Assembly (NCBI GenBank): GCA_963674705.1
Contig: OY771506.1
Span: 4,704,001 to 4,768,000, forward strand
Origin: Phycisphaeraceae bacterium
GTDB lineage: Bacteria; Planctomycetota; Phycisphaerae; Phycisphaerales; Phycisphaeraceae
DNA length: 64,000 nucleotides
Direction of reading: 5' to 3'
Shown here in pieces: positions 1-64,000 of this stretch; the stretch's first letter is position 1, and each line of letters starts with the position of its first letter. The translations under genes were made by a program, and so were the position numbers. The notes under the pieces were generated by a model. That model did no database searches, was not told where the DNA came from, and was given only the letters and a program-made list of their open reading frames with translations.

Positions 1-1
1 C

Positions 2-304
2 AACGCCCATGCCGCGTTTGTGTGCTTCATCGAGGATACGGCCATTGTCCAAATGTTGGATGGACCATGTACGGATGGTATTAGCACCGGCTTCGATCGC
101 GGCATCGAGTTCATCAAAACCGGAGATCGGATGCACTTCGAACGGCTTACCGTCACGCAGGAGCATGTATTGACCGTTGTGCTGGACCACCTTGACCGGG
201 ATGGGCCCCTCTGCTTCCGCTTGTACTGAAGGTGCGAGAGCAAGCAAAGCGACGATGCAAATCACAATCAGGTCAATTCCACGATTCAAATATTTCAAAC
301 GCAT
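2..304 (-). CDS. Secreted glycoside hydrolase, GH2-like TIM barrel (5' part; runs off the window)
   Basis: Not in the ORF track; translated by hand: MRLKYLNRGIDLIVICIVALLALAPSVQAEAEGPIPVKVVQHNGQYMLLRDGKPF...AGANTIRTW...LDEAHKRGMGV. Signal peptide; GGAGG RBS at 306-310. Confidence 0.7.
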   Translation of the reverse strand, partial: MRLKYLNRGIDLIVICIVALLALAPSVQAEAEGPIPVKVVQHNGQYMLLRDGKPFEVHPISGFDELDAAIEAGANTIRTWSIQHLDNGRILDEAHKRGMGV

Positions 305-338
305 ACCTCCAAATTCACACATCCTCTATACAGATGAT

Positions 339-1163
339 TTAATTCGAGCCTTCAACTTCACGATCTTTCGGCGACCAGAGTGTGTTGTATCGGCTGATGC
401 CTTGTGAGCGGTCAACCAACTCGTCATCGTTTGTTGTAGCGGCATGCCCATCGACATAAGCGAAGTTGATACTGCCACGTGCTTCGGTAGGTGTATCACC
501 TGAGGGACGGTGGCGTGAGTAATCCAATCTGCTTTCAGCGGCCGGACTGAACTGGATACCTAGTGAAGTACCCGGCTCTGGTCGATCGACGAAGTTTTCA
601 TAAGGTGTGAAATCACCATACGCCAACATCGGACGGGCATAAAGCAAACCGTCCGTTCGATAGATTGACCATGCCTCACCCAAAAGAAGTGTCTCGGAAG
701 ACTGGGGCACGCTTGCATCGAAGCGCTCTCCCGCGGTGGAAGGCACATAGGTTTCACGTATATCACCACTGGCGGCCCAGACATTCATGGCGTAAGACCG
801 CGCCGAATCTTCATCACTTGGGCAGGCAAGGATCGAACCGCCGAGGTTACCGGCATTCGTGTTTTCATTGGTAGGCAGATACGGCCCAAGGACTTCGATT
901 TCGTGCCACATGGGTTTATTGGTATCACCCATCGGGAACAGGTCTTTGTTGCTCGTGGCATAGCTGGCAAAAGCGACGCCCAACTGACGAATATTGCTCA
1001 GACATTGCATATTCTGCGCCGCCTTGCGTGCCGCACCAAGCGCCGGCAGCAGGATACCGACCAGCAGCGCGATGATACTGATCACGACCAACAGCTCGAT
1101 GAGCGTGAAGGCTCGTATCGCACCGGAAGTGTTTGCCGGCATGGTTGACTTTGTGCTTAACAT
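339..1163 (-). CDS. Prepilin-type N-terminal cleavage/methylation protein, DUF1559-like (H-X9-DG-CTERM type)
   Basis: [35 protein letters not shown]-terminal NFAYVDGHA. Confidence 0.9.
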
Positions 1164-1237
1164 GAGAACCTATCCTCCAATAGTAGCGTGCGTGTAACAG
1201 GTTGGCTTCATGCCGGTCCCGTCTTTATGCAAATCGT

Positions 1238-2905
1238 TTACTTTCCGACCAATGCGGCGGAGACGCCTTGTTTATGACTCTTTTTCTCGACCCACTGGCT
1301 TATCCCGGTGGTTATTGGGCCATCGGACCACGTGAGTATCTGGTGGTCAGTGAGTAGTTGTTGCTTCAGGTTTTCGTATGGCAGGTCCTGTACGGCCAGG
1401 TTCTGATCGATCGACAGGCTTGCAGCAGTAGCAGCGGACTGGCCGAGGATCATGCCGACCGGCTCCATGCGGATCGAGCCGAACGCGATGTGTGATGCGG
1501 ACACACACCACGGCACGAGCAGGTTTTCACATTCACCCTTGCGAGGCACGATCGCGCGGTAGCTGACGCGATACGGTGCGTTGGGCTCAACCTCGACATT
1601 ACCTTCGTTGACCAAACGCCCATCGACCACGAGGCGACGGCAGTTGTGTGAATCCATGGTGTACGCAGCAAGCCCGATCGGGTCTTCGACCACTTGCTGG
1701 TGTCGGCAGTGATGTTCAGTCATGACAATGTCGCCGACCATGCGTCGGGCTTCACGGATGTAGAGTTGATTGGGCCAACCGCCGGTATCCATGAATTCAT
1801 CTTTCGGCAAACCCCACTTGGCGACTTCCTCGCGGATCTCAGCGGGGACACGCTCATCGTTGACCAAGAAGTAATACATCCCCTGGTTGTAGGTAACGTG
1901 GTCCTGGAAAATGCGTTCGCGCGTGTGGTAATCACCTTCTGGCCAATCGTAATTTGCGCCGATGTGGTCGGATGAGAATCCGCCGAAGTTATTGGTATCG
2001 GTTTTCTGATTGGGGATCGGCAGTGTCAGGAAAAGGGCGTCCCAGATGCCGGCGTTGATGTAACGAAGTAAGAGTTCATATCGCTGCGGGTCATAGTTAT
2101 TCGGCTTGGGGAAAGGCAGTTTGTTGTTGTCGACGTTGGTCAGACACAGGCGGAAGTTGTACGCCTGGATGGACGTATCTGCTTGTCCGTTGTGTCCGAG
2201 AGGCAAGTCCTGTACGCCAGGAAGGAGGCCGGAGGATGGATCGCCTGGCACGACGTAGGGATCGACCCATGCCTTGAAGTTATGTCCCGGGTGGCCGAAG
2301 TGAATACCGTTTAGCGTTTCGTGGTATTGGCGGTTGGCTTCGCGGCCGACGGTGTAGGTAACACCGGCCTTGGCCATCAGGTCACCTTCGTATGTCGCAT
2401 CGATGAACATGGAGGCGGCGTAAGTTGAGCCGCATTCCATTGTGATACTCTTGATGCGATTATCTTCGGTTGCGACATCGGCAAGCCGCTTTTCGTAATG
2501 CACCTCGATGTCGGCATCGTCGAGCATGCTTTTAAAGATGGCTTGGGCAACGTGCGGCTCGAAGCGCCAGGACAGTGGTTTGTTGTAATGCCTTCCGATG
2601 CGTTTGTAGAATTCCCGAGAGATACCGCCGATAGCAAGTTCGTGACCGACGTCTGTCGCACCAAGACCCGCGGTGGTCATCCCACCGAGATGACTGTTGA
2701 AAACGAGCAGGACGACGCGCTTACCCATCCGGCTTGCCTGGATGGCGGCGGCGATACCGGCGGGGGTTCCGCCGTAGACGACGATATCACATCGGACATT
2801 TCTCGGTTCTCCGGGCGTCGCAAGCGGGTAGTAATAGTGCAAGCCGGGCACCTTGGCGGCTTGCTCCGGCTGTGAACCATTACGATTTTTCGGTGAACTG
2901 ATCAT
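1238..2905 (-). CDS. FAD-dependent oxidoreductase (FAD_oxidored family)
   Basis: DIVVYGGTPAGIAAAIQA, FIDATYEGDL, YIREARRM, SASHIAFGSIRMEP; start 2905 (ATG) or 2911 (TTG). Confidence 0.85.
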   Translation of the reverse strand: MISSPKNRNGSQPEQAAKVPGLHYYYPLATPGEPRNVRCDIVVYGGTPAGIAAAIQASRMGKRVVLLVFNSHLGGMTTAGLGATDVGHELAIGGISREFYKRIGRHYNKPLSWRFEPHVAQAIFKSMLDDADIEVHYEKRLADVATEDNRIKSITMECGSTYAASMFIDATYEGDLMAKAGVTYTVGREANRQYHETLNGIHFGHPGHNFKAWVDPYVVPGDPSSGLLPGVQDLPLGHNGQADTSIQAYNFRLCLTNVDNNKLPFPKPNNYDPQRYELLLRYINAGIWDALFLTLPIPNQKTDTNNFGGFSSDHIGANYDWPEGDYHTRERIFQDHVTYNQGMYYFLVNDERVPAEIREEVAKWGLPKDEFMDTGGWPNQLYIREARRMVGDIVMTEHHCRHQQVVEDPIGLAAYTMDSHNCRRLVVDGRLVNEGNVEVEPNAPYRVSYRAIVPRKGECENLLVPWCVSASHIAFGSIRMEPVGMILGQSAATAASLSIDQNLAVQDLPYENLKQQLLTDHQILTWSDGPITTGISQWVEKKSHKQGVSAALVGK

Positions 2906-3096
2906 CGTCAAAATTCATATCCTACATGTGTCACTTGACTTATGACAGACAGGAGCAAATGTCGTCTCCTATCCGCCCACACTAATTATGCCGATCGAGG
3001 CTTGCTTCTCAATGCGCAATAGCGTATTATTTTTATAATATCACGTATTTCTATGGAGACGCTTTTCAGGTATTGCGTTCGGGACAGGAGCGGTCT

Positions 3097-4272
3097 GTGA
3101 GTGAATCTAAACTGCCAAGAGTGGCGGTCATGCTGGACCTGGCCAGCGCGTACGGCCGATCCGAGGCGATGGGTGTGGCGCAGTACGTCGCGTCGCATCA
3201 GCCTTGGCGCGTCGAGTTATCCGTAGCTACACAGTCGACACGCAGCATTCGGCAGATTGATGCCGATGGTTTGATCATGCCTGTAACGACCGAGGCGCAG
3301 CGCGATGAGGTACTGAAACTGGGTATCCCGACAGTGAGCATCGCGGGCAATCTGACGGATACAGGTTTTCCCGTGGTGACTGCTGACCATGAAAAGATCG
3401 GCAGGATGGCGGCGGAGTTTTTCCTGAAGCGCGGATTTGAGTTCATGGCGTTTTGTGGGATCAGCGATCGTTACTATTCACCTCGTCGTGGTAACGGATT
3501 CACTCAGACATTACAGAAGGCGGGTATTCGATGTTATATGCACGAGAAGAGTGCACCGACGGCGCGCCGCAACCGTACGAGTGACCAAAAGCAAAGGCTG
3601 GCGCAATGGCTGGTGAGTTTGCCTAAGCCGTGTGGATTATTTGTTTGCGATGATCTGCAAGCTGTTGAGTTGCTGGACGCGGCAAGGCAGGTGGGCGTAC
3701 GTGTGCCGGATGAAGTGGCGGTGTTGTCGGTAGATAACGATGAACTGTCGTGCAATCTTTCCGATCCGCCGTTATCGAGTATTGACCACGGCACACAACA
3801 GATCGGATATCAGGCGGGGAACCTGCTGGATCGAATGCTGCGTGGCGAATCGGTATCACTGAAACCGGTTGTTGTGCCGCCGACGACGATCGTATTGCGG
3901 CGGAGCACGGATGTGTATCCACAAAGCGACCCGCATATCAATCGTGCGTTGGCATTTATGCAAGACAACTTGACACGCAGGATACAGGTTGAAGATATCG
4001 TGGAAGCATCGGGTGTGTCTCGGCGGTTGCTGGAAAATGCGTTCCGGAAAGTCATCCATCGGTCTATTCTGGATGAGTACCATCGTTTACAGATCGAGAT
4101 GATCATGCACCTGTTACGTGACACAACAATCCCGTTGAAGCAGATAGCCATGCAGATGGGATTCAATAATGTCTACTACTTCAACGCCTTTTTTAAGCGA
4201 ACAGTGGGTATCCCGCCGGGTAAGTACAGGAAAACGGCACAGATGCCCAGCCAATCAATGTTGATGCAGTAA
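3097..4272 (+). CDS. XylR-type regulator (periplasmic-binding-like sensor + AraC HTH)
   Basis: LPKPCGLFVCDD, VPDEVAVLSVDND, PPLSSID, C-terminal AraC HTH (GF...YFNAFFKR..G.PP..YR); GTG start after CAGGAG. Confidence 0.88.
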   Translation: MSESKLPRVAVMLDLASAYGRSEAMGVAQYVASHQPWRVELSVATQSTRSIRQIDADGLIMPVTTEAQRDEVLKLGIPTVSIAGNLTDTGFPVVTADHEKIGRMAAEFFLKRGFEFMAFCGISDRYYSPRRGNGFTQTLQKAGIRCYMHEKSAPTARRNRTSDQKQRLAQWLVSLPKPCGLFVCDDLQAVELLDAARQVGVRVPDEVAVLSVDNDELSCNLSDPPLSSIDHGTQQIGYQAGNLLDRMLRGESVSLKPVVVPPTTIVLRRSTDVYPQSDPHINRALAFMQDNLTRRIQVEDIVEASGVSRRLLENAFRKVIHRSILDEYHRLQIEMIMHLLRDTTIPLKQIAMQMGFNNVYYFNAFFKRTVGIPPGKYRKTAQMPSQSMLMQ

Positions 4273-4289
4273 TGAGCGACAGCCCTCTA

Positions 4290-4405
4290 TTACCTTCTGA
4301 TTTTTAATCCCGTCACAGCGCCGAATGTAAACACCAGCAGCGATGCGGGTTCGGGTATTGCTACGATGTCGGAAGATGGCGCTGCGGTGTTCAAGTTATT
4401 GAGAT
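4290..4405 (-). pseudogene. Orphan 3' remnant of a PEP-CTERM gene
   Basis: Hand translation LNNLNTAAPSSDIVAIPEPASLLVFTFGAVTGLKIRR*; no start or upstream body. Confidence 0.75.
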
Positions 4406-4432
4406 CCCTGTAAAGCAAGCTTTTAAACTGCA

Positions 4433-5488
4433 CTACGCGGAACGCTTGGTAATCTGCTCGGGGTATCGGGCAAGGCTCACAGCCGTGTCATAACTGATAT
4501 CTCCCTGTTGATACAGCTTCAGCAATGAACGATCCATGGTGGTCATATCGTGCTTGCCGCCGGCCTGCATCTCCGAGTAGAGCCTGTATGACTCATTATC
4601 GCGTACTTGTTTGCGGACACCCGGGGTGCCGACGAGGACCTCACAAGCGATGATCCTGCCGTCACCGTTAGCACGCGGTATGAGTTGTTGAGAGATCACC
4701 CCTTGCAGCACGTTGGCAAGCATAAAGCGGACCTCGTCCTGCTGGCCCTCAGGGAAAGCCGAACTAATTCGCTGGATGACTTCTGCCGCGCCCGGGGTGT
4801 GTAGTGTGGCGATGACGAGGTGGCCCGTCTCCGCAGCCATCAATGCTGTATAAATTGTTTCGGGATCGCGCATTTCACCAATACAGATTACATCGGGGTC
4901 CTGACGCAAAACATGTTTAAGAGCGTTGTTGAAGTCAAGCACATCGGTGAGTACTTCCTGTTGGATAACGATAGATCGCTTGTACTTGTGCGTGAACTCG
5001 ACCGGGTCCTCGATAGTTACGATCTTTCTGCGGTATTCGACATTGATCAAGTCGACCATGTAGTGGAACGTGGTGGTTTTACCGGTGCCCGTCGGGCCAG
5101 TGATAAGAACCAGGCCGTTGGGCTTACGTGCCAGGTCATCGACTATTTTCGGCAAGGCTAGATCTTCCCGGCTGCGGATATGTTGTTCGCTTAACCGGAT
5201 AGACATTTCCGGGATGCCGTTGCGGAAGTACAACGCAACACGTGCGCGGTCTTCATCTTTGCCGAACCGTGTCGAGAAGCACAGCGCCAGGTCGCGGTCG
5301 AATTTGGACCGTTGCTCATCATTGAGTAGTTCGTAGGCCAGCGTACGAGCCGTTTCGGGCGTGATGCTGTCGCCCTTGGCGGTCACGATCTGCCCGTCTT
5401 TGCGGAAGATGGGTGGCACCCCAACAACGACATGCAGATCGCTGGCGTGGTGGTGTCTTGCGGTCTGCAACAAGGAAAGAAGTTTCAT
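4433..5488 (-). CDS. pilT: PilT/PilU-family type IV pilus retraction ATPase
   Basis: ASDLHV, Walker A GPTGTGKTTT, TIEDPVE, LRQDPDVICIGEMRD, AAETGHLVIATLHT; ATG 5488 overlaps the upstream TGA (ATGA). Confidence 0.92.
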   Translation of the reverse strand: MKLLSLLQTARHHHASDLHVVVGVPPIFRKDGQIVTAKGDSITPETARTLAYELLNDEQRSKFDRDLALCFSTRFGKDEDRARVALYFRNGIPEMSIRLSEQHIRSREDLALPKIVDDLARKPNGLVLITGPTGTGKTTTFHYMVDLINVEYRRKIVTIEDPVEFTHKYKRSIVIQQEVLTDVLDFNNALKHVLRQDPDVICIGEMRDPETIYTALMAAETGHLVIATLHTPGAAEVIQRISSAFPEGQQDEVRFMLANVLQGVISQQLIPRANGDGRIIACEVLVGTPGVRKQVRDNESYRLYSEMQAGGKHDMTTMDRSLLKLYQQGDISYDTAVSLARYPEQITKRSA

Positions 5489-6276
5489 CGGAGCCTCCAT
5501 AAACAAAGGGGAGACAGCAACCGTGCCAACAGATGGACACGGCCGGTCGAGTTCAACGCTTCAATCGCCAGACTAAACTCCGGCGACAGTTCCAGCGAAC
5601 GACGGTAACTTTCACGCGCGGCGCCCCACCACCCCAGGCCCTGCTGGCATCGACCCAGCATGTACCAGTTGTATGCGTGCTCCGGGCGTTTGCTTAATGC
5701 CAGGTGAGTTTGCTTCATAGCCGAGGCGAACCTGCCATAGAACTCGAGAATCTCTGAGATCAATATGTAATCAAACCAGTCGAATTCTGGCTCACACGCA
5801 GCCTTTGCGAAGCACTCTTCATAATGCGACTTCCTGCACGCAAGCAAAACCTCTCCGCGCGATTCCCAGCGCCATGCGGATTGGCCCGGAGCACCCACTG
5901 CCATATCCGAATAGGCCATCGCACTCTTGCGGTCGCCTAACCGTGCCGATGCCTGGGCTCGACAAGCAAGCAAGTCGCCGTGATATGGGAAGACCTCCAA
6001 GGCCTTGTCAGCCCATAGTAGCGCCTCCTCGTATTCAGCTAACTGCACCAGCATCTGGACCTGGCCGCACCAGGCAGCAACCCGGCCCCGGTCCTCGCCA
6101 AGGGTGCGCGTGTAATACCGTAGCGCCCGCTCGCAGTCGCCCCACGACCTTGCCTCAGTAGCGATCGCGAAGCAACGGTCTGCACCGTGTTCTTCCAGAT
6201 CAAGCATCGGCCTCGTTTCAGACTGGCTCTCCTGTGGCTTTCGTAGTTCTAAGCGTCCGAATCGTCCTTCCATCAT
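5485..6276 (-). CDS. TPR-repeat protein
   Basis: Repeated helical TPR-like units (ALRYYTRTL, WADKALEVFP, YRRSLELSPE); N-terminal RFGRLEL. Confidence 0.8.
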   Translation of the reverse strand: MMEGRFGRLELRKPQESQSETRPMLDLEEHGADRCFAIATEARSWGDCERALRYYTRTLGEDRGRVAAWCGQVQMLVQLAEYEEALLWADKALEVFPYHGDLLACRAQASARLGDRKSAMAYSDMAVGAPGQSAWRWESRGEVLLACRKSHYEECFAKAACEPEFDWFDYILISEILEFYGRFASAMKQTHLALSKRPEHAYNWYMLGRCQQGLGWWGAARESYRRSLELSPEFSLAIEALNSTGRVHLLARLLSPLCLWRLR

Positions 6277-6278
6277 TT

Positions 6279-7277
6279 TTACTCCACTGCCCCGAATCGC
6301 GAGAATGGACGCAACCGCCACAACGCAAGCCCGGATATGTCTGAAGCATTAACCTGGCAGTCACGATGCAGCATTTGTCTGATCAATTGCCCGACGTTAC
6401 CGCCGTGTGCCTCCCAATTCAGGTTCGAGGGCAGGATCAGATAATGTCCTTGATTAACTGTGAATTCAAGATCCGGAAAATGTCGGACACCGTTCAACGG
6501 CATCGCCTCGGCAGGTAGAGGCTGACCGTTAACTAAAATCCGTCCCGATACGATAGAAACCGATTCCCCCTCAAGAGCGACGATACGATCCACCCCGTAG
6601 CCATGCTCTAGCTCATAAATCACTAAATCACCACGCTCGTACCGATCGGGGCGAAGCCACCTGCCGGTATACACGATAGTATCACCGTTCTGTACGATGC
6701 CAGTATCTGCAACGTTGTTGATCTGCAACGCACCGCAAAGACCCGTGGTGGTCCACGAGAGCGCCAGGTAAATCGTCAGGTTCAGTACGATCACAAACCA
6801 GACACCCACCATCAACCGACCCCGCCACGACAAACGCGTCATACCAGGCCTGATCGCTAGCGCAATCGCCGTGGCATGCACCAAGATCGCCAAGGCCCGC
6901 CACCAGCTTCCCGCTACCGAGCCATACGTCAAGAAACTCAGCGCCATCAACACACACCAGCCTGCCAATATGGACCAGCCCAGGATTCTTTGTCCCAGTA
7001 CCAACTGGCCCAGCCCCGGGACCAATGACATCACGAGCGAACCCAGAGGTGCACCGCCTGAGATTCGTGGCAGCCTTAGCCTCTGGATTATGCCTGAAAA
7101 ATTGAAGCCGATGCGATGCGTCGACCGGATCACACCGAGGCGGGTACGACGCAGCGCGACCGGGCCCGTCGCACGGGGCGGCTCTATATCGATCTGCTTC
7201 AGGTTCAGGATCGCGTTGCAGCGCGCACAACGCTCCAGCCCCGGCATGTTCTCAAAGTCACATGAACTGCACTTCAT
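6279..7277 (-). CDS. Zn-ribbon + multi-TM + S26 signal-peptidase-like domain, catalytic residues apparently absent
   Basis: CxxC-x9-CxxC N-terminus; SLVPGLGQ TM motif; GDTIV..RGDLVIY..VDRIVALEGESVSIVSGRILVNG matches the S26 fold with KR replaced by DR and no SMxPT. Confidence 0.7.
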   Translation of the reverse strand: MKCSSCDFENMPGLERCARCNAILNLKQIDIEPPRATGPVALRRTRLGVIRSTHRIGFNFSGIIQRLRLPRISGGAPLGSLVMSLVPGLGQLVLGQRILGWSILAGWCVLMALSFLTYGSVAGSWWRALAILVHATAIALAIRPGMTRLSWRGRLMVGVWFVIVLNLTIYLALSWTTTGLCGALQINNVADTGIVQNGDTIVYTGRWLRPDRYERGDLVIYELEHGYGVDRIVALEGESVSIVSGRILVNGQPLPAEAMPLNGVRHFPDLEFTVNQGHYLILPSNLNWEAHGGNVGQLIRQMLHRDCQVNASDISGLALWRLRPFSRFGAVE

Positions 7278-7292
7278 GCTACAACCCTGTGG

Positions 7293-7520
7293 CTAATGAT
7301 CGGTTTGGTCACGGACTCGACCGTGCTGCATACCTTGGATATGCACCGACCCGTCCTGGCTGTAGTACTCGGCCGTCTTCTGACGCGATTCTTCGTGACC
7401 AACAATGTCTCTGATAAGGTCGGCTAATTCGAAACACTGCTGCCCCTGCGAACCGACAACCTCAACACGGACCTGGCCATCATTCGTGATCTCAATTTTG
7501 TATTCAGGTATCTTCGTCAA
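7293..7520 (-). CDS. DUF2997-like small protein
   Basis: IEITNDGQVRVEVVGSQGQQC...G......TAEYY pattern; lies next to DUF1257-like and AAA genes; TTG start at 7520 preferred. Confidence 0.75.
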   Translation of the reverse strand: MTKIPEYKIEITNDGQVRVEVVGSQGQQCFELADLIRDIVGHEESRQKTAEYYSQDGSVHIQGMQHGRVRDQTDH

Positions 7521-7536
7521 CTCATTAGCCCCTTGT

Positions 7537-8004
7537 TTATATGGATGAGCCACCGAAACGGATGCGCATTTGGATCGATGCATCCTCTGTCATATGCTCT
7601 TCGACGACCTCGAAACGGCGCTGCTTCAGCTCCGTAACCAGTTTGTGATAGGTGAACTGCTGGATAAGCCTGCCGGAAACCTCATCGCCGAGGGCTTTCA
7701 TCTCGGCCTTGCTCAGGTTGTCCGAGGTCACACATACCGTGCATCGGCCGCGTTCGTCACGGCCGATCCGCACGGTCGCGTCGTCGCGTTGAATTGTGAT
7801 CGATTGCCCGTGAGACACGCCTTCGGTGATGACTTCGCTGTCAGCCAACTCGGTCTCGACGGTGTTACCCGTTTTCTTTTGCTCAACTTCATGGCCGCCG
7901 GTGGCGACGCTGAAGCCCAGCGATGCGGCTACCCCGCCGACCGCGGTCGCGATCATCGGCCAGGATCCAATAACAATCGGTGTCAGAACACAGACAGCAC
8001 TCAT
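7537..8004 (-). CDS. DUF1257 (Ycf35)-like protein
   Basis: C-terminal LIQQFTYHKLVTELKQRRFEVVEEHMTEDASIQMRI; AGGAG RBS; operon position. Confidence 0.7.
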   Translation of the reverse strand: MSAVCVLTPIVIGSWPMIATAVGGVAASLGFSVATGGHEVEQKKTGNTVETELADSEVITEGVSHGQSITIQRDDATVRIGRDERGRCTVCVTSDNLSKAEMKALGDEVSGRLIQQFTYHKLVTELKQRRFEVVEEHMTEDASIQMRIRFGGSSI

Positions 8005-8027
8005 GACAAATCTCCTTGATCGGGTGC

Positions 8028-9620
8028 TCAGAACTCCAGTTTGCGCCTCGGCTCGTGTGCGGTCTTGACGTCGCGCAGCGATGCGAAACGCGCTCTTCCT
8101 TCCGCCCAGGCACGAAGCTTCGCAACGTTCTCACTCATAGTCCGCGACAATGGCACGGTCTCCTTAAGGCTTTTCAACAAAGTGTTGGTGTCAATATCGT
8201 GATCCACATAAAACGCCTCATAAAGAGCACTGATCACGGCCTGCTCCAGTTCTGCTCCGCTGAACCCGTCGCTGGCGTCGACCAGCATGTCCAAATCAAA
8301 ATCAGTTGCATCACGGCCGCGGCGATTGATGTGGATCTCCAGGATCCTTCGTCGCTCTTCCATATTGGGTAGGTCAACAAAGAAAATCTCATCGAGCCTT
8401 CCTTTGCGCAATAGTTCAGGCGGTAAGCGGCTGATGTCGTTGGCTGTAGCGATCACGAACACCGGCTTGGTCTTTTCGCTAAGCCATGTGAGGAACGTAC
8501 TCATGACACGTGAGGTCGTCCCGCCATCGCTACCGCCTGAATCTTGAGCACCGGAAAATGCCTTGTCTATCTCGTCGGCCCACAGGACGACAGGGGCAAT
8601 GCTCTCCGCCACAGCAATCGCCCGACGGATGTTCTCTTCGGACGATCCAACAAGGCTCGAAAACATCCGACCCATATCAAATCGCAGCAGCGGCATCCGC
8701 CAAAGATTACTGACCGCTTTAGCACATAAGCTTTTGCCACATCCCTGCACACCAACGAGTAAGGCGCCGCGCGGTGCCGGGAGTCCAAACTGCCTGGCAC
8801 GATCGGTGAAAGCAATCGATCGCTTCTCCAACCAGTCCTTGAGTGTCTCAAGCCCGCCGACTTCACCAAGATTTGTATCAGTATCACAATACTCCAGCAG
8901 GCCGTTCTTGCGTATGATCTGCCGCTTTTCCGAGAAAACGATAGAGATGTCGTCTGCATCCAGCTTGCCATCGTTCACGATCGTCTTGGCAAAAACATTC
9001 TCTGCTTCTTGCAAGGTGAGGCCCATCGCTGCCTGAACGAGTTTCTCACGGCTGCTGTCGTCGATGTTCAACTCGAGTTCGGAGTTCTCCGATACGTCCC
9101 GTGCGATCCGTTCGAGAAGGATCGTAAAATCATCCGGTCCGGGCAGCGGGTAATCCAGAACGGTGATGTCTTTCTCCAGGTCCGGCGCAATATCAATAAC
9201 GGGAGCAGTAATAATCAGCGTCTTGTAGCTGTCCGTCAGTGCATTGGACACTTCACGCAACTTACGCACGACCGCAGCGTTATTGGCTGCCCCCGATGTG
9301 AATCGATGCAGGTCCTTGAAAAGGTAGATGGCAGGCTGCTTATTCTCAATGACGGTGTCTAGCGCCTCCACCGGGTCCGCAACTTGCCCCTTGCGCGCAG
9401 ACCTCTTTGCACCTCGCTCTTGCAAGCCGGAGGTCAGTGTCCATGTGAACAGGTCTTTGCTCCGCGATTGGGCGATGATGGAAACGTGATCTTCAACACG
9501 CTGCTCCTCCCACGTCACCACGTAGATGATCGGGTATCGGGCCCGGATCAATGTTTCAAGTTCGTCGGGGGGAGGTTGTTTGGTTGCCGCCACACTTACT
9601 TGTTCAGTATGAGGTTTCAT
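8028..9620 (-). CDS. AAA+ ATPase, Ycf46-like
   Basis: LIRARYPIIYVVTWEEQR, FKDLH, GVQGCGKS, WADEIDK, LPPELLRKGRLDEIFFVDLP, PLSRTMSE. Confidence 0.92.
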   Translation of the reverse strand: MKPHTEQVSVAATKQPPPDELETLIRARYPIIYVVTWEEQRVEDHVSIIAQSRSKDLFTWTLTSGLQERGAKRSARKGQVADPVEALDTVIENKQPAIYLFKDLHRFTSGAANNAAVVRKLREVSNALTDSYKTLIITAPVIDIAPDLEKDITVLDYPLPGPDDFTILLERIARDVSENSELELNIDDSSREKLVQAAMGLTLQEAENVFAKTIVNDGKLDADDISIVFSEKRQIIRKNGLLEYCDTDTNLGEVGGLETLKDWLEKRSIAFTDRARQFGLPAPRGALLVGVQGCGKSLCAKAVSNLWRMPLLRFDMGRMFSSLVGSSEENIRRAIAVAESIAPVVLWADEIDKAFSGAQDSGGSDGGTTSRVMSTFLTWLSEKTKPVFVIATANDISRLPPELLRKGRLDEIFFVDLPNMEERRRILEIHINRRGRDATDFDLDMLVDASDGFSGAELEQAVISALYEAFYVDHDIDTNTLLKSLKETVPLSRTMSENVAKLRAWAEGRARFASLRDVKTAHEPRRKLEF

Positions 9621-9817
9621 TGTGTTTTCTCCGGCAAGTGATCCGCAGCTTGCAACCGTTGGCGTAGAACTTCATCGTTGGGACAGAGCTGGCAAATGAT
9701 CGGCAGCAGGTCAGGCGTCAGATCATGCAGAAATACTCGACCATCTGAAGCCAGCCTGATCGTGACCGACTGCCCGTCGTCCACATTATTCCGATCGCGA
9801 CTATTCACTGTACGCAT
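9617..9817 (-). CDS. Small hypothetical protein
   Basis: Overlaps the radical SAM stop and the AAA start (ATGA); GGAG before ATG 9817; VTIRLASDGRVFLHDL. Confidence 0.6.
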   Translation of the reverse strand: MRTVNSRDRNNVDDGQSVTIRLASDGRVFLHDLTPDLLPIICQLCPNDEVLRQRLQAADHLPEKTQ

Positions 9818-10673
9818 GAACGGCTCCATGTCTGGTATGCAAACCCAACGAACAAACCCAGGATGTTGCCTCTTCCAACTCATCGATGTTGCAGGTACGC
9901 CCCATCTGAGGGTCCGCTACTGCACGCCACGCAGGTAGGTACCCCGGCATCAGCTCAAACACCGCCTCTGGAAGGTTCGCCGCCACCCATTCCGCCACCG
10001 GTTTAAAACAGCAATCCAGATGGCCCGGCATCAACAGGTGCCGGATGAACAAGTCACCACGTTCTGCGACGATCCGTAAGTTCCGTGTGAGCACATGCGT
10101 GTAACGGTCGACGCCGGCAATACGCTTCGCGCAATCATCCCTACCGAACTTGAAGTCCACGAGGTATATCCGTACCACCGGCTCAAGCAGGTCCAGCGTT
10201 TGAGGTGTGATGTAAAGATTGGTCTTCAGTGCGATCGGCAGTTGTCGGTCCGACGCAGCGGCTAGCTCAAGGATCGTGTGGGGATGCAGTGCCGGTTCGC
10301 CCCCGATAAGCGTGATCGTCTTCGCGCCGTACTTCACAGCATCGGTGATCTCTTGTGATAAAGCTCGGGGATTGATAAGCTCGCCACGGCATGGATCGAA
10401 ACATTGCGGCGCCTGAATACAGAACCGACACCGCATATTGCATCCGCTTAGGTAGACCATGTAAGCGGGCAGCAGTTCGACTTCTTCGGCGAGACTCAGA
10501 TGACGTTTGTAGGTGTAACTGTCCGCACCGAGTCCACACGGCCCAACCTCGCCGCGCAGTCTGTTTGCCCCGCAACGCAACTCGCAGACTTCACAAGACG
10601 CCAGGGCCGACTTTGCACGTTCGACCAGAACGCACAAGTGGCGTCGATCCGTTTGTATGCGCGTCGTAGGCAA
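9801..10673 (-). CDS. Radical SAM protein, PflX-like
   Basis: N-terminal CEVCELRC..NR, CNMRCRFC (CxxxCxxC), GGEP, DFKFG, IRHLLMPGH. Confidence 0.88.
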   Translation of the reverse strand: MPTTRIQTDRRHLCVLVERAKSALASCEVCELRCGANRLRGEVGPCGLGADSYTYKRHLSLAEEVELLPAYMVYLSGCNMRCRFCIQAPQCFDPCRGELINPRALSQEITDAVKYGAKTITLIGGEPALHPHTILELAAASDRQLPIALKTNLYITPQTLDLLEPVVRIYLVDFKFGRDDCAKRIAGVDRYTHVLTRNLRIVAERGDLFIRHLLMPGHLDCCFKPVAEWVAANLPEAVFELMPGYLPAWRAVADPQMGRTCNIDELEEATSWVCSLGLHTRHGAVHAYSE

Positions 10674-10717
10674 GACTGGCTCCGTGTGATCCTTAAAGAA
10701 CCGTCTACTACCTATAT

Positions 10718-10743
10718 GACGTAGACGTCACGGGGCCGTTTCA
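10718..10743 (-). promoter_or_regulatory. ECF sigma-type promoter for the radical SAM-AAA-PilT operon
   Basis: Minus strand TGAAAC-N16-CGTC, about 45 bp upstream of the TTG start. Confidence 0.6.
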
Positions 10744-11115
10744 GAAATTGATCTGACTTGATCTATCGTACGAATCAGTACGCAAAATGGCACATGAAGC
10801 GCTTATTCAGCCGGCATCACACATGATTTTTATATGTACCAACCCCTGAAGGGCTTAATCTTATCAGGCAAACACCCATGATACGCGTAATTCTCTTTAT
10901 ACAAGCAACTTAGCTCACCATGCGATATGGCGCTCTTTCGCAATGGGTCTTGTTCTCACGCCATAGGAACGATGGCCAACCTGCCAGCTGGACCAGATTG
11001 ACGAAATAAGATCATCTTGTCCTCGTTATGCTTGTAAGTGTTATCTCGATTGCATGCTGTGTTTACAAATATTGTCCAGACAATTGGTTAGGCACGCCAT
11101 CCAGATGGAGTTGTT

Positions 11116-12666
11116 ATGCGCGCCCTGCACTACGTGGTTATCACAATGATATTGGTTATGGCCTCATGCGCCACACTGTCAGGCAGCACCTCTCAACCAA
11201 TTGCTCCCTATGAACAATCGTCTGAGTTTGAGCCGGCCAATCACATCGATGAGATTGTGCTTGAATCACTGACAGCATCTGATCTGGAACCCGCGGGATT
11301 ATGCAGTGACGCCGTCTTTGTTCGTCGTGTCTACCTGGACGTCATCGGGAAACTGCCGAAACCAAATGAAGTCAGATCGTTTACTCGAGACAAAAGACTC
11401 GACAAGCGTGCTCGACTGATCGACAAACTGCTGGAAAGAGATGAGTTCGCCGACTACTGGTCGATGAAGTGGTGCGACGTGCTGCGTGTCAAGGCCGAAC
11501 ACCCGATTAATCTCTGGCCGAATGGGGTGCAGGTGTATCACCGTTGGGTGTATCACAGCATCGCGAACAACAAGCCATACGATCAATTTGCCCGTGAACT
11601 ATTGACAAGCAGCGGCAGCAACTTCCGTGTTCCGCAGGTCAACTTCTACCGGGCGATCCAAGGGGAGTCTCCATCCTCGATCGCAGCAGCGGTAGGGCTG
11701 ACATTTATGGATCAGCGTATCGAGGACTGGTCCGATGATGATCGCACTGATATGGAGGTGTTCTTCTCATACGTGGCCTATAAACCGACTGCGGAATGGA
11801 AAGAACAGATTATCTACCTTGATCCAACGCCCCGGCCGGTGATCGACGCAGTGTTGCCGGATGGATCCCATGTGCGTATCGAACCGGATACTGATCCGCG
11901 ACAGGTGTTCGCAGATTGGTTAATCCGTCCTGGTAACAAACAGTTTACTGCCACGATCGGTAATCGTGTATGGACTTGGCTGATGGGACAGAGCATCTGT
12001 CAGGATTCACCAGCAAGTCAGCCGGCACTACTGGCGTACCTGCAGAAGGAACTGATCAAAACTCACTATGACTTGAAGCACCTGTATCGGCTGATACTCA
12101 ATTCTCGAACATATCAGCAGTCATCGATTCCACGCAATGAAGATCCACATGCTGCTGAACACTTCGCGGCCTATCCAGTGCGCCGCCTTGAGGCTGAAGT
12201 ACTGATCGATGCGCTCGTGGAGTTGTTTGGTCCGGCGGAGAGTTATGAAAGCCCGATACCGGAGCCGTTCACATATGTTCCTGAGTCGGAACCGACAGTA
12301 TCGCTGGCAGACGGCAGCATCACCAGCCCATTCCTGGAACAGTTCGGCCGACCATCACGCGACACGGGCCTCTTGACCGAACGTAGTAACGAATCGACCG
12401 TCCAGCAACGGCTGCACATGCTCAACTCCTCGCACATCCAGAAAAAGATTGAAAGCAGTTGGCGCCTGAATCAACTGATGACTCGTGAACGCGGCAACCG
12501 AGGGAGGTTGGTCAACGAGTTGTACCTGATGACCTTGTCACGCTCCCCGACCGATGCGGAGAAAGCCGCCGCCAAATCGTATCTAAATGATGGAGATCTC
12601 AGGCAAGGCGTAAATGACCTGGCATGGGCACTGATCAATAGCAAAGAGTTTCTCTACCGGCATTGA
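11116..12666 (+). CDS. DUF1549/DUF1553 domain protein
   Basis: NHIDEIV, FVRRVYLDVIGKLP, NKPYDQFARELL, LKHLYRLILNSRTYQ, DLAWALINSKEF. Confidence 0.9.
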   Translation: MRALHYVVITMILVMASCATLSGSTSQPIAPYEQSSEFEPANHIDEIVLESLTASDLEPAGLCSDAVFVRRVYLDVIGKLPKPNEVRSFTRDKRLDKRARLIDKLLERDEFADYWSMKWCDVLRVKAEHPINLWPNGVQVYHRWVYHSIANNKPYDQFARELLTSSGSNFRVPQVNFYRAIQGESPSSIAAAVGLTFMDQRIEDWSDDDRTDMEVFFSYVAYKPTAEWKEQIIYLDPTPRPVIDAVLPDGSHVRIEPDTDPRQVFADWLIRPGNKQFTATIGNRVWTWLMGQSICQDSPASQPALLAYLQKELIKTHYDLKHLYRLILNSRTYQQSSIPRNEDPHAAEHFAAYPVRRLEAEVLIDALVELFGPAESYESPIPEPFTYVPESEPTVSLADGSITSPFLEQFGRPSRDTGLLTERSNESTVQQRLHMLNSSHIQKKIESSWRLNQLMTRERGNRGRLVNELYLMTLSRSPTDAEKAAAKSYLNDGDLRQGVNDLAWALINSKEFLYRH

Positions 12667-12696
12667 CCACCGCCTCTTGCCGCAGGAGTGGATGAT

Positions 12697-14049
12697 ATGA
12701 AACCAAGCATACAAAACCACTGGATTACACGCCGTGAGGCGTTAAAGGTGGGTATCGCCGGCGCGGCTTCACTGGCATTGGGTGCCCATGAACATCTTAT
12801 CGCTGCGCCCGCAGCAACTGCATTATCATCTTCAAATGCGATGGCCAAGTCAGTGATCCAAATCTGGATGTGGGGTGGACCATCACACCTTGATACGTTC
12901 GATCCTAAGCCCGATGCAGGACGTGATTACACAGGCCCACTAGATAAACCTATCAAAACAAATGTAGATGGCATCCAGATCGGCCAACTTCTGCCGGAAT
13001 TAGCCAAGCAAGCGGACAAATACTCGATCATCCGCAGCATGACCCATGGGATCAACGCTCATGAGACCGCATCATACCTGATGCAGACAGGTCGGATGCC
13101 TGATCGGATCAGTTACCCGAGTGTGGGAGCAGTTGTATCGAAGTTTCGCGGCTATGACGCAGGATATAACGGGCCGATTGCACCATACGTTGTCCTGACT
13201 GAACCGCAGGGCAGATTCTCAGAAGCAGGCTGCCTGGGGCAGAAGTATAAGCCGTTTGCAACTGGTGGTGATCCGAATCGCAATCGGTTTGTCGTTGAAG
13301 GAATCATAGCAGAGGGTATCAGTGATGAGCGTCAATCTGCTCGCCGTCAGCTGATGCACGATCTTGACACCCTTGGCAAGGTGATGCAAGACGAGCCACA
13401 GTTTCAAAAGCATGATGAAACCGAGCAACAAGCCTACGACACAATGTTCGGCAAGGCGAGAGAGGTGTTCGACCTATCCAGTGTGGATAAGGCGCTGCGC
13501 GATCGCTACGGCCGCAATACGTTCGGTCAATCGTGTCTGATGGCTAGACGGTTGGTTGAGGTCGGTGTTCCTTACATCACCATCAATTACAAAGGCTGGG
13601 ACACACACAAACAACATTTCCAGTTGATGCAAAGAAAACTGCCGGAGATGGATGCGGCCATGGCTACGCTGCTGAGTGACCTGAGCGAGCGTGGTCTGCT
13701 CGATAGCACAATCGTCTGGTGGGGTGGAGAATTCGGCCGCACGCCGAAGGTGCTATGGGAGCCGCCGTGGAACGGTGGACGGGGCCACTTCGGCCAATGT
13801 TTTTCTGTGGTTGTCGCCGGTGGTGGATTTGTCGGCGGGCATGTAGTCGGCGCCTCCAATGCCAAAGGCGATGATGTTGCCGAACGCCCCGTGTATCCGA
13901 TCGACCTGATCGGCAGCATGTACGAACTACTTGGTATTGATACCACAGGCTCCTTAACGAATCCGCTCAATCTCGATCTGAACATACTTCCAGAAGTCAG
14001 TGGCAACGTGAAGTCAGCCGGTCGGCTGAAGGAGATCATGTCGATATGA
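12697..14049 (+). CDS. DUF1501 domain protein (Tat-like signal)
   Basis: TRREALK, GGPSHLDTFDPKP, RYGRNTFGQSCLMARRLVE, WDTH, GEFGRTP. Confidence 0.92.
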   Translation: MKPSIQNHWITRREALKVGIAGAASLALGAHEHLIAAPAATALSSSNAMAKSVIQIWMWGGPSHLDTFDPKPDAGRDYTGPLDKPIKTNVDGIQIGQLLPELAKQADKYSIIRSMTHGINAHETASYLMQTGRMPDRISYPSVGAVVSKFRGYDAGYNGPIAPYVVLTEPQGRFSEAGCLGQKYKPFATGGDPNRNRFVVEGIIAEGISDERQSARRQLMHDLDTLGKVMQDEPQFQKHDETEQQAYDTMFGKAREVFDLSSVDKALRDRYGRNTFGQSCLMARRLVEVGVPYITINYKGWDTHKQHFQLMQRKLPEMDAAMATLLSDLSERGLLDSTIVWWGGEFGRTPKVLWEPPWNGGRGHFGQCFSVVVAGGGFVGGHVVGASNAKGDDVAERPVYPIDLIGSMYELLGIDTTGSLTNPLNLDLNILPEVSGNVKSAGRLKEIMSI

Positions 14050-16412
14050 CCCGCGCCGCCCCACTGTTTATGTTGTTTTTCGTTTTGTTCACAGCGGCTC
14101 CGACCTTGGCCCAAGAGGGAAAGCGTGATCCTGGCATCGGGTATCTATATCCAGCCGGTGCCCAGCGAGGCACCACCGTTCGCGTGCTGGTTGGCGGGCA
14201 GTTCTTGCGGAGTTCGGAATCGGTATATGTCAGCGGAGAAGGTGTCAGCGGTAAAGTGGTGGAACATTATCCACCATTGCGCAATATCGATAAGGAGCAA
14301 CGTGCCGTATTACTCAGCCGTATGGCTGATTGTGCCCAAGTGAGATGGGATGAACTTGTCGAATTGGGTCTGGTCAAAGGAAAGCCGCCTTGGAACCTTA
14401 CCCGTAAGCCGTCTGTGAATTCCGAAGACGCCAAACCAGTAGAACTGCCCAGGCATTTTCTGTTGAACGACTGGGAACAAATGTCGCTAAGACAATTGGC
14501 ATCCATCCGCGACCGGCTAACTGATCGTAGCATGCAACAGCTTAACACTCAGATCGCTGAGACAGTGCTGGTCGAATTGACCATCGATGCCGACGCTGTC
14601 CCGGGCGATCGTGAATTGCGCCTTAGGGGAGGCATGGGCTTGACCAACCCAATGTTATTCCAGATTGGTCAATTGCCTGAGGTGCAAGAGGTCGAATCGA
14701 ATGATCCTCGTGAATGGGATCCACTGCCACCCGAACCCCCCGTTGATCTGCCAGTAGTAATCAACGGGCAGGTGCTTCCGGGTGATGTCGATCGCTTGCG
14801 TTTTCACGCCGAGGCGGGCCAATCCCTGGTGATCATAGTGCAGGCGCGTCACTTGGTTCCTTTCCTCGCGGATGCGGTCCCCGGTTGGTTCCAGCCGGTT
14901 GTCACGTTATATGATGTGAATGGCCAGGAGCTGGCTTTCGCAGACGACTACTTCTTCGATCCCGATCCTGTAATTCATTTTGACGTACCTGCAACCGGTG
15001 TATACACGCTTGAGATCTGTGATGCGATCTACCGCGGCCGAGAGGACTTCATCTACCGGATTAGTATCGGCGAGTTACCTTTCATTACTTCCATGTACCC
15101 GCTGGTTGGTAGTACCAATGAATCAACATCCACGACAATCAAAGGATGGAACCTGCCTTCCGATGTTTTAGCTTTACCTGGTCAGCCTGTAGGTGTTTAC
15201 ACAGTTTCATTAGACCACCCATTGGGTCTGAGCAATCCAATGATGTACATTGTCGATGATGCACCTGTTCAGCACGAGGATGAACCTGATAATCCGACAA
15301 ATGCAGTACAGAAGTGCGAATTACCACTACTTATTGAAGGACGCATTAATTCACCCGGCGATGTGGATATCTATAGATTTGAAGGACTAGCTGGCCAGCA
15401 TCTGGTAGCGGAAGTGATCGCACGCAGGCTTCATTCACCACTCGACTCGCTGTTACGTGTGACTGATTCTCAAGGTAAGACTATCGCCTGGAATGACGAC
15501 TGCACCGATAAACGAGGTTATTTGCACCGTGGTTATGGTGTATTGACTCACCAGGCCGACTCTCGTCTCGAGGTCGAGTTGCCTGAAAACGGTATTTACG
15601 ATGTATCTGTCACGGATGCAACGTGTCACGGCGGTCCGGCTTATGGTTACCAACTCCGAATCGGCCCTCCCGAGCCGGACTTCGAACTATACATCGGCCC
15701 ATCGTCGGTTAACGTGATCACCGGTCACTCCACACCGTTGACGGTGCATGTCCTGCGCCGCGATGGATTCGACGGTCCGATCGAATTGCAACTCGTGGAA
15801 CCACCAGCGGGTTTTACACTCGACGAGGCTACCGTTCCCTCCGGTGTCGATTGCATTCGCGTCACTCTGACAGCGCCAACAGAGCGTATCATCAAACCAT
15901 TCGAATTGAATATCCAGGGCCAAGCCGTAATCGAGGGTTCTACGATCACAAAAACAGCAATGACGGTCGACGACGTTATGCAGGCGTTCCTCTGGCGTCA
16001 TCTGGTTCCGACCAGGCAGATGCTCGTATCCAATAACGGACGGCGGCGATCACCTACGCCGCCAAGGCGCATTGGCGATAATCGAATACAAGTACCAGCC
16101 GGCGGTTCGGCAACTGTATCTTTCCGGGCTGAACTGCCTCGCAATCCCAATAACATTCATCTTGATCTAAATGAACCGCCGGACGGGCTTTCGATCGGTC
16201 CGGTTCGAATCAATAACGATCAAATCAGTTTTGATCTCTTCGCTACCAACGAGGTGAACGTTGGAATAACAGACAATCTGATTATCGACCTTTCGATGCA
16301 CTTAACCAGGAAGGAGAAAGACGGAACGGAGCGATCGATACAACAGCCGCTTGGCTCGCTTCCGGCTGTTCCTTTTGTGATTGTGGAGCGACCCACTCAT
16401 GAATCCGACTAA
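14046..16412 (+). CDS. Secreted PPC (pre-peptidase C-terminal) repeat protein
   Basis: YLYPAGAQRGTTV, EVESND, GDVDRLRF / GDVDIYRF, YQLRIGPPEPDFEL; usual partner of DUF1501/DUF1553. Confidence 0.82.
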   Translation: MTRAAPLFMLFFVLFTAAPTLAQEGKRDPGIGYLYPAGAQRGTTVRVLVGGQFLRSSESVYVSGEGVSGKVVEHYPPLRNIDKEQRAVLLSRMADCAQVRWDELVELGLVKGKPPWNLTRKPSVNSEDAKPVELPRHFLLNDWEQMSLRQLASIRDRLTDRSMQQLNTQIAETVLVELTIDADAVPGDRELRLRGGMGLTNPMLFQIGQLPEVQEVESNDPREWDPLPPEPPVDLPVVINGQVLPGDVDRLRFHAEAGQSLVIIVQARHLVPFLADAVPGWFQPVVTLYDVNGQELAFADDYFFDPDPVIHFDVPATGVYTLEICDAIYRGREDFIYRISIGELPFITSMYPLVGSTNESTSTTIKGWNLPSDVLALPGQPVGVYTVSLDHPLGLSNPMMYIVDDAPVQHEDEPDNPTNAVQKCELPLLIEGRINSPGDVDIYRFEGLAGQHLVAEVIARRLHSPLDSLLRVTDSQGKTIAWNDDCTDKRGYLHRGYGVLTHQADSRLEVELPENGIYDVSVTDATCHGGPAYGYQLRIGPPEPDFELYIGPSSVNVITGHSTPLTVHVLRRDGFDGPIELQLVEPPAGFTLDEATVPSGVDCIRVTLTAPTERIIKPFELNIQGQAVIEGSTITKTAMTVDDVMQAFLWRHLVPTRQMLVSNNGRRRSPTPPRRIGDNRIQVPAGGSATVSFRAELPRNPNNIHLDLNEPPDGLSIGPVRINNDQISFDLFATNEVNVGITDNLIIDLSMHLTRKEKDGTERSIQQPLGSLPAVPFVIVERPTHESD

Positions 16413-17616
16413 CATGATCGAACAGAATTCAACGAGCATGAAGTGTCGCCGAATTGATTGCACGGACCTGCCTGTGTGTGTAAGGATGTCGTTGTTCAAG
16501 GCTGATTCGGATGTCACAGAGATCCACTTGTCGGCCGCGCCAACCGCGCCGGGTGATATCGGAGAGCAACTCAGTTGGCTCAACGATGCGTACCACGCAG
16601 CCTTAGACGCGATCGATTGCGACACGCGATCGGCCGTGTTCCGCAGACTTTTTTGCAGCGATCCAGCCAACCAATATGACGAAGTAATCGCCGATCCACT
16701 GGGACAAACCGGCTATAAGGATCAAGCCTGCGCCGTCAGTATTGTTGGCCAATCACCCGCACCACCAGCCAAAGTCGCTCTATTAGCCTACCACGTGCAT
16801 GATCCAGCAGAACATCTTGTCAAGTCTCACGACGGATCAGCGCTGACTTTGCGACGCGGCCGTCTTAAACACCACTGGACCACGGGGATGTCCGCCCCCA
16901 CTGAAGTCGACTCACGCCAACAATCTCGTAGTATTTTGACCGATTACGAGCGTTATCTTCAAGCCAGTCAAATGTCCCTGGCAGACAATACCATACGTAC
17001 CTGGCTTTTCCTCCGAGACATCGATGTTAATTACCAGGGTATGGTACAGGCACGCAGAAAGCTTTTTAATGAACAAGGTCTCAATGCAGACACTCACTAT
17101 ATCGCCAGCACAGGCATCGGCGGTCTCAACCCTGACCACCATGCTCTGGTGACCATGGACGCATGGTCAGTTGCAGGCTTAGACCCAAGCCAGGTCCGCT
17201 ATCTCAAGGCCGGTGACCATCTCAGTGCGACAGATGTGTACGGTGTCACGTTTGAGCGTGGAACGGTAGTCTCATACCGTGATCGAGAACACATAATCAT
17301 TTCAGGCACCGCAAGCATTGACCAACACGGCCAAATCATGCATCCCGGCAACATATACCGCCAACTCAACCAAACGATGAACAATATCATGGCCCTGCTC
17401 AATGAAGCCGGTGCAAGCACTTGCGATGTGGCATATTGGATCGTCTATCTGAGAGATGTCTCTGACTTGACAACGCTTAATGGTCAAATACATAAATGGC
17501 TTGGTAATGCACCGATGGTCCTTGTGCAGGCGCCTGTCTGCCGCCCGGGCTGGCTCATAGAAATAGAGTGTCTGGCTATCTCCCCTGCTCATCTGCCTGA
17601 TCTGCCAAACTACTGA
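16399..17616 (+). CDS. Rid/YjgF-fold protein (endoribonuclease L-PSP / chorismatase-like, multi-domain)
   Basis: RTWLFLRDID, ASTGIGG, YGVTFERG, ISGTASID, VCRPGWLIEIE. Confidence 0.8.
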   Translation: MNPTNMIEQNSTSMKCRRIDCTDLPVCVRMSLFKADSDVTEIHLSAAPTAPGDIGEQLSWLNDAYHAALDAIDCDTRSAVFRRLFCSDPANQYDEVIADPLGQTGYKDQACAVSIVGQSPAPPAKVALLAYHVHDPAEHLVKSHDGSALTLRRGRLKHHWTTGMSAPTEVDSRQQSRSILTDYERYLQASQMSLADNTIRTWLFLRDIDVNYQGMVQARRKLFNEQGLNADTHYIASTGIGGLNPDHHALVTMDAWSVAGLDPSQVRYLKAGDHLSATDVYGVTFERGTVVSYRDREHIIISGTASIDQHGQIMHPGNIYRQLNQTMNNIMALLNEAGASTCDVAYWIVYLRDVSDLTTLNGQIHKWLGNAPMVLVQAPVCRPGWLIEIECLAISPAHLPDLPNY

Positions 17617-17933
17617 TTGTGAAAATAGCCATAGCCCTGCAAGATATTCATTAGCCAACGAGTTTCACAAATGCATGCGACTGTCAGCCGATAGCCTTGG
17701 TTGGATACCGCGAATACTCTTCTTGAAGAATGACATAACGACGACAACCTCGCTACTGCTGTAAAGTGCGATCCGGCTGTTGCACCAGGTCACTATCGCG
17801 AGATTAACTCACTCGGGTTACTACACTTCCACGCCATCAGTATCTCTTACTGATGGCATGGCCTGTTCGTAGTGATTCACGTGATACCGTATCAAGTTCT
17901 TGTGTGATTCATTCGGAATTAAGGTGCACATCC

Positions 17934-17961
17934 TTGACAATTGAATGACTTGATTTATACT
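17934..17961 (+). promoter_or_regulatory. Sigma70-type promoter
   Basis: TTGACA-N16-TATACT, conserved in copy 2. Confidence 0.75.
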
Positions 17962-18106
17962 GGCCGGTGGTGAAAGTGCATATGCGGCTGCCACAGGCAG
18001 CCATAATCAAGTCAATCGGAGGAAGTCCCCAGCATATAATTCCCAGCCACTGAACATTCAGGTTATTAACGGTTACTTTGTAGCTGCTGGGCAAGAGATA
18101 CTAGAG

Positions 18107-18140
18107 AAAGCCCTCGCAACATTGATTGTGAGGGCTTTTT
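18107..18140 (+). terminator. Intrinsic terminator within the 5' leader (attenuator)
   Basis: AAAGCCCTCGCAA-loop-TTGTGAGGGCTTTTT between promoter and CDS. Confidence 0.8.
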
Positions 18141-18441
18141 GTATTGTGACTCGAACTAAAACCATTTGGAGGGCGCATATCGAGACAGGTTGAAAATAAC
18201 ACAGCGAGTCGTTTCTTTTATGACTTCTGACACCGCGTGTTAGAAGGTTGTGTGTACTTACACACATCTGTGGCTGTGAAATGAGAAGAATTGAATTATG
18301 TGGGCGAGTAGTCGGTGCGATGAGAAGTGCCAGTCCTTCGTGAAGCTTACCGATTCCCGCAATGCCCGGATTCTGCCTGCGACTTGGAACAAACAGTGTC
18401 TGCGAAGTTGGACTACAATTCACTTATATAGGAGGAAGAAA

Positions 18442-19161
18442 ATGTTGAAGACAACACCCTGCATACTGACGCTTGCACTGGCTGCCGGCGCAGTCCACGC
18501 GGACCTGATCAATGAGTTCAGCCCCAATCCTGATGGCGCTGATCCGCTCACCCAGACAATCGAACTGCTCGGTACGCCCGGCGCTTCGTTCGATCTGTGG
18601 TTCCTCGAGATCGAATCGGACCTCCAGGCGTCAATGGGGACAATTGACCGCGCCGAACCCATGGTAGGCACGTATGATGCCAATGGTATTGCTACCATAG
18701 AGATTGCCGATCTGGAAAACCCCAGCTCGACCTATGTGCTTACCTCCGGCTTTGATATCAACAACCTGGGCATCGATAACGACGCCGACGATGACGGTAT
18801 TTGGGATGACATCGCCCTGCTCGGCACCGTGATGGATGCGGTCGGCCATTTTGATGCACCCGAAGACTTCGTCGACTATGCAGGCCAGCTCGGTGGTGTG
18901 GCCATGGCTTTCAGTGCCAGCCTCGGCGACGGCGAAGCGGAGCTACTCTTCCGTGACCGCGTCACCCTTGACTGGTACGCCTCCGATGTGGGTATCCCCG
19001 GCCTGGCTGACGCCAACGGCAACGATGTCGACCCAAACCTCTTTGACCTCGATCCATTCACGGCAACCTTCGGCAGCGCTAACCCGACCGTTATCCCCGA
19101 ACCGGCCATGATAAGTCTGTTTGGCTTCGCCGGCCTTGCAACACTGCTGCGCCGCCGTTGA
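18442..19161 (+). CDS. Secreted PEP-CTERM protein (acidic, lamin-tail-like domain)
   Basis: GGAGG RBS 18431; signal peptide; INEFSPNPDGAD...IELLGTPG; IPEPAMISLFGFAGLATLLRRR. Confidence 0.85.
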   Translation: MLKTTPCILTLALAAGAVHADLINEFSPNPDGADPLTQTIELLGTPGASFDLWFLEIESDLQASMGTIDRAEPMVGTYDANGIATIEIADLENPSSTYVLTSGFDINNLGIDNDADDDGIWDDIALLGTVMDAVGHFDAPEDFVDYAGQLGGVAMAFSASLGDGEAELLFRDRVTLDWYASDVGIPGLADANGNDVDPNLFDLDPFTATFGSANPTVIPEPAMISLFGFAGLATLLRRR

Positions 19162-19199
19162 TATAGACCCGGTCAAAAATGAAACATGCAGATAATATG

Positions 19200-19230
19200 C
19201 GAAGACCCGTCACCAAAGCGGGTCTTCGTT
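19200..19230 (+). terminator. Probable terminator hairpin
   Basis: CGAAGACCCG/CGGGTCTTCG perfect 10-bp stem followed by TTACTTT. Confidence 0.65.
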
Positions 19231-19585
19231 ACTTTGCATTGATAAGCATAATGGTGTGAACCGGAGTTAAACGAAAGATTGAGGATGACGAATCTATATT
19301 ATATCTTCACACTGTAATCTGACGTCACTTTTTGTGTTTGTTTTCTGTTAACAACAGATTGTGTGTGATCCCCACAGGTCAATCATTATCTGGCGATAGT
19401 GACCACGTTACCGCCACATCCTCAACCCAGTCGGCTTTACTATTTATGCATGCCATATAAATCCCATCCCGTATTCATGGTGATCCTGGAGTAATTGGGA
19501 AGCAATAATTTTGGAATACGTATTAATATCATTGCGTTAAACCCGCACGTAAAGCTAAGCGAATCAAGATCCAGCACAATTCACG

Positions 19586-19870
19586 CGGAATTAACAGGCA
19601 TATCCTTGACAAATGCATGACTTGATTTATACTGGCCGAAGGTGGAAGTGCGTATACGGCTAGCCTAGGCAGCCGGACCCAAATCAATCGGAGGCGTTAC
19701 ACAGCATATAATTCCCAGCCACTGAACATTCAGGTTTCTAACGGTTACTTTGTAGCTGCTGGGCAAGAGATACTAGAGAAAGCCCTCGCAACATTGGTTG
19801 TGAGGGTTTTTTGCATTGGGACTCGGGGCTCAAACTTTATGGAGGTTGTATATCGAAACAGATTGAGAAT
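19586..19870 (+). repeat. Leader element copy 2 (promoter + structured RNA + terminator)
   Basis: TTGACA 19606, TATACT 19628, CCCAGC...GCTGGG 19714-19763, terminator 19779-19812. Confidence 0.9.
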
Positions 19871-19974
19871 GGAGAGTTGGATTAGTTCAATCCCGACGTG
19901 AAATCGGGTTCTTACGAAAATGTATCAATCAGACGTCTAACAAACTTTTATTCAGCAAGAAGGGAAGGTTCAGA

Positions 19975-20832
19975 ATGAAGGCTTATCAGAAACTGATCGG
20001 AATGATGACGGTTGCAAGTATCGCGACCCTGACCGCACAGTCCGCAAACGCGGTGGCGATTAATGAGTTTCGTGTAGATCACGCAGGCGCCGATACCGAT
20101 GAATTCTTTGAACTGGCGGGCACCCCCGGCGAATCACTCGATGGTTTGACATACATCGTGATCGGCGACGTCCCGGGCGGCGGCGACTTCACCACCGGCG
20201 CGATTGAAGTCGCCATCTCCTTAGACGGATTATCAATCCCCGCCGATGGTTTCTTCCTCGCGGTGGAATCTATTTTCGCTGGACCGGCCGGCGTCAACGC
20301 GGACCTGGTGATCGACCTGAACTTCGAGAATTCCGACACGGTCAGCCACCTGCTTGTCAGCGGATTCACCGGCCAGGATGGGGACTTAATCGACTCCGAT
20401 CAGGATGGTGTGCTTGATGCGGTTCTACCCTGGACCAGCATTATCGATGGCTTGTCTTTAGAGGAACTGGTGAACACTACAGAGATCAACTACGGGCCGC
20501 AACTTGGTATCCCCACATTATCAGCACAACCATCAACCGGTGAAAATTACATGCACGCTTATCGTGAAGTCGACATCACAGGCGCCTGGATAGGCGGTTC
20601 TGATTATCTCTTCCTTGATACTGAGACGCCGGGCTATTCCAATGTCGCTGCCGCGATCCCGGGCGATATCAATGAAGACGGCTTTGTCGGCCTTGACGAT
20701 CTTGACATTGTTTTGAACCATTGGAACGAAGGCACACCTCCCTCCGGCGGTACTCCGTCAATCCCCGAGCCGGCGTCGTTGGCTTTGCTTGGCGTAAGTC
20801 TCACAGCCTGCCTGCGCCGCCGTGGTGCGTAA
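19975..20832 (+). CDS. Secreted PEP-CTERM protein (lamin-tail-like domain + dockerin-like motif)
   Basis: INEFRVDHAGADTDEFFELAGTPG; GDINEDGFVGLDDLDIVLNHWN; IPEPASLALLG...RRR. Confidence 0.88.
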   Translation: MKAYQKLIGMMTVASIATLTAQSANAVAINEFRVDHAGADTDEFFELAGTPGESLDGLTYIVIGDVPGGGDFTTGAIEVAISLDGLSIPADGFFLAVESIFAGPAGVNADLVIDLNFENSDTVSHLLVSGFTGQDGDLIDSDQDGVLDAVLPWTSIIDGLSLEELVNTTEINYGPQLGIPTLSAQPSTGENYMHAYREVDITGAWIGGSDYLFLDTETPGYSNVAAAIPGDINEDGFVGLDDLDIVLNHWNEGTPPSGGTPSIPEPASLALLGVSLTACLRRRGA

Positions 20833-20960
20833 ACGGGAGACATCCCTCCCGGTGCTAGGTGGCCGGGCCTCCTCGGGACGGGGGCCCGCGCCGCCTGAGC
20901 GCAAGTGTTGGCGTACGTGAGTAACTATGGGAAGGTTAAAAACTTTAAGGACGAATAATT

Positions 20961-21857
20961 ATGACGACAAGATTACCGGCTAAGCGCATCGGTGCATTCA
21001 CCCTGATCGAATTGCTGGTCGTGATATCCATCATTGCTTTACTCGTTGGCATCCTGCTGCCTGCATTAGGGGCGGCGCGTAGATCTGCTCAGAAACTTAG
21101 CTGCCTTTCGAACATGCGGCAGATCGGATTGGCCGCAGCCGCACGCGCAACTGATGATAAGTATGGGATTCAGATGCCCACGTTTGACGGAACTGATGAC
21201 GGCTTGGCGCATCTCTATCCGAATTACCTGCAAGCAGTCGAACTGGGTGTATGCCCCAGCACTGATAACATTTGCCGCTCCGACAACATGAGGCCGGCTG
21301 GCCTTCAGATCCCCGGCTTGCCCCCGGGGTCTCAGTATGACCGCGAGGTGCCTTCGGATTGGACACGCGCCGCATTAAGCGCATCTTACAACAAGGGTGG
21401 ACAAAGCTATGAAGTCTTTGCGTGGATGAGCGGCCCCGTCATCTTCCCCGATGGTAAAAAAGTCGATGGAAGAATGCTTGGAACAATCAATGACCAACGC
21501 GCAAGCGAACCTCGCCTCAATGGTCCGCACTGGAACAGTGTCACAAGCAGCGTGCTAAAGTCAACTCACAACGTTGACAATACCAGCAAGGTCATGCTGG
21601 TGCTTGATGCGGATATTGGCCATGGTGACGATGACCGAAACAACATCCCGGATGTCACGAACAATCACGGGGATGAAGGCATCAATATGAACTTTCTCGA
21701 TGGACACGCCAGTTGGGTACCTGCCGGGGAAGAGTTACTCAGGACTTACCTGGATGGGTATTCAACCGCGGCCTTGGACAATTCCACCTTCATGGAATTC
21801 ATCCCCAACCTGAGAATATCCTCGGAAAATGGCTTCACGAGATACAGCTACGATTAA
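20961..21857 (+). CDS. Prepilin-type DUF1559-like protein
   Basis: [41 protein letters not shown]. Confidence 0.9.
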
Positions 21858-22043
21858 GCCGTTTCATTCATTATGGTACGGCTAGAGGTGAACCTGCTCC
21901 GTGCAATTGACATGGGTAGATACAGACTAAGTTGAATGTCTAATTTGTGTGAATTAAGAACGTATGTACTAGTGTGCTTATCAATATCAAGAGGAGTTGA
22001 AATGAATCGGGCCGGCTGCCCGTGCGGGATCTTGAAGTGTGAA

Positions 22044-22625
22044 TTAACGATTCAACTGCCACAAGCGTGAATTTGATGTGCTGACTGCCTGACAACCCGC
22101 GCGCAGGATCTGGCCCGCAGTGTCACCGCTGCGGATCAATCCCCCCGCGATGTAAGGAATCGAAATCTGCTTCAGATCATCCGCAATGAGTGTGGTCGCG
22201 ATGCCGGGCAGCATCTCAATCGCATCGGGTTTGGAGTGTTCGATGATAGACAGGCCACGCCTGACCGCCCGGCCATCTTGAAGGAATAAGCGTAGAACCG
22301 TGTAGAGATTGAGTTTTCGGCTGAGTCGAATCAAATGATGTTTTGTAGTAATAATCCCGCATACCCGGTCAAAGCCCGCAACGAATCGGAGCCCGGCTTC
22401 GTCGTTATTCAGCCCGCCAATGAGGTCTATATGGAGCATAACCGGGATATTACGCGTCAGTTTCTTGTTCAACATATTCAGTGCGTGGGGGATATCGGAG
22501 ACTTCGCCGCCACTAAGGAACAAGACATCTGCGTATTCCAGCAACTCCGGGTCGGGTATGGACCAATCGGTGACGTAAGGGATGATTGGTTTACCCAGGA
22601 GTGATCGGATGCCCTTGGCATTCAT
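22044..22625 (-). CDS. glpP: Glycerol-3-phosphate-responsive antiterminator GlpP
   Basis: HIDLIGGLNNDEAG, GIITTK, RLFLQD, PDAIEMLPG, IAGGLI, AVSTS..LW; ATG at 22625 gives 193 aa. Confidence 0.9.
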   Translation of the reverse strand: MNAKGIRSLLGKPIIPYVTDWSIPDPELLEYADVLFLSGGEVSDIPHALNMLNKKLTRNIPVMLHIDLIGGLNNDEAGLRFVAGFDRVCGIITTKHHLIRLSRKLNLYTVLRLFLQDGRAVRRGLSIIEHSKPDAIEMLPGIATTLIADDLKQISIPYIAGGLIRSGDTAGQILRAGCQAVSTSNSRLWQLNR

Positions 22626-22656
22626 GGCATGAACCTTGTAAATAAAAGTAGTTGAT

Positions 22657-25113
22657 ATGCAAGTAAGTATGATAGAAGGTGAACAGGTAAATTCCAAACA
22701 GTCTACGGACGCCCGGGTCGATCCGGACCGTTTGCGGCAGGTCCGCCACCTTGCGCTGGACATGGATGGCACGCTCTATCTTGGCGGCACCTTGTTCGGA
22801 TTCACGCTTGATTTTTTGAGTTCGCTTCGTGAGATGGGGATCGGCTATACGTTCTTCACCAACAACTCCTCAAAATCCACACAGGAATATATCGAACGTC
22901 TCGGTAAGATGGGGATCGAGACGACGCCCGATATGTTCTACAGCTCGACACACGCGACGATCGACTATATCCGCAAGTCATACCCGATGGTCAATAAGAT
23001 TTTTGCCCTGGGAACCACAAGCTTCCAGGAAGAACTTATTCAGAATGGTTTTGAGATCAGCGCAGCACAGCCGGACATGGTTGTTGTCGGATACGACACG
23101 GAACTGACATACGCCAAGTTGTGCCGTGCTGCCTATTGGATCAAACAAGGCAAACCATACATTGCCACACACCCGGACCTGATCTGCCCAACCGATCAGG
23201 CTATTGTATTGCCGGATTGCGGGGCGATCTGCAAAATGCTGACCGCCGCAACCGACCGCAATCCTGATGCGATCTTGGGCAAACCCAACACACTCATGCT
23301 TAAGGGTTTGTTGGACCGTCACGACCTGGAGCCGTTTCAAGTCGCGATGCTGGGTGATCGTCTCTACACCGATATCGCGATGGCGAACAACGCCGGCGCG
23401 CTCAGTGTGCTCGTACTGACGGGCGAAACGAAATCGGAAGATATCACCGGCGCTACTCAGCAGCCTGATATCACGGTCGACAATGCTTGGAAGTTCCTTG
23501 AGTTATTGAGGGGTAGCCTTGCGGGTGTTAATGTTGCTCAGCCATCTGCCGTGAGTATCAAACCCGTTACCAAACCAAGCGGTGATGAACCGACTACCTC
23601 AGATCAGGATGATGTAGACGTCTTGATTATCGGTGGAGGGATTGTCGGCGCCGGCATCGCGCGCGATGCGGCGATGCGTGGGTTGCGCGTGGTGCTGGTT
23701 GAACAAAACGACTTTGCCTCCGGCACAAGCAGCCGATCGAGCCGGTTGCTGCACGGCGGATTGCGCTACCTTGCACAAGGCCGCATAGGCCTGGTGCGTG
23801 AAGCGAGCCTCGAAAAGCAGGTCGTGCAGAAGATCGCTCCACATTTGGCGGAATCGCTACCGTTTATCTTCCCGACCTACAAAGGGACACAGTGGAAACG
23901 CTGGAAGCTGGGCATCGGTGTGAAGATCTATGACCTTCTCTGCAACGGACGAAACTTCGGCAAGTCGCAAACACTCGGTGTAAACCGTGTACGGGCGGAT
24001 CTGCAAGGCATCAAAGCCGATGATTTGACCGGTGCGGTAAGGTATTTTGATGGGCTGACGAATGATGCACGCCTGGTGATTGATACATTGCGTTCCGCGG
24101 CATCCCATGGGGCCCAGCTTCATAATTACACACGATTTGAAAACGCATCCAACAAGGGCGGCGTCTGGCAGTGTGAGTTACATGACCGCCGAGCCAATCG
24201 TCATTACAGCTTACATGCCAAGACCGTCGTCAACGCGTCGGGGCCGTGGGCCGATCGTCTGGCGCATAGCCGAACATCGCTGCGCCTGACCAAGGGGGTG
24301 CACCTGGTTATCGACCGCGATCGATTACCAATCCCCGATGCGGTTGTCATGACGGAAGGTGATCGTATCCTCTTCGCGATCCCCTGGGGCAAACGTGTGA
24401 TCCTCGGCACCACGGATACGGATTATGATGGCCCGCTGGATTCGCCAACGTGCGATGTAGAAGACGTGCAGTATGTACTTGCTATCACAAACAAGACTTT
24501 CCCGGAGGCATCGCTCCAAAGTGAACATGTCATCGCTGATTGGGCCGGCATACGCCCGCTGATCGCCAATGGTGACGAGGCCGGAACCCCGTCAGATACC
24601 TCACGCTCCCACCAGATACGGATGACCGAGCCCGGATGGTTCGATGTCGCGGGTGGCAAACTGACCACGTATCGCTTGATGGCAGAGCAAACCGTGGACA
24701 TGGTTGTGGATCAATTGGGCTGCGAAGCGCTGGATTGTCAGACCGCGAAGCATCGGTTATTAAATCCCGGGGAGGAGCGTGGCAGCGGTATCCTTCCCCC
24801 TGCGGTTTCGCGTGACCAGGTTGTACACTATTGTCAGAATGAGTGGGCAATACACTTGGATGATGTTATGCTCAGACGCTCCAGCTGGACGTATTATCAC
24901 AGCAACGCGATGGATATCGCCCAGCGGGTCGCGGCCTGGATGGCGGATATCTATCAATGGGATCGATCAACCACTGCTGCAGAGTTACAAAGATACTTTG
25001 CCAGCTCAGGCGACAATAACCGTGATTCGATTCAAGATGTTACCGTCACCTCGACACCGAATGTATTTCTCAGGTCGGTTCTCAAAGGCCAACCGCAACA
25101 GATCGAGATGTAG
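22657..25113 (+). CDS. glpD: Fusion: HAD-IIA (NagD-like) phosphatase + FAD-dependent glycerol-3-phosphate dehydrogenase
   Basis: DMDGTLY, TNNS, GKPN, GDRLYTDI, then a linker, then DVLIIGGGIVGAGIARDAAMRGL, GTSSRSSRLLHGGLRYL, GGKLTTYR. Confidence 0.88.
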   Translation: MQVSMIEGEQVNSKQSTDARVDPDRLRQVRHLALDMDGTLYLGGTLFGFTLDFLSSLREMGIGYTFFTNNSSKSTQEYIERLGKMGIETTPDMFYSSTHATIDYIRKSYPMVNKIFALGTTSFQEELIQNGFEISAAQPDMVVVGYDTELTYAKLCRAAYWIKQGKPYIATHPDLICPTDQAIVLPDCGAICKMLTAATDRNPDAILGKPNTLMLKGLLDRHDLEPFQVAMLGDRLYTDIAMANNAGALSVLVLTGETKSEDITGATQQPDITVDNAWKFLELLRGSLAGVNVAQPSAVSIKPVTKPSGDEPTTSDQDDVDVLIIGGGIVGAGIARDAAMRGLRVVLVEQNDFASGTSSRSSRLLHGGLRYLAQGRIGLVREASLEKQVVQKIAPHLAESLPFIFPTYKGTQWKRWKLGIGVKIYDLLCNGRNFGKSQTLGVNRVRADLQGIKADDLTGAVRYFDGLTNDARLVIDTLRSAASHGAQLHNYTRFENASNKGGVWQCELHDRRANRHYSLHAKTVVNASGPWADRLAHSRTSLRLTKGVHLVIDRDRLPIPDAVVMTEGDRILFAIPWGKRVILGTTDTDYDGPLDSPTCDVEDVQYVLAITNKTFPEASLQSEHVIADWAGIRPLIANGDEAGTPSDTSRSHQIRMTEPGWFDVAGGKLTTYRLMAEQTVDMVVDQLGCEALDCQTAKHRLLNPGEERGSGILPPAVSRDQVVHYCQNEWAIHLDDVMLRRSSWTYYHSNAMDIAQRVAAWMADIYQWDRSTTAAELQRYFASSGDNNRDSIQDVTVTSTPNVFLRSVLKGQPQQIEM

Positions 25114-25149
25114 TTGGAATCAGTTTTCATCTATCAGGACAATATATTT

Positions 25150-26754
25150 ATGAAGAATATAGCCCGTACGCCGTATACCTTACCAAGTGTCTTGGCCTTT
25201 CTTTGCTTGTGCTTGGTGAGTTTGATGTATGTTCAAGTTGTCTATGCATCAGAAGACAATCCCTACGTCGATGCGGTGCTGGCGGATAAGCCGGTTGGCT
25301 ACTGGCGTTTTGAAGAGGCATCCAATGCGTCTGTAGCTGTCAATCTTGCAGATAAGTCTGATGCGACCCAAGGCTCGTACAACATGGTGACGCTTGGAAT
25401 TCCGAGCGCAACAAAGGCGCTCGGTAACGCGGCAGCGTTTCATGGAGCCGATGCGGACAGCTACATTGATCTCGGCTCGCCGGAATCTCTTATGATCCGT
25501 GGTGATCTGACGATCGAATGGTGGCAGTATGTAACCAACAGCAATGTCGAGGATCAGGCTATCATCTGCTGGGCTAAGCCGGGTGATAGTGCATCGGACA
25601 ATGTGCTTTACGAAGTTGTTTTGCGCTATGATGAGAAGCAAAAGGAGCAAAAGTACCCGCGCCCCCAGATCGTGCTCGGTCACGAGTACGGCCAAGGCAC
25701 AAACGTCCGGATGCCTTCACAGGCAACGGTCCACTTCAATCGTTGGTATCACATCGCCGTCGTGCGAGATGCCGATGCACGCACCGTCCAGTATTACATC
25801 AACGGCTTCCCCTCGGGCGAGCCGATCAGCTATGCGACGAATAACAACAATCCCACGGGTGGCGAATCCGCCGGCGTCACGATTGGCCGCCTGGGACAGT
25901 TTGATAGTCGTTACTTCCAAGGGTATCTGGATGAGGTCGCTGTTTACAACCATACATTAACCGCGGATCGCATCCTGAAACATTACCGCACAGCACTTAA
26001 AGGCGCCGACATGAAAGAACGTTCAATAGTCGTTGCACACCGAGGCAACAACCGATTCGCCCCTGAAAACACGATCGTTTCGTACAAACAAGCAATCGAA
26101 GCCAAAGCACCGATGGTCGAGATGGACCTCCAGTACAGCAAGGACGGCGTTATTATTCTCATGCATGATAAAACGCTGGATCGGACTACCGATGGCACAG
26201 GTGAAGTCAAAGCTAAAACACTTGACGAATTGAAAACGCTCGATGCGGGTACCTGGAAAGGCACACAATACACAGGCGAGCCGGTCCCAACATTTGCCGA
26301 GGTCGCAAAGGTCTGTAAGGGGCAGACCATCATCATGCTTGATTTAAAGACTCTCGTGAAAGGCGATGATATCGCAAAAGCCTTGTCTGAAGCAGACTTC
26401 CCCGAGGACCAGGTTGTTGTCGCACCTTGGCAGATCGAGCATGCCACATCCATCAAGCCCTACCTGCCGGACGCAAACATGATCTTGTTGCACAGCCAGC
26501 TGCCAGAAGAATACACGGGCGATGATGTTTTCTTCGACAACATGAAACAACTCGGATTCAGTGGATTCTCCCTGAATTGGACGCACCTGACTGAATCTTT
26601 TGTACGAGCGGCACGACAGAATGGTATGAAAGTCTATACCTGGACGATTAATGATCCTGTGGATATCAGTGGCGCCGTGTTGATGAAGGTCGACGGGATC
26701 ATCACGGATGACCCCAAAGCCACAGCGGTCTATATTAACGACGTGATCCGCTGA
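25150..26754 (+). CDS. Secreted LamG-like + glycerophosphodiester phosphodiesterase (GDPD)
   Basis: PVGYWRFEE, WYHIAVV, GYLDEVAVYN; AHRG...PENT, EMD, HDKTLDRTT, WTIND, GIITD; ATG at 25150. Confidence 0.9.
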   Translation: MKNIARTPYTLPSVLAFLCLCLVSLMYVQVVYASEDNPYVDAVLADKPVGYWRFEEASNASVAVNLADKSDATQGSYNMVTLGIPSATKALGNAAAFHGADADSYIDLGSPESLMIRGDLTIEWWQYVTNSNVEDQAIICWAKPGDSASDNVLYEVVLRYDEKQKEQKYPRPQIVLGHEYGQGTNVRMPSQATVHFNRWYHIAVVRDADARTVQYYINGFPSGEPISYATNNNNPTGGESAGVTIGRLGQFDSRYFQGYLDEVAVYNHTLTADRILKHYRTALKGADMKERSIVVAHRGNNRFAPENTIVSYKQAIEAKAPMVEMDLQYSKDGVIILMHDKTLDRTTDGTGEVKAKTLDELKTLDAGTWKGTQYTGEPVPTFAEVAKVCKGQTIIMLDLKTLVKGDDIAKALSEADFPEDQVVVAPWQIEHATSIKPYLPDANMILLHSQLPEEYTGDDVFFDNMKQLGFSGFSLNWTHLTESFVRAARQNGMKVYTWTINDPVDISGAVLMKVDGIITDDPKATAVYINDVIR

Positions 26755-26833
26755 TGTATGCACTTGCGCCCGAGCGAAGCTGACTTGATGCCCCGCTCTT
26801 TATAACCAATGATGGACTGGACGGTACAAACGA

Positions 26834-28183
26834 ATGGCCAAAGGCACCTTCAAATTCCTGTCCCCCGCCCCGCATGCCCCCAGACTTCCTGACGACCAGG
26901 TCAAACGGCTTTACCCCCGTTATCGCTGGCAAATCATGGAGTCGACCTTCCTCGGGTATGCCATGTTCTACCTGGTCCGCAACAACCTCTCTCCGGTCGC
27001 CAAGGAGATTGAGGGGGCGCTGCACTACGACCATTCGATGATCGGCAGCATCCTGGCGGTCACCGCGATCTCCTACGGGGTCGGCAAGTTCATCATGGGT
27101 TCGATTTCCGACCGCAGCGATCCTCGCAAGTTCATGGCGCTTGGCCTGTTATTGACGGCCATATGCAACTTCATGTTCGGCGGCGTTGCGAACTATTACC
27201 TGCACATGGCGCTGTGGTCGATGAACGGATTCTTCCAGGGGATGGGCTGGCCCCCGTGTGGCCGATCCATGGGACACTGGTTCAGCGCCCGCGAACGAGG
27301 TGTTTTCTTCAGCACCTGGAATACCTCGCACAACCTAGGCGGCGGTATCGCCGGCATCCTCGCTGCGTATGCCGCGGGGCACTTCGGTTGGCAGGCCGCG
27401 TTCTACTTCCCCGGGGCTATCACGTTGGTTGGCGCACTCTATTTGTTCTGGCGTCTCCGTGACACACCGCAATCCGTGGGCCTCCCGCCAATCGAAGAAT
27501 ATAAAAATGATTACACCGAAGATGAACTCGAGCACGGCCTACACGAAGAAGAACTCGGTACCAAAGAGCTGCTTCTCGATGTCGTCCTGACCAACAAGTA
27601 CGTCTGGATGCTGGCGATCGCCAACTTCTTTGCATACATCGTCCGTTACAGCATGCTCGACTGGGGGCCGATGTACCTGCGCGAGATCAAGGATGCAACA
27701 CTGCACGGCGGAGGTTTTGCCGTCCTTGTGATTGAGTTCGGCGGTATCCCGTCAACGATTTTCTTCGGTTGGGTCTCCGACAAGCTCAGCGGCCGACGCG
27801 GGATGGTCGGGACGTTGTGCATGCTGCCGATCGCGGTCGCTTTCGCCGTGATTGCTCTGACACCGCCCGGTTATCTCTGGCTTGACATGTGTATGCTCGC
27901 GGTGATCGGTTGCTTTATCTATCCGGTCATCAATCTGATCACAATCGCAGCACTCGACCTGACTTCCAAGAAAGCAATCGGATGTGCCGCGGGTTTCATC
28001 GGTCTCTTCGGCTATATCGGCCGGACCGTACAAGCCAAGGGCTTCGGTTGGATGGTGGATTACTTCTCTGAGATTTATTCCTTGCATACCGCCTGGCTGA
28101 TCGTCATGTACACGATCCTTGCCAGCGCCATTGTCACGATTGTGTTGCTTGCCACCATGTGGCGGCTTAAACCAAAGGCATAG
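26834..28183 (+). CDS. glpT: GlpT-like glycerol-3-phosphate MFS antiporter
   Basis: FLGYAMFYLVRNN, QGMGWPPC, WNTSHNLGGG, RDTPQSVGLPPIEEY, AAGFIGLFGY. Confidence 0.92.
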   Translation: MAKGTFKFLSPAPHAPRLPDDQVKRLYPRYRWQIMESTFLGYAMFYLVRNNLSPVAKEIEGALHYDHSMIGSILAVTAISYGVGKFIMGSISDRSDPRKFMALGLLLTAICNFMFGGVANYYLHMALWSMNGFFQGMGWPPCGRSMGHWFSARERGVFFSTWNTSHNLGGGIAGILAAYAAGHFGWQAAFYFPGAITLVGALYLFWRLRDTPQSVGLPPIEEYKNDYTEDELEHGLHEEELGTKELLLDVVLTNKYVWMLAIANFFAYIVRYSMLDWGPMYLREIKDATLHGGGFAVLVIEFGGIPSTIFFGWVSDKLSGRRGMVGTLCMLPIAVAFAVIALTPPGYLWLDMCMLAVIGCFIYPVINLITIAALDLTSKKAIGCAAGFIGLFGYIGRTVQAKGFGWMVDYFSEIYSLHTAWLIVMYTILASAIVTIVLLATMWRLKPKA

Positions 28184-28205
28184 GTTTTATGTGAGTGGGG
28201 AAAGG

Positions 28206-30191
28206 ATGTTGACAATGTCTTGCAGACAACTGGGCCTGTTATTCTTAGTTTTATTGTTCAGCTGCTGCAGGGCTGAGTACGCACACGGTCAAATCCGAAT
28301 AGTCACCTATAATACCGCCAACGGAACCGGCATCGAAGGGAATACCGCCATCCCACGCACCGGGATGGAGGTCGTGCTCCAGGCTATCGGCGACGAGTCT
28401 ACCGGTGGGATCGCAAAGCCAATCGATATCCTTGCACTGCAGGAGCAGGACGATGTCGCAACCACGACACAGATCTTTGTGAATATGCTTAACGCGATCT
28501 ATGGCCCGGGCACCTATGCACGAGGCTATGTACTCAATGACGCAACCACACAAATCCACACAGGCATCGTCTATAACACGACCACGGTAACGCTGCTCGA
28601 AGAGCATGCCTTCGGCACCGCAAGCGGTTCCACCTCTGCCAGGCAACCGATGCGTTACAAATTCCGCCCCGTCGGTTACACCAGCTCAGCGGACTTTTAC
28701 GTTTATAACAGCCACTACAAAGCAAGCACGGAAGCAGCCAGCCTGGTCCGCCGAGCATACGAAGCCGAGATCATCCGCGCCGATGCCGACGCGCTGGGCC
28801 AAAGCAAACACATCATCTACGTGGGCGATTACAACATCCAATCCAGCAGTGAGGATAGCTATCAGATATTGCTGAGCCCCGGCAACGGGCAAGCGTTCGA
28901 CCCGATCGACTCGCCCGGCAATTGGCACAATAACTTCGGATTCGCGCCGATCCACACGCAGAGCCCCCATGATGGCAGCGACAACTTAGCCGAAGGCGGC
29001 ATGGACGATCGCCTGGACTTCCAATTGGTAACCAGTGAATTCCTGGACGATGAAGGACTCAGCTACATCAATGGCTCGTATCACGCGTTCGGCAATAATG
29101 GCACGACTTATGACCTCCCAGTCAATTCAGTACTCAATACCTACCCGTTAACACAGGCAAAGTTGGATGATCTGGCGCATGTCAGCGATCACTTACCCGT
29201 CGTGGCTGATTATCAACTCCCCGCCCGGATGCAGGTCACGGTAGACCCTGTCCCGCAGCGGGTGATGATAAACTCGATTGTAAGCGTGTCGGCAACCGTA
29301 ACAAACACAGCCCCGGTCGTCGCTTCCAACGGTGCCGACGAACTGGATTACACGATTACTACACTGGGGCTGCTTAGCGGTGGCGGGTCAGGCAGTGTTG
29401 ATGCACTTGTTGCTGGAGATGTCTACGAATTAACGCTGAACACGTCTGTTGTGGGAACTAGGAACGGGCAAGTCAACGCATCAAGCAACAGCCAGGCTGT
29501 GGCGAATGGCTCCTTCTTCAAAGGTGTCAGCAGCACCATCCTCGATCACGCCAGTGCATCATTTGCCTCCGGCTTGGATCAGAATACGCTGACGATCGAC
29601 TTCGGCACACTCACAACCGGCGGGGCCATTACCAGCGATTTCGATCTATTTAACCTCGAACTGTCCTCGCTCTTCACTTCTGCCCTCGATCTCGACATGA
29701 TCGTAGGCCAGGGGGATACCGGCATACTCCTCAGCAACCTTGCGACGTTCAACAACCTGGCAGCCGGTGATTCACACGGATTTATAGCCAGCTTCAACAC
29801 CGGCACGGCCGGTTCATACTCAGCAACCTATACCCTGCACCTGTCCGATGAAGATGTCCCTGGCGAAGCCGGCCAGACACTCACACTACAACTGCTGGGT
29901 CAAGTCATCGAAGACCTGGTCGGCGACCTGGATAACGATGGGTTCGTCGGTCTGTCGGACCTGGACATCATCCTGACGAACTGGAACAAAACCGTTCCAC
30001 CAGGTGATCCGTCAGCAGATCCGACCGGTGACGGGTTTGTCGGTCTGGATGACCTGGATATCGTGCTCAATAACTGGAACAGCGGCACCCCGCCTCATGC
30101 ATCAGACAATATCCCTGAACCAGCAAGCATTATCTTGCTCGGGCCAGGCCTCACGTTGTATCTGCGTCGCTGCCAAATAGTCGAATCTTGA
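28206..30191 (+). CDS. Secreted endonuclease/exonuclease/phosphatase (EEP) with Ig-like domains, dockerin-like motifs and PEP-CTERM
   Basis: IVTYN, LALQE, SHYKA, GDYN, RLDFQ, SDHLPV; two DGFVGL-DLD motifs; IPEPASIILLG. Confidence 0.88.
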   Translation: MLTMSCRQLGLLFLVLLFSCCRAEYAHGQIRIVTYNTANGTGIEGNTAIPRTGMEVVLQAIGDESTGGIAKPIDILALQEQDDVATTTQIFVNMLNAIYGPGTYARGYVLNDATTQIHTGIVYNTTTVTLLEEHAFGTASGSTSARQPMRYKFRPVGYTSSADFYVYNSHYKASTEAASLVRRAYEAEIIRADADALGQSKHIIYVGDYNIQSSSEDSYQILLSPGNGQAFDPIDSPGNWHNNFGFAPIHTQSPHDGSDNLAEGGMDDRLDFQLVTSEFLDDEGLSYINGSYHAFGNNGTTYDLPVNSVLNTYPLTQAKLDDLAHVSDHLPVVADYQLPARMQVTVDPVPQRVMINSIVSVSATVTNTAPVVASNGADELDYTITTLGLLSGGGSGSVDALVAGDVYELTLNTSVVGTRNGQVNASSNSQAVANGSFFKGVSSTILDHASASFASGLDQNTLTIDFGTLTTGGAITSDFDLFNLELSSLFTSALDLDMIVGQGDTGILLSNLATFNNLAAGDSHGFIASFNTGTAGSYSATYTLHLSDEDVPGEAGQTLTLQLLGQVIEDLVGDLDNDGFVGLSDLDIILTNWNKTVPPGDPSADPTGDGFVGLDDLDIVLNNWNSGTPPHASDNIPEPASIILLGPGLTLYLRRCQIVES

Positions 30192-30579
30192 GTCGGTTCC
30201 CCGAAAGAGTGTTAATCTGGGCAATTTGCGAATTGGCGATCATATACCTAATTGGCAACCAGTCCGGTATCACAAGGTTCTAACAATGAATAGTATGCAT
30301 TTCCGGAGCCCTTGCTATACTAGACTTGGTCACCCCTGCTGGGTGTGACCGACACATCGGAGTGCGGGGAAAGCTTGTGGTGGGTTTGCATTAACCACAG
30401 CCGAGGTTCCCGCAATCAGGCTGACAATCCGAACCTATCCGAGGAGGCTACGCCGCTGTATCGCGAGCGACCAATCATCGCGAAATCGCTTGGGATGCAT
30501 CGGTACGTCAATATGAACGGTATGTTTGTTTGTAGTGGGTGTGGTACTCGTTAGTACTAGTATTCTGGAGTTCCGGAAA

Positions 30580-32634
30580 ATGGGGCATACACAAATTCGT
30601 CTAGGGGCTGCGGTTAGTTGGGGCATGTTTTGGGTGTGTCTTCTGGCGTGTAATTGCCTGGCGGGATCGGGGTTGAAACTTAATGTAGCTCCGCTTGAAG
30701 ACGAGCAGGTCACATCATTTAAGATCATGCCGGACAGTAGTGGCGTTGTGTATGAATCCGGTGATTGTCCGAATTGCGACTACAGGGATGTTTTCCTGAC
30801 GCCGATCCGGGGAGGGACGACAACTCACCTTAATGCGTCTCTTAATCGAAACCGATCTCTGTTATTCAGTTATGACGTCACACCCGACGGTAAGTACATC
30901 TTGTTGGGTGTCACTTCATCACCCAGTTCAAACTTTCATGAAATCTATAGCGTGCCGACCAGTGGTGGGCAACCCGTGGCAATTCTGCCATCCTCAATCT
31001 ACAAATTACGGTTAGATCTTATCAGCCCCGAGAGCCCGTACCTGATCTATACCGGATACTGGGCTTCGACGGTCAACCTGATGCGTGTACCCTTAACGGG
31101 CGGCACACCCACCGTCCTCTCAGCACCTATTGGATTGGATAAATCCGGTGGTATTGATGGATCGTCTGCAGTGCTTCCGCTTGGTGGGTGGCAGCGTTTA
31201 GCCTATATCGAAGGCCGTCGCTATCAGGTAAGACCATTGGTATCGATCCCGATTAATGGTGGTGACGTTATTAATTTATCGCCGGAAGGTTGGCAGTTAG
31301 AAAATAGATTTTATGCGACGCCGGATCAGCAACAAGTCTTGTTCGCTTCATCGAACCGGGTCTACGCCAACGATTATAACGGTGGAGAACCACGACTGAT
31401 CTACGAAGCCGATGCTGGTTCTACCGAACCGGGCAGACAATACAGTTACTTGGAATCTGGATTCTTACTCACGCTGCTCTCCGACACACACGCCGTTTTT
31501 GTAACACGAGAATCCAGAACCATCAACAGCGCATGTGCTTTGATCAGTGCGCCGCTGGATGGTGGAGAGCCGGTTGTGATAGACCAAGTCGATTGGTCAA
31601 TCACGACAGGTGCGATCAATTCCAACTACACACAAATGCTTTACTATGCCCGGTCGTTCAGTTCAAACGACAGTGAATTGAAGATCGCTCCCATGTCGGG
31701 GGGGACACCCATCAGCCTGGCAATAGACACCCCCCAGTATCCGTCACAGAGCCAGCGTGCCCAATTTGCTGAATACGATGGTCGGACACGCGTCGTATAT
31801 CAGGCAGGTGGCAGGATTTTCAGCATCAATTCTGATGGGACCGACCGGGTAGGGTTGGATGAATCTGTATATGCCAGCGGTGATGAAACCTCGACATACC
31901 ATGTTACTGATGATGGGTATTTTGTTGTTTTCGGCATGGGTTCGAAAACGCTATCAACAACGAACCGAATATATTCCGGACATGTACAGGGCGGCACACC
32001 TGTCCTGATTACACCCGATCTGCCTGAAACTGCGGTCATCAGTGACTTTGAGTTGACACCCGATGGCACAAAGATTGTGTACCTCGCTGATCAGGATACC
32101 CCGGGGACACAAGAGCTTTACGTAGCCGGTTTCCCGCTAGCACATCTTGCTGCGGGTATAGATGTCACCGGTGAAGTGACGGGCGGCGTTGGTTTTGGTG
32201 GAGGGCTTGGTTTTAGCTTCGATCAGGTCGACAGTCCCGGCACATTCCGGGCCGAGTTCTTCCGAACCTCGCTGACAGACTTGGAGCCCGGCCTGGCTTC
32301 CGAGATCGACTTCCTTTTGCCGGGAGACACCGCACAACTTTGGGATATGAGTTATGGCGGTGGATTCACAGGCTCGGTGAGATTGACCTTTACATACGAT
32401 GAGAGCCTGTTGGGACCGGGCGTGAACGAATCCCAGTTGGGTATCTATCACCGACTCAGCGATGGTTTATTCGAGCAATTGACCGTGCTGGACCGGGACT
32501 TTGACAATAACACGGTGACTGTGGCAACCGACAGTTTCTCGAACTTCGTCCTCGGCGTCGTTCCCGAGCCGGGTAGTGTGGTCTTGTTGTCGGGTTTGTG
32601 TTTGATACTGACTTCACGGAGGAGCGTTTTATGA
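30580..32634 (+). CDS. Beta-propeller (TolB-like repeats) PEP-CTERM protein, paralog 1
   Basis: TPDG / YSVPxxGGxP repeats; conserved C-terminal domain; VPEP tail; GGAG RBS. Confidence 0.85.
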   Translation: MGHTQIRLGAAVSWGMFWVCLLACNCLAGSGLKLNVAPLEDEQVTSFKIMPDSSGVVYESGDCPNCDYRDVFLTPIRGGTTTHLNASLNRNRSLLFSYDVTPDGKYILLGVTSSPSSNFHEIYSVPTSGGQPVAILPSSIYKLRLDLISPESPYLIYTGYWASTVNLMRVPLTGGTPTVLSAPIGLDKSGGIDGSSAVLPLGGWQRLAYIEGRRYQVRPLVSIPINGGDVINLSPEGWQLENRFYATPDQQQVLFASSNRVYANDYNGGEPRLIYEADAGSTEPGRQYSYLESGFLLTLLSDTHAVFVTRESRTINSACALISAPLDGGEPVVIDQVDWSITTGAINSNYTQMLYYARSFSSNDSELKIAPMSGGTPISLAIDTPQYPSQSQRAQFAEYDGRTRVVYQAGGRIFSINSDGTDRVGLDESVYASGDETSTYHVTDDGYFVVFGMGSKTLSTTNRIYSGHVQGGTPVLITPDLPETAVISDFELTPDGTKIVYLADQDTPGTQELYVAGFPLAHLAAGIDVTGEVTGGVGFGGGLGFSFDQVDSPGTFRAEFFRTSLTDLEPGLASEIDFLLPGDTAQLWDMSYGGGFTGSVRLTFTYDESLLGPGVNESQLGIYHRLSDGLFEQLTVLDRDFDNNTVTVATDSFSNFVLGVVPEPGSVVLLSGLCLILTSRRSVL

Positions 32635-34624
32635 GTTCATTGGCTATTGTTTTCGCGATTCCCCGATCAATGAAGTTTGGTTTCACGGCCTGTTTATTCA
32701 TTTTAGCGTGGCTTGCGTTCTGTCCATCGGCATGGGCGGGGTCCGGGATATACCTTGGAAGTTATGGGAAAACCGCGTTTACCAACGATCAGTCTTCTGC
32801 TTTGATCAACACGGGCAGTAATATTGCCCGCTTGCCGTTTGCTACCGGCGTGCTTGAACCTGTTATCCCGCCCGACATGATTGATGGTGACAAAGAGCTC
32901 TACGATTATGATGTACCAAGAACGGGTGATCTGATCGTCTATACCGTGGGTAATCACAATCAGTTGCAGGACCTGTATTCGATCTCTTTGAACGGCGGGA
33001 CGCCTGTCAAGCTGGACAGTATGTTCTTTAATTATAATCCAGCAAAGTCTCCGATCCTGCCTGATGGCAGCGGTGTGGTGTATTTCCGTGATGGTGATTT
33101 AATGCTTCAGCCGACCGCGGGTGGCGATCCCGTCATTATGGTGGATGGTATTGCCAGAGATACGAACATCACATTCAGCGCCGACGGCGGCACGATGTAC
33201 TACGATTCTCATACAGGCTCATGGCCTAACTATATCTATACCATTCGCGGCATTGAGTTACCTGACGGCGAACCGGAGTATTTAGGAACGTCATCTGCTG
33301 CGGTGACGGCCGGATTTTCAGCCCGGACGGCTCACTCTATATCACCGGTGAACAACCCCGTGTGTATTCACTTGATGGCAGCTTGACGAATGGCTATCGG
33401 TTTGAAGGCAGTATCGACGCTTATGACCTTGGGCCCGAAAGCCTGGCGCCGGACCAATCGCGGTTTGTCTTTACAACGAGGTTGGTAGATGGGTATCCCT
33501 ACACGTACGAACTCTACAGCGCGCCGATCGATGGTAGCGAGGCGGAGGTCAGGCTGCATCGTGAGGTCGCATCTGAAATACATATTGAATTAGCCGGCAT
33601 CACTTCTGACAGTCAGTCCGCGGTGATCTGTGGTGACATCTACGGCAACGGGACGGAAGACATCTACCGCACACCACTAGCAGGTGGCGACCCGGTTCTG
33701 CTCAGCCCTTCGTTTGAACCCGATACCACGACTACTGTTTATGGTTTGGGCTACGGCGACATGGCGGTCTATTGCGCGACCCTTGCCGACTCCACGAAGA
33801 TGGCGATATACAGCGTGCCTGTCAGTGGCGGTCCATCAACAGAGTTGAATACGGGATTAAACCTTACCACCTGGCCCCGCGCCGAGGTTACGCCGGATAG
33901 GCACTTTGTGTTATTCGAGGCCGATGATTCACATGGCATGCGAAATATATACGCGGTGTCTGTTCTGGGGGGCGACCCTGTAGCGATCATGGAAGCTTAC
34001 GATCCGAAGTATGATGCCGACTTCTATCCCGGCTTGCAGTTTTCATCCGACGGCAGACGTGTCATTTACGAGCTGGATGATTCAACAACCAATGGTGTTT
34101 ACTACAACAAAACCTATGTGGCTGGGATCCCCTTAGCACATGTTGACCAGGGCGTTTCAGTTGAAGGCAGCATCACCGGCGGCGCCGGATTCATCGGCGG
34201 GATCGATTACGTATTCGATGCTGTGTTAACAGAAGGCGTTTTCAAGGCTGAATACTTCCGGACGCCAATAGATGAGTTGGATACCGGCCTGGTCGGTTCG
34301 GCCAGCTTCGTCCTGCCCGGCGATACCCTTCAGTACTGGGACCTCGCGATGCGAGGCGTGTTCGAAGGCCAAGTCGTGCTGACATTCACCTACGATGAAA
34401 ACCTGCTCAGTGCCGAGATCGCGGAAGCGGAGCTGGGCATCTATCACCAGTTTGCGGATGGGTCTTTCGAGTTGCTGCAGGTACTTGATCGTGATTTGGA
34501 CAATAACACGATCACCGTTTCCACTGGAGGTTTTTCAAACTTCGTTCTCGGCGTCGTTCCAGAGCCGGGGAGCATCACGTGCCTGGTGTTGTTGTCCGCA
34601 AGTTGCTTGATGAAACGCCGATGA
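32631..34624 (+). pseudogene. Beta-propeller PEP-CTERM paralog 2, single frameshift (33266-33301)
   Basis: Two ORFs join through GDGRIFSPDGSLY in the second frame; ATGA-coupled start. Confidence 0.8.
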
Positions 34625-36590
34625 GTCGACCGAAGCGAAGTAAGCCGTTATCTATTCGCGATATTGACAGAAGGATCAAGATAATGCGTTCATATATAGA
34701 ACCGGGAGCCGTATTGAAACCAGTGGTCTTCTGCCTATGTCTTCTTGCGATGCACGCATCGGCCATGGCGGGATCGAGTATACGCATCAATCCCAGGCCT
34801 GAACCGCACCCGAACACCTGCGGCTTCAGCTTTGACTTCAGTAAAGACGGGAAGTCAATCATTCTCGTAGACCGGGGTATTCTTTATCGCATGCCTTTCC
34901 AGACAGGGAGCCTGGATCCGCTAGGCCCTGACGATGTCTACGAATTCAAGCTAGGTGTACGATCATCTATAGCGCAGGAGCACACAACTCGAGCCAGGAT
35001 GTTTACGCCTTGAACATCGATGAAGGGACATCCGTCGATCTGGGGTTTAACGTCTACAACGGTTTGTATGGAACCTTCCTGACCCCGGATGGAGATGCCG
35101 TCATCGATCACAACGACGGGCAGATCATTCGGCAGCCTATCGACGGTAGCGCGCCGACTGTGCTTGTTACAGACACAGGCTATGCAAGCAGTTTCCTGCT
35201 GACGCCGGACGGGAGCCAAGTCGTATACCAATACAACGCGAGCGGCGAGACCAGCCGGTTATACCGGATACCCGCCACCGGGGGGACACCGGTCGAGTTG
35301 CCGATGTACACTTCTCTTTCAACAACATCCATAAGCCCGGATAGCTCATTACTGATCGATCGCGATGGTTGGATCATCCCGCTTGATGACAGCGGACCGG
35401 TGGTGAATCTGTATGGCGGGCGTGTGTTAAGCGATGTCAACCTGACATCAGACATGTCGCGCCTGATATTTACGAGGTCCAACAAGTCTTACATCATCCC
35501 AACCGATGGCAGTTCGCCCGAGACTGAGCTTCAGCCTTCGGTGTCACGAACAGTTCCGTACTATGTGACGCCGGACGATCAGTACGCCGTCATACAGGAA
35601 ACGAGCGGCAGTCTTATCCGCTGGCACTTGTCGCCACTTGACGGAGGTGCGTCGACTCAACTGGGTGCTGATATCACTTCGAGCACCTGGGTACCATATG
35701 TTGGTGTCACCTCACAAGGCGACCTGATCTATCGGGCGCATCTAGACGGTGAGGATACTCCCAGGATCTATAGTGTTCCGCTGACTGGTGGAGATGCCAC
35801 CGCGATCTCTCAGCCGGATATGACCATGCTCTATCAAGCCGCGGCCATGAGTCCCAACGGGGATGTGGTGGTTTATCAAGCGGTTAATCCCGACGGGCGG
35901 GCCAATCTCTACGCCGTCTCTGCGCTTGGCGGCGACCCGGTCCCACTCTCCGAAGACTTCAAAGAAAACTACCAGGTCAAACACTGGACGCAATTGTGGT
36001 TTTCTCCCGACGGGAAGAGACTCATCTACACAATTAATGTTACAAACACGAACGCCTGCTACGCGGAAACATACATGACAGGTATTCCCTTGGCCTTGAT
36101 CGATGCCGGCACAGGAGCAACAGGCAGCGTCGTCGGCGGGACGGGGTTTCTCGGCGGGATTGATTACCTATTCGACCGGGTAGAGTCGACCGGTACTTTG
36201 CGGGCCGAATACTTCCGCACGGCGGAAGCCGACCTTGACCCGGACCTCGCGGCCGCGATCGACTTTGCACTTACAGGCGAAACCGCACAGCTCTGGGATA
36301 TGGGCTTCGACGGTTCCTTCACCGGGCCGATCACCCTTACCTTCACCTACGATCCCGCCCTGCTTGGTCCGGACATCAACGAGGCGCTGCTGGGTATTCA
36401 GCATCAGTTGCCCGATGGCTCGTTTGTGTTGCTGCCGGTACTGGATCGTGATTTGGACAATAACACGATCACCGTTTCCACTGATGGTTTTTCGAGCTTT
36501 GTGTTGTGCGTTGTGCCTGAGCCGGGGACTTTGATACTTCTTCTGCCTTTTAACATGCTGCTTGCCATTCGGAGGAGATACGAATGTTGA
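34621..36590 (+). pseudogene. Beta-propeller PEP-CTERM paralog 3, single frameshift (34932-34958)
   Basis: Signal-peptide ORF continues in the other frame as TIIYSAGAHNSSQDVYALN; VPEP tail. Confidence 0.8.
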
Positions 36591-38176
36591 AAATGTCATC
36601 GGTAATACATGCGCTTTCAAAAAGCACGGCTATTGTTGGTCTGGCTGCCGTGTTTGTTGCCTCGGCTTCGGTGTTTGCGGGTTCGAGTATCCGGCTTAGC
36701 CCGGACCTGGCGGACGGGCAAGAAGTCCGCTACTTCAGAAGTTCCGAAGATGGTTCGCACGTGGCGTTCATAACAAGGGGAGGTGGCATCGACCCAGCCA
36801 TCTACAACTGCGCGATCGATGGGTCATCGGCCATACCCATCGCAGATCAAGTGCCCGACCTGACGAGTCTGCATGGTTTTTCTCATAACGGCCAGTACTT
36901 GCTGGTCAGTACATATTACTCCGACCATGGAAACAGGGGCGACATCTATTCCGTCCCGACCTCGGGCGGAACCCCCATCATGATCAACGGCCCGTACCCG
37001 CTGCGTATCGATGAAGGCAGCCCGCAGATCAATGCAGACGATTCGCGTGTCATTTTCATGTCTCCACCCGACGCGGACAATATGCAGATATACAGTGCGC
37101 CGTTCCTGGGTGGTCAGCCCCCGGCGCCGATCAGCGATCCCGTGGGACCCGGTACGGAAGTTGATCACACTTCCCCGATTCTTTACTCGTCCAGCACCGA
37201 TCGGGTTATATTCAACAACAGAGAGACTTCGAGTTACTTATACGTCGGGACATATTCACGAGCAGCCGATGGCAGCGGCGAGCAGATCAAGCTACACCCC
37301 GAGACGATAATCAGTAACAACTTCAATCCGATGGTCCTCACACCGGACGGTTTGCAGGTGATCTTCGAGGGTCAGCCTGCCGGGATAGGCGGTCAACATC
37401 TCTACCTAGCACCTGTGGATGGTGGAAGCGATCCGACACAACTGACAGATCGGAGTTACGGGAGCTATCATGGCATCGAAGTCACTCAGGATGGATCCAA
37501 AGTCGTGTTCATCGCCAACAGTGAACTCTACAGCGTACCCATCGACGCGGCAACCATCCCCATCCAATTAACTGCTTCCCTCGGGTCTTCAATCAGGTTT
37601 ACATCCGAGGCTTTTGTCGCGCCGACCGGTGACAACGTGGTTTTCCGCGCGTATTCAGACAGCGATTTGATCTATGAGTTGTACAGTGTGCCTGTCACAG
37701 GCGGGACTGCGGTGAAGCTGAGCGACTTAAATGCATCAAACACCGGCGTGAAAAAGGAAAGCACCTTAATCAGCCCGGACGGCAGCCTTGTCCTGTTCCG
37801 CGCTGATAACAGTAATCAGGATCTTTACAGCGTGTCGATCCTCGGCGGCCAGGCGATTCAGTTGGGCACAATGGGCGGCGGAAAGATCGGTGATAAGGTT
37901 CTGTTTACCGCCGATGGTAAGTGGGTCATATATAAGCAGAATGTCGGCGGCGAGAGGCTCTGGACCGTACCGGTCGAAGGTGGCGAACCCATCCCCTTGA
38001 CAGATATCGGCGTGATCGACGACTTCGACCTCACTCCCGACGGCACGCACCTGCTCTACGTCGGCACGAACAGCACGACGCAGGAGTACGGCCTGTTCGC
38101 CCTGCCCATCCCCGAGCCGAGCACGCTGCTTATCTCTACGGCATTCATGAGTATGTTGATGAGCCGGCGGAAGTAG
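36584..38176 (+). CDS. Beta-propeller PEP-CTERM paralog 4 (lacks the shared C-terminal domain)
   Basis: AGSSIRL mature start; SPDG / LYSVP repeats; IPEPSTLL..RRK. Confidence 0.85.
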   Translation: MLKMSSVIHALSKSTAIVGLAAVFVASASVFAGSSIRLSPDLADGQEVRYFRSSEDGSHVAFITRGGGIDPAIYNCAIDGSSAIPIADQVPDLTSLHGFSHNGQYLLVSTYYSDHGNRGDIYSVPTSGGTPIMINGPYPLRIDEGSPQINADDSRVIFMSPPDADNMQIYSAPFLGGQPPAPISDPVGPGTEVDHTSPILYSSSTDRVIFNNRETSSYLYVGTYSRAADGSGEQIKLHPETIISNNFNPMVLTPDGLQVIFEGQPAGIGGQHLYLAPVDGGSDPTQLTDRSYGSYHGIEVTQDGSKVVFIANSELYSVPIDAATIPIQLTASLGSSIRFTSEAFVAPTGDNVVFRAYSDSDLIYELYSVPVTGGTAVKLSDLNASNTGVKKESTLISPDGSLVLFRADNSNQDLYSVSILGGQAIQLGTMGGGKIGDKVLFTADGKWVIYKQNVGGERLWTVPVEGGEPIPLTDIGVIDDFDLTPDGTHLLYVGTNSTTQEYGLFALPIPEPSTLLISTAFMSMLMSRRK

Positions 38177-38221
38177 TCGCGCGGGTTGCTGTGCGGGGCA
38201 ATATCCCGATCATATGAACGT

Positions 38222-40201
38222 ATGAGTAACTGGACATCACGAGCCGAGTTGATCCGCGCTATAGTGTTGATCGCCGTGACGGTGGTTGCATTCCTGCCGG
38301 CGGTGCGGGCGGGATACATCTGGGATGATGATGACCACGTTTATAACAATCCTACGCTCCGCTCGGTCGAGGGGCTTGGACGGATCTGGACCGAGATCGG
38401 TGCGACGCCGCAGTACTACCCGCTGACGCACACGACATTCTGGCTGGAGTATAGACTTTGGGGTGATGCACCGGCTGGGTATCACATCAATAACATTCTG
38501 CTGCACGTAATCGTTTCACTTTTGCTTTGGCGCGTGCTGGTTTTATTGAATGTTCCCGGGGCGTGGTTGGCGGCGGCTGTGTTTGCGGTGCATCCGATGC
38601 AGGCTGAGTCGGTTGCATGGATCACAGAGCGAAAGAACATGTTGTCGGGGGTGTTTTACATAGCATCGGCGTGGGCGTTTCTTCGTTGGGTATTGCCGCG
38701 TGTGGATCAGCCTGATAAACCCCGGGCAGGCGGTTTATACGTACTAGCGCTGCTTTTATACCTGTTTGCATTGACGAGCAAGACGATCACTTGCACTTTG
38801 CCGGCCGCGTTGCTTGTCGTACTTTGGTGGAAGCATGGGAAGCTTGCCCGGCGGGAAGTGCTGGCGGTGTTGCCTATGTTTATGCTTGGGTTGGGCTTTG
38901 CCATTGTGACGGTGCTGATGGAACAGCACGTGGTCGGCGCGAAAGGCGGCGAGTGGGAGTATTCGCTGGTCGAACGCGGGCTTATCGCGGGACGTGCGTT
39001 GTGGTTTTATCCGATGAAGTTTGTCTGGCCGTGGCCTTTGATTTTTATCTACCCCAAATGGCCGGTTGAATCCGGGGCTGTGTGGCAGTACTTACTTCCA
39101 ATCGCGGCGATGGTAACTTTCATCACACTCTGGTTACTAAGACGAAGGATCGGTCGGGGGCCTGCAGCGGTAGCGGCATTTTATGCGATCACGATCTCGC
39201 CGGCGTTGGGTTTCTTTAACGTGTACCCGATGCTGTTTTCGTTCGTGGCAGACCACTTCAGTTACCTGGCGTGCATCAGCCTGGCAGTGGGATTGGTCGG
39301 CGGCGGGTCGGTGTTGGCTCAACGGCTGAAAATGGTGAGGCCGGCAAGTGTTTTGGCGCTGTTGGTTGTGGGTGTCTGTAGTGTTTTTTCCGCGCAGCGA
39401 TGCCTTGCGTTGCATGACGCCGAGACACTCTGGCATGACACATTGGCGAAGAATCCCAGTGCGTGGATGGCGCATAACAACCTGGGGTTGATTCATATGA
39501 ACCGTGGGGAATACGACCTGGCTCGGGAGCACTTCCAGCAGGTTTTGGATTTGAGGCCAAACGCGGTGCGTGCGATGAACAACCTGGGCAGCCTTTCGCT
39601 TATGGCAGGTCATATCGAACAAGCCCAGGATTACTTCGAGCAGACGGTCAAGCTTGAGCCGGACTTCGTCGGAGCCAGGCTCAACTTGTCTAAGACACTA
39701 TTGAGCTTAGGTCAAGCGCAGCCGGCATCAGAAAACTACCTGCATGCCTTGGAAGTTGATCCGATGGTGGCTGTAATTGAAGAACAGCTCGCCTTGATTT
39801 TACTGAACACACTTAATGGTCCTGATGCCGACGAGTTTTTCAATCGTGCGATCATAGCCCGGCCTGACTGGGTTATGCTTATCAACGAAATGGCGTGGCT
39901 GCTGGCAACGGATGATACAAGTAACAGTCAAAACATAATACGTGCTCTAAAACTCGCCGCACAAGCCGCCGACCTGAGCGGTTATACCGATCCGAATATT
40001 CTGGATACACTTGCAGCAGCTTATGCGGCAAACGGCGAATACGCAGAAGCCATCGCAAATGCCCAGAAGGCTAAGGATTTGGCGGAAACTAACGGCGACT
40101 CTGAATTGTCGAAGGAAGTCTCTCGTCGCCTCAACTCATACCAACAACTTCTGAACAATCCGCCGCATCCTTCCCATATCACACCATCAACGGATAACTG
40201 A
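38222..40201 (+). CDS. TMTC-like GT-C membrane glycosyltransferase with C-terminal TPRs
   Basis: YIWDDD, YYPLT, FAVHPMQAESVAWITERK, ADHFSYL, LWHDTL..NP; TPR repeats. Confidence 0.85.
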   Translation: MSNWTSRAELIRAIVLIAVTVVAFLPAVRAGYIWDDDDHVYNNPTLRSVEGLGRIWTEIGATPQYYPLTHTTFWLEYRLWGDAPAGYHINNILLHVIVSLLLWRVLVLLNVPGAWLAAAVFAVHPMQAESVAWITERKNMLSGVFYIASAWAFLRWVLPRVDQPDKPRAGGLYVLALLLYLFALTSKTITCTLPAALLVVLWWKHGKLARREVLAVLPMFMLGLGFAIVTVLMEQHVVGAKGGEWEYSLVERGLIAGRALWFYPMKFVWPWPLIFIYPKWPVESGAVWQYLLPIAAMVTFITLWLLRRRIGRGPAAVAAFYAITISPALGFFNVYPMLFSFVADHFSYLACISLAVGLVGGGSVLAQRLKMVRPASVLALLVVGVCSVFSAQRCLALHDAETLWHDTLAKNPSAWMAHNNLGLIHMNRGEYDLAREHFQQVLDLRPNAVRAMNNLGSLSLMAGHIEQAQDYFEQTVKLEPDFVGARLNLSKTLLSLGQAQPASENYLHALEVDPMVAVIEEQLALILLNTLNGPDADEFFNRAIIARPDWVMLINEMAWLLATDDTSNSQNIIRALKLAAQAADLSGYTDPNILDTLAAAYAANGEYAEAIANAQKAKDLAETNGDSELSKEVSRRLNSYQQLLNNPPHPSHITPSTDN

Positions 40202-40285
40202 AGAATAATTCAACATTCGCCATGACATAGCTTAATCTGTGGTTGCACGCAAATATTCGGCATGTCCCGCTGGGATTCGGATTCA

Positions 40286-42793
40286 TCATCCCCTTGAACG
40301 TGCAAGGCATGGTTTTTCATCATCAAGTATACGGTATGTCAAGACTTTCAACTGATCTTCGAAGACAAACCATACCAGCGCGTATCCCCAGACCAATAGC
40401 GCTAATCGCCAACCCAATGCCGGCATGAAGAGGCCATAGACCGCAATCAGCGTTGCAATGATCTGGGTCCCCACAACTGCCGCCACTAGAAGCATTGACG
40501 GCCGGTCGGCCCAGAATCGTTTCGAGGTGCGTGCCAGGAAGATTGTCAAGTGGCCCGCCACGGATAACTTCAAGTACATCAGCGTCTGGATGGTGTCATG
40601 ATTCAGCGTCAATACACGCTCGCCGATGTAGAACATGCCAAACGATTCGATGACGCCGACGACTCCGAGCACGGTCGCGATCCCCAGAACGCGGCGCATA
40701 TTCCACGCCTCCGGCATCGAAGAGCCTTGGGCGCGGTCGTAGGCAATCGACAGGATTGCGCCATCGTTCAGTAACGCAAGAAGCACGATCATGACGGCAG
40801 TCACAGGATAGAAGTCAAAGACGAGGATCGACAGAGTCATGAACAATAACACGCGGATCGTTTCAGAGATCCGGTAGATCGCGTAGCTGTTCATACGCTG
40901 GAAGATCTTGCGGGCTTCCTGGATGGCATCAATGATGACAGACAATCCCGGGCTTAAAAGAACGATGTCGGCGGCCGATCGTGCCGCATCGGTCGCGCCT
41001 GAGACCGCAACACCCGCGTCCGCCTTTTTCAAGGCTGGTGCATCGTTCACACCGTCTCCGGTCATCCCGACGATATGTCCACGCTGTTGAAGCACATCGA
41101 CGATGTGGTACTTATGCTCGGGCCAGACTTCTGCGAACCCGTCCGCATGTTCTATCGCATCAGACAACTGCCCGGCTTCGTGATGAGCCGTGTTCGCAAA
41201 ACTCTGGGCATTAACGATATTGGTGCCCAGCCCAAGCTGTTCCGCCACCTCACGTGCGATAGCTTGCTGATCACCGGTAACCATCTTCAGCTTCACACCC
41301 ATTGCGCGTGCAGCATCTATGGTTGATTTTGAATCTTCTCGAGGTGGATCGAATAAGGGCAGCACACCTAGGAACCGCCACCGTCCATCTTCATCGGCCC
41401 GGGCCACGCCCAATGACCGGTAACCGCGCCCGGCAAAGTCATTGATCGCGTCCTCGGCCTCCTGCTTGACCTGCCCATCTACTTTGGCCAAGGATAAAAT
41501 AACTTGCGGCGCTCCTTTAGATACGCGGAATGTATCACGGCCCTGTGCTTGGACAGTCGCTTCGGTTCTTTTTGATTCCGGATCGAAGGGTTTATAGTGA
41601 TTGACGTGGTAGCCACGGAGCTTGTCCGCATGATCGATTGCCTTGAGCACGGTCAGGTCGATCGGGTCCTGGTCTTCTTCACGTGACGCCAAAGCGGCCG
41701 CGAGCAGAACATCATCTTTGGTAGTTGTCCCGACGAGGTAAGGTTCACCAAGATTGAGCTGGTTCTTTGTCAGGGTGCCGGTCTTGTCGGAACAGAGCAC
41801 ATCGATACCGGCCATCTCTTCGATCGCAGCCAGCCTGCGGACGACGGCTTCTTTTTTCGATAATAACCGGGCGCCTACCGCCATCGTCACCGAGAGGACG
41901 GTTGGCATCGCAACCGGGATCGCTGCAACGGTTAACACCAATGAGAACCGCAGCAATGTGACTAAATGGTCCCAACTCTTGAAGTACACCGGTCCATGCC
42001 TGAATAACTCTGAAAGAATAATCAGACTGATCATCGCCGCTGCGAGAACTATCAGGAAGTCACCGACCTTGAGCACCGCCTTCTGGAAGTGACTAACTGT
42101 TTGTGCCTCTTGGACCAGACTGGCAGTCTTTCCATAATACGTAGCCGATCCTGTCGCAGACACGACAGCATCGCTTTCCCCCCTCTTGATGATTGATCCG
42201 GAATAGACGGTCTGACCTTTGGTACGTTCGATGGGCAATGACTCGCCGGTTAACGCCGACTGATCGATCTGCATGGTATCTGCTTCAAGCAGCACAGCAT
42301 CTGCGGGAACAATATCGCCAAGACGCAGACGTAATAAATCACCGGGTACTATCCTGTCGGCCGCGATCTTTTCCCATACACCGCCCCGCATCACTCGTGC
42401 ATATAAGGCCAACCTTTTTTTCAGCGCTTCGATGGCTGTATCCGCGTGATACTCTTCCCAGAATCCGACAACCGCATTGAGCACCAGTAAGGCCGTAATG
42501 ATCCCAAAGTCTTCCCAGTGCTGAACGACCGCGGAGAGAATAGCCGCGGCCTCTATCATCCACGGTATCGGTCCCCAGAAGTATGAAAGAAGCTTGCGCC
42601 ACGCGCTAGGGCCGACAATCTCGATCGTATTAAGCCCGTACTGATCCAAGCGTTGTTTCGCCTGCTGATCTGTCAGACCGTCGCGCGTGACATCAAGCTT
42701 CCGGAGTAGATCTTCAATGGACGGATCGGCCGTGGTTCCGGCGGTCCCGTCCGAATGTGTGTTTGCTGATGTTTGTGACATTGTCGCAATCAT
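40286..42793 (-). CDS. P3A-type proton-efflux P-type ATPase
   Basis: FWGPIPWMIE, DQSALTGES, IPVAMPTVLSVTMA, CSDKTGTLT, DPPREDS, GDGVNDAPALKKAD, LLNDG. Confidence 0.93.
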   Translation of the reverse strand: MIATMSQTSANTHSDGTAGTTADPSIEDLLRKLDVTRDGLTDQQAKQRLDQYGLNTIEIVGPSAWRKLLSYFWGPIPWMIEAAAILSAVVQHWEDFGIITALLVLNAVVGFWEEYHADTAIEALKKRLALYARVMRGGVWEKIAADRIVPGDLLRLRLGDIVPADAVLLEADTMQIDQSALTGESLPIERTKGQTVYSGSIIKRGESDAVVSATGSATYYGKTASLVQEAQTVSHFQKAVLKVGDFLIVLAAAMISLIILSELFRHGPVYFKSWDHLVTLLRFSLVLTVAAIPVAMPTVLSVTMAVGARLLSKKEAVVRRLAAIEEMAGIDVLCSDKTGTLTKNQLNLGEPYLVGTTTKDDVLLAAALASREEDQDPIDLTVLKAIDHADKLRGYHVNHYKPFDPESKRTEATVQAQGRDTFRVSKGAPQVILSLAKVDGQVKQEAEDAINDFAGRGYRSLGVARADEDGRWRFLGVLPLFDPPREDSKSTIDAARAMGVKLKMVTGDQQAIAREVAEQLGLGTNIVNAQSFANTAHHEAGQLSDAIEHADGFAEVWPEHKYHIVDVLQQRGHIVGMTGDGVNDAPALKKADAGVAVSGATDAARSAADIVLLSPGLSVIIDAIQEARKIFQRMNSYAIYRISETIRVLLFMTLSILVFDFYPVTAVMIVLLALLNDGAILSIAYDRAQGSSMPEAWNMRRVLGIATVLGVVGVIESFGMFYIGERVLTLNHDTIQTLMYLKLSVAGHLTIFLARTSKRFWADRPSMLLVAAVVGTQIIATLIAVYGLFMPALGWRLALLVWGYALVWFVFEDQLKVLTYRILDDEKPCLARSRG

Positions 42794-42864
42794 TTTGATC
42801 GCTCCCGATCAGAGCAAAGTCAGATTAAACAAGGCCAATTTGACCTGCGGATAAGGAATCATGC

Positions 42865-43407
42865 TTAGTTCAACTGGTAGTGTTCAAGCGTCGCTAGTGC
42901 GTGGTATGCCGCGAACGGAACAGACAATACCGGCTCGTGATCGTCAAGTGCATCCAGCACCTCCTGGATGGGCGGCGGCGCACCACGTTCGACCCAGTTA
43001 CGCAACACGTAATGTGCTCCTGTGCGTAGCGTTTCACACTCGGCGTTCTGCTTAAGCGCTTTTAGCAAAGGATTGACAGCGGCATTAGGCATCGCCGCCA
43101 GCGCCTTGGCCGCAACCCAACGTACATCTGATTCAGGATCCTCTAGTGCCAGGGTCAGGGCCTGCGCCGACGCGGGATCTGACAGTTGCTCAAGGGCCTT
43201 GGCGGCTTCCCATCGGAGTTTCGGTGAGTCGCTCATAAGCGCCTCGATTAAAGGCTCGGTGACGGCACGGCCGATCGCAACCAGTTCCTTACGTGCATGT
43301 TTGCGTTTCAAGCCGTGTCCATCGCGCATCACCTCAAGCAGGTCTCGGATCTTTTGCGAGCGTCTCTCATCCGCTTCGGGTTGAATCGCAGTGGTTCGGT
43401 GTAACAT
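42865..43407 (-). CDS. HEAT-repeat protein
   Basis: LIEAL...RWEAAKAL; LEDPESDVRWVAAKAL. Confidence 0.8.
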   Translation of the reverse strand: MLHRTTAIQPEADERRSQKIRDLLEVMRDGHGLKRKHARKELVAIGRAVTEPLIEALMSDSPKLRWEAAKALEQLSDPASAQALTLALEDPESDVRWVAAKALAAMPNAAVNPLLKALKQNAECETLRTGAHYVLRNWVERGAPPPIQEVLDALDDHEPVLSVPFAAYHALATLEHYQLN

Positions 43408-43493
43408 GATTCTCTCCTTTCCCAGGAGTGTTAAAGTGGAACTTGGTCGTGGCCGTGCACGTCATCCGGGCTACATTCAATACGTGAATTCGC

Positions 43494-45017
43494 TTAGGGT
43501 TCCATGTATAGACTTGCCAACGCTGCTGCTTTTTGAGCATCCGCATGAGTCAGGTTCGGTGTGGAGATGTACCACGCCGTCCAGTCATACGGGGCGTCAC
43601 CCACCTGGATCAGGTTGTCCACGGACCAGATACCATCTGTGTAGAACGCGACCCACTGTGCTGCGTTACGTTCGTACCAATGGTTCACCTTGCCGGTGAG
43701 GGTCGCCTTTCCGTCTTCAACTTTCACATGGATCGCATCGGCGCTCCACCGTGTTTCATCATTGTTGGCAAGCCGATCTTCAATACGCTGTTCGAGAGAC
43801 GCGTTGCTGAACTCCGGTGCATAATTGAGCGAGATTTCATTGGTCAGATCCCGCACGCCGGGGATACCCGCCACGAGATCTGTAGCGTGCTGGCGCTCAT
43901 ACATGGTGTCGACCATACCCGTCAGCGTGACCTTGCCATCCTTGACATGGAACTTGACCGATTGCGGATCGATCAGGTAGTCGCTATCGATCTGCGACCT
44001 GATATCTCTCTGGATAGCGTCATCCGATCGATGAACCACGTGTACGGTCAGCAGGTTGGTTACCCATCCCACGCCAACCACATCACCGGCATCCTTCGCC
44101 GCGATTATCTTCTGATCATACGTGGGTACGGTGCCATACAGCGTGATGTGGCCTTCAGAAGCTTCGACCGTGATGTCGTACGGGTCCAACCTCAGGTCTT
44201 CATTCAACTCAGCCAGCACCGAACTCTGAAGCTCGCTCTCGCTGGGTAGCGGCGTCATCTTCCGCACACCCTGATCGTCCAGCCATACCACCGTTAACTG
44301 GTTGTCCACATCAATCACATTCGACACCCACCGGGTATCTTCGGCAGCCCGATCTTTTTCTTGCAGGTTGCCTACCGTACCGGTGAGTTTGACAATCCCA
44401 TTGTGCACAGTAACAGATACCGGCAGACCGGTCAGATAAACATCCCGATGCAGCGCCGCATTGACATCATTGGCGATCTCACTGTCAGAACGCTGCATGC
44501 TATATGTCACCTTCAGCTTATTGATGACTTCCTTAACGCCGCGCACCTCACTGGCCAGCAGATCAGCCTGCTGGTGCTCAGACCAAGACTTGACCTTGCC
44601 CTCAAGTGTCACGACGCCGTCCTTCACATACACAGACAATCCTTGTGATTCAATCGCACTGCTGTCGATCAGACGCTGTCGGACATCCGTGGCGATATCC
44701 ATGTCGTAACGGAAGTCCGGCATGACGGTCAGTTCATCAACCACACCGCGGACGCCATTGACTTTCTTGGCTTCGAGCACCGCGTATTTTCGCGCCGCCA
44801 GATCGGGTACGCTACCCGTGAGCGTCACAATGCCGTCTACCGTGCTCGTATGGACCTCGGGCTCGGTCACACGCTGATCTTCGCGTAATGCCAGTTTTAC
44901 CCAGGACGTAATCGATGCATCATCTGGCCGCACCGCAGCCCATGTCGCCGCGGGTGACGCTACGACTGTAGCCGCCAGCACCAACGACATAATTTGTTGT
45001 TTCGTTTTGCCGTTCAT
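43494..45017 (-). CDS. Secreted multi-BON domain protein (about 6 repeats)
   Basis: Signal peptide; repeated DGxVTLxGxV...GVxxVxNxL. Confidence 0.9.
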   Translation of the reverse strand: MNGKTKQQIMSLVLAATVVASPAATWAAVRPDDASITSWVKLALREDQRVTEPEVHTSTVDGIVTLTGSVPDLAARKYAVLEAKKVNGVRGVVDELTVMPDFRYDMDIATDVRQRLIDSSAIESQGLSVYVKDGVVTLEGKVKSWSEHQQADLLASEVRGVKEVINKLKVTYSMQRSDSEIANDVNAALHRDVYLTGLPVSVTVHNGIVKLTGTVGNLQEKDRAAEDTRWVSNVIDVDNQLTVVWLDDQGVRKMTPLPSESELQSSVLAELNEDLRLDPYDITVEASEGHITLYGTVPTYDQKIIAAKDAGDVVGVGWVTNLLTVHVVHRSDDAIQRDIRSQIDSDYLIDPQSVKFHVKDGKVTLTGMVDTMYERQHATDLVAGIPGVRDLTNEISLNYAPEFSNASLEQRIEDRLANNDETRWSADAIHVKVEDGKATLTGKVNHWYERNAAQWVAFYTDGIWSVDNLIQVGDAPYDWTAWYISTPNLTHADAQKAAALASLYMEP

Positions 45018-45080
45018 CTTTCATTCCTTTCATGAACTCAAATCACACTCCGTGTGATTGTTATTTGTGTCGTTTCAAAA

Positions 45081-45135
45081 TATGCGTGGTTTTGGTGGTG
45101 CCTGTTGGTTACAAGCACCACCAGAGACACGCATA
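45081..45135. other. Long imperfect hairpin upstream of the BON gene
   Basis: TATGCGTG..TGGTGGTGC / GCACCACCA..CACGCATA. Confidence 0.55.
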
Positions 45136-45384
45136 ATCAACAAAATGCCTCATTCATCTGAATCGGGAGCGGTTTTGCGATCACGGCGGCCGAGGTAATC
45201 CGTTGCCTCGGCTCGGCCGTGGTCTTTTCCTTGAATGTGTGATTGTGGCGGGTGACATAAGAAACTCCTTGGTATTTGCCTTCGCGTCCTCAATCTCGGA
45301 CCGCCCGGGATTGAAGACACGAGATACTTCGCTTCATGTAACCGAGAGCCACACTCGCCATCGCGAACAAGTCGACAATCAGTC

Positions 45385-45945
45385 TCATGCTTCGCCATTG
45401 CCGGCCTTCTTGTTACTTGCATGGCCCGCTTGCTGATTTTCTTGGAAACCTTTAGCGGTTAAAGATGCAACCATCTCAAGCAGGTCCTGCATCTCAAATG
45501 GCTTGTCCAATGTTGCCGCGGCTCCCAGCTCAGCGGCGCGCTCATGTGTGCTTGCGTCACCGAATGCGGTAATAAATACGAACGGCGGCACATGGCAGTC
45601 GCAGTAGCGCATCCCTTCAAGTGCCTCTATGCCACTGATGCCGGGCATCCGTATGTCTGATATCACCAGGTCGAAGTTTTGCGGTGCCCCCGAAGAATCC
45701 ATAAAAAACTCCAGCATGTGCAGGATATCCGGTGACCGCTCAACGTCGTAGCCTTCAAGCTCCAGCATGTGAGCGATCATTTCGCGCATCTCGCCGTCAT
45801 CTTCAACGACAAGAACACGCGCCGTTCGCCCGGGTCGATGTACAGGTGCCTCAGTATGGGGTTGTGTCTTAGGCTGTTTGACGTCCCGGGCGGGCGGCGT
45901 GCTTCGTACAGTATTGAAACTTTCTGCCATCATGGTATTACTCAC
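45385..45945 (-). CDS. Single-domain response regulator
   Basis: VLVVEDD, DLVISDIRMPG, ITAFG, LDKPF. Confidence 0.88.
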   Translation of the reverse strand: MSNTMMAESFNTVRSTPPARDVKQPKTQPHTEAPVHRPGRTARVLVVEDDGEMREMIAHMLELEGYDVERSPDILHMLEFFMDSSGAPQNFDLVISDIRMPGISGIEALEGMRYCDCHVPPFVFITAFGDASTHERAAELGAAATLDKPFEMQDLLEMVASLTAKGFQENQQAGHASNKKAGNGEA

Positions 45946-45990
45946 TTATGAGCCTTTTGAACACATCGTTTGGCTCACAGGTGTTATCAA

Positions 45991-46007
45991 TGCAAAAGCA
46001 ATACCAG
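45991..46007 (-). promoter_or_regulatory. Sigma54 promoter
   Basis: CTGGTATTGCTTTTGCA (GG-N10-GC) upstream of the receiver/BON/HEAT/ATPase genes. Confidence 0.7.
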
Positions 46008-46264
46008 AACGGTCGATCGTGAGGTGAATTATCCGGAATTCTCAGCCCCATCCGGAATAGCGTTCAAGAAAGCGGCTTTTCATATCAAGAATTAATGCAT
46101 CGATAATTTCCACCTCCATTTTAAAGGAGGTCCTCGCAATAGATGCCATATCGAGTCGCGCTGCGTTTTGTCACGCTGTGGCATTATGCCCCTGATGAAC
46201 ATACGCTTTTAAATAGAAGTGGTAGCATCCGCGAGGATCCATCATCAGACCCGGCTATATTTTA

Positions 46265-47620
46265 TTACTCGCTATCCTGTTGCAGCTTGCGATAAAGTGT
46301 TTTGCGGTCCATCCCGAGGATCCGTGCGGCGGTGGTCTTGTTCTCTCCCACCGCTTTCATCACATGACTGATATACCGGCGTTCAACTTCCTCCATCGAT
46401 ACCAGCTCCGCCGGGTCCTGGCTGCCCAGGATGATCTGCGAACTCTTGTAGGCACGGATTCGCTGGGGGAGATCTTCAACGATTAGTTCCTCGAAACCCG
46501 TCAAGGCCACCGCGTGCTCAATAGCGTTTCGCAACTCACGCACATTACCCGGCCAGGCATAGTCCGTCAGCTTCTCTGCCACTGCACGCGACATCCCCGT
46601 TACAGACTTACCCGAACCCTCGGCAAACTGTTCGATATAGTGCTGCGCTAATAACAACACATCACTGCCCCTCGCTCGCAGCGGTGGCAGATTGATCTGG
46701 ATCACATTGATCCGGAAGTAAAGGTCTTCGCGGAAACGCCCTTCTTCCACCGCCGTCTCTAGATCTCGGTTCGTGGCACACACCACACGCACATCGAAAG
46801 GCTCTTCTTTATTCGCACCGACCGGCCTCACCCGACGCTCCTCAAGGGCTCGCAGTAACTTCGATTGCAGAGCAGATGGCATATCTCCTATCTCGTCGAA
46901 AAACAGCGTCCCCCCGTCGGCCTCAAAGATAAGCCCCTTGCGCGCCTGCGCGGCATCCGTAAACGCACCTCGCGTATGACCGAACAACTCACTCTCCAAC
47001 AGATTGTCCGGCAAGGCGGCGCAGTTCAACGCCACAAATGGTTTATCCTTTCGCCGGCTACGTCGGTGCAGCGCCCTCGCCACCAACTCCTTGCCCGTCC
47101 CGCTCTCGCCACGGATCAAAACCGATGTCTCAGAGTCTGCTATTCGGCTCAGACGCCCGTACATATCTTTCATGGCGGGGCTGTTCCCGAGTATCTCCTC
47201 AAATCGGCCGACATCCTGGACCGCCTCGCTCAGGCGTTTAACTTTTTCCTGTAACGATCTGTGCTCGATCGCACGTTGCAGTGTCAGCGCCAGCATCTCC
47301 ATCTCAACCGGCTTGGTAACAAAGTCATACGCACCCGCCCGGATCGCGGCCACCGCACTATCCAGATTGCCGAATGCTGTCATGACCACAACGGGTACAT
47401 CAGGATGGTTCTCGCTGATGCGCGTACACAGATCGATCCCATCCATCCCGGGCATGCGTAGGTCGGTCAATACCACGTCATATGTATCCACCTTGATTGC
47501 CTCAAACGCATCCGCAGCGCTTGTGTGCCAGGAAACATCCAGACCCCGACGCGTCAGGTCCGCTTCCATTAACTCACACATATCTTGATCATCGTCCGCA
47601 ATCAGAACACGTCCGCTCAT
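46265..47620 (-). CDS. Sigma54-dependent (NtrC-family) response regulator
   Basis: Receiver domain, GESGTGKE, GAFTDA, WPGNVREL, Fis HTH; start coupled to the kinase stop. Confidence 0.93.
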   Translation of the reverse strand: MSGRVLIADDDQDMCELMEADLTRRGLDVSWHTSAADAFEAIKVDTYDVVLTDLRMPGMDGIDLCTRISENHPDVPVVVMTAFGNLDSAVAAIRAGAYDFVTKPVEMEMLALTLQRAIEHRSLQEKVKRLSEAVQDVGRFEEILGNSPAMKDMYGRLSRIADSETSVLIRGESGTGKELVARALHRRSRRKDKPFVALNCAALPDNLLESELFGHTRGAFTDAAQARKGLIFEADGGTLFFDEIGDMPSALQSKLLRALEERRVRPVGANKEEPFDVRVVCATNRDLETAVEEGRFREDLYFRINVIQINLPPLRARGSDVLLLAQHYIEQFAEGSGKSVTGMSRAVAEKLTDYAWPGNVRELRNAIEHAVALTGFEELIVEDLPQRIRAYKSSQIILGSQDPAELVSMEEVERRYISHVMKAVGENKTTAARILGMDRKTLYRKLQQDSE

Positions 47621-49086
47621 GACATTCCCTCGCTGGGCAGATAGACCGAGAAACGGCTGCCCTCGCCGGGCACACTCGATACGTCGATCCATCCGCCGTG
47701 CTCTCTTACAATACCGTATGCAATCGACAGCCCCAACCCCGTGCCTTCACCGACATCTTTTGTCGTAAAAAATGGCTCGAAAACATGTTTCAAATCATCG
47801 TCGCTGATGCCCTGTCCGATGTCGGCAACTGAAATACATACGTACGACCCCGCATCCGCCTCCACACCCTCAGGGGGGATGCCGTGAACCTCTTCAAGGC
47901 CGACGTTCACACGGCCGCCTCGCGGCATCGCCTGGATAGCGTTCATAATCAGATTGGTTATCACCTGATTCAACTGCCCCGCATCGCCACGGGCAAATAA
48001 AGCACCCCCCCCCCCCTCTAGGACGAGTTCCACATTCTCCCGACGGCCTAAAGGCTGCAACAGACTGACCGCCTGGCCCGCGACCTCGGTCATATCAACC
48101 GACTGTTTCTTGACGCTTTGGTTGCGTGCAAAGTCCAGCAGTTGCCTTATGATCTGTGTCATCCTGTCCGCCTGGGACTTGATGATCGTTGCATATTTAA
48201 CCGTCTCATCATTTGATAAATCACCTCTGGCGACCATACCGGCTCGGCCGGAAACTACGTTCAAAGGCGTGCCCAACTCATGCGCGATCCCCGAAGCCAA
48301 CCGCCCAACCGTCGTCAAACGATCGGCATGCCGCAACTGCTCCATCGCATTCAATCGCGCGTCCGCCTCGTCTGCCGCTTTGCGTTGTGCCGCTCCAAGA
48401 TTGACACACATATCGTTCATCACCCCAGCAAGCTCGGTCAATTCATCATGCCCCCGCAACACAACCGGGCCTGTCAAATCACCATCTCCGATCCGCCGTG
48501 CCTTGTATATCAATCGATTCAGCGGCCGACCTATCGACACCAATCCTAGCAACATCGCTACAGCGCCACCGATGAGGATCATCGCCACCGTTATTAATAG
48601 CACGCGCACCACGACGTGCTGGGTATAGACCGACAACCATGTCGCCGATTCCACCAGCTCCAGCACACCGATTCGTTCTGCTTCAATCGCAACCGGAACA
48701 TACATCCGCTGCTGCTTTAATGTATCTGATGAAGTGTCCGGCAAATTAATGATCTGACCATTGCGCAACACGGCTAATTGATCTGCGGTCAGCTTGCTGG
48801 AATGCTCCGTATCGCTCTTGCCTTCAGGCAACCAGACCCACTTCGCGTAGATCGTGCTCTTCTTATCATTCAAATCTGCTAGTTTCTTCACGACCCCGTC
48901 ATCGCCTTCATGTTTCCACATATCCAACAGCGTCGGGCGCAGGTAATCGCTCAGAAGAGCCATATCCTCCTGGATATCGGCCGCATGTAGCCTGCGCATC
49001 CATTGAACAGAAAGATACGCATCTACCGCAAGCAATAGAATAAGCAGGACGATAACCACGGTGACTAGCTTGGCGGCAAGTTTCAT
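47617..49086 (-). CDS. Membrane sensor histidine kinase (HAMP, HisKA, HATPase)
   Basis: IAHELGTPL, NLIMNAIQA, DIGQGI, PFFTTK..GEGTGLGL. Confidence 0.93.
   Translation of the reverse strand: MKLAAKLVTVVIVLLILLLAVDAYLSVQWMRRLHAADIQEDMALLSDYLRPTLLDMWKHEGDDGVVKKLADLNDKKSTIYAKWVWLPEGKSDTEHSSKLTADQLAVLRNGQIINLPDTSSDTLKQQRMYVPVAIEAERIGVLELVESATWLSVYTQHVVVRVLLITVAMILIGGAVAMLLGLVSIGRPLNRLIYKARRIGDGDLTGPVVLRGHDELTELAGVMNDMCVNLGAAQRKAADEADARLNAMEQLRHADRLTTVGRLASGIAHELGTPLNVVSGRAGMVARGDLSNDETVKYATIIKSQADRMTQIIRQLLDFARNQSVKKQSVDMTEVAGQAVSLLQPLGRRENVELVLEGGGGALFARGDAGQLNQVITNLIMNAIQAMPRGGRVNVGLEEVHGIPPEGVEADAGSYVCISVADIGQGISDDDLKHVFEPFFTTKDVGEGTGLGLSIAYGIVREHGGWIDVSSVPGEGSRFSVYLPSEGMS
48005..48016. repeat. 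C12/G12 homopolymer inside the kinase gene
   Basis: 12 consecutive C on the + strand, currently in frame (LEGGGGAL). Confidence 0.9.
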
Positions 49087-49393
49087 AGTGCATAACCCCT
49101 CATTGGCATTGTATGCATCCGTTTCAACCGTGCAGGTCCGTCCCAGTATTGCTACAGGCAAACGGGCGATATTGTCTATACGCCCCCCACGTGATCCGGG
49201 TTCCCATTATAAAGATAAGCCTTCTCAGCTAAGTCATTGCCCTTGAATATCTGCACCATTCTGCCACACCTGGTCAAATTGCCCCACTCATCTATTGCGG
49301 GTGCCGAATCCCCTATGCTTATAAAGGCCTTCGATAAGTGGGTAAACACACCACGCAGGCTACAAACGACCTCAAATCCGCTACACATGCTGC

Positions 49394-49409
49394 TGGCATG
49401 AAGATTGCA
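49394..49409 (+). promoter_or_regulatory. Sigma54 promoter
   Basis: TGGCATGAAGATTGCA (GG-N10-GC). Confidence 0.75.
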
Positions 49410-49477
49410 CAGACCTCTTTCGAGTTATCTATGACTGGTTCACGAGATTCTCGAACATAACATTATGGAGCATTGTC

Positions 49478-50050
49478 ATGCCGAATCAAAATGTGATAAG
49501 CACGGAACAAAGTGTTGTTGGCGTATTCGCTACTTTTGCTGAAGCCGAAGCAGCAATCAAGAGACTGGACAAGGCGGACTTCCCCATTGGTCACGTATCG
49601 ATCATCGGCCAGAATCTGGAGAGCGAAAAAGACATCCATGGCTATGTCACGGCGGGCGATGTCGCGAAAACCGGGGCGGCTACAGGGGCGTGGGTGGGCG
49701 GCTTATTCGGCCTGCTGATCGGGGCCGCGTTTGTCTGGGTGCCGGGTTTCGGCCCGCTGATCGTGGCCGGACCTTTCGCCGCCGCGATGCTCGGTGGCGT
49801 TGAAGGTGCAGCCACAGGCGCCGCCGGCGCAGGTTTACTGGGCGCGCTCATTGGTTGGGGCGTGTCTCATAAACACATTCTCAAATACGAAGATCATCTA
49901 CGTGGCGGCCGATACCTTGTCGTCGTTCATGGCGACCATGAAGAAGTCAAGTCTGCTCATGAAGTACTCGCGGATTCCGCCCCGGAGTCACTGGACATGC
50001 ACACGGATGAGACAAATCAACAAGCCGAAGCGATCCAAGAATCTTCGTAG
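49478..50050 (+). CDS. General stress protein (YflT/17M-like, glycine-zipper membrane segment)
   Basis: VVGVF...AEAAIKRL...SIIG; GAWVGGLFG; PGFGPLIVAGP; KYEDHLRGGRYLVVVHG. Confidence 0.8.
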   Translation: MPNQNVISTEQSVVGVFATFAEAEAAIKRLDKADFPIGHVSIIGQNLESEKDIHGYVTAGDVAKTGAATGAWVGGLFGLLIGAAFVWVPGFGPLIVAGPFAAAMLGGVEGAATGAAGAGLLGALIGWGVSHKHILKYEDHLRGGRYLVVVHGDHEEVKSAHEVLADSAPESLDMHTDETNQQAEAIQESS

Positions 50051-50202
50051 CTACGATGTGTAAAGGACGATTCGATTCGGTGAGTCTGCCGGCCGTGGAA
50101 TCTGAGATGGCATGGTGAATCGTTTACAGATCGTCGCATGAGAGCAAGACACCACAATGCCTGCACGATCTTGATGGCGATGGCTTCGACGGACATGATA
50201 AC

Positions 50203-51716
50203 TTAGCGTCGCTTGACGCCTTGCGTTATACAAACCCTGCTATCGGTTCGAAAAGGTGAAGCAAACAAGCCGTCGGAATTCATCAGTGTGGCTTCCGGAT
50301 TATTAGTTCAGGCATTCCTTACGGTCACTGGTTTTAAGACATCGTCGGATCACACCACAACCGTTTCGCCTTCGATGCGTGCGTTTGCCCAGACATAGGG
50401 TCCATCGCTAGATGCGATAGCAATTCCTATCGGTGGCTCACCATCCGTGGTGGTTAAACCATTACCGACATGCCTCATTTTATGCGGATGTTTGAACCAT
50501 CGATCTGAATACGCTCAGGTGTAGGCCCGGAATACTCAATAGCCCGACCATACACTTGAGCGAGTGCAGCCAGCACCAGACGATACCCGACATCAAGCTT
50601 GTTCCTCGGTTGTATATCATCTGCATCACCAATGTCTATCGTCACCACCATGGCGGCATGTGGTACTGAAAGTGCTTTCAGTTGTGCTTCGCGCAGCTCC
50701 GCCCAATCACTATCGTTCGGTTGCTCAGCACGCTTGCGGAAGTTTGCCAGTTGTACATAGAGAAACAGCAACTCTGGATCATTCCACAACGAACGCCAAT
50801 GATTGATCATTGCGGAGAAATGCCTGCGATACTGCTCAACCCGGGGAGCGTTCTCTTCTCCCTGATACCAGACCACTCCGCGTGTGGTATAAGGCACCAA
50901 CGGCATCAACATTCGGTCGTGCAGCATCGTGGCCCACTTGTATTGCCTGACTTCCCGCGGCCAGAGCGGCTTGGGATCTGCCATGCCCGCCTTTTCCCAG
51001 TCAGTAACCGCCTGGTTGTATTGCTTAAGTGCCTCACGTCGCTCCGGTAAGCACTCAACCATGTAAGCAAATTCAGGATACGGCAGCAGACACACCCGAC
51101 TCATCCACGCCTCGGTGGAAGACCCACCCCATGCATTGGCGATCAGACCGATCGGGCTATCCAGTTAATTTCGTAACTCACGCCCAAAGTAATAGCCTAC
51201 CGCAGAAATGGCTGCCGCTGTCGATGCATCACTGATTACCCAACGCCCTTTCACATCCTGTGGCCCAGCGTCAAGGTCCGCTTTCTCCACCAGGAATAAG
51301 CGCAACTTCGTGTCGTATGCTTCGTCAAGGCTTGTTGAGTCGTGCATGGACTTATCTAGCGGCCATTCCATATTGGATTGACCAGAACAGGGCCAAACCT
51401 CACCTATGAGAATGTCACGCAAAGTGATGCCTTGCCCGTCACAAACAACATCCATTGTCTGGGGGCCGCCGGCAGACATCGGCGGCAGCACCGCCTGCCA
51501 CTTGCCTTGAGCAGCCACTTTTCAACGAACCGTTTGATTGTTGAACGAAACCGCAAGGTCCGGACCCGGGCTTCCCGTCCCCCAGACTTTGACGGGTTTA
51601 TCCGCCTGAAACACCATGTGGTCGCCGAAGATGGCAGCAAGTTCAACGCCGAAAGTGACGTTCGAAAGACAGAGAATGACAAACGTGAATACGTTAACTT
51701 CTCGCATCTTAATCAT
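50203..51716 (-). pseudogene. Sialate O-acetylesterase, fragmented
   Basis: IFGDHMVFQ, GEVWPCSGQSNMEW, SAVGYYFG, GVVWYQGE, VQLANF, LREAQ spread over several ORFs; catalytic IHP reads IQP. Confidence 0.88.
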
Positions 51717-53084
51717 GTATAATAGGCTGCTGTTCGTACTCACGGATCCGATCTGCTTCGACCGATTCACACCACGCGTTAAGCAAGGCATTCATCAGAG
51801 CGACTCGTTCAGCATGATCTTTCGCACAATCGTTTGCTTCAGTTGGATCGGCCGCCAGATCAAACAAGACAGGCAGTTTATCCGAATCCTCAGGGTTGAT
51901 GCTACGGGTTACAAACGGGCGGACAAGCTTCCAATTGCCCTCGCGGATTGCGGCATGGTGGGTGTAATTCGGAACCCCGCGGTTCCATTGCCAATAACGC
52001 CTGACGGATTCTTGTTGTGTTTGTTTGTCTCCGACGAGTAAAGGGAAGAAACTATCTCCATCCAGCGGCGTCGATGCCTGATCGTCGATGCCGCAGAGCG
52101 CAAGGATCGTGGGAAACACATCCACAAAGTGGACCACTTCCTCGATATGAGTGGCCTTGAAAGGCCCGGGGCAATAAACCAGAAACGGGACCTGTATCCC
52201 TCCCTCATAGATTTGATACTTTGTTCCTCGAAGGTTTTGATTAAACCGTGTTCCGGTGATGGGGTCGGGGCCATTGTCGCTGGCGAATATCACGAGAGTC
52301 TTCTCTGACAGTTCGAGTTTATCAAGTTCTAAGATCAATTCTCGAATACCCCGATCTATGACTTCGATCATCGCGTAGATCGTCGCGGTGGATTCATCAA
52401 ATCCCATCTGGCGTTTGTGCGCCACGCGTTCTCCAGGTGCTTCCAAGGGGCGGTGCGGCACATAGTGGGCCAGATGTAGAAAGAACGGCTCTTCACGATG
52501 ACGTCGTACAAACACAAACGCCCTTTTCGATAAATCCTCGGTGAGGTACTGATCGGTTACTTCGAGAATGTCTTTGTCTACCGTAAATACATACTTGAAG
52601 TATGAGAGGACCTGCGACCTACCGAATCCCTCATATTCATCAAAGCCGTGTTCGAGTGGGTTTGGCTGGTGGTCTTCACCGAGACCGCAATACCATTAGC
52701 CTATCAGTCCGGTTATGTATCCATGAGACCTCAAAACCTCGGCGATGGTTGTTTCTTCGTGTTTGAGCCGGGTGAGTTCGGGATACTTGTTCATGTTGAG
52801 GGTGACCACACCCGTGCGATGCGGGTAACGCCCCGTCAACAACGCGGCACAGGCCGGGGCACAGACACATGAAGCGCCGTAAGCCTGATCAAACCACACG
52901 CCTTGTTTTGCCAATACGTTAATATTGGGGTATTACTCCGGCCGTCATTCTGGAAGGACAAATCTCCGATCACCATGTCATCCGCGAGAATCAGGATGAT
53001 GTTCGGATGCTCGACCTCAGCAGCGCAGATCGAGTTGACCAATACCAAGACCAACAAGCAGACGGTGGCTAATGTAAGATTCAT
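51709..53084 (-). pseudogene. Sulfatase (S1), fragmented
   Basis: PNIILILADD, VCAPACAALLTGRY (CxPxR lost), PFFLHLAHYVPH, SDNG, YEGGI split over several ORFs. Confidence 0.88.
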
Positions 53085-53208
53085 CCGATATCTCTCAAGC
53101 GTTGTTAACGCTGCCAAGCTTTCGCGTCTTGACCTTTTGTATTAAGCTCAGATTAATAAAACCAAGGATATAGCGATCAATTCTAGTGATGGCTGGTATC
53201 GGGCCAAG

Positions 53209-54243
53209 TCAATTGCTCGCGTGGGTAATACAGCCCCCCCGCTCCATACCGACCAACAGATCGAGTTGCCCCCAGCCAAGATCAACCGCTAATGGCGAAC
53301 AGGAGTGTGCCCCGAGTGCGATCTTCTTGCCATCGAAGTGAACAACCTTTGGATATTCAAAAACAGGCTGTTCATTCGTGCCTGCGTTAGGCAGCAGTAA
53401 TACCGAGGATTGCCGTTCATCACTCGTGTTCGTGTCATCGGGGATGCCGCCCTTGCCGGGAATGGAAGCCGAACGACCCGTGCCAGTCAGCAGGTCTATC
53501 TTGCCATCACCGTCCCAATCTATCGCCGGGATTTTCGTTCGGCCCAATTGTCCCGCAAAATGTCGGCTGTGTGTCTGGATCGGCTCGCCTGTAGTAAGTC
53601 GCAGCACTTCGCCGCGCTTGACGTTATAGTCATCGATCCGCCAAATACGCCGCAGAACGTTTTGCTCGTCATTGAAAACAGGATACTTGATCAGATATTT
53701 TCCCAATTCGGTCCCGTCTTGGAACATCACTGAGCCCAATGAAGAAACCGGCAGCCCGCCACGCCATATCCCCGCGCCATCGAATGGCCGAAACTCGTCA
53801 GCATGGTGATGTGTGTTCGCGGGATTGTATGCCTGGCCGTCCGATACGCTGAAGTAAACCAGCAACCTACCGCGCGGGCTCAATGTGGCCGCTAACGAGC
53901 CCGCATTCTTCGGCAAGTTAATGTCAGACTTCGCACCCGTTTCGAACTTTTGACTCGTGGAGACATAGCGTGTTAATCGCAGCCCGGGGCCAGACCGGAA
54001 TAGTCCCCAAAGCGACGACGATTGATCTTGAAGCAGTGTGATGGACCGACTCGGGAGATCGAAGTCTTCAGCAAGACCGTAGACCGACGTTCCGTCAGGC
54101 AAGAATTGCTTGAACGGAAGCACTTTTTCATCAGTCAGAATCAGGTCATAAGGTCCATTGCCGAAGATGTCTGCGGTACCCGCCGGCGTGGCTTGGTATT
54201 CAAGCGTATCCCCCAACGGCCCCAATTCCATGCCCAGCGGCAC
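53209..54243 (-). pseudogene. FG-GAP/VCBS-repeat protein, probably degraded
   Basis: DWDGDGKIDLLTG, NAGTNEQPVF, DLGWGQLDLLVG; no intact N-terminus. Confidence 0.55.
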
Positions 54244-54477
54244 AGCTTATCCCGCCATCCAGCCTTCATACGCACTGGCAACGGGACCGGGAGCCATACA
54301 GACGGCTGTAGTAAGGATGCACGCTGCCAGACATGGCTTACACATTTGTTGGCAAATCACTTGTATAAACCACCTCATCCAGAACCTATCTGCGCACCGA
54401 ACAACTCAAGAAAATAGACATCTACAAGCCACAAGAATCATCCACAACAACAACTCAGACCATCCTTATTGTGAATA

Positions 54478-55326
54478 TCACTTATTGACCGGCATCATAT
54501 AAGTAGAGTTGATGTTGCGAGAGCGGATCGGTTTCATGGTCTCATCAGCCCCACTCAATGTGCTCGCCGACTCGTCTTTCATCAAATAGTTGGCAAACAG
54601 GTTTGTACAGACTTCGTCGCTGAAGTTACCGTAGTAGTAGTAGTAGTAGTAGTAGGCATCCGTATAGTCATTCCCGGCAGAGCCCTCGTGCTGCCTTGCC
54701 TCGAAGTATACACCGCTGGGATGATTGACACGGGTTCCGTCGCCGCTGCCTCGATAAAAGAAGTCGCTTGCGAGAACTTCGAGTTCCCACGCCTTATCTT
54801 CACCGATCTGCTTGTAGCGCCACTTCACTTCTGATTGGACATACGGCTTCTTGGAATTAAACAGCGTGGTTTCGATACGGAACTCAGCCATATAACCCGC
54901 AAAGAGAGAATAGTCGATGTACACACGTTGGGATGCAAGCGGGATCGCTGCAATACCACGCTCAACTTCAGACACCAACGGGCAGGTCAGGAAGTTCGCA
55001 TCACCACAGTAATCCTGATAGATCGGCCACACATCAGGCAAGGGATTTGCCGAAGGCTGATTATGCGCCACCAGCGTGTTGTACGTAGAGCTGACGCCCG
55101 CATACTACGAAACGTGTATCGGCAAGCGACCATTGTCAACCTCGTACGCAATGGAGCCGATACCAATTTACCTCAGGTTAGACAGGCACACCGATTTACG
55201 CGCCGTCTCACGAACCGCCCCCAAAGCAGGCAGGAGGATACCGACCAGCAACGCAATGATTGAAATGACCACCAATAATTCGGTCAGGATGAACGCACGG
55301 CGGGAGAATTGGGGTGTACGGTTCAA
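54478..55326 (-). pseudogene. Prepilin-type DUF1559-like gene with two nonsense codons
   Basis: [25 protein letters not shown]...CLSNLR* (TAA 55168-55170), then a second in-frame TAG. Confidence 0.85.
54631..54654. repeat. (GTA)8 microsatellite (poly-Tyr)
   Basis: Eight perfect triplets. Confidence 0.95.
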
Positions 55327-55407
55327 CGTTATGTCCTCCAAGACAGCATTGGTAGATTGTATGTATCTTAATCGGGAACGAGCCGTTAGACCCGACCCCG
55401 GGGCTTG

Positions 55408-55992
55408 TTATTGCCGATGCCGAAGCATCGGGATGATCCCACATGTCAACAGCAGCGCCAGCGAAGCGGGCTCCGGTATGACGTAAGCTTGCCTCAGGGC
55501 TTCCGTTACATCTGCCAGTTCCGAACCGCTAAGCGTACGGTTATAAACAATAAACGCCGCAATATCACCCGACCAGCCACCACTGTCAATGATCAGATCG
55601 TCACAGGTCTGCGCACCGATCAAGGTTTGAAGGTCCCCGACAAGCTGTAGCGTCGCATCGGTGTTCGAGTCTGAGAATTGTGTCCCATCAGCCAATGTGA
55701 GCATGACAAAGACTTCATCCGTCGTGGTGTCCAGGTAACTTGTCCCGAATACAAACTCGCCGGCTCCAAAAGCTCTGGGCGTTCCCCCACCCGCACTTGC
55801 CGCTTTGAAACCTTCGCTGCTAGTCCGCGCCATCGAACGGTAACCAAGTGCCGAATTGTCGATCGCTGTGGATACATCCGTAATCGAACCCCAGGCTTGG
55901 CTCTCATCTGCCTCGGTGACACCCGGATCGATATCACTATAAGCGGATGAGGTCAGACGACGGTTGTTTGTATCGAGGCTGGCACTGTAAAC
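55408..55992 (-). pseudogene. PEP-CTERM gene 3' part, truncated by IS3
   Basis: IPEPASLALLLTCGIIPMLRHRQ; LamG-like GDIAAFIVYNRTLS; abuts the IS end. Confidence 0.75.
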
Positions 55993-57219
55993 TGACCCCC
56001 TCGGGTTCTTTGGTCCAGTTGCTATGAGAGAATCGGTGAGTGTGTTGTTGCTTGCTGAGCCGCAGGGCGGGGCGCAGCCCCGACCGGAGAGTCAGCAAGC
56101 GGTGCGGCCGGGAACGCCCCGGCTGCGGGTTCGTTTAATCTCGCGGCATACGCCGCAGGGGGCTCCCAGTTCAACGACGTGTGCGGTCGGCGGTGGTTGT
56201 AATCCAGACGCCACTCGTCCAATACGTACCTCACCTCGGTAAGGCTCAGGAACAGTTCGCCGTTAAGCAACTCGTCACGCAGCTTGCCGTTGAACGATTC
56301 CACGTAGCTGTTCTCCCAGGGGCTGGCCTTCTGGATATACAGGGTACGTACTGACGCCTTACCCAGCCACTTCTGGACCTCCTTGGCCACGAACTCAGGA
56401 CCGTCATCCGAGCGGATGTGCTCGGACCGCAAACAGGTACTGCAGCGTCAGGATTACATCTCGGGAGGTGAATGAACGTCCCGGTTCGGTTGCCAGGCAA
56501 CTCATCGATCACCACCAACAGCTTCAGCTGTTGCCCGGCAAACGCCTTCGTTTACGCTGCTTCTTAGACACTTGCATGCCCTCCTTCTTCCACAGCCGAT
56601 GCACTTGACCAAAGCCTACTGACCAGCCCACTTTTGCCAGTTCTGGATGCACCCGTTCGCAGCCGAACCGTGGACGGACGTCGATGACCTCACGCATCGC
56701 CTCGATCAAGGCCTGGTCTTTCTCCGGCAGCTTGAGCCGGTAACGCTGCGTACTCCGTGGCTGGTCCAACGCCTTGCAAGCCCGACGCTCACTGACCTTG
56801 CCATGCCCCAAACGACTACGTACCTTTTGAACCGTACGACGCCGCCGTTCGGGGTCGATCAGTTTGGGCGGGCCGCCTCCTTCAGGATCAGCATGTCCAA
56901 CGCTTGGTCCGCCACCAACTTCTTCAGCCGCGCGTTCTCACGCTCCAGTTCCTTCATCTGCTTGGCCATCAGCGGAGCGTCCAGTGGGGCGCCATCTCGC
57001 CGTACTTGGTTTGCCAGCGGTAGTACGTCTGTTCGCTGATGCCCAGCTGTCGGCAAACCTCCGGCACCTTCAGCCCCTTGCCCAACTCAATATCCGCCTA
57101 GCGGAGCTTGGCCACGATCTGCTCGGTACTGTGTCGCGTCTTCATCGAGGAATCCTTTCCGGATCGAGGCCGGATGGATTCTCTCATATTCACTGGATCA
57201 GGTTCTCAGGAGGGGGTCA
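55993..57219 (-). mobile_element. IS3-family element, degenerate
   Basis: Imperfect TIRs TGACCCCCTC...TCCAGT...TATGAGAGAATC; orfA from 57145 with TAG at 57098-57100; broken orfB (SDDGPEF, SPWENSYVESFNGKLRDE). Confidence 0.92.
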
Positions 57220-57430
57220 TGGAACTGTGTCCCCTGATAATCCGCCCAAGCGTTATGGGTGAACAGGTCTTGATTGACCATGACCGGGCAACCAACCCAC
57301 ATCAAAACTGCTTTGGGGATGATCTGCCAGTGAATACAACTTTGGTTTTATTGACTTAATCCTCACATGAAGTGGGATCGCAAGATCGCGGTTGTTAAGA
57401 TTTTATTGGGTAGTGATCGTAATTGAAAAA

Positions 57431-57506
57431 TGGACCCGGTGAGGCTTGAACCTGCGTCCTCATCTATACGAGTCAAGAGCGCAGAACTGTTAAGCCATTT
57501 GCGTCC
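57431..57506 (-). other. Degenerate tRNA-like / tmRNA-3'-end-like sequence
   Basis: Minus strand ends GGACGCAGGTTCAAGCCTCACCGGGTCCA; 76 nt; stems contain mismatches. Confidence 0.35.
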
Positions 57507-57542
57507 TGCATTGCCATATGTATATTTTTACCACTTGTGGCA

Positions 57543-57884
57543 TCAATCGTCTTTTGTTTTTCGTGTCAATCCACCTAACTCGTCCATAGTGAATCGGACT
57601 GACACCACCGAGTTTTTCTCAGAGCCGGGCCGATACTTGACATAGGTCGTGGCGATCAGCGTGCTATCCGGCAGTTGCTCGATAGATCCGTAACCGCAGT
57701 CATGAGAAGACCAGCCTTTACCCGGTGTCGGGTATTGATGCAGGAGTTTGAGTCTGTATTGACCTGTCGTTCGATCAACAAGGTTCTGATACTTGCCTAT
57801 CCATGCAACGAAACTACCCTTGCTGGTACTTGCCTTGGCCATATCGCGGAAGACGATGACCAGGTGGTTATCATGTGTGAGAGC
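57543..57884 (-). pseudogene. Sialidase/BNR-family C-terminal fragment truncated by IS
   Basis: LVIVFRD, FVAWIG, GQYRLKLL, DCGYGSIEQLPDSTLIATTY. Confidence 0.7.
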
Positions 57885-59144
57885 TGGTCCCCAAATCTTG
57901 GACAGCCGGTTGGCCTGAATAAGGTGGGCCAACGGGTTTATGCCGCGGCCAGCGGCGGTCCGGTTATAGGTTTTCCATCATACGCTTCGTCCGGCGTCCG
58001 TCCAGCGAGTGTCGAGTGCGGACGCTCGGTGTTGTAGAACCGCAGCCATTCATTGATCCCGGCGCGAGCTTCGCTGCCTCTGTCCCACGCGTGCAGGTAC
58101 ACGCATTCGTACTTCAGGCTCCGCCACAGACGTTCGATGAACACGTTGTCCATCCATCGGCCTTTGCCGTCCATCGATACCTTCGCGCCCGCGTTCTTCA
58201 CCGCTTCGGTCCATTCCAGGCCGGTGAACTGGCTGCCCTGATCGGTGTTGATGATCTGCGGCGGGCCGTGCTTGCTCAGCGCTTCTTCCAACGCCTCGAC
58301 GCAGAATGACGCTTCCATCGTGTTGCTCAATCGCCAGGCCAGCACCTTCCTGCTGTGCCAGTCCATGACCGCAACGAGGTACAAAAAGCCGCGTCGCATC
58401 GGGATGTATGTGATGTCGGCGCACCACACATGACCCGGCTGATCAATCTTCAGATTCCGCAGCAGGTACGGATACACCTTGTTTTCAAGGCATTTGACGC
58501 TGGTCTTCGGGGCCTGGTAGATCGGCGTCAAACCCATCTGGCGCATCAATCGACGCACACGCTTGCGGCCGACGTTGTAGCCAAGCCGACGCAACCAACG
58601 CATCATCTGCCGGCTGCCGTAGAACGGCGTGCACAGGAACTGTCGGTCGATCAGACGCATCAGCTTCAGGTTCAACGGGCTCTCGCCTTTGCCTGAAAAG
58701 TAAAACGACGATCGGCTGATCGACACCAGCCCACACTGACGCACGATGCTCAGCTCGGGGTGCTTGGGTTCGACCATGTCGCAGCGGCGGCCGTGGCTCA
58801 AAGCCCCAACCCTTTTTTTAAAAAGTCCTTCTCGATGGTCAGCTCGCCGATCTTCGCGTGCAGCTCTTTGATCTGCTCGTCGGATGCCTGCGGGTCCTTG
58901 CCGCCGCCACGGGCAAAAAGCTGGGCCGCCTCCTGTGCCAGCAGCTTCTTCCACCCGCCGATCATGTTCGGATGCACGTCGTACTTCTTGGCGATCTCCG
59001 CCACCGTCAACTCGCCACGCAGCGCCTCCAGCGCCACCTTCGCCTTGAATTCAGCCGTAAATCGTCGTCGCTTGCTCATCAAGTAAGTCCTTTCAAATCT
59101 GCAGACCAGCCCACTTTAACCGGCTGTCCAAGATTTGGGGACCA
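57885..59144 (-). mobile_element. IS3-family element, apparently intact (1260 bp)
   Basis: Perfect 27-bp TIR TGGTCCCCAAATCTTGGACAGCCGGTT; orfA and orfB intact. Confidence 0.95.
57938..59082 (-). CDS. IS3 transposase OrfAB (-1 programmed frameshift near 58812-58825)
   Basis: orfA FTAEFKAKVALEA; slippery TTTTTAAAAAAAG; orfB WCADITY, TDQGSQF, DNVFIERLWRSLKYE. Confidence 0.93.
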
Positions 59145-59591
59145 GCTCTGACCGTTGCTGCCGGTATTGGATAAACCATCAGCAAAGCCAACCACGATGC
59201 CTGTGCTGCCATCCGTAAACAGGTTGGGATCGTACGACGCACCCATATCGCCGGGCGTGATCAGGAAGGACATGTAAATCGAAGCCCCGACGGCTGGTGC
59301 AGACAGTTCACGCTGCACATCGGAATCTTCATAACCATAAGCAATGGTCGGATTGATGGGTTGGACTTCAACAGCACCGGAAGCGACCTGCCACGGGGTT
59401 GAGCCGGTTGGTGGAACACTCTGAGATCCGGCGGCCCAAGGCCCCGTCCATTCTCCCACGATCCCCTGATTCTCCAGGGCTCCGTCGCTATAGGAGAATG
59501 TTTCGTTTACAGCCATCGCCGAACCGGCCAAGGATAGCCATGTAAACAACAGAACGCATAGCGATCGACAGGGGCATTTAAACTGCATCAC
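59145..59591 (-). pseudogene. Secreted protein 5' part (PEP-CTERM-like N-terminus) truncated by IS
   Basis: GGAG RBS, signal peptide, ETFSYSDGAL...GEWTGPW; the frame runs into the IS TIR. Confidence 0.7.
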
Positions 59592-59644
59592 TTCTCCACT
59601 CCTTCAAAACCGAAGTTATGAATGGCTGTCACGGTGGTTGATTG

Positions 59645-60361
59645 TTATCTGGGGTCCCAGTATTTTTTTTCGTTGATCGGATCGATCATTTCCTCGGTGG
59701 CCGCCTCCGCATGACCATCAACAAACACAGCGTTGCCTTTGCCGGCATGATTCAGGACAGGGCGTCCAAAACCAGGGAAGGTCAACGGCAAGGGATCAGC
59801 CGGCCTGAGGACATAAGCCCACAATTCGCGGACAGCTTCGGGCACTTGATCCGGGATTCCATGGTCGATGAAACTGATGACTTCTGTCGGGCGACGTACC
59901 GAAGAAGCCGGCAATCCAACCAACCCACTTGGCCCATTGGGATATTGGTGGGGATAACTGGCCGGCGGTTTCTCCGCCAATAGGTACTGCCAGTTGTAGC
60001 CGTAACTTGATGTGTCACGCTCCGGCTCGAAGTCTTCGTGGCTCGGGCAAACCCAGATCCCCTTGCCCCACTCCTGGCCTGAATACTTTTCAAGATACCC
60101 CGTGAGGTCACCGCCACCGGTTTTCGATCCGGAGTCAGGCAAATCATCGTCGTTGCTTGCAGCAAAGTTGGCAATGACAATCCCCAACTGTCGCAAGTTG
60201 CTTTTGCATTGGCTGTCTTTAGCGCTACGACGGGCGGCGCCAAGTGCAGGTAAGAGGATACCCACCAGCACCGCAATGATCGAAATCACAACCAGTAACT
60301 CGATAAGTGTAAAAGCTTTACACCGAATATCGATTGGTTCAAGATGATCTGTAAGCTTCAT
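59645..60361 (-). CDS. Prepilin-type DUF1559-like protein
   Basis: [46 protein letters not shown]. Confidence 0.9.
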
Positions 60362-60746
60362 AAGGCTGTATTCCACCCTCGCTCTGACCTCAACAGGAGT
60401 TTACTACAGATACTCGCTTTCACTGCAATGAAAGATGATATTTGCCTGAGATGAAGCTAAGCGAATCCATATTACTTGTGAGATCAGCAGAATTCTATTC
60501 ACGCATACAAAAGGATTGTTAATTTAGGTAACCAACTCACAAGCCTGTAACCAGATATACCGAATAACCAGTTCATTGCACCGCAAGTTACCGCTAACCG
60601 ATATTGTAATCGATCTAAGTAAAAACCCTAGTATTGTTCTTCAATTTCTTAAATGTTTTAGTTATAATTCCTGATGTCCTAATGGGCAATAAAAAATATT
60701 AGGACATGCATGGCTTGTGTGACACGCAGGTCGATAAAAAGACCTC

Positions 60747-63344
60747 TTGTTCTATATATGTGACCCTTGGCAGGGCCGACATATTGTCGGGGTGGGAGGG
60801 AGGCTGTGGATCACTGTCGCTAACCATGACATTCAGATAAGTGCACCTTCAGGACCAATACCAACCGCTTCAGAGTCGATTCCCGTTCAGACGGGTGTGC
60901 GTCCCCATGTAGCGGGGAAGTTCCTTTACGTAGGCAGACACAAATATTGGGTGCGAGGGGTCACCTATGGGCCTTTTGCGCCAGGGCCGGATGGTTCGGA
61001 GTACGGGGATCGGCGACAAGTCGATGCAGACTTTGAACAGATGGCCGCACGGGGGATCAATACGGTTCGGCTATATACGGCGCCGCCCGATTGGCTGCTG
61101 GACGTCGCGCAGCTGCATAATCTGCGTGTGATGATCGGTGTGCCTTGGGAACAGCACATCAGTTTCCTGGATGATCGCAAGCGTATAAAAAACATTCTCA
61201 AAAAGACGCAGCAAATCGTAAGTCGCTTCAGTGAACATCCCGCGGTCTTGTGCTACACGATCGGTAATGAGATACCCGCACCTGTATGCCGATGGTACGG
61301 CCGACATAAGATCGAACGATTCCTCAAACGGATGTACATCGCTGCTAAACGGGCAGACCGTCATGGTTTGGTTACCTACGTCAACTATCCAACGACAGAA
61401 TATCTGGACCTGAACTTTCTGGATATTCAGTGTTTTAATGTTTATCTTGAATCACCCGATCTGTTACGTGCCTACCTTTCAAGGCTTCAGAACCTGGTCG
61501 GCGAGCGACCGCTTGTCATGGCGGAGCTGGGGCTTGACAGCCGGCGCAATGGCTGTGGAAAGCAGGCTGAGGTTCTGGAGTGGCAGGTGCGCGAGACATT
61601 TGCCTGTGGCTGTGCTGGGATGTTTGTCTTCGCGTGGACCGATGAATGGCATCGCGGGGGATTCGACATTGATGACTGGGATTTCGGTTTGACGACACGG
61701 GATCGCGAACCCAAGCCCGCGCTGGAAGCGGTCACGCGAGCATACCGGGATACGCCGTTCCCCATGGATTGCGATTGGCCCAAGGTCAGCGTCATTGTCT
61801 GCACTTACAACGGCTCACGAACACTGGTTCAGACACTCCAGGCCCTGAAGTCGATGTCCTATCCAAACAGCGAAATCATCGTCGTCAATGATGGATCGAC
61901 CGACTCGGTGCGAGAGCTATTGGATCCATTTGAGAGAGACCCTCTTTTCAACGTGATCCACAAGGAGAACGGTGGCCTAAGCCGTGCACGCAACACGGGT
62001 TTGTGGGCCGCGATGGGCGAGATCGTGGTGTATATCGACGACGATGCCTACCCGGGTTCTCACTGGCTTTTCTACATCGCCCATCACCTGATGACGACGG
62101 ATCATGTCGCGGTCGGTGGACCGAACATTCCGCCTTGGGGTGATGGTATGATCGGCGAAGCGGTCGCGCATTCGCCGGGTGGCCCGAATCACGTTTTGTA
62201 CAGCGACCGGGTCGCAGAGCATATTCCCGGATGCAATATGGCGTTCCGACGCGAGGCCCTGTTGGATGTCGGGGGATTCGATTCCCAGTTCCGCATCGCG
62301 GGTGACGATGTCGATTTGTGTTGGCGTCTTCAGGCCAACGGCGGGGTGATCGGGTTCCATGCCGGCGCAACGGTATTTCATCACCGGCGCTTACAGCTAC
62401 GCGGTTATCTGCGCCAACAACAGAACTACGGCAAAGCTGAAGCCATGCTGGAGCAGAAGTGGCCAGATAAATACAACAAGCTGGGGCATATCGTCTGGCA
62501 TGGACGGATCTATGGCAATGGTTTCACGCTGCCGATCTTCCTGAAACAGCAGCGAGTGTATCACGGTGTGTGGGGGACGGCCGCATATCAGAGCGCTATG
62601 CCGCGGCATCCAACTTACTTTCAGTCGATCATGCTGATGCCGGAGTGGTACCTGATCGTGGGCGGTTTGCTGCTGCTTTGCCTGCCGGGAATTTTCTGGA
62701 AGCCCATGCTGTTTCTTTTGCCATTGCTTGTGGTGGCGTTGGGAGCGCCGCTGATACAAGCGGTCTCAACCGCGTGGCGTGCGGAGTTGCGTGAAGCTCA
62801 GGGCTTACGGCACAGGATTGTCTGCCGTCTGCTGATTGCGGCACTTCACATCGCCCAACCATTGGTCAGGCTCAAGGGACGTATCACCGGCGGCTTGACG
62901 ATCTGGCAGCGGACAAAGTGGCGTTGGTGGGATTGGCCACTGCGTATCAAACGGTCTATCTGGTCTGAGCAGTGGGAAGCGTCCGATAGCAAACTGACAA
63001 AACTCGAAAAGGCGGTACGTGCCTTGGGGGCATCGTGCTTCCGGGGTCAGCCGATCGATCGCTGGGATATTGAGGTGCGTGGTGGTTTTCTGGGACACTA
63101 CCGAATCTGGATGATGATCGAAGAGCACGGGGCAGGCAAACAATTAACACGGCTGTACTGCAAGCCCAAGATGGGCGCCTACGTCCCGTTAATGATTATA
63201 ATGCTTGCTGTCGCGGGAGCCGTATCGATCGTTTCATCTTACCCGGGATTATTCCTCTTATTCGTAGGGTTGAACCTGTTGTTAATTGGACTGACATTGG
63301 GTGAATGCGGCGTTGCAGCGGCCTACTGCAAGACGGCTATCTAA
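60747..63344 (+). CDS. GH-A (GH2-like) TIM barrel + GT2 glycosyltransferase + TM fusion
   Basis: GINTVRLY, IGNE, MAELG; VSVIVCTYN, VNDGSTD, YIDDDA, GDDVD; start codon uncertain. Confidence 0.88.
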   Translation: MFYICDPWQGRHIVGVGGRLWITVANHDIQISAPSGPIPTASESIPVQTGVRPHVAGKFLYVGRHKYWVRGVTYGPFAPGPDGSEYGDRRQVDADFEQMAARGINTVRLYTAPPDWLLDVAQLHNLRVMIGVPWEQHISFLDDRKRIKNILKKTQQIVSRFSEHPAVLCYTIGNEIPAPVCRWYGRHKIERFLKRMYIAAKRADRHGLVTYVNYPTTEYLDLNFLDIQCFNVYLESPDLLRAYLSRLQNLVGERPLVMAELGLDSRRNGCGKQAEVLEWQVRETFACGCAGMFVFAWTDEWHRGGFDIDDWDFGLTTRDREPKPALEAVTRAYRDTPFPMDCDWPKVSVIVCTYNGSRTLVQTLQALKSMSYPNSEIIVVNDGSTDSVRELLDPFERDPLFNVIHKENGGLSRARNTGLWAAMGEIVVYIDDDAYPGSHWLFYIAHHLMTTDHVAVGGPNIPPWGDGMIGEAVAHSPGGPNHVLYSDRVAEHIPGCNMAFRREALLDVGGFDSQFRIAGDDVDLCWRLQANGGVIGFHAGATVFHHRRLQLRGYLRQQQNYGKAEAMLEQKWPDKYNKLGHIVWHGRIYGNGFTLPIFLKQQRVYHGVWGTAAYQSAMPRHPTYFQSIMLMPEWYLIVGGLLLLCLPGIFWKPMLFLLPLLVVALGAPLIQAVSTAWRAELREAQGLRHRIVCRLLIAALHIAQPLVRLKGRITGGLTIWQRTKWRWWDWPLRIKRSIWSEQWEASDSKLTKLEKAVRALGASCFRGQPIDRWDIEVRGGFLGHYRIWMMIEEHGAGKQLTRLYCKPKMGAYVPLMIIMLAVAGAVSIVSSYPGLFLLFVGLNLLLIGLTLGECGVAAAYCKTAI

Positions 63345-63370
63345 CAAACCTTCGGGAAGCATATAAACTG

Positions 63371-64000
63371 ATGCAGCGATCTGCCACAAGCGCCTGGTCT
63401 GTGTATCGACGCCTGATGATCGAAGCCAGACCGCAATGGCCGATGATCGGTGCGTTGCTGCTGTTGTACCTTTCCGCCATCCCATTAAAGTTGCTGACCC
63501 CCCTGCCGATCAAGATCGGCATCGACAGCGTGATCGAGCAGAAGCCGTTGCCGGGTGTGCTGGACCCGTTCGTGCCGGACTCCGTATCGGACCAGACCGG
63601 ATCGTTACTTGTATTGGCAGCGGGTCTGCTGCTGAGCATCACGCTTATCCAGTATGTACACGCGATGGGGATCTGGCTGCTGCACACCTGGGTTGGGCAA
63701 AAGCTGCTGGTCGCATTTCGTGCAAAACTCTTCCGTCATCTACAACGGCTGTCGCTGCGTTACCACGCCGACAAGGGTAGCGGCGATTCGATCTACCGGG
63801 TGTTGCAGGATGCGCCTTCGATCCAGTGGATCGCGATCGATGGGTTGATCCCTTTCATCTCAGATATGCTGATGGTGCTGGCGATGATCAGTGTGATTGC
63901 CATTCTGGATTATACGATCGCGCTGGTCGCGGTGGGCGTGGCGCCGATTCTGTTCGTGCTTGCCCGGCGAAGCAGTCGGCGGTTGCGCGACGAGTGGGAC
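63371..64000 (+). CDS. ABC exporter, N-terminal transmembrane domain (runs off the window)
   Basis: Hand translation: LLTPLPIKIGIDSV...FRAKLFRHLQRLSLRYHADKGSGDSIYRVLQD. Confidence 0.85.
   Translation, partial: MQRSATSAWSVYRRLMIEARPQWPMIGALLLLYLSAIPLKLLTPLPIKIGIDSVIEQKPLPGVLDPFVPDSVSDQTGSLLVLAAGLLLSITLIQYVHAMGIWLLHTWVGQKLLVAFRAKLFRHLQRLSLRYHADKGSGDSIYRVLQDAPSIQWIAIDGLIPFISDMLMVLAMISVIAILDYTIALVAVGVAPILFVLARRSSRRLRDEWD

Follow-up and report, generated by a model that had tools for sequence, protein, structure and literature searches.

A conserved eight-gene operon that may encode a membrane-tethered, Ycf46-type AAA+ remodelling machine with a dedicated PilT

Introduction

The AAA+ ATPase Ycf46 and the Ycf35 (DUF1257) and DUF2997 proteins occur in cyanobacteria, plastids, plasmids and phages. 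The parts of the literature considered here give phenotypes for these proteins, and no molecular mechanism was found in them. Cyanobacterial ycf46 operons are described as stress-induced (PMC7496141, PMC13683863) and ycf46 regulation as stress-linked (PMC7496141, PMC13683863, PMC4284462), a trait that the proposal made here shares; Ycf46 is also reported to interact with KaiC (PMC13683863). Two other papers bear on further components of the locus: SipA, a dead SPase-I fold, provides a precedent for non-catalytic peptide binding (PMC4049620), and a pore-loop extension of PilT is predicted to bind PilC (PMC5424180).

Here, we analyse an operon of eight genes within a 64,000-nucleotide stretch of Phycisphaeraceae DNA (the window). 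No description of this eight-gene combination was found in the literature. Judging from comparative sequence data, we tentatively favour, at rather less than an even chance, the reading that the operon encodes one membrane-tethered, peptide-addressed AAA+ remodelling machine with a dedicated PilT, acting under envelope stress.

Operon Layout and Distribution

A sequence-only reading of the window had reported eight coupled, co-oriented genes, and all eight ORFs were found on the minus strand, on which every feature given below lies. The radical SAM gene and a small ORF overlap by 17 bp, and the two reported ATGA overlaps, joining the small ORF to the AAA gene (9617-9620) and the TPR gene to the PilT gene (5485-5488), are both real. 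Gaps of 23, 16, 15 and 2 bp separate the AAA gene from DUF1257, DUF1257 from DUF2997, DUF2997 from the S26-like gene and the latter from the TPR gene, respectively. Relative to the closest relative, differences fall mostly at third codon positions in all eight genes, and synonymous changes outnumber non-synonymous ones in seven, the exception being the small ORF (five synonymous versus seven non-synonymous).

The eight genes are a conserved operon. Of the 80 closest GTDB loci (Planctomycetota and Verrucomicrobiota), 58 preserve the full gene order, while the others are cut by a contig end (12), split (six) or reduced to sigma-AAA-TPR-PilT only (four). The earlier claim would have failed had the S26-like, TPR and PilT genes parted from the AAA trio in other genomes; they remain syntenic with it. 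Thirteen of 14 strong matches to the DUF1257 variant in an even Planctomycetota draw lie within an AAA-DUF1257-DUF2997-S26-TPR-PilT arrangement, with the 14th at a contig end, and the same arrangement surrounds all six matches in a second phylum. The four reduced loci belong to MAGs of unstated completeness, in which no DUF1257, DUF2997, radical SAM or S26-like orthologue was detected; they need two changes on the tree, where a single origin is not rejected (AU p 0.113).

The distribution is patchy (3 of 11 genomes of the genus and 24 of 401 genomes in the phylum draw), and relatives of the core also reside on plasmids and phages, as might suit the cargo of a mobile element, for instance a defence or conflict system. 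We regard this as highly improbable. PADLOC returned only partial, generic matches to known anti-phage systems (IetA, pVip, mad8), with none for five of the eight proteins and no family fit past generic AAA and radical SAM domains; we could recognise no domain of a nuclease or toxin, the AAA tree keeps the two phyla largely apart, and the G+C content of the operon is that of the 64-kb window.

The AAA+ ATPase, DUF1257 and DUF2997

The tandem AAA+ ATPase (8028..9620, 530 aa) is of the Ycf46 type. Its second module carries Walker A, Walker B and Arg-finger motifs in 80 of 80 loci; the first module has no Walker A, a motif found there in only one of the 80. The kinship with Ycf46 is indirect, being drawn through phrog_8638 and plasmid AAAs: phrog_8638 matches the window AAA over its full length (E 2e-153) and, among 14 controls, has a match in S. 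elongatus only, while the AAA is 42-43% identical to cyanobacterial plasmid AAAs adjoining DUF1257/DUF2997. Its own neighbours are DUF1257 and DUF2997, as in the Ycf46 family.

The aromatic pore-loop 1 of translocating AAA+ unfoldases (p97 D2, Vps4 type) was sought and rejected, the residue being Leu in 77 and Phe in three of the 80 proteins; it is aromatic in three of the four reduced loci. The gripping residue of p97 D2 at this site is a Trp, and the Leu found instead counts against a strong unfoldase.

The AAA ends in an R-K-L-E-F tail in 93 of 109 proteins (RRKLEF in the window, 8031..8048), a predicted docking peptide. The 16 tail-less AAAs comprise four from the reduced operons, where DUF1257/DUF2997 are also gone, 11 stand-alone proteins that form one clade and in whose genomes no DUF2997 was detected, and one exception; at locus L204, DUF1257 and DUF2997 are present and the tail is absent. 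Tailed AAAs with a split operon have a DUF1257 elsewhere in the genome in six of six cases. The basic tail is missing from two AAAs of cyanobacterial plasmids and from one AAA of a phage, and in four of seven plasmid modules examined (Bacillota, Actinomycetota) neighbouring proteins share the terminal peptide of the AAA. No other tail-bearing clients were found in this genome.

The Ycf35-like protein (7537..8004, 155 aa) scores below the Pfam PF06868 cut-off (17.6 vs 22.2 bits). By profile comparison it is a diverged DUF1257 relative, because the profile of the variant reaches canonical DUF1257 (E 1e-9 to 1e-5); DUF1257 is also the family of the nearest clusters in the ESM Atlas (0.94-0.96). 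The first 32 residues are uncharged in 59 of 60 variants, as against 7-10 charges in the DUF1257 proteins of bare trios (6/6), and this hydrophobic start is predicted to be a membrane anchor. The DUF2997 protein (7293..7520, 75 aa; PF11211, 45.4 vs 24.1 bits cut-off) starts at TTG, its closest relative having an ATG one codon later, and contains an invariant Cys (48/48). PilO/EpsL-like or KA1-like folds were sought for both proteins with models of pLDDT 62 (DUF2997) and 69 (DUF1257), which gave generic, uninformative matches only (Z up to 6.3 and 5.5), among them PilO (Z 5.2, rmsd 2.8, 64 aligned) and the beta-adaptin appendage (Z 6.3, rmsd 3.1, 78 aligned). The motif evidence suggests that DUF1257/DUF2997 fits better as a docking platform than as a substrate; for the DUF1257/DUF2997 filament suggested earlier, nothing was found in support.

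The Radical SAM Enzyme and Its Small Partner

The radical SAM enzyme (9801..10673, 290 aa; PF04055, 62.5 vs 29.5 bits cut-off) has GCxxxCxxC in 74 of 74 proteins and a second N-terminal four-Cys motif with a C-terminal GHxxCC in 71 of them. It resembles PFL-activating enzymes: PFL-AE is its best PDB match (E 4e-5), the JGI name is 'putative pyruvate formate lyase activating enzyme', and the label 'PflX' presumably applies. Assignment as a glycyl-radical activating enzyme was rejected, with all NCBIfam activase models far under cut-off (TIGR02493, 48 vs 232 bits; TIGR02494, 45 vs 174 bits) and no cognate glycyl-radical enzyme in the operon.

The small ORF (9617..9817, 66 aa), a DUF2997-like beta-hairpin plus helix, is present in 74 of 80 loci and fused to the C-terminus of the radical SAM enzyme in five; this natural fusion points to the partner of the enzyme. 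Alignment of the ORF to DUF2997 by hhalign gave P 69% and E 4e-5 across 18 columns, whereas shuffled controls stayed under P 0.4%. In five plasmid modules, the short radical SAM enzyme has a DUF2997-like segment at its end (P 59-71%, controls <1%), the hairpin match spanning 18-33 columns of a common turn. The small ORF is likely to be a docking domain split off from the radical SAM enzyme.

The enzyme recurs beside the core, both in the PVC operon and, in shorter form, in five of seven plasmid modules, each time with a DUF2997-like end. Together with the closest solved relatives (PFL-AE) acting on proteins and the invariant Cys of DUF2997, this speaks for a module centred on the radical SAM enzyme, which would install a protein modification (e.g. 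on the DUF2997 Cys or on tagged clients) while the ATPases expose or recycle the substrate. Such an arrangement is, in our estimate, decidedly unlikely, given that the enzyme is missing from the bare trios (6/6) and from the reduced loci and that the PVC tails lack a conserved Gly on which a glycyl radical could form.

The S26-Like and TPR Proteins and the Candidate Promoter

The zinc-ribbon/TM/S26-like membrane protein (6279..7277, 332 aa) scores over the cut-off for PF10502 (Peptidase_S26, 28.4 bits). It had been called a dead peptidase, and the dyad is lost: Ala190 occupies the Ser site and Asp230 the Lys site. Across the family there is no Ser at the former in 45 rows and no Lys at the latter in 63, and many verrucomicrobial members have lost the Ser loop. 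At least three TM helices are predicted from hydropathy, and 32 of 62 members carry an N-terminal zinc ribbon.

The TPR protein (5485..6276, 263 aa, TPR family matches) bears an N-terminal RFx[NRH]LE[FL] motif in 64 of 66 members (RFGRLEL in the window, 6244..6264). Its C-terminal segment is basic and amphipathic: over the last 18 aa, the hydrophobic moment is 0.72, against 0.56 for shuffled sequences, and the net charge is +4.3 (n=63). This amphipathic end, the hydrophobic DUF1257 start and the S26-like TM segments lend inferential support to a membrane link of the kind that the sequence-only reading had proposed. Some relatives (verrucomicrobial operons) add a rhomboid-like gene. All 15 of its products have R-I-x-R-L-E-L, or a sequence close to it, at the C-terminus, which matches the start of the TPR protein. 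When a profile was built from these 15 C-termini alone, the TPR tag ranked first among 4530 ORF ends of this genome and the AAA tail 1746th of 4530. The AAA tail and the TPR/rhomboid motif may be two signals, because they share only four positions.

Upstream of the genes, TGAAAC-N16-CGTC (10718..10743) is a plausible genus-specific candidate promoter of the ECF type. Its spacing and position are identical in both same-genus relatives, it is absent at 31 other Planctomycetota loci, and of its ten matches in the genome only two are intergenic, one of them the operon site. In relatives (29 of 33), the first gene of the operon encodes an ECF sigma factor and has an upstream motif in common. The stress link would derive from these sigma genes of relatives and from the cyanobacterial ycf46 papers.

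The verrucomicrobial operon is headed by an ECF sigma gene and a small downstream gene, which invites the reading of an envelope-stress sensing or switching relay. The dead peptidase and a dead rhomboid would bind peptides that are unfolded or have escaped cleavage, with the AAA as a nucleotide-dependent scaffold controlling the ECF sigma factor or another regulator. The Leu pore loop, the peptide binding available to dead SPase-I folds such as SipA (PMC4049620) and the reported KaiC interaction of Ycf46 would all agree with this. We nevertheless consider the relay quite unlikely: the operon of the 64-kb window has no sigma gene, the intact clade-specific PilT and the radical SAM enzyme are left unexplained, and the aromatic pore residue in three of four reduced loci suggests a pore in use.

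The PilT-Family ATPase

The PilT-family protein (4433..5488, 351 aa; TIGR01420, PilT/PilU, 373.4 vs 319.1 bits cut-off) has intact Walker A, Asp box, Walker B Glu, His box and two arginine fingers, with R83, R98, T139, T140, D161, E205, R207 and H230 kept in 75 of 75 operon PilTs. Phylogeny agreed with the operon-specific clade anticipated earlier: the operon PilTs group by themselves (100/99), apart from 59 other PilT/PilU sequences, mostly from Phycisphaerae plus five plasmid-collection records, of which 22 were included in IQ-TREE and all 59 in FastTree. By this grouping they stand apart from canonical pilus-locus PilTs. Fixed changes in the clade include R to Q and D to C; QREV has become QQEV in 71 of 75, the R being kept in 59 of 59 others. 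The AIRNLIRE site reads GVRKQVRD in the window; 15 of the 75 operon PilTs have a close form, and so do 10 of the 59 comparators.

The observation that this PilT has no pilB or pilC neighbours was correct; by itself it is weak evidence, since two other PilT-family genes here also lack them. The host genome holds eight PilC homologues, and three of its five PilT-family genes have no pilus neighbours. A "self-contained" machine was not borne out, as PilC-family genes and other PilTs occur in all 19 operon-bearing genomes tested; since PilC is so regularly present, the operon PilT could act in trans on a pilus or secretion platform.

Those PilC genes and neighbourless PilTs also favour two co-regulated yet physically separate modules under one promoter, an old Ycf46 core and a TPR-PilT pair, the latter being an accessory motor, induced by stress, for retraction at the ordinary type IV pili or secretion platforms of the cell. 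The conserved catalytic residues, the gap-free alignment of the segment past the His box to solved PilTs, the presence of R-x-x-[IV]-R-[ED] in 68 of 75 and the predicted PilC binding of the pore-loop extension (PMC5424180) point the same way. We hold this division to be unlikely, if worth serious consideration. In the four reduced loci, TPR and PilT adjoin the AAA and not pilus genes, the TPR motif is common to the membrane protein of the operon's other end, and the clade has its own fixed changes.

The Proposed Machine

In the single-machine reading that we favour, a Cdc48-like AAA+ ring and the dedicated PilT would dismantle or rearrange complexes of membrane proteins. The AAA would dock by its R-K-L-E-F tail onto a platform of DUF1257 and DUF2997, tethered to the inner membrane by the hydrophobic DUF1257 start and the dead-peptidase protein, and the radical SAM enzyme would join through its DUF2997-like small protein and modify a component or client; the binding steps in this scheme are inferred, whereas the gene order, the clade structure, the retention or loss of catalytic residues and the joint occurrence of the motifs are what the comparisons show. 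The TPR protein would sit on the membrane through its amphipathic end and couple PilT, a contact predicted in the same manner. Its R-F-x-N-L-E-F tag would recruit it, being read most likely by the AAA because tag, AAA and PilT persist together when the rest is lost. The leading substrate candidates would be the S26-like protein and a platform of the PilC type encoded at another site.

The operon offers testable handles, namely the six-residue AAA tail predicted to bind DUF1257/DUF2997 and the seven-residue tag common to the TPR start and the rhomboid end. A PilT clade that may work outside pili would surprise specialists in type IV filaments. A broader generalisation, doubtful when taken as a whole, would make Ycf46-family ATPases the hub of a bacterial address-tag system that would parallel Cdc48 and its cofactors but lack ubiquitin, with terminal-peptide recruitment, a DUF1257/DUF2997 dock, a radical SAM enzyme plugged in by a DUF2997-like hairpin and a captured non-pilus PilT. 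The address tag would then be R-hydrophobic-x-[RN]-hydrophobic-E-hydrophobic at either chain end, and PilT, captured in Planctomycetota and Verrucomicrobiota, would be a second extraction motor on membrane proteins.

Comparison with Known Systems

Among solved AAA structures, p97/Cdc48 is the best match (E about 1e-53), and both proteins have two tandem AAA modules. The partners of p97 are recruited via short motifs, as is proposed for those of the operon AAA. The operon AAA differs in having a first module without Walker A, no N-domain and no ubiquitin system, and its active module carries the pore-loop 1 Leu of p97 D1, not the Trp of D2. Like SipA/LepA of Streptococcus pyogenes, the S26-like protein has an SPase-I fold without the Ser/Lys dyad, and SipA is its best single-sequence PDB match (E 5e-7). 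No special kinship follows, because with the family profile the ordinary signal peptidase SpsB (2.6e-10) is ahead of SipA (1.2e-8); SipA, moreover, serves sortase pili as a pilus assembly factor.

The PFL-AE/PflX-like group shares the radical SAM core with GGEP, whereas the operon enzyme has an extra N-terminal Cys cluster and no glycyl-radical enzyme beside it. With type IVa PilT/PilU (TIGR01420), the operon PilT has in common a score above the family cut-off and the catalytic motifs, but its genomic partners are the TPR protein and the AAA instead of pilB/pilC. Finally, cyanobacterial and plastid ycf46 (slr0374, Synpcc7942_0417) belongs, by the indirect test, to the same AAA family and has the same two small partner families, ycf35/DUF1257 and DUF2997; in contrast to it, DUF1257 has a hydrophobic start in the operon described here, which also includes a radical SAM enzyme and the small protein that goes with it, as well as a dead peptidase, a TPR protein and PilT.

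Conservation and genomic setting of the operon

The operon (minus strand, 4433..10673) encodes a radical SAM enzyme, a small ORF, a Ycf46-type tandem AAA ATPase, a DUF1257 variant, DUF2997, an S26-like protein, a TPR protein and PilT, and the window's ORFs match the sequence-only reading in gene number, strand and junctions. The genome is a single contig of 5.5 Mb in which the seven genes other than pilT are all single-copy, and the closest loci carry the labels Phycisphaeraceae or Phycisphaerales. Scanning GTDB with the AAA yielded 373 confirmed relatives; the 80 best were retrieved, a set consequently biased to close kin. The proposed synteny of the S26-like, TPR and PilT genes with the AAA trio held in these closest loci: all eight genes are ordered in 58 of 80 (in one, L017, the downstream genes are frameshifted), while the others are interrupted by contig ends (12), split (6) or reduced to ECF sigma-AAA-TPR-PilT (4).

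Across 401 genomes drawn evenly from the phylum, a DUF1257-variant profile found 24 matches, and 20 of the 23 outside the window's genome were fetched. Thirteen of the 14 strong matches lie in the order AAA-DUF1257-DUF2997-S26-TPR-PilT, the remaining one stopping at a contig edge, and a radical SAM gene is found upstream in 13 of these 14 loci; the weak matches (6/6) are canonical DUF1257 in bare AAA-DUF1257-DUF2997 trios. Of 301 genomes from the phylum to which a verrucomicrobial carrier belongs, 7 match, with the extended order in all six fetched. Stable order in draws from two phyla marks the system as old and order-stable, yet it is sparse, carriers making up a few percent of genomes and, within the window's own genus, 3 of 11. 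Occurrence in a third phylum was considered but not adopted, as loci labelled Myxococcota, Acidobacteriota, Actinomycetota and Chloroflexota nest within the verrucomicrobial clade; these may be mislabelled.

Individual loci showed further features. The same-genus MAG G007 holds a frameshifted S26-TPR-PilT run on its operon contig (L097, G007:C18:15000-33000) and, at the start of another contig (L152, G007:C8:1-3000), an intact TPR-PilT pair 91% identical to it, this doubling being either a duplicate in decay or an artefact of assembly. Locus L192 (G077:C75) shows neither the radical SAM gene nor the small ORF within the fetched stretch, has Tyr in AAA pore-loop 1 and carries an unrelated PilU-like gene upstream. 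In genome G437 (L233, L234, L049) the operon is fragmented, DUF1257 and DUF2997 occur again as a canonical pair, and the AAA is followed by a radical SAM gene that is more distant. Between AAA and DUF1257, many verrucomicrobial operons (L058:9549-9908 and some 14 loci like it) have an inserted small membrane-like gene of 80-140 aa, devoid of the terminal tag.

Nothing unusual flanks the operon: beyond pilT, and convergent with it, lies a XylR-like regulator, and a divergent DUF1549/DUF1553-DUF1501 cluster lies upstream. DNA similarity to the closest relative begins precisely where pilT ends, and the genes of window 1-4428 (XylR-like regulator, FAD oxidoreductase, a gene with a prepilin motif) are not common to that relative there. 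At the DUF2997 start (7515-7525), the window reads ACG where the closest relative has an ATG start codon, so that the likely start is the TTG preceding it by one codon; the ACG is also read in contigs, and three contig sets, probably of the same source as the window's DNA, show zero differences from it. A pair of ORFs at 56022-56811 presumably resembles an IS3-family transposase pair.

Promoter motifs

The ECF-like promoter proposed from the sequence corresponds to a candidate site, TGAAAC-N16-CGTC, upstream of the operon, kept within the genus only. A sigma-70 scan found no operon promoter, and no shared motif emerged from 33 Planctomycetota loci. Of the 33 loci that carry a sigma gene, 29 have the verrucomicrobial motif GTGAC-N15-17-[TG]GTC ahead of it (one region, L061, was wrongly excised and scored as a miss), and none of the loci lacking a sigma gene has the motif; the window's operon has no match to it upstream. 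These motifs, together with cyanobacterial ycf46, suggest that the operon may be under stress control.

The AAA ATPase and its C-terminal tail

The first AAA module lacks a Walker A motif and the second is intact in 80/80, with p97 as the best solved match. Pore-loop 1 carries Leu in 77 of 80 AAAs, and all three Phe cases are reduced loci. A tail of the pattern basic-hydrophobic-E-hydrophobic (RRKLEF in the window) terminates 93 of 109 AAAs, bare trios included, and is absent from the four reduced loci and 11 stand-alone AAAs. DUF2997 was found in none of the genomes of these 15 tail-less AAAs, and a search of the four reduced genomes for orthologues of the DUF1257 variant, radical SAM enzyme and S26-like protein returned none; the PF06868 search covers canonical DUF1257 only, since it misses the operon variant (negative on the control genome G004). 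Where tailed AAAs belong to a split operon, DUF1257 occurs elsewhere in the genome (6/6). The pattern suggests that the tail likely binds DUF1257/DUF2997, although few independent events underlie it. Three points speak against it: the AU test does not reject that the reduced loci arose once (p 0.113), locus L204 has DUF1257 and DUF2997 with an AAA that lacks the tail, and cyanobacterial plasmid AAAs have other C-terminal ends. In a genome-wide scan, the strict form of the tail was confined to the AAA, while the loose form occurred 3 times against 0-3 expected.

The Ycf46-like AAAs of loci L098-L108 (38-42% identity) make up another clade, which stands alone and is widespread in the order to which the window belongs; in it the tail is absent, the pore residue is mostly aromatic and no DUF2997 was found in the genomes. 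On a Treponema plasmid (L239, NC_015386.1 59069-67565), the AAA has the tail and, together with a gene for a short radical SAM enzyme, adjoins one whose annotation reads phage baseplate assembly protein V; DUF1257/DUF2997 annotation is absent from the 8.5 kb shown.

A proposed terminal tag on neighbouring proteins

In four of seven plasmid modules (a related core on plasmids), neighbouring proteins share the C-terminal end of their AAA. The rhomboid-like gene added to some verrucomicrobial operons has R-I-x-R-L-E-L, or a sequence close to it, as its C-terminus in 15/15, and a more distant copy ends in GRFDNIELD. A profile built from those 15 ends only puts the N-terminal RFGRLEL of the window's TPR protein (6244..6264) at the top of the genome's 4530 ORF termini; across 66 TPRs it selects the N-terminus in 62. 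The AAA tail fits this profile at its last four positions only (rank 1746 of the 4530), so that one or two signals are possible; a matrix from AAA tails missed the TPR start, which the rhomboid-trained profile alone found. The TPR tag is kept in 4/4 reduced loci, pointing to AAA or PilT as its putative receptor, and the presence of the tag in plasmid modules without PilT favours the AAA as the candidate.

The second-best profile match, near the start of a 112-aa ORF (G000:C1:382280-382618), may be chance. In the alignment, the rhomboid-like genes of L056, L062, L063, L066, L067, L069, L072, L073, L076, L078, L083, L085 and L091-L093 appear to lack the catalytic Ser/His, and the L227 copy retains GASG and His.

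Of the 80 loci, 74 have the small ORF, and in five it is fused to the radical SAM C-terminus. It matches the first hairpin of DUF2997 (P 69%, controls below 0.4%) over a short stretch, and in five plasmid modules, where the radical SAM enzymes are shorter, their terminal segment matches DUF2997 as well as the small ORF, which places a DUF2997-like end on two different radical SAM forms. On this short match, that end is likely a docking piece. The enzyme is PFL-activating-enzyme-like, of the kind labelled 'PflX'.

Predicted membrane association, and fold searches

The first 32 positions of operon DUF1257 hold zero charged residues in 59/60, against 7-10 in bare-trio DUF1257 (6/6), and a similar hydrophobic start occurs in three plasmid modules with tagged neighbours; residues 1-18 are unresolved in the structure model. 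Three TM helices are predicted in the S26-like protein, from which both catalytic residues have gone, and the TPR C-terminal segment is basic and amphipathic. A special link of the S26-like protein to SipA was dropped after a family-profile search.

Fold searches with the DUF1257 variant (pdb_via_wide, pdb, viral) gave nothing above background, the viral set returning one unnamed viral protein (E 1.5e-4, TM 0.38). With DUF2997, none stood above background in pdb_via_wide, and a conjectured TonB-C-like fold was absent among the 50 matches listed. Longer versions of DUF1257 bearing a fusion were sought and none turned up, which is weak evidence.

PilT

The operon PilT passes TIGR01420, and all catalytic residues checked are kept in 75/75. 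The operon-specific clade anticipated from the sequence was borne out by a 139-sequence tree, in which 75/75 operon PilTs group together against comparators that are mainly Phycisphaerae paralogues and five plasmid-collection records; the single additional member itself has a TPR gene upstream. Support is 100/99 (IQ-TREE, 44 of the 139 sequences). The arginine of the QREV motif is replaced by Q in 71 of 75 operon PilTs and is R in 59/59 others, with D to C at position 70 as another diagnostic change; no literature source was found on the role of this arginine. That PilT stands without pilus neighbours was indeed seen, but carries little weight alone, as this is true of three of the five PilT-family genes in this genome; there are eight PilC homologues here, and PilC and other PilTs in 19/19 operon carriers, so that PilC could be supplied in trans.

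Comparison with known systems

The full combination had been put forward as undescribed, and no published description of operon or tags appeared among the literature matches listed, which leave out most subscription journals. Passages of PMC4284462, PMC13683863, PMC4049620, PMC6762196, PMC5424180 and PMC7496141 served for comparison; their supplements might name these genes.

The Ycf46/DUF1257/DUF2997 gene set is already known, though unexplained, and the operon is a real, conserved and apparently undescribed extension of it. What its putative machine acts on, and for what purpose, can be proposed only tentatively. Confirmation both of the tag system and of a PilT working outside pili would make the system categorically new, an outcome that we consider rather unlikely. 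The proposed wiring through terminal peptides is the most testable result, and the cofactor biology of p97 offers the comparison.

Follow-up and report, generated by a model that had tools for sequence, protein, structure and literature searches.

In the described systems closest to the one reported here, GlpP loaded with glycerol-3-phosphate (G3P) activates glpD, glpFK and glpTQ by disrupting the terminators in their leaders, according to the accessible parts of three papers (PMC9604022, PMC10573289, PMC10877136). The 5' UTR of Bacillus subtilis glpD reads GGTC-CT-GAGA-TGAG-GAGA-GACC and is followed by the terminator (PMC9604022, supplementary Table S4), and an earlier sequence-only reading of the present locus had thus stated correctly that a GAGA-N-GAGA motif overlaps the 5' arm of that terminator. 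The GlpP site is also marked in Fig. S1 of the same paper, where the short stem may be described, and the Thermotoga regulon study, in its accessible text, left GlpP unanalysed (PMC3750489); PMC13010140 contributed nothing further. A second relevant system concerns gene layout: in the noncontiguous operon, or excludon, menE-menC-MW1733-ytkD-MW1731 of S. aureus, an opposite-strand gene lies amid co-oriented, linked genes (PMC7154746, accessible text). The literature listings and abstracts that we covered, which exclude subscription papers such as the original GlpP work, mention neither GlpP regulation in planctomycetes, nor control of PEP-CTERM or DUF1559 genes, nor a GAGA consensus. They likewise hold no case of a noncontiguous operon in which the antiterminator gene is repressed by the operon itself, and a term search of PMC11034616 returned nothing on antitermination or autoregulation.

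The window analysed here is a 64,000-nucleotide stretch from the 5.54-Mb genome of a Phycisphaeraceae bacterium (G000), which we compared with the genus relatives G003, G004, G005, G006 and G007. Self-comparison of the window yields two noncoding copies of one leader, at 17888-18153 and 19560-19825, which align without gaps at an offset of 1672 with 85% identity. The proteins encoded downstream of copies 1 and 2 are only 26% identical in pairwise alignment, which bears out the claim that the leaders are duplicated and more alike than their genes. BLAST and nhmmer find no copies in the genome other than these two, and a covariance search of G000 scores them at 59 bits versus 21 bits for the next match, with a model whose terminator sat one column off register in most rows; a rebuilt model was used elsewhere. 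Sequencing-run contigs from two studies show this arrangement, broken into pieces and with the common core merged into one short contig; it is therefore not an assembly artefact. Identity is uneven along the leader: the promoter stands at 87-90%, the 5' leader at 68-84% and the 3' core at 95-96%. The background between G000 and G004 is 76% in the neighbouring spacer and 80% at third codon positions. Judged by sequence comparison, the 3' core is conserved above background, because its identity of 95-96% stands against 76-80%, and the 5' hairpins are not. The leaders fold with z-scores of -3.4 (copy 1) and -2.5 (copy 2).

Each copy opens with a predicted sigma70-type promoter, TTGACA-N16-TATACT, which the promoter scan places at 17934..17961 in copy 1 and 19606..19633 in copy 2 (both + strand); this motif had been claimed for both copies. 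The two are the best of seven promoter-like sites in 14000-28000, and a TTG..TAnnnT site is found 129-149 nt 5' of the GAGA motif in seven genus copies. A second candidate promoter, TATAAT at 18035, was dropped, being absent from G004. The variable 5' leader of copy 1 (17968..18070, +), delimited by folding and the identity profile, lacks conservation in G003, G006 and G007. It includes a CCCAGC strand that is predicted to pair with GCUGGG and to rival the antiterminator stem, and it is followed by a small, genus-specific hairpin, GGTTAC/GTAGCT (18071..18085, +), recognised by folding and comparison of relatives. The sequence GAGATACTAGAGA, at 18095 and 19767, leads into a hairpin with a U-tract. 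Folding identifies these hairpins as predicted intrinsic terminators at 18107..18142 (+, copy 1, with a GCCC strand in the 5' arm) and 19779..19814 (+, copy 2), with energies of -21.5 and -22.4 kcal/mol and 6 T of 8. Both copies thus hold a predicted promoter and then a predicted intrinsic terminator within the 5' leader, and the reported motif running into a strong terminator ahead of the CDS is recovered in each by folding; neither terminator is among the 12 sites reported by a simple terminator scan. The claim of conserved hairpins stands for the short stem-loop and the terminator and falls for the upstream hairpins, which lie in a 5' leader just 68-84% identical.

The predicted functional unit spans about 55 nt and is built around a 4-bp GGGC/GCCC stem that encloses a GAGA-N5-GAGA loop. 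In copy 1 the predicted GlpP site and antiterminator (18089..18113, +) consists of GGGC (18089-92), AA, GAGA (18095-98), TACTA, GAGA (18104-07), AA and GCCC (18110-13), and motif scan and folding place the corresponding stem-loop of copy 2 at 19761..19785 (+). GCCC is the 3' strand of the stem and also part of the 5' arm of the terminator, so that stem and terminator are mutually exclusive. When transcripts ending after GCCC are folded, both copies form the stem in their minimum-energy prediction, with a probability of 0.87 in copy 1 and 0.33 in copy 2, the latter value being low because CCCAGC competes; with the terminator transcribed, the antiterminator stem is lost. B. subtilis glpD and the window copies have in common that complementary 4-mers enclose two GAGA repeats and that the 3' 4-mer lies in the terminator arm. 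An Rfam scan of the window leaders, at the gathering score and at an E-value of 10, gives nothing meaningful, the best scores being to terminator parts of the Thr and His leaders (22 bits versus cut-offs of 55 and 49), and the element in eight other loci has no Rfam family either. No known riboswitch matches at the gathering score, and candidate likenesses to riboswitches of the T-box, c-di-GMP, cobalamin, FMN and ZTP classes were dropped because Rfam gave them no support.

The regulator gene, glpP, lies reversed within the cluster (22044..22625, -; PF04309, E 5e-43) and encodes a predicted G3P-responsive antiterminator of 193 aa; it ends 2.2 kb past copy 2, in agreement with the distance given before. 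Structures solved for the GlpP family align with this GlpP only distantly (E 5e-24 and 2e-14), and the motifs that it shares with Bacillaceae GlpPs (RxF, PD-x-x-E-x-LPG and AGGL) are intact. The genome thus has an intact cognate glpP, and the element co-occurs with this gene. BLAST matches to the core are confined to glpP-bearing genus genomes, about 2-3 kb from glpP. Among 41 relatives, covariance matches of at least 40 bits occur in six of the seven glpP genomes and in none of the 34 others, with a model whose training set included the very genus elements retrieved there; the exception is G005, in which glpP is cut at a contig end. Outside the training set are three unlinked copies of G076 and the unlinked copies from a 20-genome search (see below). 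In 151 class-level genomes, glpP is above the cut-off in two, and matches of at least 40 bits are found solely in those two. Twelve further class genomes have matches of 29-38 bits, of which we viewed the best two, both from glpP-negative genomes: in G089 (37.8 bits) the motif is present but lies behind a PEP-CTERM stop and faces a convergent gene, which makes it a gene-end terminator, and in G161 (35.5 bits) the GAGA pair is missing. The covariance search near glpP that had been suggested therefore finds an element linked to glpP at both the locus and the genome level.

We also scanned glpP loci taken from genomes, metagenomes and plasmid records, counting loose matches and strict ones (motif plus strict terminator). 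Loose matches are found in 119 of 172 loci and strict matches in 107 of 168 after removal of four duplicates (1.78 Mb, several phyla); related sequences among them are not independent. Planctomycete glpP loci have a strict match in 47 of 65 cases; nine of the other 18 were viewed, and seven of these carry variant or longer-spaced motifs and two carry none in the stretch viewed. The whole of G000 contains 313 motif occurrences, nine loose matches and two strict ones, the latter being the two copies. Of 120 unique strict elements, 110 have a stem of at least 4 bp. When the flanks are permuted 500 times the mean is 72.8 and the maximum 83, and sliding the flank by 10 nt leaves 17. Outside the planctomycetes the stem is found in 65 of 75 elements versus a mean of 39.5 (max 51), and the observed score is reached in 0 of 1000 permutations; there the predicted stem covaries and takes many forms. 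All 45 planctomycete elements have it, and covariation among them is weak (four double-sided cells, 8 of 500 shuffles; 11 of 1000 permutations) because the stem is nearly invariant.

The genes behind the leaders begin with surface proteins. Copy 1 precedes PEP-CTERM protein 1 (18442..19161, +; 239 aa, with a C-terminal PEP motif), and copy 2 precedes its distant homologue, PEP-CTERM protein 2 (PEP2; 19975..20832, +; 285 aa), for which structure prediction suggests a lamin-tail-like Ig fold. Both proteins end in a PEP motif and the Pfam PEP-CTERM family passes for the second only, so that the description of a PEP-CTERM CDS after each leader holds for both by motif and for PEP2 alone by Pfam. 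The PEP2 model built from an alignment has a pLDDT of 94, and the single-sequence model one of 37. The former superposes on DUF4876 (Z 9.4, rmsd 3.9, 172 aligned) and on the lamin B1 Ig domain (Z 7.4, rmsd 3.1, 101 aligned), Foldseek finds no match to it at E 0.001, and the predicted fold gives no function. In the Atlas, PEP2 falls in unnamed clusters plus an LTD lead. Then follow a prepilin-type gene with an N-methylation motif (20961..21857, +; 298 aa, PF07963), the reversed glpP, and, by family profiles, a HAD-IIA phosphatase fused to a GlpD-like FAD dehydrogenase without its own leader (22657..25113, +) and a LamG protein with a GlpQ-like glycerophosphodiester phosphodiesterase (GDPD; 25114..26754, +). 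A GlpT-like MFS transporter (26834..28183, +; best family glpT, below the curated cut-off) and an EEP-family phosphatase/nuclease-like PEP-CTERM protein (28119..30191, +; a weak match, E 8e-4) come next, the latter being the probable last gene of the unit. The first genes after the leaders are PEP-CTERM genes; the glp genes come 2.8 kb later, past the reversed glpP, and no leader stands ahead of HAD-glpD in the window, as had been pointed out. glpK lies elsewhere in the genome without a leader, and a search with one query did not find glpF. In three glpP-negative genus genomes, glpT-like matches are distant only (27-31%), and the PEP2 matches, among those listed, are confined to the C-terminal tail.

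Elsewhere the element precedes genes of both classes. Outside the planctomycetes, family calls at E 1e-20 for 51 downstream frames give 15 GlpD-like, seven HAD, seven solute-binding, five glpP, three MFS and two aquaporin-type products, one each of GDPD, FGGY kinase, ABC ATPase and sigma54 activator, and eight without a family. The usual planctomycete layout has glpP divergent from leader-HAD-glpD-(GDPD)-glpT: beyond the window's genus, 35 of 37 glpP-adjacent elements in Planctomycetota stand before HAD (31), GDPD (3) or Fe-ADH_2 (1) genes, and the remaining two before DUF1559 genes. In one unit, L273, a DUF1559, a GDPD and a PEP-CTERM gene all lie behind one leader. A model search of 20 glpP genomes gives 33 matches in 17 of them, including 14 glpP-adjacent copies already counted. 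The other 19 and the three unlinked copies of G076 make 22 further copies, which we viewed: three lie before HAD, four before GDPD, Fe-ADH_2 or glpT, 14 before prepilin-type or PEP-CTERM genes (as the first gene in 13 and the second in one, spread over six genomes) and one before a secreted protein without a family. PEP-CTERM or prepilin-type genes thus follow 14 of the 19 non-HAD copies; as a control, such a gene follows 25 of 344 strong terminators in G000, a genome other than those with the unlinked copies. Even at a base rate of 30%, 14 of 19 would have a probability of about 1e-4 under independence, an assumption that the copies do not fully satisfy. The predicted GlpP regulon of planctomycetes thus regularly includes surface-protein and pilin-like genes, and the proposal of a GlpP switch on such genes gains support from this recurrence in other planctomycetes.

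Both leaders are very probably targets of GlpP-controlled antitermination. With no signal the terminator would form, and RNA polymerase would halt about 175 nt past the predicted promoter. G3P-loaded GlpP would bind the GAGA-N5-GAGA loop and keep the GGGC/GCCC stem closed, the terminator would then not form, and transcription would enter the PEP-CTERM gene; copy 1 would in this way gate one surface protein. We infer G3P as the ligand, direct binding by GlpP and read-through. It is unlikely that GlpP runs the switch in response to another signal, e.g., glycerol-1-phosphate or another polyol phosphate: the targets start with a HAD phosphatase, an Fe-ADH_2 gene is added in several planctomycete clusters and the alignment of GlpP with solved structures is distant, but the cluster encodes the classical G3P set of GlpD-, GlpQ- and GlpT-like proteins and the Bacillaceae motifs of GlpP are intact. 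That the element is a metabolite riboswitch, a small RNA or the target of some other protein, with the proximity of glpP incidental, is very improbable. The genus leaders do have extra hairpins and, at 129-149 nt, exceed those of other planctomycetes (46-76 nt) by about 85 nt, yet this additional 5' part varies between species, Rfam offers no match, and what is conserved is the GlpP motif known across phyla, which tracks glpP. Least credible of all is a functionless recent local duplication, gene conversion or MITE-like repeat, for which one may cite the closer similarity of the copies than of their genes. The core exceeds the background in identity, and four other species retain it, in either of two orientations; the genome lacks dispersed copies, no terminal inverted repeat of at least 25 nt is found at the element, and the worry that copies might occur across the genome unlinked to glp genes is settled by two copies only, tied to glpP. 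The conservation profile and the cross-phylum motif rule this explanation out.

The layout of the genus bears on how far transcription from copy 2 might extend. The order leader-PEP2-prepilin-(reversed glpP)-HAD is found in all five genus genomes with enough contig (G000, G003, G004, G006 and G007), and a second leader copy before another PEP-CTERM gene is tandem in G000 and G004 and divergent in G003 and G007. The missing glpD leader is peculiar to the window's genus, where leader 2 probably serves glpD via read-through. The starts of glpP and HAD are 31-33 nt apart in the genus (31 in G000, 32 in G004), and the HAD protein has 33 residues ahead of the DxD-bearing catalytic motif versus 11-24 elsewhere. 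This N-terminal extension contains a conserved antisense promoter, predicted as TTGGAA-N17-TATCAT (22669..22697, -) within the first 14 HAD codons, with the register kept in 7/7. All seven genus sequences long enough share a TTG-N3-N17-TAnnnT site on the minus strand whose end lies exactly 12 nt into the HAD frame; the residues encoded over it vary among the genus sequences, and such minus-strand promoter-type sites occur in G000 at 6e-5 per base. The site is likely the glpP promoter, and in 7/7 glpP is an opposite-strand gene with its own predicted promoter between co-oriented genes. On the + strand, scans for promoters of the sigma70 type alone find no TTG..TAnnnT site closer than 1 kb to the HAD start in any of five genomes. 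Over the 2.7-2.8 kb from leader 2 to HAD a terminator-like hairpin appears in one of the five only, inside the G003 prepilin gene, and no conserved promoter or terminator was found in this interval among the genus genomes. Downstream of PEP2, and again of the prepilin gene, there are strong GC hairpins that lack U-tracts.

From this arrangement we lean, slightly, towards copy 2 heading a noncontiguous operon that, once induced, would probably shut off the gene of its own antiterminator. The transcript would comprise the PEP-CTERM gene, the prepilin-type gene, an antisense passage through glpP, and HAD-glpD, GDPD, glpT and EEP; induction of copy 2 would yield RNA antisense to glpP and weaken the response, as a negative feedback. 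Most simply, such a layout may have arisen when a secondary GlpP unit moved upstream, the old glpP-HAD leader was lost and leader 2 took over. A competing explanation, which contests this operon extension alone, is that the GlpP switches serve PEP-CTERM and prepilin genes only and that HAD-glpD-GDPD-glpT has its own promoter within glpP, free of GlpP. We regard it as quite possible, though not as the favoured account. Planctomycetes have many ECF sigma factors, the scans were limited to the sigma70 type, and GC-rich hairpins stand behind PEP2 and the prepilin gene; against these points, a sigma70-like site near the HAD start is lacking in 5/5 together with any conserved + strand terminator, the other planctomycetes examined have HAD-glpD-glpT under a leader, and leader 2 always faces HAD while the other copy may flip. 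The full proposal, in which a self-limiting antisense operon born of rearrangement is joined to GlpP command of PEP-CTERM plus prepilin/DUF1559 pairs across Planctomycetota, is tentative, and we hold it with somewhat more doubt than belief.

Planctomycete genomes hold dozens to hundreds of prepilin-type/DUF1559 and PEP-CTERM genes to which no role is assigned. By pattern this genome has 80 of the former and 331 of the latter, and 74 DUF1559 genes are given for R. baltica in the accessible text of PMC2754498. A recognisable RNA switch would link named paralogues to one metabolite and thereby open their function to test, and the element supplies a cross-phylum GlpP-site model missing from Rfam. 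If our reading is true, read-through would create a noncontiguous operon with repression of the antiterminator encoded within it, and the expanded orphan PEP-CTERM/DUF1559 families would be substrate-specific surface modules that capture glycerophosphodiesters.

The window resembles the B. subtilis GlpP/G3P system in its PF04309 regulator, in a promoter followed by GAGA-N-GAGA with complementary 4-mers over an intrinsic terminator, and in the link of its leaders to GlpD-, GlpQ- and GlpT-like genes. It differs in belonging to another phylum, in having PEP-CTERM and prepilin-type genes as first targets, in a leader of about 175 nt where B. subtilis has about 20 nt ahead of the motif, and in a GAGA spacer of 5 nt versus 4 in B. 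subtilis glpD. Its regulator gene is, moreover, reversed inside the cluster, with glpK elsewhere without a leader and glpF not found. The BglG/SacY/LicT and HutP proteins and their RNA motif are unrelated to those of GlpP. These systems, listed in PMC10877136, share with the switch predicted in the window the principle of a protein that stabilises or exposes an RNA element overlapping the 5' arm of a terminator, whereas the window has a 4-bp stem whose large purine loop contains two GAGA repeats. As in the S. aureus operon menE-menC-MW1733-ytkD-MW1731, an opposite-strand gene lies between co-oriented, functionally linked genes; unlike there, the interspersed gene would be the operon's own antiterminator, creating feedback, and co-transcription is deduced from the layout. 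The canonical planctomycete glp locus has the same RNA element and the same genes, and the genus departs from it in placing the leader 2.7-2.8 kb upstream of HAD, past two surface-protein genes and a reversed glpP. New here are the phylum, the classes of target and an operon layout that probably silences itself, built on the known principle of GlpP antitermination.

In both the window's own genome (G000) and the same-genus genome G004, the promoter spacer of copy 1 of the duplicated promoter-leader-terminator unit, TGACTTGA, forms an inverted repeat with TCAAGTCA, which lies about 50 nt downstream of it (window positions 17940-18017). In copy 2 (19612-19689), an inverted repeat of this type is present in part only. 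The repeat is a possible operator. A search of G000 also found spacer-like sequence at G000:C1:4343035-4343059, with E values of 0.09-0.3.

The predicted antiterminator stem, a 4-bp GGGC/GCCC helix closing the GAGA-N5-GAGA loop, may have a competitor upstream: CCCAGC (18043-18048) can pair with GCUGGG (18086-18091) in G000 and G004. This competing pair is not evident in the same-genus genomes G003, G006 or G007. The GAGA repeats themselves tolerate change, since canonical leaders at five other planctomycete loci (L052, L061, L065, L139 and L147) carry the variant motifs GAGT, GAGC and GTGC.

At 22657-25113, a HAD phosphatase and a GlpD-like dehydrogenase are encoded by one fused gene in G000 and G004, and by two abutting, unfused genes in G003, G005 and G007. 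G000 and G004 both show, by inspection of the sequence, a Met-Pro-stop mini-frame (22622-22630, minus strand) overlapping the start codon of glpP. Elsewhere in the window, four tandem PEP-CTERM genes of repeat-rich, propeller-like sequence lie at 30526-38176; three of the four have a common C-terminal domain (repeat family D1), and the first has no match in Pfam or NCBIfam. One of the four appears split, at 32598-34624. The segment at 57877-59152, bounded by 35-nt inverted repeats spaced 1206 nt apart, is probably an insertion sequence.

In the planctomycete genome G208, a single leader unit (L273, contig C111) is followed by a DUF1559 gene, a GDPD-LamG gene and a LamG PEP-CTERM gene, an order that directly connects DUF1559 with predicted phosphodiester hydrolysis. 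At L220 (G076:C122), the leader is followed by a secreted-protein frame that seems to continue, through a frameshift, into the gene after it. That gene shares 58% identity with the second gene downstream of a leader in genome G198.

Outside the planctomycetes, the clostridial locus L096 has a GlpP-type leader at position 6438 in front of the gene for a sigma54 activator. The gene directly behind the leader is glpP itself in five of the 51 non-planctomycete frames scanned (L039, L071, L073, L074 and L079), which implies positive autoregulation at these loci. Its sign is opposite to that of the feedback proposed for the window, in which read-through from leader 2, antisense to the reversed glpP (22044-22625, minus strand), would damp glpP.
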